Below are positions 1 to 47,353 of a stretch of 47,353 nucleotides of DNA, in pieces; position 1 is the stretch's first letter, and each line of letters starts with the position of its first letter. This stretch comes from Promethearchaeota archaeon. Its GTDB lineage: Archaea > Asgardarchaeota > Lokiarchaeia > Sigyniarchaeales > SOKP01. The translations under genes were made by a program, and so were the position numbers. Where the stretch lies: assembly GCA_016839585.1 (NCBI GenBank), contig JAEOTZ010000025.1, positions 1-47,353 of the forward strand, given 5' to 3'. Below the pieces are notes generated by a model that saw nothing but the letters and a program-made list of their open reading frames with translations, was not told the DNA's origin and ran no database searches.

Positions 1-107
1 CTCCTGGAATAGTTCCTATTATTGAACTTGACACTTTTAAAAGTATTGAACTAAACTTAAAAAATAATAATTAACTATTATGATATCATAAAAGAAATTG
101 AATTCTA

Positions 108-791
108 ATGAAATTTACAATTCCTCGCAATAATAGTACCGAATTATTACTTTATATTTGGAAAATAATAGATCTTCCTATTATTTCGCAGAATGATCTT
201 CTATATAAATTATCATTTGAATTATTCCTTTTTTCGCCAGAGGAGGTTATAACTTTCATCAATGGATGTACTGAAAATAAATCATTGATAAAGGATGCAA
301 ATAATAATCTTAAATTATCAAATATTTTAAAGCAAAAACTGAAAAATTGGCAAAATAAAAGAAAACAAGAAATATTAGAGAAAATACATTCAATTAAGAA
401 AATAACCATAATAGAAAAGCAAACTGAAAATGGAGCTGCAACTAATTTTAATGTCCTAATAAAAGCTTTCTTAGATAAAGGAACGTTAAATAGAGCAGCA
501 TCAATATCCAATAATGCGTTTGATTTAATTGAGTTTAATCTATCCAAAGGAATAATTAAAGCTAATGTTTTAGGCTCAAAAGAAGAATCTTACATAATCG
601 AGATAGATATTAATAACAAAAGTATACGTCATAATTGTCATGATTTTGAAACTAGAAGAGCAGAGAACAAAAAATTCTGTAAACATATAGCGAAATTATT
701 TCTCCTTTTAAAAGAAAAAAATTCGAAAACCACTGAGATTTTCCTTAATAATATTGCAACCAATATTGATAAATGGGAATTTACCACTTAA
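108..791 (+). CDS. SWIM zinc-finger domain protein
   Basis: C-terminal GSKEESYII...HNCHDF-x9-FCKHIAKL resembles the SWIM CxC-xn-CxH pattern, with the first Cys replaced by His. Confidence 0.7.
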   Translation: MKFTIPRNNSTELLLYIWKIIDLPIISQNDLLYKLSFELFLFSPEEVITFINGCTENKSLIKDANNNLKLSNILKQKLKNWQNKRKQEILEKIHSIKKITIIEKQTENGAATNFNVLIKAFLDKGTLNRAASISNNAFDLIEFNLSKGIIKANVLGSKEESYIIEIDINNKSIRHNCHDFETRRAENKKFCKHIAKLFLLLKEKNSKTTEIFLNNIATNIDKWEFTT

Positions 792-792
792 G

Positions 793-2100
793 TTAAATCA
801 ACTTTTTAAAAATATTATCCTTTAGTTTAACTTTATCTGATTGCAATAAAATCGGTTTGTAATTTAAAATACCCTTAATTTTTTCAATTTCAGAAAGTAC
901 ACTTTCTAATAATTTTATTTCAATATCTAGTTTAATTATTTTAGTTCTTCCATAATGACCCATTGACTTAACTTCAGCAGAGATTATTCCAGCTAAAGTT
1001 AATTCATTTATATAATCACTTATTCTTCTTTTTGTCAATTGTCTAATATTTGGAATTAATCTCTTTATTTCTGAATGAATTTCATAAATATCACCAGATA
1101 TAATAATATGCTCAGGACTAAATTTAGAAATTAAATATATTGTTGTTAAGATTATTTGCGCTTGTAATGGAATTCCTCTTATATATTCAATAATATAATC
1201 ATTTTCTAAATCAGCTTGAGCTTTTTCAACATACTTTGAAGAAATTATTTTATTTTGGCTTCTCTCAGCCAATTCTCCTGCTTTTCTTAACAATTGAAGC
1301 GCTTTTCTAGCATCTCCATGTTCTTTAGCTGCAAAAGCTGCACATAAAGGTATAACATCTTCCTTTAACACACCTTCATGAAAAGTTATTTTTGCTCTAT
1401 TATTTAGAATGTCTCTTAATTCACTTGCATTATAAGAAGGAAAAACTATATGTTCTTCGCCTAAACTTGATAATATTCTTGGATCTAGGTTTTCTTTAAA
1501 CTTCAATTTATTAGAAATTCCAATAAGACTTGTTTTACATTTATCTAAGTTTTCATTTAATCTAGTAAGATCATATAAAATTTCATTTCCGCCTTTTTTA
1601 TTTACTAAAATATCTATTTCGTCTAATACTAAGAAGCAGATTGAATTCCCAACTTTTGAGTCTAGTAAACCTAGTAGTTTTTTGAAAATAATATCTTTTG
1701 GAAGTCCAGTAGGTGGAATTTTCTCCTCTCGTGAAATTGTGTTATAAATATGAGCTAAAATACGATAAGGAGTAGATACAATATTACAATTAATATAAAC
1801 CCACCAAGGCTTTAGCTCTGAGCATTGCTGTGCCAATTTTTGGCTCACATATCTTATAGTTGCAGTTTTACCAGTTCCTGTCATACCATAACATAAAAAA
1901 CTTGGAGGCGTATCACCTAATAAAGCACATGCCGTTTTTTCTGCAATATCTTTTATTTGAATATCTCGGTGTGGTAGTTCTTCTGGAATATATGATGATT
2001 CCAATGCGTCGCGATTATTAAAAATTCTGGGTCCTTTAAGATAATTCTTGTAAAATTTATCAATATTAAATTGATGATCATTGCTATGATTTTTCAACAA
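793..2100 (-). CDS. cdc6: Cdc6/Orc1 replication initiator
   Basis: YIPEELPHRD, Walker A GMTGTGKT, YINC, Walker B VLDEID, GDARKAL, C-terminal winged helix with GHYGRT. Confidence 0.97.
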   Translation of the reverse strand: MLKNHSNDHQFNIDKFYKNYLKGPRIFNNRDALESSYIPEELPHRDIQIKDIAEKTACALLGDTPPSFLCYGMTGTGKTATIRYVSQKLAQQCSELKPWWVYINCNIVSTPYRILAHIYNTISREEKIPPTGLPKDIIFKKLLGLLDSKVGNSICFLVLDEIDILVNKKGGNEILYDLTRLNENLDKCKTSLIGISNKLKFKENLDPRILSSLGEEHIVFPSYNASELRDILNNRAKITFHEGVLKEDVIPLCAAFAAKEHGDARKALQLLRKAGELAERSQNKIISSKYVEKAQADLENDYIIEYIRGIPLQAQIILTTIYLISKFSPEHIIISGDIYEIHSEIKRLIPNIRQLTKRRISDYINELTLAGIISAEVKSMGHYGRTKIIKLDIEIKLLESVLSEIEKIKGILNYKPILLQSDKVKLKDNIFKKLI

Positions 2101-2433
2101 GTATTAGCACCATTGATTCACAATTTTTATCAAAATTTTTCCATTCGAAATTAATTTACATAAGAGCTATTTCTATTGCATTTATAAAGTTAATTATTAA
2201 TCTTAAAATTAATAGAAAAATGTTAACGATTTAATAGTTGATTTTGTTAAATCTTTTCAATAATTTATAATATTATTGTCGTGCTTTTAAAGGATAATTA
2301 TTTATTGAGCAATATTTATTAAGATCTGATTAACCACCTAATCATTTAAAAAATATTTAATTCAATTAAATATTTGATTAAATACATAAATTTTCAAATA
2401 AAATAATCTCCTTTATTAAGGTTTTATAATAAA

Positions 2434-3204
2434 TTGCCTGTTAATGATACGTTAAAAGAAGTGGAGAAAAATAATAAAAAAATAGCAATAATTTTAGCAA
2501 TTTTATTTGCTTGCTTAATTTTAGCAGATTATGTTGTAATATCAGTTTTGTTTAAATGGGCAGATTGGATTGCACTTTTAATATTTAGCTTATTACTAAT
2601 TGTGCCTGCTTATATATCTAACGCATCAATGGTAATTACTGGTGGGGGTAAACCCATTGACGGTGGACGAACTTTTCGCGATGGAAGGAGAATATTTGGA
2701 GATCATAAAACTTGGAATGGTTTAAAAGGACCTTTATATATTGGCATTCCAATTTCCTTTTTCCTTTTTCTACTTTTTACAATCGTATGGGCCCCTATAA
2801 AAGAAGTTATTGTTGATGCTGCTGCTCAAGGACAATATCTTCTTTATGATGATGTAAAAATATTTGAATACTATTTTAAAGGAGGACAAATTCCTGTAAA
2901 TTTCTTAGTGTTAATAATCCGAATCTTATTAGCTTCCTATGGTGCCGTTTTGGGTGATTTAATTGGTTCTTTTTTAAAAAGAAGATATGATATTAAGAGT
3001 GGAGCTCCTTTTTGGATTGTAGATCAGTTAGATTTTGCTTTAATGGCAATACTTTTTGTCTCTGTTCTAGGATTCATTTCACCAAGCTTATTTTTAATAC
3101 CAGATATTCATATTATCATCTTTTTGCTCATAATAACTCCGGCAGTTAGCATTATAGCAAATACTATCGCCTATGTAATTGGTTTGAAGGATGTTCCTTG
3201 GTAA
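2434..3204 (+). CDS. carS: CDP-archaeol synthase (DUF46)
   Basis: PAYISN, PIDGGRTFRDGRRIFGDHKTWNG, GDLIGSFLKRR, DQLDF, C-terminal GLKDVPW; multiple TM segments. Confidence 0.95.
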   Translation: MPVNDTLKEVEKNNKKIAIILAILFACLILADYVVISVLFKWADWIALLIFSLLLIVPAYISNASMVITGGGKPIDGGRTFRDGRRIFGDHKTWNGLKGPLYIGIPISFFLFLLFTIVWAPIKEVIVDAAAQGQYLLYDDVKIFEYYFKGGQIPVNFLVLIIRILLASYGAVLGDLIGSFLKRRYDIKSGAPFWIVDQLDFALMAILFVSVLGFISPSLFLIPDIHIIIFLLIITPAVSIIANTIAYVIGLKDVPW

Positions 3205-3212
3205 AATTGAGA

Positions 3213-3713
3213 TTATAAACTAACAACCTTACATACTATTTTAATAGGAGTACCATTATTTTCAAAAATTACGAAATTTTCTAATAATCTATTTACAGCT
3301 TTAATATAATCTCCATTACACCCGATAGCAATTGCTCTTTCCTCATAAGAAAGTACTCCAACTACTATATACTTTTTACCTGTGAATACATTCATTTCTA
3401 TCGCAATATTATGTATGTAAAGATCTGGGAAAAATCCTATTAATAATTTAATTAAAGTGTTTTCTGCTCTAATTATTATTAGTTTTTTATCTTGGAACTG
3501 CCTTCTTATATATTTTAAACTCTTATTTGCTTTAAAATAATATTCATTTCTAACAAAAAAGAATACAAATTTCCCTATTATAATAACATTATGGGGATAA
3601 ACTTTAGTTCTTTCATGAAAATACTTAAAAAGTAGAAGTTCTTTATTAGAAAATCTTTTACGGAAATGGATAATTTGATAATAAATTAAATCATCTAAAA
3701 TGGTAAAAAGCAT
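3213..3713 (-). CDS. Archaeal NusA-like KH-domain protein (divergent)
   Basis: EERAIAIGCNGDYIKAVNRL KH GxxG loop; size typical of archaeal NusA. Confidence 0.65.
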   Translation of the reverse strand: MLFTILDDLIYYQIIHFRKRFSNKELLLFKYFHERTKVYPHNVIIIGKFVFFFVRNEYYFKANKSLKYIRRQFQDKKLIIIRAENTLIKLLIGFFPDLYIHNIAIEMNVFTGKKYIVVGVLSYEERAIAIGCNGDYIKAVNRLLENFVIFENNGTPIKIVCKVVSL

Positions 3714-3855
3714 GATATAAAATTTCTCTAAATAATTATTATTAAGATTTCTCTGAATAGTTTTAAAAACTTCTAGAAAAATCTTTCTAAAAACTAAGAA
3801 AATAATTAAATAAAAATGTTTATTGATTGATATTCATAAATATTATTTATAAAAG

Positions 3856-4293
3856 ATGAAACAAGTAGGTTTTAGGTTCTTGGATCATACGGCAGATGTG
3901 AGTGTCGAGAGTTGGGGTTCTAATTTAGAGGAGGCTTTTTCTCAAACAGCTCTAAGTTTAATGACTACTATTACCCCAGATTTAGACCAAATTTCACCAA
4001 AAATAGAAAAAAAAATTCAAATTGAAGCAGAAGATAAAGAAGCCTTGCTTTTTGATTTCCTTTCTGAATTTCTTTATTTATTTGATGTTTATGATTTAGT
4101 ATTTGGTGATATAATAGTACAAACAATTAAAAAAAGCCAAAACAGATATAAATTACAGGCACTTTTAAAAGGAGAGAAATTTGATAAGAAAAAACATAAA
4201 ATTGGAACAGAAGTAAAAGCAATAACATATTCTTTTATGAATATTGAAGAAAAAAAGAATAAAGTCAAAATAAATATTGTTTTTGATATTTAA
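3856..4293 (+). CDS. Archease
   Basis: FLDHTADV at N-terminus, EVKAITY and terminal VFDI. Confidence 0.96.
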   Translation: MKQVGFRFLDHTADVSVESWGSNLEEAFSQTALSLMTTITPDLDQISPKIEKKIQIEAEDKEALLFDFLSEFLYLFDVYDLVFGDIIVQTIKKSQNRYKLQALLKGEKFDKKKHKIGTEVKAITYSFMNIEEKKNKVKINIVFDI

Positions 4294-4307
4294 TTCAATT
4301 AAAGATT

Positions 4308-5792
4308 TTAACCCTTCACTACACCTATAGGAACTAGCCTGACAATCTTTTCAATAATTTCAAGATTATGACTGACTTGTACAACTTGATCAATATCTTT
4401 ATATGCTCCAGGCGCTTCTTCCGCTAATATCTTCATTGAAGCGCTCATTACTAAAATTCCTTTTTTTGCTAAGTCCTCTTTTATTTGTGCACCCCAATAT
4501 TTTTTAGTAGCTTTTGTTCTTGACATCATTCTTCCAGAACCATGAGCAGTAGAACCAAAGGAGAGCTCCATAGCCTTTGGTTTACCAACACATAAATATG
4601 AAGCAGAACCCATCGTTCCCGGAATTAAAGCAGGTTGTCCTATCGATTTATAATCATTAGGTAAATCTGGGTGTCCTGGGGGAAATGCTCTTGTTGCTCC
4701 TTTTCGATGCACATTTAATTTCATTCTTGTACCATTAATCTCATGTTCTTCTATCTTTAAAATATTATGACACACACCATAAATTAAATGTAAATCTAAT
4801 GCATCAAAATCTTTTTTAAAGGTATTTTGAAACGATTCTCTTATCCAATGAGTAATTAATTGACGGTTAGTAAAGCCAAAATTAGCCGCACATGCCATGC
4901 TAGATAAGTAATTTTTTGCTTCAGGAGTATTCGCTGGAACACAAGCTAATTCTCTATCTGGAACCTTAACATTATATTTATGCATTGCCTGTTCAATGTT
5001 CCGCAGGGAATCTGTACAAACTTGATGTCCTAAAGCTCTACTTCCCGTATGTATCATAATAGTGATCTGATTTTTCTTAATGATTCCTAAGGCTTTAGCG
5101 ATCTTTTCGTTATAGATTTCATCAACTTTTTGAATCTCAAGAAAATGATTTCCACTTCCTAATGATCCAAGCTGTTTAATTGCTCGTTGTTTAGCCTTTT
5201 GGGATATTAATTTGGCATCAGCACCCATTAAACAACCCCCTTCTTCACAATGTTTAAGGTCCTCTTCATTTGCATAGCCCTTATCTAGAGCCCAATTCAT
5301 TCCATCGTTTAAAACATTATCTAAATCTGAATAACTAATATTTAATTTACCTTTGGATCCTAATCCTGAAGGAATATTTTTAAATATTGTACCTAATAAA
5401 CTTGGAAGTATACTTCGAACATCATTAAGCATTAAATTAGATCTTAATAATCTTACACCACAATTTATATCATAACCTACACCTCCAGGAGAAATCATAC
5501 CATCTTCCGCGTCTGTACCTGCAACTCCCCCAATACAAAACCCATATCCTTGATGAGCATCTGAAAGTGCAATAGCGTGCTTCTGTATCCCAGGTAAACA
5601 TGCGACATTAGTAATTTGATCTAAAGTTCGATCTGATCTTATTTTTTCTAAAATATAATCATTAGCGTATATATGAACTGGCACTCTCATCTGAAATTTT
5701 TCAATTTTCCCTCGAATTCGTGCCATTAAAGTTTTAGGAGCTATTTCATAAATATTTTCTTCAATCTTATTAACATTCATCTTAAATTTCAT
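4308..5792 (-). CDS. rtcB: RtcB RNA-splicing ligase
   Basis: DAHQGYGFCIGG, GVGYDINCG, GSLGSGNHF, HTGSR, HRKGATRA, HGSGR, EEAPGAYK. Confidence 0.98.
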   Translation of the reverse strand: MKFKMNVNKIEENIYEIAPKTLMARIRGKIEKFQMRVPVHIYANDYILEKIRSDRTLDQITNVACLPGIQKHAIALSDAHQGYGFCIGGVAGTDAEDGMISPGGVGYDINCGVRLLRSNLMLNDVRSILPSLLGTIFKNIPSGLGSKGKLNISYSDLDNVLNDGMNWALDKGYANEEDLKHCEEGGCLMGADAKLISQKAKQRAIKQLGSLGSGNHFLEIQKVDEIYNEKIAKALGIIKKNQITIMIHTGSRALGHQVCTDSLRNIEQAMHKYNVKVPDRELACVPANTPEAKNYLSSMACAANFGFTNRQLITHWIRESFQNTFKKDFDALDLHLIYGVCHNILKIEEHEINGTRMKLNVHRKGATRAFPPGHPDLPNDYKSIGQPALIPGTMGSASYLCVGKPKAMELSFGSTAHGSGRMMSRTKATKKYWGAQIKEDLAKKGILVMSASMKILAEEAPGAYKDIDQVVQVSHNLEIIEKIVRLVPIGVVKG

Positions 5793-5920
5793 AAGAAATA
5801 AATTTTCAAAAACTTTTTGATTTAGTTCTATAAAATTTAAAGATTTTTAGATTTCAAGTTTAAGAAATAAATTTAATTAATATATGATAAAAAGGTTTCC
5901 TTAAAAAATAGATTAATGTC

Positions 5921-6646
5921 TTATTTTATTTCTATAAAAGATAGCAATTCTAAATTATCTAAACTGTCCATAATCCTCTGTATCTCCGACTCTGGTCGAC
6001 CTGATTCTTCTGCAATCTCAGACAATGTATGGAAACCATCCGCTAAGTGAGCTATTTTGAATTCTTGCTTATCTAAGAATCCCTGAGTAATTATTTGTTT
6101 AGGTAATCTGTTCGATGTCCACTCTAGCTTCTTATCAGTAACCTCTCGCAAATCTTCTTCAGAAATCACTAATCCTTTCTTAGCTATTTGCTTCTGCGAT
6201 TTGCGAAAATCCCTCTCAAATATCTTTAATATTGGAATCTTTAGCTTTAATTCGGCTACTCTACCAACTTTTAAGATTTCATCAATTACAGGTTCGAAAC
6301 CTCGAAATATTCTGACATCCCCAGACCAACCGTCAAGTTTAGCACCGTATTTAGCAGCAAATCTGTCAATAATATCCGTTAATGCTTTATGTGTAATCTT
6401 AGCATCATCATTTTTATCTGCCGCAGCCGTACACAATACTCCTTCCTTAAAGACTAATAACAAATAAAAAACCTGCATGTCAATCACCTTCAATTCCCCC
6501 GATCCCTTCGAGAACTCGACGCTAAAATCCTTTAAGGCGGTAAGAAAACCGCTAACTAAATCTTGATTAAACTCTATTGTCCCATACTTCCTATGGATTA
6601 AACAAATCCCCGTGTATTGGTGGATAAGGTATAGATTGTGAATCAA
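5921..6646 (-). CDS. Longin-domain protein with C-terminal winged helix
   Basis: N-terminal LYLIHQYTGICL...DLVSGFLTALKDF is typical of Asgard longin domains; C-terminal ADGFHTLSEIAEESGRPESEIQRIMDSL HTH; GGTGA upstream of the TTG start. Confidence 0.75.
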   Translation of the reverse strand: MIHNLYLIHQYTGICLIHRKYGTIEFNQDLVSGFLTALKDFSVEFSKGSGELKVIDMQVFYLLLVFKEGVLCTAAADKNDDAKITHKALTDIIDRFAAKYGAKLDGWSGDVRIFRGFEPVIDEILKVGRVAELKLKIPILKIFERDFRKSQKQIAKKGLVISEEDLREVTDKKLEWTSNRLPKQIITQGFLDKQEFKIAHLADGFHTLSEIAEESGRPESEIQRIMDSLDNLELLSFIEIK

Positions 6647-6882
6647 ACGGTTATTTCACCTCTTATTTTCAGTTTTTCACTTGATTATTATTTTTAAAAA
6701 TTATTCTAATTGTATATTTAATAATACTTTACTAATTTAAATTTCTTTATAAGTAAAAGAAGTTATCATTTATCTTATTTCGTAATTCTTTAATAGTTAA
6801 ATGTAAAGATAAATAATAGAAAAACAATTAATTCCTAATTAATTCATTACTCATAAGTAATTATAGAAAAACAATATTTAAA

Positions 6883-7197
6883 ATGAATTTTTACCTATTC
6901 TTGGCTACCGTGCCCAATTTTGAAGAAGGACAAAGAATTGCAAGAATTTTAGTTGAGAGTAAACTAGCTGCTTGTGTCAATATAATAAAAGATATTTTTT
7001 CTCTCTATAAATGGAAGGGAAAAATTGAAGAAGACAATGAATATCTACTACTAATCAAAACAGTAGAAGAGAAAAGTGATCTGTTAATTCGAAAAATTAA
7101 CGAAATTCATAGCTATGAGACACCTGAATGTATAGGATTTAAAATCGAAAAAGGTTCTGAAAAATATCTAAATTGGATTAAAGAAGTTGTGAAATGA
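6883..7197 (+). CDS. cutA: Divalent-cation tolerance protein CutA
   Basis: LVESKLAACVNI, SLYKWKG, LLIKT, HSYETPE. Confidence 0.96.
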   Translation: MNFYLFLATVPNFEEGQRIARILVESKLAACVNIIKDIFSLYKWKGKIEEDNEYLLLIKTVEEKSDLLIRKINEIHSYETPECIGFKIEKGSEKYLNWIKEVVK

Positions 7198-7220
7198 ATT
7201 AATTCAAAAATTTTTAAACT

Positions 7221-8057
7221 ATGTCAACAGACATTTTTCAATTAGACTGGATATTTATTGATACGATAATAATTATCCTGTTAATTTTATTATTACTTGG
7301 GGTTAAGGGATATAAACTAACACATCGCTGGAGATTTTCTTTTTCCAATGAAGCAATAGAATATACTTTCTACCGTAAACCACCATTAAAAATCGATGAT
7401 CAATCTATATCTACTAGTAAATGGACTTTAACAAGAAATATCTTTTTAAGAGAAGAGAGTAATAAGAAACCAACAATTGTAATTCTAAGAACAAATTATA
7501 AGAAACGATTGCTTTATATTTTAACTGAGGGGTTAAGTAGTTATGGTTTTAATGTTATTAACTTAAGACTTAAAATTAGGCTTGATAAAAAAGATAATCA
7601 GTTTGATACAACCCTCATAACTAGTATTAGGCGTTTAATTTCAATTATAATAGATTTTTTCAAAGAAAAAGACTCAGCATTTAATTTTAATTATACATTG
7701 CTAAATTATTCAAAATCATCTCTCTCTTACACATCGATATTAACTGATCCAAAAAATTGTGGAATGATATTAATTAATCCGAAATTAAATGATGAAAATA
7801 TTAAGAATTATAATAATCTATTCGATTCCTCTCATCTAAATTCGCAATTATTTTCAATATTTAGTAAAAGATCAATTTTTATTTTTAATAATAAAAACTT
7901 AAAGCGATTCTTAAACCTATATAATCATCAAAAAGAAAAGAAGCTCAACATAATAACAATAAAAAAAGCGAATTATTCATTTAATTATTATGAAACCATC
8001 CTTCTAGGTATGATTATAAACTTAATAGAGAATAAATTATTGAATACGAAAAATTGA
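7221..8057 (+). CDS. Membrane-anchored hypothetical protein, possibly a degenerate alpha/beta-hydrolase fold
   Basis: N-terminal TM helix; PTIVIL...LSSYGFNVINL...GMILINP strand pattern but no GxSxG. Confidence 0.5.
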   Translation: MSTDIFQLDWIFIDTIIIILLILLLLGVKGYKLTHRWRFSFSNEAIEYTFYRKPPLKIDDQSISTSKWTLTRNIFLREESNKKPTIVILRTNYKKRLLYILTEGLSSYGFNVINLRLKIRLDKKDNQFDTTLITSIRRLISIIIDFFKEKDSAFNFNYTLLNYSKSSLSYTSILTDPKNCGMILINPKLNDENIKNYNNLFDSSHLNSQLFSIFSKRSIFIFNNKNLKRFLNLYNHQKEKKLNIITIKKANYSFNYYETILLGMIINLIENKLLNTKN

Positions 8058-8066
8058 AATTAATTT

Positions 8067-8774
8067 ATGAAAAAAGAAAAAATTTTAAGAGATCATTATA
8101 ACACCATATCATATTCAAAAGCTCATTGGTCTCTCTTAAAAGAAAAAAGAGAGAATGCTATTAAATTATTAGAAATATTTATTAAGGAAGGTTTTAAACC
8201 TTATGTGCATGGAAGTGTTGCCCGTGGTGATATTCATAAAGCTAGTGATATTGATATAATATTTCTGGCGCAAATACCAGTATTTCAGATTGAATTTATC
8301 TTAAATAAAAATGGATTTGAAAATTATTTTAGAGAAATCATAATGGCAACTCCACTAGATGTAATAAAATTGTATATTCATTTAAGCGAATTAGAATCCA
8401 TAACTGTTCCTTTATCTAAAATTGATAAAAAATTTATAGAATTTTATGATTTTGGAGGTAAAATTAATTTGAATCAATTAAAATCAGATATTAGAGTTGC
8501 TGGAATAGATAAAAGATTAATATTAATCAAGCCCAATTTACAAGGGCATGATGAAATGTCGATTATAGGAAATGAAGCGATTGTAGCAAAGGAAGTAAAT
8601 ATAAGTATTAATGCTGTTAATGAACGTAAAAAAATACTTCTGAGAAGAGAGAAATACGGAAGAACAGGAGTATTTCTAAAAAAAGAAATTCAGATTAATG
8701 AATCTACCGAAGAAATATTAAAAAAATTAGCCATTAGAAAATCTATTGTAAGAAAAAAATTATTCAAAAGATGA
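8067..8774 (+). CDS. Pol-beta-superfamily nucleotidyltransferase (archaeal COG2413-like)
   Basis: VHGSVARGDIHKASDIDI; FYDFGG, RVAGIDKRL, GRTGVF. Confidence 0.88.
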   Translation: MKKEKILRDHYNTISYSKAHWSLLKEKRENAIKLLEIFIKEGFKPYVHGSVARGDIHKASDIDIIFLAQIPVFQIEFILNKNGFENYFREIIMATPLDVIKLYIHLSELESITVPLSKIDKKFIEFYDFGGKINLNQLKSDIRVAGIDKRLILIKPNLQGHDEMSIIGNEAIVAKEVNISINAVNERKKILLRREKYGRTGVFLKKEIQINESTEEILKKLAIRKSIVRKKLFKR

Positions 8775-9922
8775 AAAAATCTAAAATAGTAGAAACTGAG
8801 AGTAATTCATTTTATATCAAAGGAAGAGGGATTCCCTTAGGATGTAAATTTTGTCTAAAAGGAGCTAAAGCCGTTTTATTCTTAAATGGAATTTGCCAAG
8901 GACCTAATCATTGTTCTTGGTATTGTCCTATTTCAGAAGAACGTAAAGGAAAAGATATTACTTACGCAGATGAGATACAAACGAATTCAAAAGAGGAGTT
9001 ACTTGAAGAAATTAATAAAATAAATGCAAAAGGAATGAGTATAACTGGAGGAGAACCACTTTTAGAAGCTAATTTAGAAAATACTCTTCAATACATTAGA
9101 TATGTTAAATTAAAAAAAGGAAAAAGGTTCCATATCCATCTTTACACAAATGGTATAAATTTTGATGAATCTATTGCTAATGAACTTGCTAAGGCAGGGT
9201 TGGATGAAATTAGATTCCATCCACCTAAAGAAAAGTGGGATAATATTAGAAATGCTTTAAATAAGGGAATGTATGTAGGAGCTGAAGTACCAGTTATTCC
9301 AGACAGAGATTATATAAAAACTCTTGAAGAATTTATAATTTTTTTAGATAAAATTGGAGCAGACTTTATAAATTTAAATGAATTTGAATTTTGTTTTCCT
9401 AATAGTGAAACATTAAAAAATAGAGGTTTTAAATTGAAGGAAGGCTCAATGGCATCTGTAGTTAACAGTCAAGAAACTGCCTTTAAAATGATTAAAAAAT
9501 TATATCCCTCTGTTTCTTTAAAAATACATTTCTGTTCTATAATGGCTAAAGATTATTATCAATTGAAAAATAGATACCTTAGAAGGGCAAAAAATATTAA
9601 ATTACCATTTGAAGTTATAACCGAAGAAGGTCTTTTAGTTTTTGCTCAATTAGAGGGGAAAGGAAAGAATTTGGAAGAGTTTCATAAGATTTTATTGTCT
9701 GAATTAAAAATCAACCAAAATCTCATATCATTTAACGGAGAAAATATGAAAATTCCATTTTATATTTTAATAAATAATGATTTCATATCTCTATTAGAAA
9801 AGTACCACTTACAAGGCTATATAGTAGAAATGACACCATTTAGAATTTCAAGATATCAGCAGATAACAGAAAAAAATCCTGTTAAAGAATTTAAAAAGGA
9901 ATATGGTTTTAATGAAAATTAA
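8771..9922 (+). CDS. Radical SAM protein (archaeal COG2108-like)
   Basis: GCKFCLKGAK, CQGPNHCSWYCP, ITGGEP, HLYTNG, LDEIRFHP, INLNEFE; ATGA overlap with the upstream gene. Confidence 0.9.
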   Translation: MKKSKIVETESNSFYIKGRGIPLGCKFCLKGAKAVLFLNGICQGPNHCSWYCPISEERKGKDITYADEIQTNSKEELLEEINKINAKGMSITGGEPLLEANLENTLQYIRYVKLKKGKRFHIHLYTNGINFDESIANELAKAGLDEIRFHPPKEKWDNIRNALNKGMYVGAEVPVIPDRDYIKTLEEFIIFLDKIGADFINLNEFEFCFPNSETLKNRGFKLKEGSMASVVNSQETAFKMIKKLYPSVSLKIHFCSIMAKDYYQLKNRYLRRAKNIKLPFEVITEEGLLVFAQLEGKGKNLEEFHKILLSELKINQNLISFNGENMKIPFYILINNDFISLLEKYHLQGYIVEMTPFRISRYQQITEKNPVKEFKKEYGFNEN

Positions 9923-10364
9923 AGATGTAAGTATCAGAGATTTAAGAAGTATTTCTAATCTCGAACATCAAATATTTAAAGAAAATGCTTTTTCAATAAA
10001 ATTAGTTGAAAAACTAATTCAGCAAAATACACTCTTTTTAAAGTTAGAGGATGGTAAAATTATGAAAAAGTTAATAGGATTTATAGTTGTCATAAAAGAT
10101 AGAGAAGATCAAGCCAATATAATTAATTTTCTTATTCATCCCCAATTTCAAAGCAAAGGGTATGGTTCATTACTTCTACAAGAAACGATAGAAAGAATTA
10201 AAAAAAGATTAAAGGAAATTAAAAAAATTGTTCTAAATGTCCAAGTAAATAATTCTATCGCAATAAAATTGTATGAAAAATTCAATTTTCAAAAAAACTC
10301 TAAATCGATAGAAAATTATTATCAATCGGGAGAAGATGCTTACTTAATGGAATTAAGCACTTAA
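9903..10364 (+). CDS. rimI: RimI-like GNAT N-acetyltransferase
   Basis: FQSKGYGSLLL, NSIAIKLYEKFNF, YYQSGEDAYLM; true start may be the ATG at 9912. Confidence 0.85.
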   Translation: MVLMKIKDVSIRDLRSISNLEHQIFKENAFSIKLVEKLIQQNTLFLKLEDGKIMKKLIGFIVVIKDREDQANIINFLIHPQFQSKGYGSLLLQETIERIKKRLKEIKKIVLNVQVNNSIAIKLYEKFNFQKNSKSIENYYQSGEDAYLMELST

Positions 10365-10459
10365 TTACTATAAACTAAAACTTATAAATAAATTCTATTA
10401 TAATATTCGTATAAAAAAATTATATTCTCTAATTAAAGATTTAAAGGTGTAATATAAAA

Positions 10460-10612
10460 ATGTCACAACTTGATGATGAACTTAAAAAGGCAATAAAGAA
10501 AGGTGTATCTCTTGAAAAGCCAGATCCTGAAGAATTAAAGAAGAGAGAAGAAGAGAAAAAGAAACGTATGGAAGAATTGGAAAAGGTTAAAGAAGCTTTA
10601 GGAGAGAAATAA
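10460..10612 (+). CDS. Small 50-aa protein, WH2-like N-terminus plus charged helix (not in ORF track)
   Basis: MSQLDDELKKAIKKGVSLEKPDPEELKKREEEKKKRMEELEKVKEALGEK; AGGTG at 10445-10449; T-run after the stop. Confidence 0.75.
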   Translation: MSQLDDELKKAIKKGVSLEKPDPEELKKREEEKKKRMEELEKVKEALGEK

Positions 10613-10615
10613 AGA

Positions 10616-10624
10616 TTTTTTTTT
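10616..10624 (+). terminator. Oligo-T tract, candidate archaeal terminator
   Basis: T9 run directly after the stop of the 50-aa ORF, with more T-runs following. Confidence 0.45.
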
Positions 10625-10755
10625 GATATTTTCTATATTTTTTTATTTATTTTTTAGATTGAACTTATATCAGATTCATTTTATAGTGATTTAATTTTTT
10701 TATTATCCATTATTCTATAATTTAAAGATTTTTTCTAAGGAGTATGAAATTTTAA

Positions 10756-11829
10756 TTGAAAATCCTTGAGTACAATCAAAAGCAACAAGAAATTACAGTG
10801 AAAATTGAAAGTTTATATGATCTTTGGATTTTATTTAATCTTATCTCTAAAAATGATAAAGTAGCTGCTCGAACTCAGCGAAGAATAGTTCTGAAAGAAG
10901 GATCTAAAGGCGAGAGAAAAACTATGTATTTAAAATTAAATGTTGAGGACGTATCCTTCCATGAATTTACAAATAGGCTAAGAATAAAAGGAACAATTTT
11001 AGAGGGTCCTGAGGATTTTGTGAGCTATGGGACATATCATACATTTAATATTGAAATTGGGCAGAAATTGACGATAAATAAAGAAAATTGGTTAAAAACT
11101 GAATTATCACGTTTACGAGAAACATCTAAATTTGAATCTAACTTTATCATGTTTTTCATTGCAATCGAGCGAGGGCTTGCGACCTTGGCAATCATTACGA
11201 ATTTTAGTCATAAAAGAATTGCTACAATAAAAAAGAATATTCCAGGTAAAAGATATGAACAATCTTACAGAAATAAAGCAATTTTAGAATTTTTTGAAGA
11301 TATCAAAAAAGTTTTGGTAGAAAATTTGAAAAACATTCAAATAAATTTAATTATTGTTTGCGGTCCTGGCAACACACGAGATCTTTTTATAAAATATATA
11401 AGAGATAAAATAAATTCTCAAAAAATTTGTGAAATTAGAAGTGTCTATGCGAGCTCTGGTACTGAAAGTGCAATATTAGAAGCATTAAAATCAAAAGAAT
11501 TGGGAAAGTTAAAATCGAATGCCAAAATATTGTTAGAATCAGAAAAAATTGAAGAAATCCTTAGAATATTTAGTACAGATGCAGATCTTATTGTCATAGG
11601 CATAAATGAAGTTTCACCAGCCGCAGAAAAAGGAGCTATCAAAGAATTATTTTTAGCTGATACTATGATAAGGGGAGCTAGCAAGAAACATAAACTCGGT
11701 ATAGAGAAGATAATAACAGATGTAGAAAATTCTGGTGGCATGATAAATATTTTAAGTAGTGAGCATCCCACTGGGCGACAAATAGTCGATTTAGGTTCAA
11801 TCATAGGCATTTTAAGATACAAATTTTAA
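10756..11829 (+). CDS. pelA: Pelota/Dom34 ribosome-rescue factor
   Basis: DLWILFNLI, RLRIKGTI, GTYHTFNIE, PGKRY, CGPG, SSEHPTGRQIVDLGSIIGILRY. Confidence 0.96.
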   Translation: MKILEYNQKQQEITVKIESLYDLWILFNLISKNDKVAARTQRRIVLKEGSKGERKTMYLKLNVEDVSFHEFTNRLRIKGTILEGPEDFVSYGTYHTFNIEIGQKLTINKENWLKTELSRLRETSKFESNFIMFFIAIERGLATLAIITNFSHKRIATIKKNIPGKRYEQSYRNKAILEFFEDIKKVLVENLKNIQINLIIVCGPGNTRDLFIKYIRDKINSQKICEIRSVYASSGTESAILEALKSKELGKLKSNAKILLESEKIEEILRIFSTDADLIVIGINEVSPAAEKGAIKELFLADTMIRGASKKHKLGIEKIITDVENSGGMINILSSEHPTGRQIVDLGSIIGILRYKF

Positions 11830-11836
11830 AAAAAAT

Positions 11837-12871
11837 ATGTCCTCTGAAGTTATTTATATTAATGAAAAATCGGATATTCCCTTATTTGGAGTCGATTTTA
11901 TAGGAGTAATCGATAGAGGTACAAATATTGTTGAATTAAAACCATTGACATTATGCAATCTAAAATGCCGATATTGTTTTGTAAGTGCAGGAGATTATAA
12001 AACCAATTTTATTGTATCATCAGATTATTTAATTGCAACTTTAGAAAATACAATCCAAATAAAAGGAAATTATGATATTGAAATTCATATTGCTCCCTAT
12101 GGAGAAATTTTACTATATTCTGAATTATTTATTCTATTAGAGAAATTATGGGAAATTGATGGAATAGAACGAATTTCTATGCAGAGTAATGGTTTAATGC
12201 TAAACAAAAAGACTATAAAGAAACTAGAAAATGCAAATCTTACTCAAATTAATATCAGCTTAAATACTTTAAGTCCAAGCAAGGCAAGTTATTTATGTGC
12301 ATGTAAAGAATATGATATGGATAGATTACTAGCCAATATTGATCTTTTACTTGATTCCAATATTAATGTATTACTTGCACCAGTTTGGTTTCCAAGGGAA
12401 AATGATGAGGATATTGAAGAAATTATAAAACTCGTGGTTAATAAAAGAAGAGAAGGATATTCAGAAAAAAAAATTCAATTAGGGATTCAAAAATATTTGA
12501 TATACCGAACTGGTCGGAAATTAAAGAAAATACGTCCTAAATCTTGGGATTATTTTTATACTCAACTAACCAAATTGGAAAAAAAATATGATATTAAATT
12601 AAAACTTGGTCCAAATGATTTTGGTATTCATAAAAGAGAGAAAACAATGCCTTTAAATTTAAAAAAAAATGAGATAGTTGACTTAAAGATTGTATCTAAT
12701 GGACGATGGAAACATGAATGTATAGGGAAAATTGATCCAAATATAGGAATAAAAGTGTTATTAAAAAAACCAATGATATATTCACCGGAACTATTAGGTA
12801 AAAAAATTAAAGCAAGGATTATTAAAGCCAATTTTAAAAATAATATTTTAACTGCTATTTTTCCATTCTAA
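11837..12871 (+). CDS. Radical SAM protein with C-terminal TRAM-like domain (COG2100-like)
   Basis: IPLFGVDFIGVIDRGTN, CNLKCRYC, SMQSNG, LLAPVW, DFGIHKR. Confidence 0.88.
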   Translation: MSSEVIYINEKSDIPLFGVDFIGVIDRGTNIVELKPLTLCNLKCRYCFVSAGDYKTNFIVSSDYLIATLENTIQIKGNYDIEIHIAPYGEILLYSELFILLEKLWEIDGIERISMQSNGLMLNKKTIKKLENANLTQINISLNTLSPSKASYLCACKEYDMDRLLANIDLLLDSNINVLLAPVWFPRENDEDIEEIIKLVVNKRREGYSEKKIQLGIQKYLIYRTGRKLKKIRPKSWDYFYTQLTKLEKKYDIKLKLGPNDFGIHKREKTMPLNLKKNEIVDLKIVSNGRWKHECIGKIDPNIGIKVLLKKPMIYSPELLGKKIKARIIKANFKNNILTAIFPF

Positions 12872-12962
12872 ATTAGAACATAAAAATAAATAAAGATGTT
12901 ATTATGATTAACATATAGTTAACATTTAATTAAAATATAAAAAACATATAAAAGATAATAAA

Positions 12963-13583
12963 ATGCCGATTATAACTCATGAAGATGAACTTGAGTTAGC
13001 TAAAATGGAAAAAGAATTAGTTGGGCAAATAAAGAAATTAATTAATGCCCAGAGTGTCTTAATTAGTTCTCAAACAAAATATGCTGAAAACATTACAAAA
13101 GCCAATATAACTCGAGAAATGCTTAATCGAACTTTTAGAGACGTTTTAAAGCAAATGCAAACTTTAGCCAGAGAGCACAGATCTAATATTAAAGATGAGG
13201 AAGTACATCTATATCAGGAAATTATTACTCAAAATGACAAATACATTGAGGGTAATAAAAGATATTTAAACGCAATAAAAGATTTAGCTGTACAAAAAGA
13301 CTATTTAGTAGAAAAGAAAAAGGAATTTGCTGATGCTTTATCTGATGTAGCCAATAAAAGATCAACTGTGATAAAAAAGGCATTAAACGTCGAAAAAGTT
13401 AAAAATAAATTAGTTGATGGTGATAAATTAAATATCCTCGATCAAGAATTAAATGACGTTCAACGTGATTTTGATAGGGCTCGTGACATACTAATTAAAA
13501 AAATCCATCAATTTAAAGAGATTAAAAAAGAGATTAATACATTATGGATTAAGTTAAAAGATACTGTTACTGAATTAAGTTAG
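12963..13583 (+). CDS. All-helical ~200-aa protein, BAR-domain-like
   Basis: Three long amphipathic helices; KRSTVIKKALNVEKVKNK-LVDGDKLNILDQELNDVQRDFDRARDIL..IHQF resembles the SNX-BAR helix2-tip-helix3 pattern. Confidence 0.55.
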   Translation: MPIITHEDELELAKMEKELVGQIKKLINAQSVLISSQTKYAENITKANITREMLNRTFRDVLKQMQTLAREHRSNIKDEEVHLYQEIITQNDKYIEGNKRYLNAIKDLAVQKDYLVEKKKEFADALSDVANKRSTVIKKALNVEKVKNKLVDGDKLNILDQELNDVQRDFDRARDILIKKIHQFKEIKKEINTLWIKLKDTVTELS

Positions 13584-13682
13584 ATATATTTTTCGTTTAA
13601 ACTTAAATTTATTAAACAAAAATCTATATAATTATTAGATAAAGGAATTTAGATCTTTAATAAATAAAATAGGAAGTTTTAT

Positions 13683-14117
13683 ATGGCAGAAGAATTCGCA
13701 AATTTTCTCTCAGAAACCCGAAAAGCACCATTAGAAGAAAAACTTAATGCTTTTGGTGATATTGTTGAAAAAATTATGCAAATAATTCTTAAAATTCCAG
13801 ATTTAGTTGATCAAAGTATCCAAAATATCAATTCAAAAGTTTCAAGTTTACAAACTCAAGTAAATGCTATTAATAGCAGTCTTGGTGGTGGCAAAGGTGC
13901 AGGAGCAGCAGTATCTCCTGCTATTACATCAACAGCAGCTTCTCCCAGTCCCAGAACCCCATCTGGAGGCCCCCCACCTCCCCCTGGAGGTCCGCCTGGA
14001 GGTCCGCCTGGAGGTCCGCCTGGAGGAGGACGTCCTGCCAGTCCCATGTCATTAAGAGGAGCAATTATGGGAGAATTAAAAGAGCTATTTGCACGACGGA
14101 AAACTCGAAGTGAGTGA
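13683..14117 (+). CDS. Coiled-coil + polyproline + C-terminal amphipathic/basic motif protein (candidate actin regulator)
   Basis: N-terminal heptads; GGPPPPP(GGPP)3; C-terminal SLRGAIMGELKELFARRK. Confidence 0.7.
   Translation: MAEEFANFLSETRKAPLEEKLNAFGDIVEKIMQIILKIPDLVDQSIQNINSKVSSLQTQVNAINSSLGGGKGAGAAVSPAITSTAASPSPRTPSGGPPPPPGGPPGGPPGGPPGGGRPASPMSLRGAIMGELKELFARRKTRSE
13983..14024 (+). repeat. 12-bp tandem repeat CCTGGAGGTCCG x3.5, encoding PGGP
   Basis: Three exact copies plus CCTGGA; GC-rich patch in AT-rich DNA. Confidence 0.95.
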
Positions 14118-14300
14118 AATATTTTAGTTAGAAACACTAATATCTGTTTATTTTTTAGTTATAAATAAACAATGTTCCTTACTTTTTTTTATAAGTTTAC
14201 TATATTCTTAAAAATTTAAAATTTAAGATTATACCATGAATTTCAAATAAAAATAAAAATTTTAAAAATTTTACATAAGTACTAATGTGAATTTAAATGG

Positions 14301-16055
14301 TTGAAACTATTGCTCCCTTCTGAAGAAAAACCAAGGATTGAAATTACAGTCAATGTAGCACACGATCTACAAAGACAATTACTTGAGATTCCATCTTTTT
14401 TAAGAGTTATGAATAATTATTATCAAAAGAAAACAAATCTTCAGAGACAAATAAAATCACTATTCTTAAAAAGATTTAAGGAAGGATGTCTGGAAGACAA
14501 TAAAGATTGGCTCCATACAATTCCTACTGCTTTAAATGCCTTGAGTGATGACTTTTTAAGTAAAAAAGATTCCTTTAAATTCCCAGATAATATAATACTT
14601 TTTGAAGCATGGATGCATTTAGGTATAGAGGCTCTTTATCCTCGTGTTGTTTTACATTTTAAATTTCCTGGTTTTTTAAAAGGAGAAAAAGTTAGAAATG
14701 TTTTTCAATTCATATTTTCCACTTCTCGTGGATTTGGCTTTCCAATTTATTTTGGTCCTGAATTCTATGAATATAAACTTAAATTCACAAAGATTATTGA
14801 ACCTATTTTAAAATGGGGTTATACTGTATGTCACAGAGCAAATCAGGCAATCATTATTGGAAATAAACGTCTTAAATCGAAAAGACATCACCCCGGAGAA
14901 TTTGAATTAGTAATCATTTCCGAATACGATAATAATAAATTCAAAGCAATAGATACACTTCTCCATGGTTATTTTACAAATGCTCCTAGAAATTTGGGAA
15001 AATATTTTTCTTTGGATAATGTTCTCCAGAATACTACTTTCTCTTATTCCATAGGAGATCATGCAATGAGAGTGAAAAAAAAATTAATGGAAAAAACTTT
15101 ACCAATTCCATTACTTTCTCATGATTTTATCGTTTATAAGTATGATATAGATTTCTCTACCTATATTAAAAAATTAAAGGTAGTTAATGAATTATTAATT
15201 AAAAAAATTGGTGCTTTTAAAGAGAAGAGAAGCAATCTCATAAATAACTTGAAAAAGAGTGATAAGATAAAATTTAGACTTGAACAATCAAAACGTTTTG
15301 CAAAAGAATTTGCTCAAATGAAGCAAAAACTTTCAGAAAAATATCCAATAATAGATAAGTATGGGCATTATAAAACGTTATTAGGAAAAATTAAAGATTT
15401 ATTATTTACTACACCTCTTTATATGCATACTATCCATTCCACTGACGAAAAAGAACAACTATTCAAATTTCTAATAAGTAAAAAAGAGGATATTGAAGAA
15501 ACAGAAAAAAATTCGGCAAAATCCATCTTTTTATCATTTATTAAAGATTATGAAAAAAAACATGATTTTTTATTTGAAGAAGATGAAGTTTTAGAAGGAT
15601 TAGAAGATTTAAAAGATAATATGGCAAAAATATGGTTAATTTTTAAAGAAAGGCATCTCAATCTAGCGTTAAAAAGATTAAATGAAATGTCAACATTATC
15701 GATAGAAGATCCAGATTATAAGAAAAAAATTAATGATTATTTGGATAAACTTCTACCAATACTTTCTATTTATGAGATTTTTAATAGACCGTTATCTGAA
15801 TCCGTCTACCCTGAATCTATATCCCAAACTAAAAGATTAGGAGCCTATATTGCGCAATTTTTAACATCAAAATATAATCCAATAGGTATAAACCTCATGA
15901 AACTGTTTAATCGATTATCCTTTCAAAATTGGAGTTATTTAGTATTAAAAAAGAAATTAAACCGAAAGCAGTTTTTTAATTATCTCTTAAAACTACCAAT
16001 TTGGAAACATATTCCAATTAAAATTAAGATGAAAATTTTAAATTATGAGACTTAA
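14301..16055 (+). CDS. Hypothetical protein, 584 aa
   Basis: Long ORF, alpha/beta N-half and helical C-half, no recognised motif. Confidence 0.8.
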   Translation: MKLLLPSEEKPRIEITVNVAHDLQRQLLEIPSFLRVMNNYYQKKTNLQRQIKSLFLKRFKEGCLEDNKDWLHTIPTALNALSDDFLSKKDSFKFPDNIILFEAWMHLGIEALYPRVVLHFKFPGFLKGEKVRNVFQFIFSTSRGFGFPIYFGPEFYEYKLKFTKIIEPILKWGYTVCHRANQAIIIGNKRLKSKRHHPGEFELVIISEYDNNKFKAIDTLLHGYFTNAPRNLGKYFSLDNVLQNTTFSYSIGDHAMRVKKKLMEKTLPIPLLSHDFIVYKYDIDFSTYIKKLKVVNELLIKKIGAFKEKRSNLINNLKKSDKIKFRLEQSKRFAKEFAQMKQKLSEKYPIIDKYGHYKTLLGKIKDLLFTTPLYMHTIHSTDEKEQLFKFLISKKEDIEETEKNSAKSIFLSFIKDYEKKHDFLFEEDEVLEGLEDLKDNMAKIWLIFKERHLNLALKRLNEMSTLSIEDPDYKKKINDYLDKLLPILSIYEIFNRPLSESVYPESISQTKRLGAYIAQFLTSKYNPIGINLMKLFNRLSFQNWSYLVLKKKLNRKQFFNYLLKLPIWKHIPIKIKMKILNYET

Positions 16056-16074
16056 GTATCATAACAATGAAATT

Positions 16075-16653
16075 TTAAAATTCTAGAAATCCTGGATCAT
16101 CAAAGATATCTTCTATTTTTCGCTCTTTCTTTATTTTTGTTTCACTTTCAGCAAATAAGGACTCTTCATCTGTTCTAACACCTCGTTCTAATTCCTCTGT
16201 ATCAAGCTTCAATAAAGTATCCTTTTCAAGCTTTTTATATTGTTCAGCTTTCATTTTCCAGTCATTAACTTTGTCCATATCGATATTATCTTCCTCTAAT
16301 AATATTGCCGCTTTTATTCTGCAAAGATCCGACAATATAGAGTAAGCTAATGCAAGTTCACCCCATTCACCTTTTTCTTTCAATCTTCCAACTCTTTTTT
16401 CTAATCTCAAGAGTTCTTGATCTGCATAATGAATATCTATAAAATCTCCAAAAGCATCTACTGGTTCTGAAATTGCATTCACCAATACTTCCTTGGTTAA
16501 TCCACAATTCCCACATTTTACTGTAGCAAAAGCACCCTTCTTTTTTATATCAGTAACTTTTACACTTTTTTCACCACACTCTGGGCATGTAAATATTTTG
16601 GGTACTTTCTTAACTCTTTTATATGTTGGCTGTTTCCTTTTTCTTCTTCCCAT
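16075..16653 (-). CDS. elf1: Transcription elongation factor Elf1 with long C-terminal extension
   Basis: MGRRKRK, KIFTCPECG...VKCGNCGL...EPVDAFGDFID. Confidence 0.92.
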   Translation of the reverse strand: MGRRKRKQPTYKRVKKVPKIFTCPECGEKSVKVTDIKKKGAFATVKCGNCGLTKEVLVNAISEPVDAFGDFIDIHYADQELLRLEKRVGRLKEKGEWGELALAYSILSDLCRIKAAILLEEDNIDMDKVNDWKMKAEQYKKLEKDTLLKLDTEELERGVRTDEESLFAESETKIKKERKIEDIFDDPGFLEF

Positions 16654-16846
16654 TGAAATTCATCATATGAGTTCTAATTAAAATAACTTTAACATGAAAA
16701 AGAAGAATTTAAATCTAAAAAATTTTCCTATTTTGAATTACCAGTCTATGGAAATCGTAAAATTTTTTAGGAATGGATAATTATTTTAATCACTCTTTTT
16801 CACTGATTAATTTTCGCAATTTAAAAATAATAAGAGGATTTTAGGC

Positions 16847-17944
16847 ATGGAACATAATAAATTATCATTAGAATATGATAGGAATTTAATTAACAGTTTA
16901 CTTAATGACATTAATTGTAAATATTTAATTTTCTTTTTATACATAATTAGAAAAGACTTATTTAAGGATTCCGACCCGGAACTGATAAGCAAGTATGAAC
17001 GAGTTATCATTTTAGACGAAATTTTTAAAAATAACGTTGAAACCTTCTGGGATCAAGATTTTATAGATATAATAATAGACCTAGGGTTATTTAAAAATAT
17101 AAGAAATCGTAGTGATTATAATCGAAAGGAAGGTGATTTTATTTTAAGAATGGGTGACATAACAATAACAGTTGAGAAGGATACAATATTAACTCCTATA
17201 GATACACTTTCCAGTATGATAAATCGGAGGTTTAAGTCTTCCAAATTTAATGATTTTAGCTCTTGTATTACAAAATTAAAAGAAATAAGATGTGAATTAA
17301 CCAGCACAACTCATAGACTAATATATGAAATAGGAGAAGAAGATCTTGTTTTATCAGATGATTTGTATGAACTTCTAGATGAAATCGGAAACATCTATCA
17401 AGCCATTAAAATCGAATTTACTATCGAAGAATTCTACAGAAAATTTAAAGAAAACCAAGAAAAACTAATGAGTTATACTTCTATTTTTGATCCATTGCTC
17501 GATAAAATGGTTGATATCAAACAAACTATAAAGAAAGATGGCTCAAAAGAAGAAATTATTGAATTTAAATTAGGAGGGTTAAAAAAAATAAAGAGATCTT
17601 TAGAAGATACCGTTGAAATCGAAAAAGACCAGAAACTCGAGTTTATTGGAGTGAATTTTAACTTCAAATTATCAGAGAAAATTGTAAATATTAATCTATC
17701 TGCTTTAAATTACCAAACTCTTAAAAAGCTTCAAATTAACATGGAGAATTTAAATAGAGAACTAAAAGAAATAAAGAGTTACTACTCTGGAAAGAATAGA
17801 AAATATAACTATTTAGAATTTCTTGAAAAAATTCCTGAACTTAAAGATGAGATTCAAAAATTATTAATAACTACCAAAAGTAATATAGAATATATTATTG
17901 AAATGATGAGTTCAATAGAAAGCCAATTAATAAAAATTGATTAA
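16847..17944 (+). CDS. Hypothetical protein, possible winged-helix + helical bundle
   Basis: 365-aa ORF; LSSMINRRF..DFSSCITKLKE..LIYE..LVLSDDLYELL followed by coiled helices. Confidence 0.75.
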   Translation: MEHNKLSLEYDRNLINSLLNDINCKYLIFFLYIIRKDLFKDSDPELISKYERVIILDEIFKNNVETFWDQDFIDIIIDLGLFKNIRNRSDYNRKEGDFILRMGDITITVEKDTILTPIDTLSSMINRRFKSSKFNDFSSCITKLKEIRCELTSTTHRLIYEIGEEDLVLSDDLYELLDEIGNIYQAIKIEFTIEEFYRKFKENQEKLMSYTSIFDPLLDKMVDIKQTIKKDGSKEEIIEFKLGGLKKIKRSLEDTVEIEKDQKLEFIGVNFNFKLSEKIVNINLSALNYQTLKKLQINMENLNRELKEIKSYYSGKNRKYNYLEFLEKIPELKDEIQKLLITTKSNIEYIIEMMSSIESQLIKID

Positions 17945-17963
17945 ATTATTTATGTGAATATCT

Positions 17964-18914
17964 TTGGTCGAATGTCCCTCATGTAAGATAAAAATGGAAC
18001 CTCTTGTGGTTGGGATCTTTCAATGTCCCAATTGTAAAGTCATTATAAAAGAGAAGGTAGAGAAGAAAGAAGCACAAGAAGAAGAAATTAAAGACGATCT
18101 TGTAAAAGATGGTAAAAATTTCAATTTAAATCGTAAATATGAAATTCCTGAAAAAGGAATTGTCGTAAAGGACGGTAAATTTGCTGTTTTGTTATGCCAT
18201 AGTGCTTATTTAAAAAGTGATAGATATATTCGCTTATCGTGGTGGAAGAATTCTTTTACCCAACATGTTGGTATGATGAAAATTACAGAAAAAGATGTTT
18301 TAAAAAACTTGATTATTGCTTTAGAAAAAATAGATAAGGCATTCGATGATTTCTGGGGTTGGCATGGAACATTTGGAAACAAAAAAGAAAAAACTGCGGA
18401 ACAAATAGAAAGAGAAAAACAATATGATATTATTAAATACAGGATCATAGAAAACCGAACATGTCCAACCTGCCAAAATAAGATGAATAAAGGAAAATTA
18501 CATTATGAATGTACCCACTGTGGTGAAATAGTTGTTTTTGAAGGTTATAATCAGCCTATATTCAATCTTGATTCAAAAAATTTAAGTTTAGATTTTGAAG
18601 GAAATTTTCCAATAAATTTTTACATGCCCTTAAGTGGTATAACTATTAAAAGGTTGATGGGTGAATGGAAAGCTTTGGTTGTTATTTATTCGAAAAATAA
18701 TCCAAACAAGAAGTGGCTGAGATTCTATTGGTGGGTTAGAGATTTATCTAGTTTCATAAAGTCTGGTTATCGTGAAATGGGCGATGGAACTCAAATGGGC
18801 TGGAGTACTCAGAAAGGGGCAGGTTCAACAAATATTTATGATAAAAAAGAACTTAAAAAATTAATAGACGCTTTAAAAAGAATTGCACAGGAAATAAACT
18901 GGAAAATAAATTAA
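17964..18914 (+). CDS. Two (Zn-ribbon + PC4-like) repeats; putative nucleic-acid-binding protein
   Basis: CPSC..CPNC and CPTC..CTHC; repeats AVLL..YIRLSWW..KDVLKNLIIALEKI and ALVV..WLRFYWW..KKELKKLIDALKRI. Confidence 0.65.
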   Translation: MVECPSCKIKMEPLVVGIFQCPNCKVIIKEKVEKKEAQEEEIKDDLVKDGKNFNLNRKYEIPEKGIVVKDGKFAVLLCHSAYLKSDRYIRLSWWKNSFTQHVGMMKITEKDVLKNLIIALEKIDKAFDDFWGWHGTFGNKKEKTAEQIEREKQYDIIKYRIIENRTCPTCQNKMNKGKLHYECTHCGEIVVFEGYNQPIFNLDSKNLSLDFEGNFPINFYMPLSGITIKRLMGEWKALVVIYSKNNPNKKWLRFYWWVRDLSSFIKSGYREMGDGTQMGWSTQKGAGSTNIYDKKELKKLIDALKRIAQEINWKIN

Positions 18915-18929
18915 GATGAGGTTGAATAT

Positions 18930-20093
18930 ATGTCAATTATTCCGGCATTGAAATGTTCATGGAATGAACTATTGGATAATTTTATAAAAGGATTAGATAA
19001 TGCAATTGTTGAATTGAATGCACATAGTATTGATACTATCGCAGGAGCATTACCACTTCTATTAGATCGACTAAGAATAATGCAAAATAATTTCCCGGCA
19101 AACAATGGACAAATCTTTAAACAAACTATAGATGACATCATTCAGAACGCTTTTTTTCCTGAAAATCTGACTTTTGCACAAAGTTTTGAAAAGATCCTTA
19201 ATTCTAGAACACATGAGCAAGATTTTATCATAAACGAATTAGTAAATGGCTTTATCACCTCAAAAGCAAAAGCAATTGCATCCTACTCGCAAGGACCGAT
19301 AATTGATCGAATGGTTGAGGCTTTTTCTAAAAGAAATGATTTTCACATTGTAGATCATCAATTTTATGCCATGTTTGGAGATCCGAATGTGCCAAGAACA
19401 TACGTGATGATTAATCTCCAAATACTTATTGATCTTTTTGGATTAGTTTCGGAAGAGCTTGTTATTCAAAAAGATATAAGAAAAAGTGAAGAAAAAGTAT
19501 ATACTTTTTACACTTTTCCAAACGATATTCTTAACGTCCTCAAAAAAAAATACTTAATTACAAATCCAGTTACAGGTAATCTTTCCGTTTCCGAAGCTTT
19601 TGACAGAAATGTATTTATTTGTTTATTTTTAGCAAATATCGCAGTAAATCGAAGTAACCTGAGCAGTATTGGAGGTAAATATACAGTTAATGGTATATCT
19701 GCTATTTTTGCCCTTATATTAGTATTAAGTTTTATGCCAAAAATGACAGCCACTCCTCAGCTACTTAAGCATCCATCATTTTCAAGCCCTAATGTATCCA
19801 TAAGTGTAATTCCAAAATCTTGGATGATGAAAAAAGTTTTGGAGTCAATATTTGAACCTCTCATAAAAATAATTGCTTTCAGACTGGGTGGAATACAGTG
19901 GTGCGAAGCAATAATTGATACGGAAATTAATAAAAAAATTCATACTCAAATCAGATTTCTCTTAAAAGATGTGAATAAATGGATTTTAGGTGAATTATGT
20001 CGAGTTGAAATTCCAATTTTTATAGAAATATTAAATACCATACAGGTGACTCTACAAGCTCAACAAAGTGGAAGAACAACAACGACTCCATAA
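18930..20093 (+). CDS. Hypothetical protein, 387 aa
   Basis: Long ORF with GAGGT upstream; no recognised motif. Confidence 0.8.
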   Translation: MSIIPALKCSWNELLDNFIKGLDNAIVELNAHSIDTIAGALPLLLDRLRIMQNNFPANNGQIFKQTIDDIIQNAFFPENLTFAQSFEKILNSRTHEQDFIINELVNGFITSKAKAIASYSQGPIIDRMVEAFSKRNDFHIVDHQFYAMFGDPNVPRTYVMINLQILIDLFGLVSEELVIQKDIRKSEEKVYTFYTFPNDILNVLKKKYLITNPVTGNLSVSEAFDRNVFICLFLANIAVNRSNLSSIGGKYTVNGISAIFALILVLSFMPKMTATPQLLKHPSFSSPNVSISVIPKSWMMKKVLESIFEPLIKIIAFRLGGIQWCEAIIDTEINKKIHTQIRFLLKDVNKWILGELCRVEIPIFIEILNTIQVTLQAQQSGRTTTTP

Positions 20094-20159
20094 TTCAGGT
20101 TAAAAATTTTATTTTAAATATATTAATAAATATCAGAAAATATAAGGAGAGGAATAAAA

Positions 20160-21440
20160 ATTAGTAAAAGAATTAAACCCGGAAAAGTTCGAGAGAAATG
20201 GACCGATATTTTACCACGTTATCTTACTTTTATCAGCCACATGAAACCAATATTGAGGGAAACTCGTAGAATTATAATAGAATTAATCAAAGAAGATCCA
20301 GTCTTGTTATTATCTCCTGCTATATTAAACAGTGTTCGCGAAAAAGAAGAGAAGAGAAATATCCGCAAAGTTAGAGCTTTATCTGAATTTTCTGCGTTAT
20401 ATAGGTCGAATATCTATGAAATTATGAATGAATTTATTGAGGAGTTTAAAGCTAAACTTACTCCACAATTGCTGGCTGATTATATAATTGACCATCTAAA
20501 GGAATCTATTGAAGCTTTAAATATTCTATTAAAAATAACTAATCCAGATCAGAATAATTTCCAAAATACATATTTACAACGTTTAGTAAAGTATATTGAG
20601 GATAGATTATTCCCGAAAGGAGCGAGTATACAAATTATATATCAAAACCTATTAAACCAGTCGAAAGATTTCTTCGAATGTCAACGACACTTACTTCAGC
20701 CTCATACCTTTTATCGAGAAAAATTAGAAAATCCCGATTATTTTGTAATTCCGGGAAATTCTCCTAAGATTTATCAAATAATCAACAATATAACATCCTT
20801 TTATAACTTAGATCCTAACTATGGAGTTTTTCCGGAGAGACCAGCGTATGAAATACCAATGATCTTAAAAAATGAAGTGTTTGAGCCATATATTGATTCA
20901 ATCGCTAAGACTGAGCAGGAAGCAGTCGAAAAAGTTGTTGATAAAATCGGTCTACGCATAATAGATGATCTCTTTTTAGCACCCCAAGAAGCTTTTATCG
21001 ATATATTAATGTCTAACAATTTTTTAAGACCTGCTGTACAACCTAGTGGTAAAATAAGATATATCCCTCAATTTAGCAACGAAACTCTGATTCTATATTA
21101 TTTAGCTTTTGCGTCCATGAGACGAGGCTTTTTATCTAAAGAATTGATCAATTGGATCGCTATGAACTTTGCTCTTTTAATATATATGGGTATTTTAAAA
21201 TGGAAATTATCAGACGACAATATATTCTACAAAATCTTTAAAGATTTGCAAACTAACGAAAAAATTTTACCTTACTTAATGAAATTAATCTGTTTTCCAA
21301 ATTATTTGGGAATGGATAAAATGAAGATTAGGGATAGTGTCCAATATAGAAAGGAAATTTTCAATTTTATTGGATCACAGATCGATAATCTAAAAACATT
21401 GATTGAAGAAATCGCAATTTTTTTAGATACTGCACCATAA
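20160..21440 (+). CDS. Hypothetical helical protein; probable ATT start upstream of the tracked ATG at 20241
   Basis: Frame is open from ATT 20160 (ISKRIKPGKVREKWTDILPRYLTFISHM...), with AAGGAGAGG 7 nt upstream. Confidence 0.7.
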   Translation: MSKRIKPGKVREKWTDILPRYLTFISHMKPILRETRRIIIELIKEDPVLLLSPAILNSVREKEEKRNIRKVRALSEFSALYRSNIYEIMNEFIEEFKAKLTPQLLADYIIDHLKESIEALNILLKITNPDQNNFQNTYLQRLVKYIEDRLFPKGASIQIIYQNLLNQSKDFFECQRHLLQPHTFYREKLENPDYFVIPGNSPKIYQIINNITSFYNLDPNYGVFPERPAYEIPMILKNEVFEPYIDSIAKTEQEAVEKVVDKIGLRIIDDLFLAPQEAFIDILMSNNFLRPAVQPSGKIRYIPQFSNETLILYYLAFASMRRGFLSKELINWIAMNFALLIYMGILKWKLSDDNIFYKIFKDLQTNEKILPYLMKLICFPNYLGMDKMKIRDSVQYRKEIFNFIGSQIDNLKTLIEEIAIFLDTAP

Positions 21441-21460
21441 TTTTTATAAAAGGATGAGAA

Positions 21461-22699
21461 ATGATGAGTGAAAATAAATATTCGGATGAAGATATAGTTT
21501 TAAAACTAAGTAAATTTGGAACAGTTTATTTATACAAACAAATAACTGACGATAAAACTAATATCAAAGGAAATGCGAATCAAAAAGAAAGAATAAATGA
21601 TTTTTTTAAAGCTTTAGTTAAATTTGAACAATTCGCTGAGAAATTAAAAAGTACAACTTTATTTCCAAATTTAACTTTACTTCTATATGGACCTCCTGGG
21701 ACTGGTAAAACCTCATTAATTAGAGCTTATGCTAGAGAATATAAAATAAATGTATGTGTGGTCGAATCTGATCGATTAGTATCTTCTCTTTTAGGTGAAA
21801 CTGTAGATAATATTCGTAACGCTGTAGAAACGGCTATGGATATCGCAAAAAAAAATGGACCATTCATATTGTTTTTTGACGAAATTGATGCAATTGGTTC
21901 TGAGCGTTCAAATGTTCATGAAGTAGGGGAAATTAAACGTGCAGTAATATCCTTTTTACAAACTATTGATAGGATTAGTTATGAAGGTGTACCATTAGGG
22001 ATTATTGGAGCAACGAATCATCAGCAACAACTCGATTCAGCAATTTGGCGACGTTTTACCTTTCATCTTGAGTTCGACTTCCCTGATTTTGAGTTAAGAG
22101 AAGAAATTATAAAATCCTTTATAGAAAGAATTACATTTGCTGGGTTAATGATTGAATATAATACAATTGAAAATGAATTGCAGAAGGAACTTATTAAGAT
22201 TAATTCAATTGCTGAAGATCTGCAAGAAACTCAACAAATTAGTTCAGAGGATATGATAATTAAAAGAGTAAGAGAACTAGATGAAAACAAATTAATAACT
22301 TTAACCTATGGTTATTCGGGATCAGATATAGAGAGAGGTATAAGAGTAGCATTAATTAAATCAATTGGAGAAAATAAACCAATGACATATAAGATGTTAT
22401 ATGATTCTTTAAAACTTGTGGGTGGTACTGCTACTCATGTAGAAAGACAAGAGTTATTATCAAGTCCAACAACTATAGATTTATCACATGAAGGAAATAA
22501 ATTATTAGGAACTTTTAGGGAAAATTTTAATGAGGAGGAATTTCAAGAATATTTATCAAATATAATTAAAATTTTTGAAAATATACATAATATTTTTGAA
22601 AAAAATACCAATTTAATAGAAAAATCAAGAAAATCTAAAAATCCTGAGGCTAAATTCTATAGTATTATAGAAAAATTATATAAATTAAAGAATGGATAA
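21461..22699 (+). CDS. Single-domain classical AAA+ ATPase
   Basis: GPPGTGKT, SSLLGET, FFDEID, EVGEIKR, GATNHQQQLDSAIWRRF, GYSGSDI. Confidence 0.95.
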   Translation: MMSENKYSDEDIVLKLSKFGTVYLYKQITDDKTNIKGNANQKERINDFFKALVKFEQFAEKLKSTTLFPNLTLLLYGPPGTGKTSLIRAYAREYKINVCVVESDRLVSSLLGETVDNIRNAVETAMDIAKKNGPFILFFDEIDAIGSERSNVHEVGEIKRAVISFLQTIDRISYEGVPLGIIGATNHQQQLDSAIWRRFTFHLEFDFPDFELREEIIKSFIERITFAGLMIEYNTIENELQKELIKINSIAEDLQETQQISSEDMIIKRVRELDENKLITLTYGYSGSDIERGIRVALIKSIGENKPMTYKMLYDSLKLVGGTATHVERQELLSSPTTIDLSHEGNKLLGTFRENFNEEEFQEYLSNIIKIFENIHNIFEKNTNLIEKSRKSKNPEAKFYSIIEKLYKLKNG

Positions 22700-22755
22700 T
22701 GTTCTATTAATCAAAATTTAAAAAAATATTTTTCAAAATAAAGAAATGGTTAAAA

Positions 22756-22893
22756 ATGTCAGAAAAGAAAAAAATAAAAGAGGATATTATTAAACAAATT
22801 GATGTTTCAGTTAAGAATGGTCTAGATGAATATGCTTTCCTTGAAAAATTTGAAGAGAAATTAAAAAGATATTTAGAAGGGAGACTAAAATGA
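22756..22893 (+). CDS. Small 45-aa helical protein (not in ORF track)
   Basis: MSEKKKIKEDIIKQIDVSVKNGLDEYAFLEKFEEKLKRYLEGRLK; stop overlaps the SMC-like start as ATGA. Confidence 0.65.
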   Translation: MSEKKKIKEDIIKQIDVSVKNGLDEYAFLEKFEEKLKRYLEGRLK

Positions 22894-24824
22894 AGGCTAC
22901 ATTAAAAATTGAGAATATTGGTCAAAAATTAGGACCACAAACATTAAGTTTCAATAGCGGAGTAGTAACATTAATACAAGGAAGAACTGCAGCGGGAAAG
23001 AGCAGAATTATAAAATCCTTCGCTTTGGCATTATCTTATCCTATTAAATCAGAGGTTTTAATCGAAGAAGGAATTAATTTCGGCATTCTTAAAGGCGGAG
23101 AAGCAGAATATTTGCCTTTAGTAAACTCAAGTAAGGAAATTGCTAATATTGAGTTACTATATGACGATGTGAATAGAAAAGTAGAATTATTTAGGGATGG
23201 AAAAATAGAAATTAATACACCTGGAAACCAAAAATTTTTGTATTCTAGTATGCTTGTGAAAAACTCAAGAATTCACAACTATATTACTAGAGGAAACGCT
23301 GATTTTAAGTGGATCGTTGATGAAATGTCGCTTGCAAAAGATTATGAAAAAATATTAGCAAGTATAGATTACCAAATAAAGGATTTAAAATCAAAAGAAG
23401 AAGAAATTGATCAGAAAAAAGAACTAATTGAAAAAAAAGACAAAGAGAAAAAAGAAAAAGAATCAGAGCAAAAAAGATTATTGATTAAACTAAAAGAGAA
23501 AGACGATGAAATCGGGAATTATAAGTTTGATCCAAAGATAATTAAAGAAGAGAATAAAATTTCAAAGGAACTTGACAACGTTAGAAAAGCTTTGAAGGAA
23601 GAATTAGACACTAGAAATAATTACGAGAAAGAAATAGGAGCTTTTAAAAAAAAGGTAGATGTTGACAAATTAATTGAAGAAATAAAAAATAAGCAAAAGG
23701 AAAAGGAGAAAGAAGCAAATAATTTAAAGGAAACTAAGGTTGAAGATCTTCAAAAAGAAATTATAAAAATTCAGGACTCAAAAAGTAAGGAAGAGCAAGA
23801 GAAAGTTAAATATGAAACAAGAAAACAACTTTGGGAAATGGTGAAAATTGAAGAAGGAAATAAATGTCCATTATGTCTATCAGTAGGTAAAATTACTAAA
23901 GAAGATAAAAAATTAAAGATCGATGAGTATAATAAGTATATTAAGGAACACCAATTAAAGGTTAAAGAATTGGCTGTGCAGATTAATAAAAAACAGGATG
24001 AAATCAATAAAAAAGCTAAATTACCTGAAATTGAAAAAGAAATTTCAAAAATCACTAATCAACTAAAACACATAATAGATGAATCAGAAGAGTCAAAATT
24101 AAAAATTACCCAAATATCATTAAAGATTAAATCTAGTGGCCCTAGAATAAAAAGTTATAATGAAGATATTGGTAAATGCGAGAAGAATTTAGCTGCAATT
24201 CAATTAAAAAAACAAGAAGATGTAAAATACCAGAAATTGAAAAATGAAAAGAGTAAAATTGATCAAAGTATAGGAAGCATTAAAGAACAACTAGATAAAA
24301 TTGAAAAAACAATTAATGACGCAAAAAGTATTGAAGCATACGAAGTTAAAATTAATGATCTAGATATAGCTAAAAATATTATAGAGGAACTATTAGACAT
24401 TCTAAATGAAACTAGAAATCATCTGGATAAAAAAATTACTGAACAACGGGTGGGTGCGGCAAAGAAGTTTAATAGTTCAACAGAAAATCTAATTAGGGAA
24501 CTTAAATTTGATACATTTAAAGAAATTTATTTGGATTTAAATGATTATAGGTTAAAAATAATTGGTAATAATGATGATACACAAGAACTTAGTTCTGTTA
24601 GTGGTGGTGAAAAGGCGATAATATCATCTCTTTTACAAATTAGCGCTAAAGAAACATATCTCTCGGAAGTACCCTTTTTAATAGGTGATGAGATTATCCT
24701 AGACCTTGATTCCGAGCGCAGTGAGATTTTCCTAAATTACCTAAAAAAAATCGCAAAGGAAAAAGATTGGTTTATAATACTTACTCAAATAAATAATGAA
24801 GATTTAACCATTACCGAGCTTTAA
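22890..24824 (+). CDS. Short SMC/Rad50-like ABC ATPase (archaea-specific SMC-related, Sph-like) with zinc hook
   Basis: IENIG, Walker A GRTAAGKS, coiled coils with central CPLC, signature VSGGEK, Walker B PFLIGDE..LD. Confidence 0.9.
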   Translation: MKATLKIENIGQKLGPQTLSFNSGVVTLIQGRTAAGKSRIIKSFALALSYPIKSEVLIEEGINFGILKGGEAEYLPLVNSSKEIANIELLYDDVNRKVELFRDGKIEINTPGNQKFLYSSMLVKNSRIHNYITRGNADFKWIVDEMSLAKDYEKILASIDYQIKDLKSKEEEIDQKKELIEKKDKEKKEKESEQKRLLIKLKEKDDEIGNYKFDPKIIKEENKISKELDNVRKALKEELDTRNNYEKEIGAFKKKVDVDKLIEEIKNKQKEKEKEANNLKETKVEDLQKEIIKIQDSKSKEEQEKVKYETRKQLWEMVKIEEGNKCPLCLSVGKITKEDKKLKIDEYNKYIKEHQLKVKELAVQINKKQDEINKKAKLPEIEKEISKITNQLKHIIDESEESKLKITQISLKIKSSGPRIKSYNEDIGKCEKNLAAIQLKKQEDVKYQKLKNEKSKIDQSIGSIKEQLDKIEKTINDAKSIEAYEVKINDLDIAKNIIEELLDILNETRNHLDKKITEQRVGAAKKFNSSTENLIRELKFDTFKEIYLDLNDYRLKIIGNNDDTQELSSVSGGEKAIISSLLQISAKETYLSEVPFLIGDEIILDLDSERSEIFLNYLKKIAKEKDWFIILTQINNEDLTITEL

Positions 24825-24922
24825 TTATTATATATAATCATTAAAAAAAATATATTAAATTATAACGTTAAAGAATAAAAGATCTGTAATTTTATATTTG
24901 TATAAATAAAAATTGAGATTAT

Positions 24923-25393
24923 ATGTTGGAATTTAGACCGAATTTAATCTTGGTAATAATTGACTTTAAGTACGAATCTAATAAGAAAATAGAAGAAAGT
25001 GGAACGCAAGTAAGTAATAAAGGCGTGCCTAATGAGATTAGAAGAGCATTTTTGGGAGAAAAGAAAGGAAGTCCAAATATTCCAAAAAAAATGCAGGAAA
25101 TGGCAGGAACAACTGAATCCATTATTTTTCCTATACATTTTTCATTAATCAAAAAACCTATTAAAGTTGGGACTAGGTTTAGAAACACAGGCGTTGGGGC
25201 GATGATATTATATGAATACTTTGGGTTATTTCAAGATTTTAACGACTTTTTAAAAGATTTTGACAATTTTCTTAAAAATAAGATCTTTTCTAAAGAATTA
25301 GATGAGAAAGGTAAAGGAAAATATTCCTATAGCTTATCTTGTTCGGATTATAAAATAATTGTTGGAAAGGACTGGCAAGAAATTAGAGAATGA
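24923..25393 (+). CDS. Small hypothetical protein, paralog A (ferredoxin-like fold pattern)
   Basis: Shares NEIRRAFLG.K..SPNIPK, HF.L.KKP, VGA.I.YEY.GL.QDF and YK.I.GK.W with 26873..27283. Confidence 0.85.
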   Translation: MLEFRPNLILVIIDFKYESNKKIEESGTQVSNKGVPNEIRRAFLGEKKGSPNIPKKMQEMAGTTESIIFPIHFSLIKKPIKVGTRFRNTGVGAMILYEYFGLFQDFNDFLKDFDNFLKNKIFSKELDEKGKGKYSYSLSCSDYKIIVGKDWQEIRE

Positions 25394-25435
25394 AAAATCA
25401 AAAAACTTAAATCTTGGAATCCAAGAATTATATAT

Positions 25436-26809
25436 ATGATAACTGAATTTAAAGAACGGGAAGCTATCAATCTTTTAAAAAAACTAAAAAAAAAGACTTG
25501 TGTATGTTATTCGGGGGGTAAAGATAGCTTAGTTGCTTTAGATTTATCGATTAAAAGTGGGATTTCCGATGTTGTTTTCTGTGATACTACCATTGAGTTC
25601 CAACAAACTTTAGATAATATTGAGGAAATAGAATATTTTTATGGTATAAACATCACTAGAGTTTCAGCACCCAGACCCTTCTTTGATTTGGTATATGATA
25701 TGGGTTTTCCCACAAGAGCATTGAGATGGTGCTGTAAAGTTTATAAATTTTCACCTTTCGAAGAATATGCCAGAAAAAACGGAATTCAAGCATATATAAC
25801 AGGTTTAAGAAAAGAAGAAAACTCTAAAAGAAAATCTTACAAAATGGATGATAAAAATCATTTCTTTAATTCAAATCAGATAAATCCCATCTTAAATTGG
25901 TCAGAAGATGATATATGGACATATATTCATAAATATAATCTTCCCAGTAATCCCTTATATGACTTAGGATTTAAGAGAATAGGTTGTTGGCCATGTCCTT
26001 TTAAATCCCGAGAGGAATGGAAATTAATTGAAAAAAATTTTCCTAAAAAATACGTTTTACTTCAAAAAACTCTTAAGAATATTCTAAAAGATTGTGAGGG
26101 TATTGGAATAAGAGATTTAAACGATTTTATAACTAATTTCAAATGGGCTGGTTATATGAGACCTCAAAATACCGAATTAAAGGGGAAAATTGAAGTTTCT
26201 TCTAAAATGACGATGATTCACCTCCAAAATTTTGAACAATTAGAAAGGGTAAAAAATGTGATTCCAATCCTATCTAAGGATTTTGAAGTTGTAAGAAATT
26301 CTATTATTATCAAAAAAAAATTACGAAGACAAAGCGTAAAAATCTTAACTGAAAAAGCCATAAATTGCGTTGGTTGCGGTGCCTGTGTTGCATTATGTGA
26401 TTCTCTTAGACTTAGGGAAAGGCATTTAATAGTTGATAAAGAAACGTGCACATCTTGCTCCCGTTGTATTAAAACTGATAAAATGAGAGGTGCATGTATC
26501 AAGAGAAATTTCTCTCCTTTTCGTTATACTGTAGCATCATGTCAAGATAAATTGATAGAGACTAAAGATATATTATTAAATCCAAGTTCTCGAGTAGGTT
26601 TAATTAGAACTCGAAAAAGTTTAGAAATTATTGAAGAAAAGTTTAAAATAATAGCAGAAATAAAAAAAACCAACGAGTTATTAATCATAAATAATAAAGA
26701 ATTCAAAGCATTTGCTTATAAATCTAAAGGATTAGTGGAAATAAAATTCTGTCCGAAGAACGATAATTTAGAAAAAGTTATGAACTATTATAGGAAGATT
26801 ATGGCATAG
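25436..26809 (+). CDS. PAPS-reductase-family (CysH/DndC superfamily) protein with 4Fe-4S dicluster domain
   Basis: PP-loop YSGGKDS, RWCCKVYK, GLRKEE..R, NPILNWS, RIGCWPCP; CVGCGACVALC...CTSCSRC. Confidence 0.92.
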   Translation: MITEFKEREAINLLKKLKKKTCVCYSGGKDSLVALDLSIKSGISDVVFCDTTIEFQQTLDNIEEIEYFYGINITRVSAPRPFFDLVYDMGFPTRALRWCCKVYKFSPFEEYARKNGIQAYITGLRKEENSKRKSYKMDDKNHFFNSNQINPILNWSEDDIWTYIHKYNLPSNPLYDLGFKRIGCWPCPFKSREEWKLIEKNFPKKYVLLQKTLKNILKDCEGIGIRDLNDFITNFKWAGYMRPQNTELKGKIEVSSKMTMIHLQNFEQLERVKNVIPILSKDFEVVRNSIIIKKKLRRQSVKILTEKAINCVGCGACVALCDSLRLRERHLIVDKETCTSCSRCIKTDKMRGACIKRNFSPFRYTVASCQDKLIETKDILLNPSSRVGLIRTRKSLEIIEEKFKIIAEIKKTNELLIINNKEFKAFAYKSKGLVEIKFCPKNDNLEKVMNYYRKIMA

Positions 26810-26872
26810 AAGAGTTTAAAAAAGTTTTTACAATATATATTTTAAGATAAAGATAAAATTTAATGAATTCCT

Positions 26873-27283
26873 ATGGTTTCAGATTATATCATAATAATAA
26901 TAGAATTTCAATATGATACACAAAAAGAAAGGACAGTTTCTAATGAAATTCGAAGAGCTTTTTTAGGGCTTAAGAGATCAAGTCCAAATATTCCTAAAAA
27001 CATCCAAGAAATCCTTAACTCTTCGCATCTACTTTTAAACCCCGTCCATTTCGCACTGCTTAAAAAACCAGAAAAGATTAAAATAACGGAAACCAAATTC
27101 AAATTGAAAAATCCCGCAGTCGGAGCTGTAATAATTTATGAATATATTGGTTTATCTCAAGATTTTGAGACTTTTATAAAATTTTTTAATAAATATCTAA
27201 AGGATTTATTTAAAGAAAAAAAACAATATTATTTGAAGAACTGTAGTTCTTACAAACTTATCATTGGAAAAAATTGGGAATAG
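26873..27283 (+). CDS. Small hypothetical protein, paralog B
   Basis: Colinear similarity to 24923..25393. Confidence 0.85.
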   Translation: MVSDYIIIIIEFQYDTQKERTVSNEIRRAFLGLKRSSPNIPKNIQEILNSSHLLLNPVHFALLKKPEKIKITETKFKLKNPAVGAVIIYEYIGLSQDFETFIKFFNKYLKDLFKEKKQYYLKNCSSYKLIIGKNWE

Positions 27284-27292
27284 AAGAATAAG

Positions 27293-27961
27293 TTGGTTCT
27301 TATCACAATTTCTCAAGATTTGATCTGTTTTTTTCAAGAAAAGATTTTGCAATGGGTCGAAAATAATCTTGAAAAATATCCTTGGCGTCAAAATCGGACA
27401 CCTTACAGAGTTTTGATAAGCGAGATCCTATTAACTAGGACAAATGTAGCTCAAGTAATTCCTGTATACACAAAATTTATAAAAAAGTATCCGAATTTAG
27501 ATGATTTTCTTGAAACTAGCTATGAAATATTGTCGAAATTAATTTCAAGCTTAGGTTTATTATATCGAGCTAAAAAAATGGTAGATTTAATCAAAATTAT
27601 TAAAGAAGAGTATGACATGAAAATTCCTAAAACATTTAAAGCATTAAAGCATCTTCCGGGGATTGGTGAATACGGAGCAAATGCGATATTATGTTTTGGT
27701 TATAACAAAAGGGAAGGTTTAATTGATACAAATTTTGTTAGAATCTTCAGTCGATTTTTTAATGCTAAATCAAAAACAAAGACGCCAAAAACGGATAAGT
27801 TTTTATGGAGTTTTTCTAAAGAAATTGTCCCTGAGAAAAATTATATCTCATATAATTATGGAGTTATAGATTTTGCAAATAAAATCTGTTCAAGTAGGAA
27901 ACCGAGATGTAATTCTTGTATTTTAAAAGAACTATGCTTTTATTACAATCAACATTTCTGA
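27293..27961 (+). CDS. HhH-GPD DNA glycosylase, MIG-type G:T/U mismatch (MutY-related)
   Basis: YPWR..PYRVLISEILLTRT, HhH LPGIGEY, IDTNFVR, FeS motif C-x6-C-x2-C-x5-C; adjacent to a C5 MTase. Confidence 0.88.
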   Translation: MVLITISQDLICFFQEKILQWVENNLEKYPWRQNRTPYRVLISEILLTRTNVAQVIPVYTKFIKKYPNLDDFLETSYEILSKLISSLGLLYRAKKMVDLIKIIKEEYDMKIPKTFKALKHLPGIGEYGANAILCFGYNKREGLIDTNFVRIFSRFFNAKSKTKTPKTDKFLWSFSKEIVPEKNYISYNYGVIDFANKICSSRKPRCNSCILKELCFYYNQHF

Positions 27962-28003
27962 ATTCAGGATTATGAATTAATTTTTATTGAATGATAAACA
28001 GAT

Positions 28004-29641
28004 TTGTTTTTAAGATTTAAATCCTATATAATAAGAAGAAAAATGATGAATAGGTTTAAATGGAAGAACAATATTTATTTGGAAGATAATTCTGGTTATT
28101 TTAAAAAGAGACAATTTAGGATTCAGGAAGAAATTTCTGAAGTATCGTTCCAAAGAGCATATAAAAATTATAAAAAATTTAAAGAGAAAGTTGACAAATT
28201 TAATAGCGCTCAAATAATAAAGCTAAAAAAAACAATTAGTTTGCTGGAAAAATCCTCAAAAAAAACAGTACTTGATCTCTTTTGTGGTGCTGGAGGGTTA
28301 AGCCTTGGATTTGAAAAAGCCGGATTTGAAGTTGTTTTAGCAATTGATAAAGATTTTTCCGCTTGCCAAACTTATAATTTCAATTTTGAAAAAACTGCAG
28401 TATTATGCTTAGATTTAACTGAATTAGAAGTAAAACCGAATTGCTTAGAGAAGAAACTTGGAGTTGATAATTTAAAATTCGATATGATAATTGGTTCTCC
28501 ACCATGTCAAGGTTTTTCTCTTATTTCAAGATCTAAAATAAGATCATTAATCCAAAACAATACTTGGAATGATCCTGAATTAATTAAAGACGAAATTCAT
28601 TATAATAAAGACACCCACTGGTTTTATAATGATCCTAGAAATATCCTCTATAAAAAATTTCTAAATTATGTTAATTACTTTAAACCTCTCATTTTTGTAA
28701 TAGAAAACGTACCAGGTATGAAATCTTACCATAATGGCAGAATATTAACACAGATTAAATTAGATTTTGAAGATATAGGTTATTCGATTCAAAATAAAAT
28801 TCTTAATTCTGTTGACTTTAATGTACCTCAAAAAAGAAAACGACTTTTTTTTATTGGAGTAAATTGTGAATCTAAAACAAACGCAAGAAGAAGAAATAAG
28901 TATGTTCAGATTTCAAAACAAAAAGCTTTAGACTTGTATCTTGAATTTGATACTAAAAAATCTTATCCGCCACCTTTTAAATTTCCCAATGGATTATCAA
29001 AATACAAAATTTTAGATAAAAAAATTATAACGGTCAGGGATGCTATTGGAGATTTGAATGAAATAACAACTTTTGGTGAGGAAGTACCTTATAATCTAAA
29101 TACTCTTAAAAATGATTATTTAAAACTCTTGAGAAAAAATGTCAAGGAAAAAAAAATTAATAACTTTAAACCAAGAGACATGGTCAAAAGAGACAAGGAA
29201 ATATTTCGATTTTTAGAGCAAGGAGATAAATATAAGGATTTACCAAAAAATATAAGAGATTTTTATTATAATAAGCAGTCAAAAAAAAATGAAAAAAATA
29301 ACATTCAAAAAATCATTAATTCAAAAATTAAGGAATGTATGCCTTATGGAGATGGTAAAAAATTTGGTGATAAATTGAAAAGGTTAATCTGGGATGAATC
29401 GTCTTGGACACTAGTTGCTCATATTTATAAGGATGGCTATATGTATATACATCCTGAACAAGATAGAACTATAAGTGTAAGGGAAGCAGCAAGATTACAA
29501 TCATTTCCTGACTCTTTTATTTTTATGTCTAGCCGTACTAATCAATTTAAACATGTAGGGAATGCTGTTCCTCCCTTAATGAGCCAAGTCTTAGCAAATC
29601 ATCTACTGGATTATTTTGAGTCTCAAAAAAATCAGAAATAA
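28004..29641 (+). CDS. DNA (cytosine-5) methyltransferase
   Basis: Motifs DLFCGAGG, GSPPCQGFS, ENVPG, PQKRKR, REAARLQSFPD, VGNAVPP; start may be the ATG near 28043. Confidence 0.97.
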   Translation: MFLRFKSYIIRRKMMNRFKWKNNIYLEDNSGYFKKRQFRIQEEISEVSFQRAYKNYKKFKEKVDKFNSAQIIKLKKTISLLEKSSKKTVLDLFCGAGGLSLGFEKAGFEVVLAIDKDFSACQTYNFNFEKTAVLCLDLTELEVKPNCLEKKLGVDNLKFDMIIGSPPCQGFSLISRSKIRSLIQNNTWNDPELIKDEIHYNKDTHWFYNDPRNILYKKFLNYVNYFKPLIFVIENVPGMKSYHNGRILTQIKLDFEDIGYSIQNKILNSVDFNVPQKRKRLFFIGVNCESKTNARRRNKYVQISKQKALDLYLEFDTKKSYPPPFKFPNGLSKYKILDKKIITVRDAIGDLNEITTFGEEVPYNLNTLKNDYLKLLRKNVKEKKINNFKPRDMVKRDKEIFRFLEQGDKYKDLPKNIRDFYYNKQSKKNEKNNIQKIINSKIKECMPYGDGKKFGDKLKRLIWDESSWTLVAHIYKDGYMYIHPEQDRTISVREAARLQSFPDSFIFMSSRTNQFKHVGNAVPPLMSQVLANHLLDYFESQKNQK

Positions 29642-29683
29642 TATAGTACTATTCATTTAATTTGTTATAAACCAAATTATTAT

Positions 29684-30274
29684 TTAAAACTCTAAAAAGC
29701 CGGGATCATCAAATATCTCCTCTATTTTCTTATCTTTCTTCAAAGTAAATTTACTTTCTTTAGAAGATTCATCATTTGCTTTCGAATCTCTTTTTAATCT
29801 TGTTTCTTTTTCTAACCTTTTATATTTTTCAGATTTTAAATTCCACTTTGAAATTTCATTCGGACTTGGATCATTGTCGTTCTTTAATAAACAGGCTCCT
29901 TTTGCAGTATATAGCTCTGACAATATTGAATAAGTACGTGTTAGATCACCCCATTTCTCTAATTTTTTCAGATGTTCAATACTCTTTTCTAACCTTTGGA
30001 TCTCTTCATCTGCATAATAAAGATCCAAAATTTCACCATAAACATCAATTGGTCTGTAAGCCTTAATAATCTTTATCTCTCCTGAAAGGGAGCATGTTAA
30101 ACATTTTACTTTAGCTAGTAATTCATTAAATGTAATAGAAATTGATATAGAGTTACAATTTGGACTTAAGAATTTACCTCGTTTCATTTTAACTCTGTTT
30201 AATTGTGATTCCATTTTATTTCTAAAGATACGCTTGCGGGCTGTAATTTCATTATTCTTTTTCTTTTCTTTCAA
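29684..30274 (-). CDS. Diverged Elf1 paralog (first Zn-ligand Cys replaced by Ser)
   Basis: KFLSPNC..VKCLTC..PIDVYGEILD-YADEE..RLEK..WG..YSILS..IEEIFDDPGFLEF aligns with 16075..16653. Confidence 0.85.
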   Translation of the reverse strand: MKEKKKNNEITARKRIFRNKMESQLNRVKMKRGKFLSPNCNSISISITFNELLAKVKCLTCSLSGEIKIIKAYRPIDVYGEILDLYYADEEIQRLEKSIEHLKKLEKWGDLTRTYSILSELYTAKGACLLKNDNDPSPNEISKWNLKSEKYKRLEKETRLKRDSKANDESSKESKFTLKKDKKIEEIFDDPGFLEF

Positions 30275-30307
30275 TATATTCTCTTTCTAATACTTAAATT
30301 TTTGTTA

Positions 30308-30607
30308 TTACCTTCTTATGTTTTTCGGGGATATACTTAGGAAGGTGGTTACTTTATTCGAAATATCTTTTTTTATAAGAATTATACACCCAATCCATTC
30401 GTAATCTTTAACGAAAGCTTGGGAATATAAATAATCACTTTAAACCGTCCCATGCTTATACCCATGTATAATCTTTATTATACGATCACCTTGATAATAT
30501 TTTTTTTTAAATTCTAATCTAATCTCTTTTTTTGCTTCATAGAGACTATATCCATGAAGATCAATTACGGCTAGGGAGTCTTGTTCAATATAAATACTTC
30601 TAATCTT
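30308..30607 (-). pseudogene. Smr-domain pseudogene
   Basis: Minus strand reads VIDLHGYSLYEAKKEI...IIKIIHGYKHGTV*SDYLYS..., with in-frame TAA at 30442-30440; paralog of 33949..34314. Confidence 0.85.
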
Positions 30608-30729
30608 TTAACAAAAATCACTGTCATAAATATATTGAGATAACACGACCACTGAGTTTACCTAATACATATAACTGTCCTAATTGTGGGACCTTTAAAA
30701 AAAACATTAATAACCAATTTAGTATTTAA
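30604..30729 (+). pseudogene. Zn-ribbon tail remnant of an Smr-Zn-ribbon gene
   Basis: NKNHCHKYIEITRPLSLPNTYNCPNCGTFKK versus STNYCYKCNRVMRPLKLSNTFVCPKCGAFKK in 33949..34314; no ATG start. Confidence 0.75.
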
Positions 30730-30832
30730 ATTCATGCTCCTTATTTCAAACAAAGTAAATGCAATAATAAATATTAAAGTATTTCAAAGTTTAAAAAAAT
30801 CAAATCACTAAAAAAAATCTAAACAATTTGAT

Positions 30833-31720
30833 ATGATAGATAACCAATCATTTAATCTTGAAAAAATAAAAGAATTAACAAATCCAATCAATGATTTGCA
30901 TGGGAAATCCCTTGAATTGGAGAAAATCTATGAAGAGTTCATAGAAAATTGTAAAGGATATCCTTTAGATAAACCTAGAAATATACATATCGACAATTTT
31001 CAAGAATTTTCGAAAAAAATAGATAAGTTTTATCATAAAATATTAGAAAATTCAAATAAGTGCCTAAATAAATTTATAGTATTAAAAGATAAATTGGAAA
31101 GAAAATATTATACTAATTTTGTCAAAAAACTAAGTAATTTAAAGATTAATTTATCTGATTTTATATACAGAATAGGAAAATCAACTATTAAAAATAAAAA
31201 AATTTGTAAAATAATCGAAAATCCTTCATTTACTTATTCAATTACACCAAATCAGTGGTTAGAATTAATAAATTCATTAAAAAAAAATTCAATTTTTCTA
31301 TCTACTGAGAATGATATTAAAAATTTTCTTGATTCCCAAGTAGAAGAATTAAATGAAATTGCTATAAAAATCAGCCCTCATGAGCAAGAAGAAAATGAAA
31401 TTAAACAGATATTTAATTATTCTGATGTAGAATATTTTAAATACTCCCGTGGGGAACTGGATAGAAGAAAAAGAAGAGAAAAAAGATTAAAGCTGAAAGA
31501 ATTAAAAGATAGACCTGCTAAAGAAATTCAGATGAGTCCGGAAATGTCAGAAAAGATTCAGATGTATAAAGAAAAATTAGAAAGTAGCTTTAAGGAGAAA
31601 TATCTCATTCAAAAGGATGATTCAACTGATCCATTAGATTTAATAAGAGAAAGAAAGAAAACTAAAGAAAGAGAATATAAATCCCATATTCAAAAATTTA
31701 AAAGTAATGATAAGGAGTGA
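30833..31720 (+). CDS. Hypothetical helical protein with charged C-terminus
   Basis: 295-aa ORF directly upstream of the SMC-like gene. Confidence 0.75.
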   Translation: MIDNQSFNLEKIKELTNPINDLHGKSLELEKIYEEFIENCKGYPLDKPRNIHIDNFQEFSKKIDKFYHKILENSNKCLNKFIVLKDKLERKYYTNFVKKLSNLKINLSDFIYRIGKSTIKNKKICKIIENPSFTYSITPNQWLELINSLKKNSIFLSTENDIKNFLDSQVEELNEIAIKISPHEQEENEIKQIFNYSDVEYFKYSRGELDRRKRREKRLKLKELKDRPAKEIQMSPEMSEKIQMYKEKLESSFKEKYLIQKDDSTDPLDLIRERKKTKEREYKSHIQKFKSNDKE

Positions 31721-31726
31721 TTTTAA

Positions 31727-33280
31727 ATTACAAAAATTTTATTAAACTTAGGAGATCACAATTTCTCAATCGACGACAGATTTACTCTGATAAAGGGTAA
31801 GTTTGAAAGAAATATTGTTAAATCCTTTCAAGGAGATAATATATTTGAAAATTTAGAAGAATTTGACTTTATATATTTAATTGATTTTATTAATATCATT
31901 CAATTCCAAGGAAATAAATATCAAAATATAGATAATTCACTAAAGTTGTTAGAATATTTAGGACAATATAATGAAATTACGAATTCTAATTTATCAGTTT
32001 TAAAAATCTTCTTAGATTTGCTAAAAAAGTTTAATTTAAGAATGAATTTTACTCGATTATTGAAGGAGAAAGTTCTTTTAAAAAAAATTTTAGATTTAAT
32101 TAAAGTTTTAAAAAATTCTGAAGAATTTTTAGAAAACTATAAAGAAATAAAAAAATTGGAAATAGACCTTAAATATAACAAAAAAAAATTAAATTTTCTC
32201 AATGAAGATTACACTAAAATAAAAAATCAAAATGATAATATAAAGAATGAGATTAGTAATTATAATTTGAATATTCAATCTCTTAATGAGAGAATTACAA
32301 GAAATCAAAAAGAAATTCACGGAATAATTAATGGTATAAACAGTGAATTCACTTTCGATAAAGAAGAGACTTCAAAATCTGGAAGGATTCTAATGCTTCA
32401 AGGTCAGATAAGGAATTTTAATTATGAAATTAAACAAAACCGTTCCAAACTTGATGAACTTCAAACTCAAATTGATAAAATTACACCTAAATTAGAAATT
32501 TTGAAAAAAGATTATAAAATTTTAAATAATTTAATAGAAAATATTAGCAATCAAATGGTTAAAAATAAATCAGAAGTGATCTCAAAGCTAAATGATGAGT
32601 TTAATGAAAGTTTATTGAAATTTGAGTGGTCAAAAACTTCAGATGATATAAAAAAAGATCTTAAAACTATAAACAATAAAATAGAAAGTATTTCCGAAAC
32701 ACTTAACTTAAATTTAAGTCAAGATCAGTTAGGCTTAACAAATTTTATCGAAGATATAAATAAAATTGAAGAAATATTGTTTAATGAACAAGATGAGCTC
32801 AAAATATCATACTCAGATGAAGAAATAAAAGAAGTGATAAATAGTTTCAGAGAACTAGAAAATTTAATTAAAAACCTCGAAGAAATTATCAATAAGTTCC
32901 TAATTCAGATTAATCTAAAATGCTCTTTTAATATCATTACAAATGAGGATGACACCCGCTTTAAAATTCAATTAAACTTTATTCGTACAAAAGATACAGT
33001 TAATTTTACTGAATTAACAACACCCAAAAAGATATTTTTTGTAATAACCTTTTACTTATCTATTAAAATCCTCTTAAATAACTATAATATTATCTTTTCC
33101 AATATTTTTCTCCCTGATGAATATAATAAAAGAGGATCTGTTTATCGAACTATTAAGAAAGTATTACCGGTATTTAAGACTGATAATGAACTCAAAAATT
33201 TTAATCTTATATTTATCATTTCCAACTTAGAAATGAAAAAACCAATTGAAAATATAAAAATCATAAACATTGATGAATAG
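31727..33280 (+). CDS. Degenerate SMC-like coiled-coil protein (ATPase motifs eroded); probable ATT start
   Basis: Frame is open from ATT 31727 after AGGAGTGA; FTLIKGKF in the Walker A position, long coiled coil, ELTTPKKIFF in the LSGGEK position, IIFSN in the Walker B position. Confidence 0.65.
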   Translation: MTKILLNLGDHNFSIDDRFTLIKGKFERNIVKSFQGDNIFENLEEFDFIYLIDFINIIQFQGNKYQNIDNSLKLLEYLGQYNEITNSNLSVLKIFLDLLKKFNLRMNFTRLLKEKVLLKKILDLIKVLKNSEEFLENYKEIKKLEIDLKYNKKKLNFLNEDYTKIKNQNDNIKNEISNYNLNIQSLNERITRNQKEIHGIINGINSEFTFDKEETSKSGRILMLQGQIRNFNYEIKQNRSKLDELQTQIDKITPKLEILKKDYKILNNLIENISNQMVKNKSEVISKLNDEFNESLLKFEWSKTSDDIKKDLKTINNKIESISETLNLNLSQDQLGLTNFIEDINKIEEILFNEQDELKISYSDEEIKEVINSFRELENLIKNLEEIINKFLIQINLKCSFNIITNEDDTRFKIQLNFIRTKDTVNFTELTTPKKIFFVITFYLSIKILLNNYNIIFSNIFLPDEYNKRGSVYRTIKKVLPVFKTDNELKNFNLIFIISNLEMKKPIENIKIINIDE

Positions 33281-33283
33281 AAA

Positions 33284-33781
33284 ATGGATAATAATAATTT
33301 TAAAGAAACCACAAGAAAAATTGCTCGTTTAATATTAAATAGTCAACAAAAAATGATTAGGAAGGAAGATCTGAAGAATGTATGTGGTTCTTTGGATTTC
33401 GAAAAAGTTTTCAGAGAAGTTGAGGAAAACTTATCCAAATTAGGTTTCGACTTATTTTCTACAAGTTTTATAGGGCAGGAGTATTATGTTCTAACTTCTG
33501 AAGGTAAGGATGATAATATAACCCCCTCTCAGTATGGAATCTTGGCCTTAATAATAACATTAAGTAAAGAAGTCGATGAAAATATAAAAATTAAAGATTT
33601 AAAAGAAATATTTGCTGAAGTTTGGGATACCGATGCTCAATTTCTAATTCATAGCGACTATTTAAGAATTTTTGATGAATTTGGAATAATTAAAGTCACA
33701 CCTTTAGGAAAAGCTACAATGAAAAATATCATAAAAGATTTACAATTGAAAAATTTACTTAATATATTCGAAAATGAATGA
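33284..33781 (+). CDS. Tandem winged-helix KITE-like protein (Nse3/MAGE, Nse1, ScpB-like)
   Basis: IARLIL..MIRKEDL..FEKVFREVEENLSKLGFDL..YYVL then QYGILALII..L..LIHSDYL..IKVTPLG. Confidence 0.65.
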   Translation: MDNNNFKETTRKIARLILNSQQKMIRKEDLKNVCGSLDFEKVFREVEENLSKLGFDLFSTSFIGQEYYVLTSEGKDDNITPSQYGILALIITLSKEVDENIKIKDLKEIFAEVWDTDAQFLIHSDYLRIFDEFGIIKVTPLGKATMKNIIKDLQLKNLLNIFENE

Positions 33782-33948
33782 TTTCTATAAAATTCTTTAT
33801 ATCTTGGTATCTACTTAATTATTTCTACTTGTTGTTGATAAGACAACAAGTTTCTTTAAAACTTATATAAAAAAGATTTTATTTTCATTAGATTCATAAT
33901 TTATTTCATATATTTTTTATGTAATAATCATTTGATATATAGAAATTT

Positions 33949-34314
33949 ATGAGAATAGATTTACACGGTTATTCTTTAGATGATGCATTGGATGAAATAA
34001 TGTATAAACTTGATGAATGTAAAGAAGTACAAGATTCTATACTAGAAATAATTCACGGATATAAGCATGGTTCAAAAATAAGAGAATATATTCGATCTAA
34101 TAAGTTTTTAAATATAACGATCCAAAAAGGATTTGTTTTGAGAATTAAAAAACTCCCTGATCCAGGAATAACGATAATAGAATTGAGTGGGGCAAAGAGT
34201 CAAAAAAATAGGCTTTCTACCAATTACTGTTATAAATGTAATAGAGTTATGCGCCCTCTTAAATTATCTAATACTTTTGTATGTCCGAAATGCGGAGCAT
34301 TCAAAAAAATATAA
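33949..34314 (+). CDS. Smr domain protein with C-terminal Zn ribbon
   Basis: RIDLHG, IIHGYKHG, DPGIT; CYKC..CPKCG. Confidence 0.9.
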   Translation: MRIDLHGYSLDDALDEIMYKLDECKEVQDSILEIIHGYKHGSKIREYIRSNKFLNITIQKGFVLRIKKLPDPGITIIELSGAKSQKNRLSTNYCYKCNRVMRPLKLSNTFVCPKCGAFKKI

Positions 34315-34332
34315 AAAGATGATTTTAAAATT

Positions 34333-34761
34333 TTATTCCTCATTAGGAATTTCCAGATCCATTTTAAATTGCTCGAAGATTTTTTTAACTCTCTCTGCCG
34401 AAGGGCCAGTACCTCTTACTTCATTTTCATCAACGATTATCTTTCCATTTAGAATTGAAATTATGTTCTGATCTTCAATATAATTCACATGTCCTTTTGA
34501 AAAAATTGTAGCAATTCTATCTGCCAATGCTTTCATAGGGAAAGGTTCTTCTTCTAAACTTACAAAATTATAAAATGAATTTCTTATAAATATCTTTGGA
34601 AAGGGTTTATTTTTTTCATTTTTAGCATTGATAAGGATAAGGTTTGAATCTTCAGAAATTCCTTTTAATTGACCGACAAAGAATTTGTCTTTATCAAGAT
34701 ATACTTTTACAATCTTATCTATTAATGATCCTAATTCTGTATTATATTGTCTAATTGCCAT
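34333..34761 (-). CDS. Augmented Sm-like archaeal protein (SmAP3 type)
   Basis: Sm1 LIDKIVKV..GQLKG..NLIL.NA, Sm2 IFIR, C-terminal domain ending GTGPSAERVKKIFEQF. Confidence 0.85.
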   Translation of the reverse strand: MAIRQYNTELGSLIDKIVKVYLDKDKFFVGQLKGISEDSNLILINAKNEKNKPFPKIFIRNSFYNFVSLEEEPFPMKALADRIATIFSKGHVNYIEDQNIISILNGKIIVDENEVRGTGPSAERVKKIFEQFKMDLEIPNEE

Positions 34762-34825
34762 TTTACATCAGAACTTTTTTCTTTAATAATATTATTATTT
34801 TCTTTTGTTTTTATTCTTAATTCTA

Positions 34826-35029
34826 TTAATCTAAAATTACATTTATAAGTTCAGAAATGTTCTCACCAGTTGTAGCACTTGTAGTAAAAATTTTGAGATT
34901 TGGATTAATTTTTAATCCATCCTCTATCATCTCTTCAACATTTACGTCCATTACATCTTTTAAATCAATTTTATTTATGACTGCTATATCAGAAAACTTA
35001 AATAACATTGGATGTTTGCGAACAACCCA
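34826..35029 (-). pseudogene. Orphan 3' fragment of a hypB homolog
   Basis: WVVRKHPMLFKFSDIAVINKIDL...SATTGEN is about 44/67 aa identical (hand count) to the end of 39567..40223; no Walker A region upstream. Confidence 0.85.
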
Positions 35030-35751
35030 AGGATGATTCATTTTACTTTATATACTATGTTCTTTTATAAATAGTTTATATTACTATTAATAATCTTTTG
35101 GAGGAAAATTAAATAATCTATTAAACCTTTTTTGATACTTGATTAGGACACGTTTTCTTCACATTTCAAATATAACTTCTTCATAATTAGCAAATTTAAT
35201 TTATTTAAAAATTCAATTGTCTCAAGGATACTAATTTGAAACTTTATATAAATATGAATAAAAAAAAACTAATATTTTACATCAAGATAAACAATGTAAA
35301 ATAATTTTGTAGTTAAATTCCACCCATTCATATTGTTGATGTTCGAGAAATTTATTCTTCTTCATAAAAAAATTATATATTTTCTCACACTTTTTATAGC
35401 TCTTTATTTACACCTTTTTAAGAATAAACAATACTTTTTAAGGGTATAAATCTAATTCAAAAGAGCTTTTTATATTTTAATGGATTAATGGATGCATTTT
35501 TAAGCAAATTCATTGGAAAAAGCATATTGAGTTTTTATATGTAAACTAACAAAAATCATTTGCAAAGTCAAACCTTTATACATTATTCAGATATTAGATC
35601 TAAGAAATGTAGAACCGAACACACAAAAAGATGAGCCTTCAGGACAAATAAACAAAGATTTAAGAATAGCGGCGTATAATTGATATAGATTAATTTTATT
35701 ATCATTTGAAAAATTTCTTGAGGATCAGTCTAGATTAAAGGAAAAGATTTT

Positions 35752-36756
35752 TTAGGATTGAATTTTATCTAAATAACTTTCTAAATCATTAAAATTTGAT
35801 TTTGTTAATAAAATTGTATTATATAATTTATCTAAATTTTTTTTCTTTGCGATTGAAATAAAAAATCTTTCTCCAACAACATAATCACAATAAGGTATAG
35901 CAAAGGATAGACTGGCAATATCATAAATATCATTTTTTTGGATTGGACGATTTGGAATTCTATCCCGTTCACTAGTCAGACAAAAAAAAGTATATAATAT
36001 AGGTAATTCTTTAAAAAGTTTCATTATTTGTTTGAATGTAATACCTTGAGGAATTATCGCAGATGGAGGAAATCGATATTCTACACATAATTCTGCCAAA
36101 ACAGGGTTAATTATTTGCATTATATATTTAGCTATTCGAACTTTATGCCGATAATTTTTATCCTTAATCTTATACTCATCATTTCTAATTGTTTCTATCT
36201 CATTAACCATAGAATCAAATAATTTTTCATTTTTATTGTTAAAAAAAATAGATCTATGGTTTAGCATTAAGTCTAATATTGCTTCTGGAGTAGATTGGGT
36301 TCTCACTAAATGTTCATTCATCAATTGTAAAATAGAATCATCTAATTTATCAGATGTTAATCTGGGTGGAATTCCTTCAGCTATCAAAAAATGAGTTCCT
36401 TGACCAATTGCCTGCTCTTGAATATTAAGTTCAGAAAGCCCAAATATTTTTCTTATTAAATTTATTATTTCTACTTCAGTTAAATATACAAATTGTATAA
36501 AACAATATCCCTTAGAAATAGAAATCATAAATTTAGCTAACCTTTCTCTTTTTCCACTATCGGAGGCTTTATATAATTCCACCACGTTAGTTACATTTAT
36601 AGGAACAATAAGTTTATTATCATCAACAAGTCTTTTAATTTTTTCTAATATACGAACAAGATTTTTATCATTATTTATTCCGTAATGTACTTGTCCTAAA
36701 TAAATCCATATATTTTGATCTAAATATAGATATTTTGGCGGATTATGAGCATTCAT
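35752..36756 (-). CDS. PIN-like-domain protein
   Basis: YLYLDQNIW, NVVEL, NDIYDIASLSFAIPYCDYVVGER acidic pattern. Confidence 0.6.
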   Translation of the reverse strand: MNAHNPPKYLYLDQNIWIYLGQVHYGINNDKNLVRILEKIKRLVDDNKLIVPINVTNVVELYKASDSGKRERLAKFMISISKGYCFIQFVYLTEVEIINLIRKIFGLSELNIQEQAIGQGTHFLIAEGIPPRLTSDKLDDSILQLMNEHLVRTQSTPEAILDLMLNHRSIFFNNKNEKLFDSMVNEIETIRNDEYKIKDKNYRHKVRIAKYIMQIINPVLAELCVEYRFPPSAIIPQGITFKQIMKLFKELPILYTFFCLTSERDRIPNRPIQKNDIYDIASLSFAIPYCDYVVGERFFISIAKKKNLDKLYNTILLTKSNFNDLESYLDKIQS

Positions 36757-37003
36757 CGATTTTCAAATTAATAGTACTTTTCTTTAAATCATTTCAAATT
36801 ATTATACAATTATTATACAATTCTTTTAAATATATTTTAGCAAAGAAAATAATATAGTAGCATTAAAATACTTTGAACACTATTCGGAAAGAAAATAATT
36901 TTTCAAAAATGATAGGAATTAATGAAAAAGCATTGCATCTTGCTCTTCTTTTTGGATATCGTCCTAAAGCATTCATAGAAGAATTAAAAAAAATCTAATT
37001 TTT

Positions 37004-37477
37004 TTGACCATTATTCCTTTTTTTAAAATTCAAGTAGTTTTAAAAGATTATACAAGACAGAAAAATATGAGGCGTTTTAAAGCATATGAAGAATTATATA
37101 ACCTCCGAAATAAAATTCTTAATTTAAGAAATGAAATATTAGAAAAAGAAGCTCTAACACTTAGAGGTTGGAATAATAAATGTATAACTCTACTTAAAAA
37201 TTGCTTATCTTTATGTAATATTATGGAAACACATTCTTTTTTAATCCCTGACTCTTCAAAATTCTCAAATGAATTCACAGCTCTATTCAATAATATTCTT
37301 TTATTATAAACAAAAATTCTTGTAGAAGTTGATAAGCAAACACATCATAGAAGAGATTCTCCAAATGAAAACATTAATAATAAAAATTCAATAGAAGATC
37401 GTCTAATTATTATCAAATCAGGCTTTAAAGAAGCTTATTTAAATTTAATAAAATCTATTGAGAATGTAATAAATTAA
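37004..37477 (+). pseudogene. Interrupted hypothetical helical protein
   Basis: The frame continues 55 codons past the TAA at 37307-37309. Confidence 0.4.
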
Positions 37478-37726
37478 ATACCTCTGGATACAGATCTGCT
37501 TAAATTAGAGTAATTATATCCAAGGTAAAAGTCAAACACAAAATAAAGTCTATCAGAAGATCAATTTCTGTAAATTCACAACTAACCTAACTCTTTTCAT
37601 ACCCGAAATCAGCTCTTACCAGTTATGCCCCATCAAGATATGAAATCATTAAGGAATACATTAAAAATGTTGCTAAATTTGTAATAATAACAGAATTTAG
37701 TGAAATGAAAAATGAAGGGATAATAA

Positions 37727-37942
37727 TTGTCTATAAAACGTGAAATTAGGAAAATCTTTAAAATAAGTAATAATATAGCAGTAGTAATACCTCCAAATAT
37801 CGCAAACGAATTTGAAATTAAAGAAGGTGATTATGTTTCAATAAAACTAGAAAAAGATAAACTTATTTTAAAGAAAAATAAAGTAAATTCCAATATTATT
37901 ATAATTCAAAACTCACTATTGATGTATTTATATGATGGATGA
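37727..37942 (+). CDS. AbrB/MazE/SpoVT-family DNA-binding protein
   Basis: RKIFKISNNIAVVIPPNIANEFEIKEGDYVSI..LILKK. Confidence 0.85.
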   Translation: MSIKREIRKIFKISNNIAVVIPPNIANEFEIKEGDYVSIKLEKDKLILKKNKVNSNIIIIQNSLLMYLYDG

Positions 37943-38600
37943 AATAATATTACCTAGAGATAATGTCTTTATTTGGCTCGGCTCGTTTGATAATAGTCAA
38001 GTAAATAATGTGTTAATTTTAGCCGGAGGTGAGGTTTTAATTTTAAAAGCCATAAGAAGGTTTGATTTGAACCAAGATCAAATTCGAAATGATCTTGAAA
38101 AAGAGACTATAGACGCTTTTATAGAGAAATACGATCTTATTGATGATATCTCGATTATAACTGAGTTTGTGGTAGATTTAAAAAATAATAAAGAGGATTA
38201 TAAAAGAAAAATAAAAAGTATTGTTGAAGATCTGAAAAAAGGAGTCAAAAATAAGAAATATCCTCCATTTACTGGAGTTTTACAGAATCTATATTTAGAT
38301 GATTTTTATCAGCTAACTAGACAGTATTTGAGAAAATTTTGCAAATCGCCGCCTTCTGAGCATTTAATTAAAGAACTAATGGAAATTCGTGATGAATGTG
38401 GAGGAAAAATTCAAGAAATTTATAAAACACAGCTAAAAGAAGAGGAGGCTAAAATAAATAAATTAAAGAAAACTATTGTAACTTCAAACTTTAATAAATT
38501 ACTGGAAATTAAAAGAGAAATAGACAAGATGGTAGATAATCTTCAAAATAAAATTCATTCTGCTTTAGGATTTGTTGAAAAATATAAAGAATTATTATAA
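37932..38600 (+). CDS. Hypothetical protein overlapping the AbrB gene
   Basis: 222-aa ORF, helical C-terminus. Confidence 0.7.
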   Translation: MMDEIILPRDNVFIWLGSFDNSQVNNVLILAGGEVLILKAIRRFDLNQDQIRNDLEKETIDAFIEKYDLIDDISIITEFVVDLKNNKEDYKRKIKSIVEDLKKGVKNKKYPPFTGVLQNLYLDDFYQLTRQYLRKFCKSPPSEHLIKELMEIRDECGGKIQEIYKTQLKEEEAKINKLKKTIVTSNFNKLLEIKREIDKMVDNLQNKIHSALGFVEKYKELL

Positions 38601-38789
38601 AAAGAATTATATTGCTATTAACTTAAAAACAATTTGCGTAAAAAATAAATTCTCTAAATGAAATTTTCTTTCTCTCTTTTATGAGATTAAAATTCTGGTT
38701 CTTCCATATACCATTACTATAATAATAAATAAATAAATAAAAATTTAATTTTGAATCATTAGTATAAGCACTTATTCTGATGTTGATTA

Positions 38790-39032
38790 TTGAATTATTT
38801 AAAGGATCAAGAAGTATTTTTTTATTCTAGAGGAATTAACCACCTTATCAAAAGAAATCGAGCTACAGTATTAAGTACTATAAATACTATCAGTCATCTT
38901 ATTTTATCACTGTTTTATTTTTTAATAGGAATAATCTCCGTTGATGTTTATTCTATTCATTTAGTTATTGGTATTATAATTATCATGTTAACTATTAGTA
39001 CAATAAGATTACTGAGATCAGAATATTTATAA
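38790..39032 (+). pseudogene. C-terminal fragment of an MFS-type transporter
   Basis: INHLIKRNRATVLS followed by two TM helices only. Confidence 0.5.
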
Positions 39033-39083
39033 GGGCGTTATTCAAATATTAAAAATTTAAGTATTATCCATTCCCTTTAAATT

Positions 39084-39326
39084 TTGGCGAAGACAATAGG
39101 TTTTATGAAATTTGTTAAAGGATATGTACTCATTGATAGACTTTTTCCTGATTTAGCATTTGATCCTCAATTTGAAAAAATCTTAAATAGCAAGGCCGTG
39201 AAATCGTTATTTGATACACGATATCTAAATAAATTTTTTGAAACGGGACAAATGATTCATAGTGAAACATATCTAGCTCCCGCTCATCTACTTGATGAAC
39301 TTTCAAAATCTTATGACTACGTATGA
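39084..39326 (+). pseudogene. Gene remnant, possibly a methyltransferase C-terminal part
   Basis: Short ORF followed by stop-riddled coding-like sequence. Confidence 0.25.
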
Positions 39327-39566
39327 CCTTCCTAGATTTGTCAGGGATGAAAAACATCTTCAACAAATGCTTGATGGAAAATTTTATTATAAAAGGTGAG
39401 ATGTGGATTTAAATCGGTCGTCACAGGGGTTACGTAATTGCGTAAACTTTTTTGAGACCCTCTTCAAAGAAGAAGGATTAGCAGCCCACAATTTAGAAAA
39501 CCTAACTGCTCTTAATTATACAGAAAATCAAAAAATATATAATATTATAAAAGAGATAATTATATC

Positions 39567-40223
39567 CTAAATTTCTAGAGCCTTAATAAGTTTTGGGATG
39601 TTTTCTCCAGTTATAGCACTAGTTTTTATGATGTTGAGATTTGGATTTATTTTTTTAGCATCGCTGACCATTTTTTCAATATTAACATCAATTACATCAA
39701 GTAAATCGATCTTATTGATTATAGCAATATCTGACATCTTAAATAGCATCGGATGTTTTTCGATTACCCATTCACCCTCGGTGATAGATACTATTACAAT
39801 CCTTTTTTCTGTTCCTAAAATAAAATCAGATGGACAGATCAAATTTCCAACGTTTTCAATAAATAAAATGTCAATTTCACTTAAATCATAGTGATTTATT
39901 ACTTGAGAGATATGATATGAATTTAAGGCACATTCTCTACCAGTATTAATTTGGATCGTTTTTACACCATACTGTTCAATCCTGTCGGCATCTATTCTTG
40001 TAGTAACATCACCATTTATAACTAAAACTTTATACTCATTTGAGATTCTTTCTACAATTGATTCTATAATTGCTGTTTTGCCTGCTCCGATAGCACCCAC
40101 AAAGTCAAACGCTCTTATATTTTTCTTTCTTAATAATTTACTATTTTGTGCAGCTAACCTATCGTTATTTTCAATTAAATCCTCATTTAACTCAATAATT
40201 TTAGAACTGTGCTCTTTAGACAT
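39567..40223 (-). CDS. hypB: Hydrogenase nickel-incorporation GTPase HypB
   Basis: GAIGAGKT, GDV...DA, NTGREC, ENVGNLICP, NKIDL. Confidence 0.96.
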   Translation of the reverse strand: MSKEHSSKIIELNEDLIENNDRLAAQNSKLLRKKNIRAFDFVGAIGAGKTAIIESIVERISNEYKVLVINGDVTTRIDADRIEQYGVKTIQINTGRECALNSYHISQVINHYDLSEIDILFIENVGNLICPSDFILGTEKRIVIVSITEGEWVIEKHPMLFKMSDIAIINKIDLLDVIDVNIEKMVSDAKKINPNLNIIKTSAITGENIPKLIKALEI

Positions 40224-40321
40224 TTTAAGAATTTGAAATATTTTGTTAAAAAAGATTATTGAAAATAAAGTAGATTCCTTGATAATTTTTACGGATTTTA
40301 ATTATCGACTGAGTTATAATT

Positions 40322-41275
40322 TTATATCCGTCCAAATTGATATTTATATATAATATAAGCGCCTAAAATTCCCCCTAATTCAGGTAAATATAATAACAGG
40401 TATATGGGGTTATAATAAAATAAAGCAAGTAATAACCCAGGTATTAGTCTTATTAATATTATCATTAATAAAAAAGATCTTCCTCTTATTCTAAGTGGAA
40501 TAAAAGTCATTAATGCTGTAATTTTTCTATTCATTATTGGAAAAATTGAATAGGAAATTAAACCATATATTCCTCCCCACGCAAATCCAAAATATTCCCA
40601 TATATAATAAATATCTAAAGGAGCATAATTTATTAATGCCAATCTTAATAAAACAAAGAATAATGCTGAAAATAAACAACATACAACATAAAGTTTTATT
40701 AAAAACTTCCACCCATGATTTAATTCAATGTTTCTAGCCATAAAGTATAAAAAAATTAGCATTATGAATAAAAAGAACAATCCAAAAAAATCTCTAGAAC
40801 TTACGAAAAGCGCTGTGAAAAAAGTATAATATGTATACTCATAGATAAGCCCTGGCAAACTAAAGAAGATATGTTGTGGTCCTCCACTAGATAAAAAAAC
40901 TAAACTGACAATCGAAAAAAGAATAATCATCGCAAATAATATTTTAGTGTAATTATATTGAGGAGCTCCTCTATACGATTCTCTATGACTTCTCATTGCT
41001 TGCCTTCTTTGTTTTTCTTGCCGTTTTAAGTATTTTTTTAATACTCTAGGACCTTTAGTTAAATATTCTTGAGTAGCAGGCTTTTTTACAGCAACATCTG
41101 GATAACGTTTCTTTGATTCTCTTGGAGTGGTTGGCACAACTGGAACATGTTTTAATTCAAAAGTGCATTGATGATTCTCTGGTAAACGATGTTTTTTACA
41201 AAAAGTTCCCCTACAATATTTGCAAGTAAATGGTAGATAACTAATCTGCTCCCCACAAAATTCACAATACGTCAC
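40322..41275 (-). CDS. AN1 zinc finger fused to a rhomboid-superfamily membrane domain lacking catalytic residues
   Basis: [28 protein letters not shown]; about 6 TM; FAWGGIYG and PELGG in place of GxSG and AHxGG. Confidence 0.75.
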
Positions 41276-41450
41276 TTTTATTCCCTATAATTATTCAAAA
41301 GGTTTTAATCGAAAATTTTGATTGAGTTGAATAAATTTTACAAAGTATACTATTTTAAAATTTTTATCATTCATAATTTTTTGCTTTCAAAATATATTTG
41401 AACCATTTTTATTGATTTATTTTGTTTAAAAACTTAATAAAATTACATTC

Positions 41451-42452
41451 TTATGGGATATAAGGATTAGTAGAAAGTGGTGCGTAAATATTCACATGTG
41501 TCACTATTAATAATATTAATAATGATGCGAATAAGATTAAAAATATTTTCTTATTCCATTTCCATATATTTTGTCCATCTAAAATTCCAATCGGAATCAT
41601 GTTAAACAAACCTAGCCAAAAATTTAAGTATGCAGCAACACCAATTAGATTATTTAATGGATATAAATCTCTTGGAATTATAAAAGATATCACTAGCAGT
41701 ATAGAACCATATACAAGATTAACAATAGGACCTGCTGCTTTGCATAGACCTGTTGTTCTATCTATTTTATCTAATCCCAGAACTACAACAGCTCCTGGAA
41801 GCGCTAAAGCTGGTAGGCCTATCACTCCACCTACCAATGACATTATGCCAGAAACTAGACCAAATAATGTAATTAGCATTCCAAAAGTTAACAATCTGAA
41901 TTTTGTTTGAAGACCAAAATGTATGGCTACTTGACGATGACCAAATTCATGAAAAAGAAAAGCAGTCATATAAAAGCTAGCTAACATAAATATTGTCCAT
42001 GTTAGATTTAAATCTATCAAGGCTCTGTCATAGAACGTGATTAAGCCTATGATAAAAATAAGCGACGCCCCAATTAATAGATGCAAAAATTCTGATTTAT
42101 GAGGAAATAGAATTCCCTTGAATTGAATACCTGAATCTGGATCAAAAGCATTTTCAGGAACAAGACTCTCTTGACGATACCATGTGTATGTCCCATCTGT
42201 TGTTCCACGCATTTCTCCTTGAGTTAAATGTTGCTGATACATATTTTGTTGTGTAGTTGATGATAGTTGAGAGCTATTGACATAAGAGGGAGTTGGTGGT
42301 TGAAATCTTTGTAAATTTAAATTCTCTTTTACAATATTACATTCATGATTTATAGGATCTCTATGCAAAGAGCAATAATTTTGACCACATTCACTGCATT
42401 GGAAAACTTCCCTTTCAAGGATTTCCTCTCCGCAATGGTAACAATTAGGCAT
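41451..42452 (-). CDS. AN1 zinc finger fused to M50 site-2 metalloprotease
   Basis: CYHC..CSECGQNYCSLHRDPINHEC; HEFGH, AAGP, FNMIPIGILDG. Confidence 0.92.
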   Translation of the reverse strand: MPNCYHCGEEILEREVFQCSECGQNYCSLHRDPINHECNIVKENLNLQRFQPPTPSYVNSSQLSSTTQQNMYQQHLTQGEMRGTTDGTYTWYRQESLVPENAFDPDSGIQFKGILFPHKSEFLHLLIGASLIFIIGLITFYDRALIDLNLTWTIFMLASFYMTAFLFHEFGHRQVAIHFGLQTKFRLLTFGMLITLFGLVSGIMSLVGGVIGLPALALPGAVVVLGLDKIDRTTGLCKAAGPIVNLVYGSILLVISFIIPRDLYPLNNLIGVAAYLNFWLGLFNMIPIGILDGQNIWKWNKKIFLILFASLLILLIVTHVNIYAPLSTNPYIP

Positions 42453-42662
42453 TAATTAAACCTCTTAAAATAGATACTTTTCAAATATTTAATAATTTAT
42501 AAAATAAAAAAAGTAATGATATAAAATTTTATTTAGAATCTTCTATCAAAAATTTTATTTTTAACTTTATTTTTCAAAACGAATAAATATAAAACTTTAT
42601 AAAATAAATTAATAAGATGAATAATGTAAATCATTTATACATTAATTATTTGAGTGCCTATA

Positions 42663-42818
42663 ATGAGTGAAGAAGAAATAGAACAAGATGAGGATTTAGA
42701 GGAAGAACGTAAAAAGTTAAAAGAATTAGGAGTAAATAGTACATGGAATATCTTAATATCAGGGGAAAAGAAAAAGAAAGAACCGAAAGAAAAACCTGAG
42801 TTTCGAGAATTTAAATAA
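42663..42818 (+). CDS. Small 51-aa charged protein (not in ORF track)
   Basis: MSEEEIEQDEDLEEERKKLKELGVNSTWNILISGEKKKKEPKEKPEFREFK; purine-rich coding-like composition within AT-rich spacer. Confidence 0.6.
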   Translation: MSEEEIEQDEDLEEERKKLKELGVNSTWNILISGEKKKKEPKEKPEFREFK

Positions 42819-42906
42819 TTTCCTTTAAGTGATCTATGAATAAACTTTAATTGTTAAAGAATATACTAATTTTACAATTAAATATGAATCGCAATATAAT
42901 AAAACA

Positions 42907-44481
42907 TTGTCCATTCCTGTCTCAATTCACCATGGACCATTCACTACGAATACTTTAGCTTCTAAGAAATTTTTAATTATCTATATTTTAATTATTTGGG
43001 GCTCAATAATACCTACAATATTAGAGTTTTATTTTTTTTGGAAATTAGTTGAGAAGAACTATTTTTTATTACTTTTACTGTTTCCAATTCAGATTTATTT
43101 AGGTTATATAATTTTAGTTTTGAGCTCCATTATATTGGCAAAAATCTTTCTAGTTATAATAAATCTCATTCATAAACCTAAGGAAGGTATCTTCGAAAGA
43201 AACAAAAGGAATAAAGATTACTACTTTTGGAGTTTAAGGGCCGTGGTAAAAAAATGGCCTATATGGGTCTCAAAATTCATCCCTTTACCATTTGTGGAAA
43301 AGCTTAATTACAAGTGGTTCGATAATGACTCGGAATTCATCGAATTAGGGAAAAATATTTTTATTGGTAAAGGGAGTTCCATTAAAGCCAGTGTAATTTT
43401 AGGAAATTATTTAATTATTAAGAAAGTAAAAATTAAAGATAATGTAATAGTTGGTTCAAATTCATTTATTACTCCAGGAACTCAAGTAGATAAGAATACA
43501 ATTATAGAAGCGATGTCTATAACAAAGTATAATCAAAAATTAGGACCAAATTCTTTCTATATTGACAATATTATTGAAAAATTAGAAAATAAATCAAAAA
43601 ACTTATATCAAAAATTAAGAAACTCATTTTTTAATAAAAACAACAATCAAAATGATGCCTTTAATCATAACCTCAAAAATATAGAGCCTTATGAAGGAAA
43701 ATTTGTAAAGAATTTTCATTACAACTTACTGATCATTGCCTTTATTTATTTTATTTCTTATTGTATTCCCACTTTCGGAATTATATATTATAATCTTAAG
43801 TTTTTTATTCCATATATTCTGCAAACACCTAATTTTATTCATATCTTTAGCTATTTCCCCTCATTACTTATTCTTCTAATCACCCCTTTAATATTTATTG
43901 TTCTACATATAATTAACTTATCAATTTTAATATTATTATCAAGACTCATATATAATTTAATTCAGCGTAAAACCCCAATAAAAGAAGGTGTTTATCACTG
44001 GAATAATAAAAATAAAGAGTATAATAATTATTTTATTCGTTCATTTTTGTTACGTTATGTTAAATGGAAATTACAAAGAAGTCCTTTTCCTTGGTTATTA
44101 AGATCAGGCTTTAATTTCATTGGTAATTGTAACTTTGGAAAAAATACAGTAATAGAGGATTCATATATTGCAAAAGAATTATTACATGTAGGTAACAATA
44201 CATATCTGGGAAGATGTTTAATTGAAAACCATCTGTGGGATAAATTTTTAACCATAAAAAGTATAAATATAAAAGATAATGTGGTCATATCAGATTGTTG
44301 CTGTATTGCTCCGGGATCTGAAATTGAAAATAATACATTCTTGCTTCCGTTATCAGTTACGGCCAAAAACGCTAAATTAAGTTCAAATTCTCTATATTCT
44401 GGAGCGCCGCTAAATAAACTTTCTAAAAATGAACTAATTAAAATAATGAATTTCAATATAGATAAATTAAAATTAAAATAA
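42907..44481 (+). CDS. Membrane protein with two (TM hairpin + left-handed beta-helix) units
   Basis: HKPKEGIF / TPIKEGVY after TM pairs; hexapeptide repeats KIKDNVIVGSNSFITPGT and NIKDNVVISDCCCIAPGS. Confidence 0.8.
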   Translation: MSIPVSIHHGPFTTNTLASKKFLIIYILIIWGSIIPTILEFYFFWKLVEKNYFLLLLLFPIQIYLGYIILVLSSIILAKIFLVIINLIHKPKEGIFERNKRNKDYYFWSLRAVVKKWPIWVSKFIPLPFVEKLNYKWFDNDSEFIELGKNIFIGKGSSIKASVILGNYLIIKKVKIKDNVIVGSNSFITPGTQVDKNTIIEAMSITKYNQKLGPNSFYIDNIIEKLENKSKNLYQKLRNSFFNKNNNQNDAFNHNLKNIEPYEGKFVKNFHYNLLIIAFIYFISYCIPTFGIIYYNLKFFIPYILQTPNFIHIFSYFPSLLILLITPLIFIVLHIINLSILILLSRLIYNLIQRKTPIKEGVYHWNNKNKEYNNYFIRSFLLRYVKWKLQRSPFPWLLRSGFNFIGNCNFGKNTVIEDSYIAKELLHVGNNTYLGRCLIENHLWDKFLTIKSINIKDNVVISDCCCIAPGSEIENNTFLLPLSVTAKNAKLSSNSLYSGAPLNKLSKNELIKIMNFNIDKLKLK

Positions 44482-44482
44482 A

Positions 44483-45274
44483 ATGAAACCAAATGAAAAT
44501 TTAATGGAAAATACAGATTATGATACAGGAATTAGGAGTATTATTGTAACAAACAATTCTTTAAACGAGAATTGGTTTTCTTGGATCTATATTATTTTGA
44601 TATGGCTTTCAGTTTTTCCTACAATTTTATTATTTCAATTTTTTTTTAATTTATTTTCAATTTGGTTCACTCCAATAGGAGTAATGTGCTTCTTACCAAT
44701 ATTAATTGTTCTTTATTTTGGACTTTTCTTAGTATTTCTTCTTTTTTTTTCCAAATTACTTTTAATTCTTATAAATTTAATCCACCGTCCAAGAGAGGGA
44801 ATTTTTAAAAGAAACTTTAGGGATAAAGACTATTTATTCTTTATTTTAAGAAAAACAATAAAAAAATTTGTTTTAAAGGCTTATAACTACTTTCCATTAC
44901 CTTGGGTAAAAATATTTGCTCTCAAAATCTGCAACATAAAAGTATCATATAATACAGGTTTATTAGATAGTTATATTGATTCAGATTTCGTGGAAATTGG
45001 TGAGAATACTATTTTAGGGGAAGGTTCTATCATTATGAGCTCAATGATTTTTGGTGATTTTCTTCTCCTAAAAAAGGTCATTCTAAAAGATGGTTGTACA
45101 ATTGGTGCATTTAGTGTTATCTCTCCAGGAACTATAGTAGGAGAAGGAGCTATTCTAGGAATGGGAAGCTATACACAAGTTAATCAATATCTTGAGCCAA
45201 AAATTATACACTTTGGAAGGCCAGCAAAAAAAAAGAAAAAGATTGACTATGATTTCAATCTCGACAAAAAATAA
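44483..45274 (+). CDS. Membrane protein with one (TM hairpin + left-handed beta-helix) unit
   Basis: HRPREGIF; IGENTILGEGS, LKDGCTIGAFSVISPGTIVGEGAILG, GRPAK. Confidence 0.85.
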   Translation: MKPNENLMENTDYDTGIRSIIVTNNSLNENWFSWIYIILIWLSVFPTILLFQFFFNLFSIWFTPIGVMCFLPILIVLYFGLFLVFLLFFSKLLLILINLIHRPREGIFKRNFRDKDYLFFILRKTIKKFVLKAYNYFPLPWVKIFALKICNIKVSYNTGLLDSYIDSDFVEIGENTILGEGSIIMSSMIFGDFLLLKKVILKDGCTIGAFSVISPGTIVGEGAILGMGSYTQVNQYLEPKIIHFGRPAKKKKKIDYDFNLDKK

Positions 45275-45322
45275 TTAAATTTTGATAAATATAATTTAAT
45301 ATTAAAAACTCAATTACAGTAG

Positions 45323-45550
45323 TTGATCAATACGGGGAAAAAAACTGTTTATTGTCCAACATGCGAGAGAGAAGTCGTATTACGGCGACCAAATTTTCAA
45401 CATATTTACCATGAAGTTTTATGCTTCCTCGTCATTCTAACCTTAGGCTTGGGCTTTATAGTTTACTTTATCTTAAAATACAGCAAAAAATCAAACACAT
45501 GTCCCAATTGCGAATCAGTTTTTGATTTAAAAAGCCTTCCTGTAAATTAG
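45323..45550 (+). CDS. LITAF-like Zn-ribbon membrane protein
   Basis: YCPTC, then a hydrophobic stretch of about 20 aa, then TCPNC. Confidence 0.7.
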   Translation: MINTGKKTVYCPTCEREVVLRRPNFQHIYHEVLCFLVILTLGLGFIVYFILKYSKKSNTCPNCESVFDLKSLPVN

Positions 45551-45564
45551 AAGAAAACTTTTTT

Positions 45565-45858
45565 TCAATTAAGTTTTTTAACTTTCATCACACCACTACA
45601 TCTCGGACATGTTTTATCCTTTTCCGTGAGTAGTTTTTTCATAATTGTTTTTTGATATTTACATTTTCTATTTGCACAAATGAGTTCAAATTTGGATAGC
45701 TTTTTTATTGTTCTTTCAACTGATTTCTGTGCATTTGTATCGTTCTTTTCTTTTTTGGGTTTAGAAACCTTCTGTAACGAGTTATCTTTATCTTCTTTTT
45801 CTCTCCTTTTAAGCTTATTTACCTCTTCCTCTGGTTTAAGCCATTTATCTAAACCCAA
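45565..45858 (-). CDS. Small Zn-ribbon protein
   Basis: CANRKC..CPRC; AAGGTGA upstream of the TTG start. Confidence 0.7.
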   Translation of the reverse strand: MGLDKWLKPEEEVNKLKRREKEDKDNSLQKVSKPKKEKNDTNAQKSVERTIKKLSKFELICANRKCKYQKTIMKKLLTEKDKTCPRCSGVMKVKKLN

Positions 45859-46021
45859 ATTTTTATCACCTTAATTCTATCTTATTTTTAAATTCGAATT
45901 AATTCTATTAATATATTTTTTTTATTAATTTTGAATATATCTTTATTCTAAACTCATAATATATTAACTAATAAAAATAGAATAGAAAAAAAAATAAAAA
46001 ATCTCTAATGATAAATCTATT

Positions 46022-47269
46022 TTAATATACTTGTTCCTTACCTTCTATCAGTCGCTTTCTTAATACTATTAATTTTTCTTTGCTCAGCATCTCTTCCGAA
46101 ACTTCTTTAGCAATTTTTTCAATGCTGCTAAAATTAACATTCTCTGCAGGGATTAAATTGATGGAATTAATCCATGGATCTGTAATTGGTCTTCCAATTT
46201 GAGAGAGTAATTTTACATGAACCTCAATGATATCTCCTTGCCCTCTTTTATGAATTTCTCTTGCCATATTAGTACTAAGGATATTATAAATCTTTCCAAC
46301 ATGATTAATCGGATTCTTGCCGCATACTGCTTCTAAACTCATCGGTCTACAAGGAGTTATTAAACCATTACTTCTATTTCCTCGTCCTACCTCCCCATCA
46401 TCACCTGACTCAGCACTAGTACCAGTTATAGTTAAGTAAATTAGGTTTTTCTCTAAAATATCAGCAACATTTACCTGGCAAGTAACTTCTCGTTCTGGAA
46501 TTATATCTGCTGCTAAATCTAAAACAGCATCCTTAATCTGATTAGTATAATTAACATATTCACCAAGGTCATTAATATATTTACTAATCATAGCTGCTGC
46601 TACTGTAATACCTATGTTATTGCCAACCCTTTCAGTCATAACCTTTATATCTTCACCAGAAGCTTTACATTTATCCTTAAATTTATCTGAATTAATTAAT
46701 CTTTCAGCTTCAAGAGTTACTCGCTCTAAATCTGAATAAGGGGCATATCCTACTCCAAAACTAGTATCATTTGCTAAGGGAACTTCTTCGGAATGATGAG
46801 ATTCATCAAATAAACCAGTTAAATCAGTAGAACCTGGTCGAATAGCTGTGTCAAATTGTATATCTTTATTTAAATCAAGATTGCGGAATATATTTCCCAT
46901 AACTTGACGCGAAGTTTCAAGGCAAATCGTTGCAATGGGGATATATTCTAACTTATGTTCTCCTGGAGCACATTCTATTAATATTTGATTAATAGCCCTT
47001 CCAACAATCAGAAAATATTGTGGTTGGATAATTAATCCTCCTCCAAACTCTGGTTTGGCGACTCCGCCTACCAATGCTGCTTTATCTACATTATGATGAT
47101 ATACACGATTGAAATTCTCCAAATAGTAACCACATAGCGATCTAGAGCATGCATCGGCTACAGCATCACAAACAGTATCAGGATGTCCGACTCCTTTTCT
47201 TTCAACGAGCTCTGGAAATTCAGAGCGTTCAACAGCGAACTTTGAGTCTAAATGTTCAATTTTTAACAT
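46022..47269 (-). CDS. mat: Archaeal-type S-adenosylmethionine synthetase
   Basis: [50 protein letters not shown]. Confidence 0.97.
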
Positions 47270-47353
47270 TTCATTTAACCATCTTCTTAATTAAATAAAT
47301 ATTTGGTTTAAGTATGTTTTTAAATTAATTATCAGTTAAAATCATTATTAAAC

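Follow-up and report, generated by a model that had tools for sequence, protein, structure and literature searches.

A small coiled-coil protein of Asgard archaea, with a conserved C-terminal helix shared with Arf/Rag-like GTPases, as a possible actin tether

The stretch of DNA analysed here (the window; 47,353 nucleotides, contig JAEOTZ010000025.1 of the Promethearchaeota assembly GCA_016839585.1) encodes a small protein that is real, strongly conserved and previously undescribed in Asgard archaea. The whole module of which it consists, a coiled coil followed by an arm and an end helix, is also the C-terminal tail of Arf/Rag-like GTPases, which is new here. The end helix may be a docking element and its partner may be actin. 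By analogy with known systems, we favour, at a probability of roughly 0.35, an oligomeric tether whose end helix would dock on Lokiactin in the way that arcadin-2 docks on crenactin. Asgard archaea have a dynamic actin cytoskeleton, yet the literature up to late 2025 names only profilins and gelsolins as its regulators. In this respect the preliminary description of the locus, which regarded such a protein class as not well established in archaea, agrees with the published record; its interpretation as a whole is partly supported.

Architecture of the gene and its product

The open reading frame starts with ATG and encodes 144 residues. The protein runs from a heptad segment (LVDQSIQNINSKVSSLQTQVNAINSS) through GGPPPPPGGPPGGPPGGPPGGG to RPASPMSLRGAIMGELKELFARRKTRSE, and the translation, the alignments and the AF2 model all agree with the layout first described, namely a coiled coil, GPPPPP(GGPP)3 and a terminal helix. 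The features of the locus are as follows.

12963..13583, + strand: co-oriented upstream gene, 206 residues, BAR-like (arfaptin-like) three-helix protein (synteny, AF2, Foldseek, VIA)
13683..14117, + strand, stop included: gene of the protein with coiled coil, Pro-rich arm and putative docking helix, 144 residues (ORF, homologs, AF2 model)
13686..13721, + strand: short N-terminal helix, residues 2–13, AEEFANFLSETR (helix 2–13 in the AF2 model; near-invariant among Loki-type members)
13731..13898, + strand: long helix, residues 17–72, with the head LEEKLNAFGDIVEKIM and then the heptad coiled coil (AF2 pLDDT >90)
13899..14030, + strand: disordered Gly/Ala/Ser/Thr/Pro arm, residues 73–116, including GPPPPP(GGPP)3 (pLDDT <50; variable alignment columns)
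13979..14026, + strand: 12-bp tandem DNA repeat in four copies, TCCGCCTGGAGG, coding for the GGPP repeats (TRF)
14031..14114, + strand: conserved C-terminal peptide, residues 117–144, with the lead-in RPASPMS, the helix LRGAIMGELKELF and the basic cluster ARRKTR (alignments; AF2 helix 124–143)
13856..14137, − strand: antisense reading frame of 93 residues across the Pro/Gly tract (ORF list)

The last of these was rejected as a gene. It reads the poly-Gly/Pro tract in reverse, whereas the conserved positions are those of the + strand frame, and it is an artefact of the GC-rich repeat; the GC content of the tract is 63–71%, against about 27% for the genome.

In the AF2 model, residues 2–13, 17–72 (pLDDT >90) and 124–143 (pLDDT 75–85) are helical, and residues 74–119 are disordered. 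The heptad register of the long helix has V/L/I at the a positions and I/L/F at the d positions, with a stutter near residues 42–46. This helix (residues 17–72) is a probable oligomerisation stalk, and the oligomer would most likely be a trimer. The arm, whose native Pro/Gly peptide reads GPPPPPGGPPGGPP, differs in length and composition among lineages (alignments A1 and A2). Downstream of it lies the C-terminal helix, LRGAIMGELKELFARRK, and the protein ends in ARRKTRSE, in which an acidic-Trp motif is absent.

Distribution of the family and its fusion to GTPases

More than 182 homologs were found, with E-values down to 1e-68, and an exhaustive profile search returned 885 proteins at E ≤ 0.001. 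The full-length profile matches 159 of 301 Asgard genomes; a 30-position profile of the tail matches 224 of them and scores 53.8 bits in the source genome. The family occurs in the Loki, Hel, Thor, Odin and Heimdall-labelled groups, that is, in most Asgard lineages. Overall identity between lineages is just 21–33%, and the tail is the best-conserved part: Glu131 and Leu132 are invariant and Lys133 is nearly so in the alignments of all lineages, and the conservation of the terminal motif that the preliminary description had made decisive for its reading is thus borne out. In alignment A1 the invariant residues of this region are Arg117, Pro118, Pro121, Leu124 to Ile128, Glu131 to Lys133, Leu135 and Phe136, together with Ala2, Glu3, Glu4, Phe5 and Phe8 at the N-terminus. 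The stand-alone members share a conserved helix and coiled coil, a variable P/A/S/T arm, the C-terminal motif and a length of 120–210 residues, the motif being R-x-x-h-h-x-E-L-K-x-L-F-x-K/R (alignments A1, A2 and A3; profile searches). What follows the helix is variable: the Lokiarchaeum forms have poly-Asp ends, poly-Asp or acidic tails occur also in Thor and Heimdall-labelled forms, and the Heimdall-labelled forms end in KGWDE(D/E), with a Trp and acidic residues.

Outside the family, little resemblance was detected. The nearest ESM Atlas clusters are exclusively uncharacterised Promethearchaeota and Thor clusters. The members are unannotated, and no Pfam family covers the full protein, which gave sub-threshold coiled-coil matches only, and Foldseek found no match for the AF2 model of the 144-residue protein. 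The full-length profile retrieved generic trimeric coiled coils only from the PDB (best 60 of 477 matches), and no evident eukaryotic relative appears among the 150 rows listed from the exhaustive profile search, whose library carries no names.

The source genome encodes three GTPase paralogs that bear the module. The G domains of the module-bearing GTPases match Gtr1_RagA and Arf above threshold, and in these proteins neither an N-terminal amphipathic helix nor a lipidation site is evident. In some GTPases the motif is internal, or about 45 more residues follow it. All fusions found join the module to a small GTPase, Arf/Rag-like or Ras-like, and none of them carries an actin-binding domain; no fusion to gelsolin or profilin was seen among the motif carriers examined in families f1 (the window's own) and f2, and the module is absent from the GelX-type proteins of the source genome. 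Thor 1DGelX was not picked up by the Pfam gelsolin model. A word-indexed search for longer fused forms, with the full protein and with the tail alone, returned none, which is weak evidence, the search being affected by crowding and by the database's size. Motif-bearing GTPases turned up in f1, in f4 and, weakly, in f2 only, whereas the mini-protein occurs in L. ossiferum and the distant lineages as well. In L. ossiferum it corresponds to a sense ORF of 152 residues at 2,628,799–2,629,257 (+ strand), immediately after NEF87_002200; this exact protein is absent from the sequence collection searched, which does include its Elf1 neighbour.

An Arf GTPase of L. ossiferum (GNAMCCOK_04696 / UYP48373.1) co-precipitated with Lokiactin (bioRxiv 10.1101/2025.11.30.690169). 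Calibration of gene number against position placed UYP48373.1 at 5.39–5.46 Mb of that genome, and the five GTPases inspected at the predicted position lack the motif, so that no link between this Arf and the module emerged.

The gene of the mini-protein lies among Pelota, radical-SAM, BAR-like and Elf1 genes, and neither at the source locus nor at the relatives' loci examined is it adjacent to an actin, profilin or gelsolin gene. The AF2 model of the BAR-like neighbour (pLDDT 84.6, pTM 0.65) has BAR domains in its top Foldseek rows and arfaptin at Z 13.8 in VIA, and on this modelling evidence the neighbour is predicted to fold like an arfaptin-type BAR domain. It adjoins the mini-protein gene only in f1. 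The source genome encodes Lokiactin, at 15970–17082 of contig C10, and three other actin-fold paralogs as well as gelsolin-domain proteins, and Lokiactin is present at about 440 bits in four families without the module (f7, f16, f22 and f11). Families f19 and f29 are likewise negative for the module.

Candidate partners of the tail

In our reading, the window's gene is the stand-alone version of a pan-Asgard "tail module". Its conserved helical head and coiled coil would oligomerise the protein, and the disordered, rapidly evolving Pro-rich arm would act as a flexible spacer. The C-terminal peptide, P-x-S-P-x-S-x-R-x-x-h-h-x-E-L-K-x-L-F-x-K/R-R/K, would form an amphipathic helix and dock on a protein partner that is itself highly conserved. 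The likeliest partner would be Lokiactin, contacted in a hydrophobic groove or on the side of the filament, as modelled on arcadin-2 with crenactin and on the F-actin-binding segment (FAB) of VASP with F-actin. The several helices of an oligomer could then tether, bundle or locally concentrate actin, the module on Arf/Rag-like GTPases could couple the actin contact to the GTP switch, and the BAR-like neighbour could couple it to membranes in the f1 lineage. A protein-docking peptide is suggested by the tail being the best-conserved part and by its invariant acidic residue and Pro-containing lead-in, both typical of such peptides.

The preliminary description had likened the tail to the VASP FAB, and the sequence it gave for this segment agrees with human VASP residues 259–278 (PMC10340426). 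The likeness holds at the level of a motif. Against the family tail profile, the published FAB of human VASP reaches 10.2 bits, a score that none of 2000 shuffles equals; the hydrophobic spacing i, i+1, i+4, i+7, i+8 is common to both, and Thor-type tails (GGLMGELKSLLAARRKK) have 10 of 17 residues in common with the FAB. However, five unrelated ORFs in 2.66 million background residues, scored in windows of 20 residues, reach the same score (about p = 10^-3 per protein), which implies some 20–40 chance matches in a human-sized proteome. The similarity is not significant proteome-wide, and the VASP comparison is only suggestive. The VASP GAB peptide scores 1.2 bits, which is at noise level (219 of 2000 shuffles do as well). 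A relation to WH2 did not emerge: Pfam WH2 (PF02205) matches neither the 22 C-terminal segments searched (hmmscan, E ≤ 10) nor the full protein, and the tail profile gave three PDB matches at E ≤ 10, none of them significant, one being a WH2 repeat helix of Cordon-bleu (E 7.4).

In weighing the actin tether, we counted for it the conservation of the tail, the arcadin-2-like architecture, the FAB score, the Cordon-bleu match, the genes for Lokiactin, its paralogs and gelsolin-domain proteins in the genome, the poly-Asp or Trp-acidic ends of some forms, the internal position of the motif in some GTPases and the restriction of the literature to profilin and gelsolin as Asgard actin regulators. 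Counted against it were the lack of significant actin-binding homology, the chance hits at the FAB score, the lack of linkage to actin genes, the presence of Lokiactin in module-free families, the fusions to GTPases only, the GelX-type proteins without the module, the motif-free GTPases at the predicted position of the co-precipitating Arf, and the compatibility of the helix with peripheral membrane binding.

Somewhat less likely is a reading in which the helix of the tail docks on some conserved partner that is not actin. The module would then be a common address tag by which a family of Arf/Rag-like GTPases and the stand-alone protein are gathered on a single platform. Such a platform could be a GTPase regulator or scaffold, the BAR-like protein, ESCRT or FtsZ/tubulin, and the homologous coiled coil might allow the stand-alone form to assemble together with the GTPase tails. 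The pattern of conservation indicates a protein partner, and the genomic context is without any tie to actin. Homology between the mini-protein and the C-termini of the Arf/Gtr1_RagA-like GTPases, among them the three paralogs of the source genome, covers the whole module beyond the helix, and the module occupies the position of the roadblock dimerisation domain of Rag GTPases; the neighbour, moreover, resembles arfaptin, a protein that binds Arf, Arl and Rac. However, no candidate for such a partner was found. The adjacency of the BAR-like gene is confined to f1, and the restriction of motif-bearing GTPases to f1, f4 and weakly f2 contrasts with the mini-protein that L. ossiferum and the distant lineages keep. 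As for ESCRT, the tail departs, as judged by eye, from the MIM1 consensus (D/E)xxLxxRLxxL(K/R).

Could the tail instead bind lipid? It would then be a membrane anchor for the oligomer and for the fused GTPases on the acidic archaeal membrane, like the ends of MinD and FtsA or the polybasic tails of GTPases, and the arm would be only a spacer. The position of a helix after a disordered linker and before a basic cluster accords with this, and the helix is compatible with peripheral membrane binding, with a median muH of 0.42 and a HeliQuest-type discriminant D of about 1.0, in the zone of "possible" lipid binding (D of 0.68–1.34; members span −0.28 to 1.83). The fused GTPases, without an evident N-terminal membrane helix or lipidation site of their own, and the BAR-like neighbour, which suggests a membrane setting, point the same way, and Asgard Arfs do use amphipathic helices for membrane binding (PMC11914678). 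On the other hand, a lipid-binding helix needs neither the invariant Glu and Lys nor the conserved Pro/Ser lead-in. The mean hydrophobicity is low (0.22), D falls below 0.68 in several members, and the motif is internal in some GTPases. Poly-Asp or acidic tails directly after the helix in the Lokiarchaeum, Thor and Heimdall-labelled forms also disfavour an anchor, since the poly-Asp ends of Lokiarchaeum and the Trp-acidic ends of the Heimdall-labelled forms would be repelled by acidic membranes. A membrane anchor is unlikely.

Returning to actin, a stronger version of the tether appears improbable. In that case all Asgard groups would share an actin-binding helix of ancient origin, akin or even ancestral to the FAB, WH2 and central helices of eukaryotic actin regulators, and it would be carried on a multivalent tether and on Arf/Rag-like GTPases. 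If true, this would give Asgard archaea a GTPase-coupled, BAR-linked machinery for actin assembly or tethering at membranes, beyond profilin and gelsolin.

The least probable reading, a special case of the actin tether, is an Ena/VASP- or WASP-like profilin-actin loader, in which profilin-actin would be recruited by GPPPPP and the end helix would either pass monomers on to the filament or hold it, thereby speeding elongation or nucleation. Of 120 Loki-type members, 99 have runs of at least five Pro, as do L. ossiferum and Odin LCB_4; the Heimdall-labelled forms have long PPxP-rich arms, and, as in VASP, the helix comes immediately after the Pro tract. The profilins of Thor and Heimdall LC3 bind VASP polyproline weakly, and Asgard profilins have no known native Pro-rich ligand. 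Yet in vitro the profilins of Loki and Odin, two lineages whose members have the runs, showed no binding to VASP polyproline, and Thor profilin binds it although Thor members lack the runs (PMC8410842 for the profilins). GPPPPP turned out not to be a family feature: in the Thor, Hel, f10 and f21 members no run exceeds one to three Pro, so that profilin recruitment cannot be the ancestral function of the family. The protein also has no GAB/WH2 element and no EVH1 domain, and most lineages have no acidic-Trp Arp2/3 motif. The Pfam profilin model detected no profilin in the source genome, its one weak match being an unrelated helical ORF of 426 residues; Asgard profilins are too divergent for this model, and their presence is therefore taken from the literature.

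The question is directly testable, because the family is small, easily expressed, present in most Asgard classes and ends in a peptide of 20 residues that can be synthesised. Because the module is a tail of Arf/Rag-like GTPases and adjoins an arfaptin-like BAR protein in the f1 lineage, the partner of the tail is probably under GTPase control, which would represent an early form of the coupling of GTPases, membranes and cytoskeleton that is typical of eukaryotes. If the partner is not actin, the family would still represent an undescribed docking tag in wide use among the archaea most closely related to eukaryotes.

Comparison with known systems

Paralogs of the module are C-terminal tails on G domains of the Arf/Gtr1_RagA type, which relates the family to Rag/Gtr1 and Arf GTPases. 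Different from these, the window's gene has no G domain; Rag GTPases have a roadblock domain at the C-terminal place, and Arfs have an N-terminal amphipathic helix. A tail of coiled coil, arm and helix is not described in the papers on Asgard Arfs consulted (among them PMC11914678).

Human VASP consists of a proline-rich region, GAB (residues 223–239), FAB (259–278) and a tetramerising coiled coil (343–380) (PMC10340426). The Asgard protein resembles Ena/VASP in having a Pro-rich tract immediately ahead of an amphipathic helix with a basic cluster at its end, in the hydrophobic spacing h-M-x-E-h-x-x-h-h-A-+-R-+ and in the multivalency that the coiled coil is predicted to give. In contrast, its N-terminus is a helix and coiled coil without a Pfam match to EVH1, it has no GAB/WH2 element or second motif, and its Pro runs are not conserved across the family. 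Its coiled coil is N-terminal, heptad-based and trimer-like, whereas that of VASP is a C-terminal right-handed tetramer; no membership in EVH2 was detected.

With WH2 and the WASP/WAVE/WASH proteins, the family shares a short amphipathic helix of h-h-x-x-h spacing with an Arg before it, as in RGALLxxI. WAVE and WASH, too, have a coiled-coil helix at the N-terminus and a Pro-rich region after it, and the Trp-acidic ends of the Heimdall-labelled forms and the poly-Asp ends of the Lokiarchaeum forms add to the likeness. However, the LKKT/V motif of WH2 is absent, the Asgard helix being followed by LFxKRK, and most Asgard lineages lack the acidic-Trp motif that binds Arp2/3.

The best Pfam matches of the coiled coil, both sub-threshold, are NPV_P10 (E 5e-4; 20.5 bits against a curated cut-off of 38) and Baculo_PEP_C (E 5e-3; 17.6 against 29.8 bits). 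Baculovirus P10 likewise combines a coiled coil with a Pro-rich stretch and a basic C-terminal end; the match to P10 and to the polyhedron envelope protein is limited to generic heptads.

MinD and FtsA carry membrane-targeting C-terminal amphipathic helices, and FtsZ has a linker and a C-terminal peptide. The Asgard protein has no homology to any of them; it shares their plan, in which a variable, disordered linker joins a core that folds or polymerises to a short and conserved helix at the terminus, and the charged end varies. Its helix is moderately amphipathic and basic, as in MinD and FtsA, while the invariant Glu and Lys and the conserved lead-in are closer to the FtsZ peptide and argue for a protein rather than a lipid as partner.

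The system on which the actin tether is modelled is arcadin-2 of Pyrobaculum calidifontis, whose last 17 residues bind the hydrophobic groove of crenactin (PMC5173319, PDB 5LY3). No sequence similarity between the two proteins was detected, 5LY3 being absent from the three tail-profile matches and from the best 60 of 477 full-length matches, and they resemble each other in architecture alone. Arcadin-2, which comes from a crenarchaeon, acts in sequestration and depolymerisation and is encoded in the arcade cluster beside crenactin, whereas the Asgard gene is unlinked to actin and actin binding by its product is only predicted. Both are archaeal proteins in which an unstructured linker without conservation leads from a folded or oligomeric core to a small, conserved helix at the C-terminus.

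Architecture and distribution of the mini-protein

The gene lies in a 3.45-Mb genome of about 27% GC (estimated completeness 99%). The layout given in the preliminary description is borne out in its reading frame, with heptads LVDQSIQNINSKVSSLQTQVNAINSS, a Gly/Ala/Ser/Thr/Pro stretch containing GGPPPPPGGPPGGPPGGPPGGG, and the end RPASPMSLRGAIMGELKELFARRKTRSE.

Reading frames at the gene in the window
13683-14117, + strand: intact 144-aa ORF (ORF reading)
13856-14137, - strand: spurious 93-aa ORF, antisense through the tract, a by-product of the Pro/Gly repeat
13864-14055, + strand: spurious ORF in another frame, from the GC-rich Pro/Gly repeat

In the AF2 model, built on a 26-sequence alignment, a short N-terminal helix (residues 2-13) precedes a long helix (residues 17-72, pLDDT above 90), a disordered arm (residues 74-119, pLDDT below 50) and a terminal helix (residues 124-143, pLDDT 75-85). 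The heptads carry V/L/I at a positions and I/L/F at d positions, and the PDB sequence matches of the full-length profile are trimeric coiled coils only (among the best 60 of 477 matches); the mini-protein would therefore be an oligomer, probably a trimer, as judged from sequence. The GGPP repeats are encoded by a 12-bp tandem repeat in four copies, which forms a GC island of 63-71%. Such a GC-rich repeat in an AT-biased genome argues that selection maintains the Pro/Gly codons, and its tandem nature makes the arm length changeable by slippage. In AT-rich genomes, GC-rich Pro/Gly repeats can also mislead gene callers.

A word-indexed search returned over 182 homologs, 135-190 aa long and every one labelled "hypothetical", and in an exhaustive profile search 885 proteins passed E <= 0.001. 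Neither Pfam nor the published literature searched contains the family. In a phylum sample of 301 genomes, 159 are matched by the full-length profile and 224 by a tail-only profile of 30 positions, whose hits are always ORFs of about 135-210 aa. Exact look-ups placed members in Odinarchaeum yellowstonii LCB_4 (WEU40005.1) and in Thor-, Hel- and Heimdallarchaeota-labelled MAGs; another occurs in the closed genome of Ca. Lokiarchaeum ossiferum B-35 (6,035,313 bp). Five genome families of the sample (f7, f16, f19, f22 and f29) are essentially negative with the tail profile; Lokiactin, the Asgard actin, is present at about 400-446 bits in representatives of f7, f16, f22 and f11. One 491-aa protein from the exhaustive search, P0272, retains the N-terminal head and coiled coil, but in place of the arm and tail helix it has an unrelated domain, about 330 aa long and without a Pfam match; it resembles a natural domain swap and might hint at function.

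In the alignment, Loki-type members share a near-invariant N-terminal head, AEEFxxFLxxTRKAPLEEKLNAFGDIVEKIM, and a near-invariant tail, RPASPxSLRGAIMGELKxLFxKR. Across all lineages compared, the overall identity falls to 21-33%, with the architecture kept and the tail still recognisable. In all lineages aligned, E131 and L132 never vary and K133 hardly does, which bears out the conservation of the terminal motif among orthologs; P-x-[SN]-P-x-[SN]-x-R stands upstream of this E-L-K and L-F-x-[KR] downstream, followed by a basic cluster. Arm lengths lie between about 30 and about 120 residues. The arms of Heimdall-labelled long forms (loci L061-L063, family f24) are PPxP-rich and about 120 aa long; these forms terminate in …ELKEAF[AS]RIRKGWDE(D/E), an acidic-flanked Trp straight after the helix, and Lokiarchaeum forms (L058, L074) end in runs of 6-11 Asp.

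Gene neighbourhood and GTPases carrying the same module

Neighbours of the gene in the window
12963-13583, + strand: 206-aa BAR-like (arfaptin-like) upstream neighbour (predicted structure)
14301-16055, + strand: 584-aa ORF without a Pfam family, downstream

In the window's own family, f1, the gene order Pelota, radical-SAM, 206-aa helical gene, mini-protein gene, sometimes a gene of about 570 aa, and Elf1 is kept. The 584-aa ORF also lies downstream in the relatives L001 and L002 and is missing from L004. The adjacency to Elf1 persists in f2 genomes, that of L. ossiferum included; the Odin and Thor genes are flanked by unrelated ones (VTT-domain and CobW-like genes, or those for sugar enzymes), so that outside the order the context is a poor guide to function. 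The 206-aa neighbour, which adjoins the gene in f1 only, is predicted to form three long antiparallel helices (pLDDT 84.6, pTM 0.65). Its structural matches are BAR domains nearly throughout, with arfaptin and arfaptin-2/ARL1 on top (Z 13.7-13.8); the best, arfaptin, gives Z 13.8 and rmsd 4.2 Å over 186 residues, a Z that long helical bundles reach easily. This predicted arfaptin-like fold is new.

When the tail profile was scored against all six-frame ORFs of the window's genome (G000; C, contig), the best non-self matches were three Arf/Rag-like GTPases of about 414-490 aa.

Module-bearing Arf/Gtr1_RagA-like GTPases, within loci L075-L077
G000:C26:48535-49827, + strand
G000:C87:25553-27046, - strand
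G000:C78:9954-11231, - strand

Their C-termini consist of a homologous helix and coiled coil, a Pro/Ser arm and the motif, ending …VLDELKELLEKRNKK, …IISELKEMFKKR and …VLDELKDLFAKKKR. The exhaustive search independently gave, among the matches listed, 426-464-aa proteins with the entire module at the C-terminus, one of them ending …SLRGAIMGELKELFAKKKSI. The G domains of module-bearing GTPases match Gtr1_RagA and Arf above threshold, and all secondary motif occurrences inspected in f1 are Arf/Rag-like GTPases; among the motif carriers examined in f1 and f2, no fusion to gelsolin or profilin turned up. The three G000 proteins also have a helical N-terminal domain of about 110 aa, without a Pfam match. 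In a Ras/Rab-like GTPase (L055:1395-2741, + strand; G099:C3) the motif ATPVSLRGAIMSELKQIL is internal and is followed by about 215 aa of helical sequence of no known family. In Rag GTPases, a roadblock domain occupies the position where the module sits in these Asgard proteins. The GTPase-tail context, with three paralogs in one genome, is new; no C-terminal tail of this type is described in the published Asgard Arf work found.

Lokiactin and other candidate partners of the tail

We tentatively propose, at a probability of roughly 0.35, that the mini-protein is a multivalent tether and that its end helix docks on Lokiactin, which would fit as a phylum-wide conserved partner of the tail.

Actin-fold proteins in G000
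C10:15970-17082: Lokiactin, 443 bits
C37:91058-92146, C60:49643-50590 and C47:41869-42975: three divergent actin-fold paralogs (291, 215 and 162 bits), possible Arp-like proteins

Profilin, gelsolins and "an Arf GTPase" were enriched in a Lokiactin co-immunoprecipitate from L. ossiferum (bioRxiv 10.1101/2025.11.30.690169). Prokka gene numbers were calibrated to genome position with actin and two 2DGel genes as anchors. The five GTPases inspected near the predicted site of the co-precipitated Arf are without the motif, so this check, also new, gives no link from that Arf to the module. The mini-protein ortholog in this organism lies directly downstream of Elf1 (NEF87_002200 = UYP45915.1).

Ortholog in L. 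ossiferum
L074:1300-1758 = G303:C1:2628799-2629257, + strand: 152 aa, with three Pro runs and a poly-Asp end

Its exact sequence is missing from a 15-billion-protein collection in which that of the Elf1 neighbour is present, and a 97-aa antisense ORF runs through its Pro tract. It may have been mis-called in the deposited annotation, which, if true, would conceal it from published proteomics. Thor 1DGelX has a coiled-coil "domain X" suspected by its authors of side-binding actin (PMC7444086); a search with the Pfam gelsolin model did not locate 1DGelX in Thor genomes. The module is absent from both GelX-type proteins of G000, whose tails are Lys/Pro-rich in one and a SAP-like helix-turn-helix motif in the other.

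GelX-type proteins in G000
C3:18276-19238, + strand: gelsolin domain and shared beta-rich extension
C86:38327-39382, - strand: gelsolin domain and shared beta-rich extension

Nearly as probable is docking of the same kind on a different partner, such as a platform that the Arf/Rag-like GTPases share. That the tail is a membrane-targeting helix is unlikely: its amphipathic values (muH 0.42, D ~1.0) would suit such a role, but a protein partner is favoured over lipid because the tail is extremely conserved, including an acidic residue and the Pro/Ser lead-in, because acidic ends follow it in several lineages, and because the motif is internal in some GTPases.

Published work found no binding of VASP polyproline by Loki and Odin profilins and weak binding by Heimdall LC3 and Thor profilins (PMC8410842). 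The family shows the opposite pattern: 99 of 120 Loki-type members, L. ossiferum and Odin have Pro runs of at least five, whereas the runs in Thor, Hel, f10 and f21 members are only 1-3 Pro long. In view of this newly noted mismatch, profilin recruitment cannot be the core function of the family, although the published data are for VASP polyproline rather than the native GPPPPPGGPP. The full profilin-actin loader put forward in the preliminary description, a sub-case of the Lokiactin tether, is accordingly improbable.

Comparison with known actin-binding systems

The likeness to VASP claimed earlier stands in part. The human F-actin-binding segment (FAB), given correctly there (PMC10340426), scores 10.2 bits against the family tail profile, a value reached by none of 2000 shuffles; the G-actin-binding segment of VASP scores at noise level. 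Since HMMER scores vary with target length, the background was redone on 20-aa windows, a length-fair statistic new for this likeness. At 10.2 bits or above, 2.66 M residues yield nine ORFs: four true module carriers (16-40 bits) and five chance internal helices. The resulting chance rate is about 2x10^-6 per residue, which for a single 380-aa protein means p ~10^-3. As a targeted comparison the FAB likeness is suggestive, and it is far below proteome-wide significance. None of the 22 tails examined matches Pfam WH2, and a PDB search with the tail profile gave three matches, none significant, one being the Cordon-bleu WH2 helix (E 7.4). On these results, the mini-protein is not assigned to the WH2, Ena/VASP or WASP families.

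The VASP relation thus remains one of functional analogy, the FAB region and the mini-protein being alike in their hydrophobic spacing, basic terminus, Pro-rich lead-in and multivalency. The acidic Heimdall-labelled and Lokiarchaeum termini may recall the acidic end of WASP-family proteins. The strongest precedent for the proposed tail mechanism is archaeal: the conserved C-terminal helix of arcadin-2, 17 residues long and set apart from the core by an unstructured, non-conserved linker, binds the hydrophobic groove of crenactin (PMC5173319). The proposed working principle of the family, a tethered docking helix, is already known.

Follow-up and report, generated by a model that had tools for sequence, protein, structure and literature searches.

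DNA phosphorothioate synthesis requires a PAPS-domain protein and a P-loop NTPase, with a cysteine desulfurase supplied in trans (PMC12914056). A coiled-coil ABC ATPase and a small tandem-repeat DNA-binding partner can form the core that recruits modification and restriction enzymes, and the DndD/CxC ATPase and DndE have been described as an "obligate pair" (PMC10853773). An alpha+beta domain with a 4Fe-4S-like region is known in BrxP of type 4 BREX and in a subset of SspD proteins (PMC12839542). The archaea-specific SMC-related proteins (ASRP), which include ClsN/coalescin and Sph1/2, are coiled-coil ATPases for which no consensus gene neighbourhood has been reported (PMC9389158).

The locus studied here lies in a stretch of 47,353 nucleotides of a Promethearchaeota archaeon genome (G000), hereafter the window. 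A preliminary description had reported a co-directional run of seven genes in it and proposed a DNA-modification or defence system. All seven open reading frames are real, lie on the + strand and are closely packed: from the AAA+ gene to the C5 methylase gene, the intergenic gaps are 56, −4 (an ATGA overlap), 98, 42, 63, 9 and 42 nt. The features of the block are the following:

22508-22699, + strand: helical C-terminal tail, ~60 aa, of the core AAA+ ATPase (gene at 21461-22699), at which the accessory block starts
22756-22893, + strand: helical microprotein of 45 aa, whose gene overlaps the start of the ATPase gene (ATGA)
22890-24824, + strand: Zn-hook SMC/Rad50-like ABC ATPase, 644 aa, a divergent relative of the ASRP
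24923-25393, + strand: small protein A, 156 aa, modelled as a ferredoxin-like alpha+beta fold, of no named family
25436-26809, + strand: BrxP/SspD-like PP-loop ATP pyrophosphatase, 457 aa, with a PAPS_reduct domain (PF01507, 4e-40) and Fe-S Cys motifs
26873-27283, + strand: small protein B, 136 aa, a paralogue of A
27293-27961, + strand: MIG-type HhH-GPD T:G/U:G mismatch glycosylase, 222 aa, add-on module
28004-29641, + strand: C5 cytosine DNA methyltransferase, 545 aa, add-on module
29684-30274, − strand: Elf1-like zinc-ribbon paralogue (PF05129, 2e-9), cargo at the block's right end
30368-30702, mixed strands: rearranged Smr/Zn-ribbon gene remnant, found by tblastn with the intact copy at 33949-34314

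The region from ~22.5 to 30.8 kb is accessory, probably a DNA-modification island, placed at a recurrent insertion site in a conserved Loki-type archaeal operon. On either side of the insertion point lie the core genes for an AAA+ ATPase and for a protein of ~300 aa, which adjoin in 11 same-genus genomes and are separated by ~8 kb in the window. Indeed, in 4/4 fully compared block-free genomes the AAA gene leads directly into homologues of the genes at 30833-33781. We consider the AAA gene a core gene because its upstream neighbour, which codes for 399 aa, is present in 48/54 genomes of the genus and precedes it at all the genus loci inspected. The SMC-like ATPase gene was found in 2/24 sampled same-genus relatives, and the small-protein family in 4/400 genomes of the phylum. 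The right limit of the block lies before the core 295-aa gene at 30833. No flanking direct repeats were found at the insertion, and hhalign gave no homology of the inserted ATPase and small proteins to the downstream core genes (30833-33781), so the block is not a duplicate of them. The Elf1-like paralogue shares 40% identity with the core elf1 at 16075-16653 and is not at the insertion site in the block-free genomes compared, while the Smr remnant aligns in two pieces of opposite orientation (residues 3-68, minus strand; 89-120, plus strand). Both of these, together with the glycosylase and methylase genes, are clearly variable add-ons. The cargo at the insertion site differs between genomes.

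The C-terminal tail of the AAA+ protein covaries with the block: it occurs in 6/6 block-carrying loci (window, L001/2, L004/5, G257, L006 and G041) and in 0/11 loci without the block, the protein ending in GPPEI in those 11 same-genus genomes. The AAA gene matches the PADLOC IetA profile (2.7e-60) and reaches 186 bits with NCBIfam IteA against a cut-off of 510, and no protease gene adjoins it as in IetAS.

The ATPase has the Walker A motif GRTAAGKS, the hook CPLC, the motif SGGEK and a Walker B of D-E type, and G36/K37/S38, C326/C329, S571, E574 and D600 are invariant across 10 homologues. Among PDB structures its profile matches are SMC and Rad50 heads, and its best NCBIfam match is ASRP (NF045487), over the full length with 183.6 bits (E 6e-54), below the cut-off of 300. 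By sequence it is not DndD, SspC or BrxC: the window protein has no PADLOC DndD match at E <= 0.01, and its relatives have only weak DndD and PbeC matches. Directly upstream of the ATPase gene, an ORF of 44-53 aa is present in 12/12 related loci covering that position; the ATGA overlap of the two genes was examined in the window. Complex prediction for small proteins A and B and the microprotein with the ATPase partner scored 0.58, the same value as when an unrelated protein replaced small protein A.

The two small proteins are paralogues, with 42% identity (E 6e-40), and are present as two copies, or as one fused tandem copy, in most related loci. Since the twins are fused into one chain in other lineages, they probably act as a pseudo-dimer. 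Protein A has no Pfam, NCBIfam or PADLOC match and is rare, with 24 matches among 5.8 billion clusters and 75 clusters among 1.84 billion representatives; pattern-based scans of genome and viral contigs gave nothing. Its AF2 model (pLDDT 78.7) has generic fold matches only, and the family is modelled as beta-alpha-alpha-beta-beta-alpha-beta ferredoxin-like units. Fold searches with the single protein and the fused twin (Foldseek PDB, VIA wide, ESM Atlas) returned generic ferredoxin-like or tandem-ferredoxin matches, such as M20 dimerisation domains, DyP/chlorite dismutase and Cas6/RAMP (Z <= 8.4, low TM-scores). HORMA, which was considered because the neighbouring AAA+ protein is TRIP13/IetA-like, was rejected together with DndE and KITE, as none of them matched in these searches. 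Likewise, the small proteins are neither DndE, which is a tandem RHH protein and gave no Pfam match, nor DUF4007.

The best PADLOC match of the PAPS-reductase-like enzyme is BrxP (1.9e-46), followed by SspD (2e-19, on the PAPS domain) and DndC (3.6e-7). The BrxP profile aligned over positions 133-376 of 779 for the window enzyme and 132-511 for the related L014 protein; the DUF4007 part, to which BrxP is usually fused, was left unmatched. Six homologues, the most distant with 32-36% identity, all preserve the motifs SGGKDS, RWCC, GCWxCP, CxxCxxCxxxC and CxxCxxC...C. Because the canonical PP-loop SGGKDS is intact and invariant, we assign the enzyme to the ATP pyrophosphatases. The extra ferredoxin domain, which the preliminary description took as a distinguishing feature, does not set it apart, as such a domain has already been described in BrxP and some SspD (PMC12839542).

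The glycosylase has as best solved match the Methanothermobacter thermoautotrophicum MIG (1KEA, E 3.5e-44), ahead of MutY (2e-31), and also matches over its full length the PADLOC REase_II "nicking endonuclease" profile (7e-46). The adjoining methylase matches PF00145 (3.5e-58) and TIGR00675 (189.5 bits, above the cut-off of 100.65). A C5 methylase with a MIG-type T:G glycosylase is an established pairing. As in the M.MthTI-type pair (pFV1 Mig.MthI, analogous to Dcm-Vsr), the MIG-type gene lies directly before the methylase gene; unlike that pair, the one in the window is appended to a larger block, with no restriction endonuclease recognised nearby. The two genes had been counted as part of the system, but among the related loci only the close relatives of the window (L001/L002, L004) have them, and they form an ordinary add-on outside the conserved core.

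Besides the 45-aa protein and the ASRP-like Zn-hook ATPase, this core comprises the small-protein twins and the PAPS-reductase-like enzyme. The co-occurrence of the enzyme and the SMC-like ATPase, first seen in the window alone, extends across divergent loci. The core set recurs, in metagenomes and genomes, in five gene arrangements (window/L001-L005; G257/G041/L006; L007/L018; L014/L056; L057); loci of the same lineage are not independent, and the effective sample is about five architectures. In 5/5 of them the enzyme adjoins the small or twin protein, the microprotein and the ATPase. As regards its borders, the unit is best drawn as the AAA tail, the 45-aa protein, the ATPase, the twins and the enzyme, inserted in a core operon. 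Related loci add further partners: PglZ, present in class III relatives and placed directly after the ATPase in L007, L018 and L056; a Cas4-HerA nuclease fusion; and, in class II loci, TGT with DUF5591 and a DndB/DpdB-like protein beside the enzyme. Matches of the DndB-like kind in related loci are those of G257 (Pfam DndB, 29.2 bits for a cut-off of 29.1) and L007 (PADLOC DpdB, 2.2e-19). Thus, the reported absence of DndB and Pgl genes holds for the window, but not for its relatives. In L015, a more distant sister system, an AAA gene, proteins of 123 and 49 aa and the ATPase occur together, and the 15 kb covered do not include the enzyme.

Compared with DndBCDE, the functional parts are alike: a PAPS-reductase-like Fe-S enzyme that shares fold class and PP-loop with DndC, a coiled-coil ABC ATPase of ~650 aa, a small two-repeat partner and, in the relatives, a DndB-like ParB protein beside the enzyme. 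However, DndC is not matched (TIGR03183 21.6 bits against a cut-off of 290.4; the PADLOC match covers only ~80 residues), the DndD and DndE pair is not recognised in the ATPase and small proteins, and the window block has no DGQHR ParB-like DndB beside the enzyme. Furthermore, the partner is a ferredoxin-like repeat instead of a tandem RHH, DndA is missing, and the ATPase carries a CPxC hook, whereas DndD has none and the CxC clade has CxC. The very small extra protein recalls PbeB of PbeABCD.

With type 4 BREX and Ssp the locus shares the BrxP/SspD-like PAPS_reduct PP-loop followed by a Cys-rich Fe-S region, the need for a partner NTPase, the unlinked cysteine desulfurase often seen in those systems and, in related loci, PglZ. 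In contrast, its NTPase is a Zn-hook coiled-coil ABC ATPase and not BrxC/SspC (DUF6079), and nothing in those systems corresponds to the ferredoxin-like twins, the microprotein or the AAA+ link. No block protein matches SspB (DUF4007) or SspC; BrxC, PglZ and BrxL are missing from the block, and PglZ (PF08665) from the whole 99%-complete genome. The ATPase is like the ASRP in size, Zn hook, Walker motifs and archaeal distribution, but its clade has a fixed gene neighbourhood and, whereas ClsN organises chromosome compartments, this clade is an accessory one associated with genes of modification and defence. Class II/III archaeal relatives also join PglZ or TGT with a HerA-type translocase, as the BREX-related capture systems do (PglZ, DUF6079, STAND, DUF4007, HerA, GNAT, TGT; PMC12839542); they differ in the ATPase, in lacking STAND and DUF4007, and in having the PAPS-reductase-like enzyme along with a DndB-like protein. 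As had been expected, no PADLOC system model covers the gene set.

On these grounds, we propose, with a probability of about 0.5, that the locus is a DNA phosphorothioation module similar to those of Dnd, Ssp and BREX type 4, with an ATPase of a different clade and new partner proteins. A different reading is that the microprotein, the ATPase and the twins, with the AAA+ protein, form a DNA-sensing defence complex of the Lamassu, Wadjet or Pbe kind, the enzyme making another mark, e.g. a thiolated or tailored base, perhaps linked to 7-deazaguanine. Coherently with this, LmuB is the best PADLOC match of the ATPase family (5e-7 for the window protein, 5e-7 to 1.7e-16 for the family), the class II loci pair the enzyme with TGT/DUF5591 and the DndB/DpdB-like protein, and the sister system L015 was seen without the enzyme. 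The substrate of the enzyme could also be other than the DNA backbone. Nevertheless, LmuB is matched alone, with no PADLOC match to LmuA or LmuC and no LmuA-like effector or JetABD partner recognised, TGT occurs in only 1/5 architectures against 5/5 for the enzyme, and the closest characterised relatives of the latter, BrxP and SspD, make phosphorothioate (PMC12914056). We therefore hold this reading to be doubtful.

It is more improbable that the three components (ATPase module, enzyme and methylase/MIG pair) do not work together and were only collected as separate cargo in one defence-island hot spot. The insertion site does carry different cargo in different genomes, and the MIG/methylase pair, the elf1 paralogue and the Smr pieces are variable, but the enzyme keeps its place next to the ATPase module in all five rearranged gene orders, even where protein identity has fallen to 25-35%, the gene spacing is tight, and the presence of enzyme and module agrees in 3/3 cases within the genus: full-length enzyme homologues occur only in G000, G041 and G017, exactly the genomes carrying the module. 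This same distribution makes it hardly credible that the genes are housekeeping ones, with the ATPase a chromosome-organising ASRP (ClsN/Sph-like) and the enzyme an assimilatory PAPS/APS reductase. ASRP is the best NCBIfam match, and the window's genome has ATP sulfurylase and APS kinase and no PAPS_reduct gene other than the enzyme. Yet both genes are missing from ~50/54 genus genomes, while ATP sulfurylase is present in 38/54 and absent from the carriers G041 and G017. Other genus genomes have a separate PAPS_reduct gene of ~250 aa beside ATP sulfurylase, only 30-33% identical to the enzyme, which falls below the CysH equivalog cut-offs (TIGR00434 94.8 against 165 bits, TIGR02055 91 against 235, TIGR02057 66 against 254). 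In CysH-type reductases there is no functional PP-loop and catalysis depends on a C-terminal Cys, whereas the PP-loop here is intact. The sulfate-assimilation genes, reported as absent nearby, are indeed missing from the flanks examined (~14.3-34.8 kb of the window); those for ATP sulfurylase and APS kinase are found on another contig. The enzyme is not for sulfate assimilation, and the initial view of a non-housekeeping block of DNA-modification or defence type is supported.

In the phosphorothioation reading, the functional core would have five parts: the AAA+ tail, the 45-aa helical protein, the Zn-hook ABC ATPase, the ferredoxin-like pair and the BrxP/SspD-like enzyme. If the module works like DndCDE, SspBCD and BrxPC, the dimeric ATPase would load on DNA and scan it together with its small partners, and the PP-loop enzyme would adenylate using ATP. 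Its Fe-S centres could then deliver sulfur from a housekeeping cysteine desulfurase (none is in the block, and such genes are present elsewhere in the genome), so that the DNA backbone would receive a self mark of the phosphorothioate type. The C5 methylase would add a second, independent 5mC mark, with MIG repairing the T:G mismatches arising from 5mC deamination. No restriction nuclease is evident in the block; the window version may be modification-only, or may rely on unlinked restriction genes.

More broadly, and tentatively, the locus might represent an undescribed archaeal DNA-marking family, mainly Asgard-type here, in which an ASRP-type ATPase, a microprotein and a pseudo-dimeric pair guide a BrxP-like enzyme, the AAA+ tail plugs the module into a core machine, and a constant platform receives swapped marks and effectors (5mC with MIG, TGT/7-deazaguanine, PglZ with Cas4-HerA). 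The covarying tail is an unusual hint of a core cellular machine borrowed by an accessory system, and the fixed site inside a conserved Asgard operon is an exchange point for modification and restriction cargo. In the phosphorothioate systems Dnd, Ssp, BREX-4 and Tdp the PAPS-reductase-like enzyme always has an NTPase partner; the ASRP-like Zn-hook ABC ATPase would be a fourth kind of such a partner, and the locus would also bring in proteins of no known family. If true, this would be the first function outside chromosome compartmentalisation for a branch of the ASRP, a concrete one that can be tested in a poorly understood group of archaeal proteins.

All seven plus-strand ORFs of the preliminary description, which had proposed a new DNA-modification or defence system at 22756-29641, are present in the window. 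With the core AAA+ gene that precedes them and the two copies that form the right end of the block, the features are:

21461-22699, core AAA+ gene
22756-22893 (+), microprotein, 45 aa
22890-24824 (+), SMC-like ATPase, 644 aa
24923-25393 (+), small protein A
25436-26809 (+), PAPS_reduct protein, 457 aa (hereafter, the enzyme)
26873-27283 (+), small protein B
27293-27961 (+), MIG glycosylase, 222 aa
28004-29641 (+), C5 DNA methylase, 545 aa
29684-30274 (-), second elf1 paralogue, sharing 40% identity with the core copy (16075-16653)
30368-30702 (split over both strands), Smr/Zn-ribbon copy

From the AAA+ gene to the methylase, the spacings are 56, -4, 98, 42, 63, 9, and 42 nt. The ATPase presents a Walker A motif (GRTAAGKS), an SGGEK signature, a D-E Walker B, and a CPLC zinc hook midway along a long coiled coil; the Walker, hook, and signature residues, including the Walker A lysine K37 and the hook cysteines C326/C329, are unchanged across ten homologues. 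In the PDB, the profile of its family matched head domains of SMC and Rad50. Among NCBIfam families, it fell closest to the archaea-specific SMC-related proteins, with a full-length match to NF045487 (183.6 bits, E 6e-54) that stays under the curated cut-off of 300; the sole PADLOC match was LmuB at 5e-7. Immediately 5' of the ATPase gene, an ORF of 44-53 aa was found in every locus covering that position. The small proteins A and B are paralogues (42% identity, E 6e-40), and no Pfam, NCBIfam, or PADLOC model matches the small protein. The enzyme combines a PAPS_reduct domain (4e-40) with weak Fer4 matches, and the top solved relative of the glycosylase is MIG (1KEA, 3.5e-44), with MutY ranking behind.

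The genes flanking the block (16847-22699 and 30833-33781) constitute an operon of eight genes that is conserved in the genus, encoding, in order and by length in aa, 365, 316 (Zn ribbons), 387, 399, AAA+, 295, 444 (coiled-coil), and 165. Only the AAA+ protein could be assigned to a family, and the 295-aa and 444-aa genes diverge much faster than their neighbours (34-37% identity versus 60-75%). The 399-aa gene, just 5' of the AAA+ gene, was found in 48 of the 54 genomes of the genus.

In four block-free genomes of the same genus, the order is elf1 (-), 366, 322, 379, 436, AAA+, 346, 481, 169, Lsm (-), and hypB (-), with the homologues of 30833-33781 directly 3' of the AAA+ gene. In the window, these are separated by ~8 kb, containing the seven genes, the minus-strand elf1 paralogue, and a rearranged Smr remnant. 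The same site is filled by a different block in G041 (same genus), G257 (another genus of the family), and the metagenome contig L006. The block is thus an insertion into a core operon. It is also accessory: the SMC-like gene was present in only 2/24 sampled relatives and the small-protein family in 4/400 genomes of the phylum. The window's genome is 99% complete (3.45 Mb, low GC); its Elf1 and Lsm genes, like the genome sizes, are in keeping with an Asgard-type archaeon. Furthermore, a helical C-terminal tail of ~60 residues (22508-22699 in the window) extends the core AAA+ protein in 6/6 block-carrying loci and in 0/11 genomes without a block, where the protein ends in GPPEI. Because the tail covaries with the block, the variable region has its left boundary within the 3' end of the AAA+ gene; either the block replaced this 3' end, or it provides an adaptor. 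In G041, the AAA+ gene 5' of the block splits into two ORFs of 173 and 211 aa (L033:13026-14176), by frameshift or assembly error, and an elf1-like/Smr-like pair lies within the block.

The small-protein family is rare: 24 matches were found among 5.8 billion clusters, and 1.84 billion representatives yielded 75 clusters, including several tandem two-copy fusions. Looking up the contigs that hold its relatives, we found five architectures:

Gene order in the five architectures (L numbers are related loci; G017 is a same-genus genome)
Class I (window, L001-L005): microprotein, ATPase, small A, enzyme, small B, MIG, methylase
Class II (G257, G041, L006): small, microprotein, ATPase, small, DUF5591, TGT, HerA-type ATPase, DndB-like protein, enzyme
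Class III (L007-9, L018, L056b): DpdB/DndB-like, small, microprotein, ATPase, PglZ, Cas4-HerA
Class IV (L014, i.e. G017 contig 57; L056a): enzyme, fused twin, microprotein, ATPase
Class V (L057, L019): two unknown genes, short AAA, small, microprotein, ATPase

The L007 counterpart of the class II HerA-type ATPase bears a Cas4-like nuclease domain. L014 has, in addition, a short AAA gene between the enzyme and the fused twin. In all five architectures, the enzyme adjoins the ATPase set or is located no more than a few kb away wherever the contig extends far enough: in class III it adjoins the set in L007-9 and L018, while L056b ends after PglZ and its nearest enzyme copy is that of L056a, ~5 kb upstream; in class V, a 270-aa PAPS_reduct protein follows the ATPase in L057, and the L019 contig ends inside the ATPase. 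Within the genus, full-length enzyme homologues occur in exactly the three genomes bearing the small-protein/ATPase set. The proposed association of these genes holds beyond the window. MIG and the C5 methylase, which had been included in the same system, are confined to class I, and the pairing of a methylase with T:G repair is already known.

Other relatives were also observed. The metagenome contig L056 (7762-20266) carries two systems in tandem: enzyme, fused twin, microprotein, and ATPase, then, ~1.6 kb on, DpdB-like, small, microprotein, ATPase, and PglZ. A more distant sister system on G017 contig 53 (L015:6127-12934) encodes a 377-aa protein, a short AAA, a 123-aa protein, a 49-aa ORF, a 632-aa SMC-like ATPase (25% identical, with better DndD/PbeC/LmuB matches), and an 812-aa protein bearing a TFIIB-repeat domain; within 15 kb, no gene resembling a PAPS reductase was found. 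Distant small-protein homologues stand alone at L058:8228-8716 and L059:1573-1989, surrounded by many tiny ORFs together with a D5-type primase-helicase and an N6/N4 methylase. The setting resembles a virus or plasmid and lacks any SMC-like gene, and these homologues may act as mobile-element decoys for the host subunit.

The enzyme could be suspected of being a housekeeping APS reductase, but it does not serve sulfate assimilation. Its CysH/APS reductase equivalog scores are all far under the cut-offs, and its distribution is decoupled from that of ATP sulfurylase, which is present in 38/54 genomes of the genus, 36 of them without this enzyme, and missing from G041 and G017, which both carry the module. 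In other genomes of the genus, a short PAPS_reduct gene adjoins ATP sulfurylase, being only 30-33% identical to the enzyme. The enzyme is the sole PAPS_reduct gene of the window's genome, where no housekeeping-type PAPS/APS reductase was found, as opposed to the short one right after ATP sulfurylase in some relatives; this genome encodes ATP sulfurylase and APS kinase on another contig (C54:26925-29479). The PP-loop (SGGKDS), the RWCC pair, GCWxCP, and two ferredoxin-type Cys clusters are unchanged in homologues down to 32-36% identity. The top PADLOC match was BrxP (1.9e-46), and a relative covers positions 132-511 of the BrxP profile. The ferredoxin region, previously taken as a distinguishing feature, is no novelty because the same layout (PAPS domain, alpha+beta domain, 4Fe-4S-like Cys region) has been described for BrxP and some SspD proteins (Rakesh and Krishnan, PMC12839542). 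The minimal set for phosphorothioate synthesis is BrxP and BrxC, with a cysteine desulfurase in trans (PMC12914056); in the window's genome, cysteine desulfurase genes are located outside the block.

In the inferred mechanism, the ATPase dimer, an A/B pseudo-dimer, and the microprotein would engage DNA, and the enzyme would adenylate and transfer sulfur, yielding a phosphorothioate-type mark, its phosphorothioate nature being the least certain element. The AAA+ protein could remodel or load the complex via its tail, a position that a dedicated short AAA would take in classes IV and V. The methylase would contribute 5mC, and MIG would excise the T of T:G mismatches that deamination leaves behind. 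No nuclease is recognisable in the class I version, nor was PglZ found in the window's genome; this version may only modify DNA.

In our literature search, this gene set was not described in any paper; the nearest systems are BREX-4/Ssp, Dnd/Pbe, and BRC. For small A (pLDDT 78.7) and a fused twin (pLDDT 80.1), AlphaFold2 predicts one and two ferredoxin-like beta-alpha-alpha-beta-beta-alpha-beta units, respectively, and fold searches with both returned generic matches only. As DndE is a tandem RHH protein (PMC10853773), these predicted folds rule out that the small proteins are DndE. The two share, nevertheless, the presence of two repeats beside a coiled-coil ABC ATPase, and a DndD/CxC ATPase with DndE has been argued to be an obligate core recruiting modification and restriction enzymes (PMC10853773). 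With its other ATPase clade, its other partner fold, and the microprotein as an extra component, the present module appears to be an independent archaeal variant of that design.
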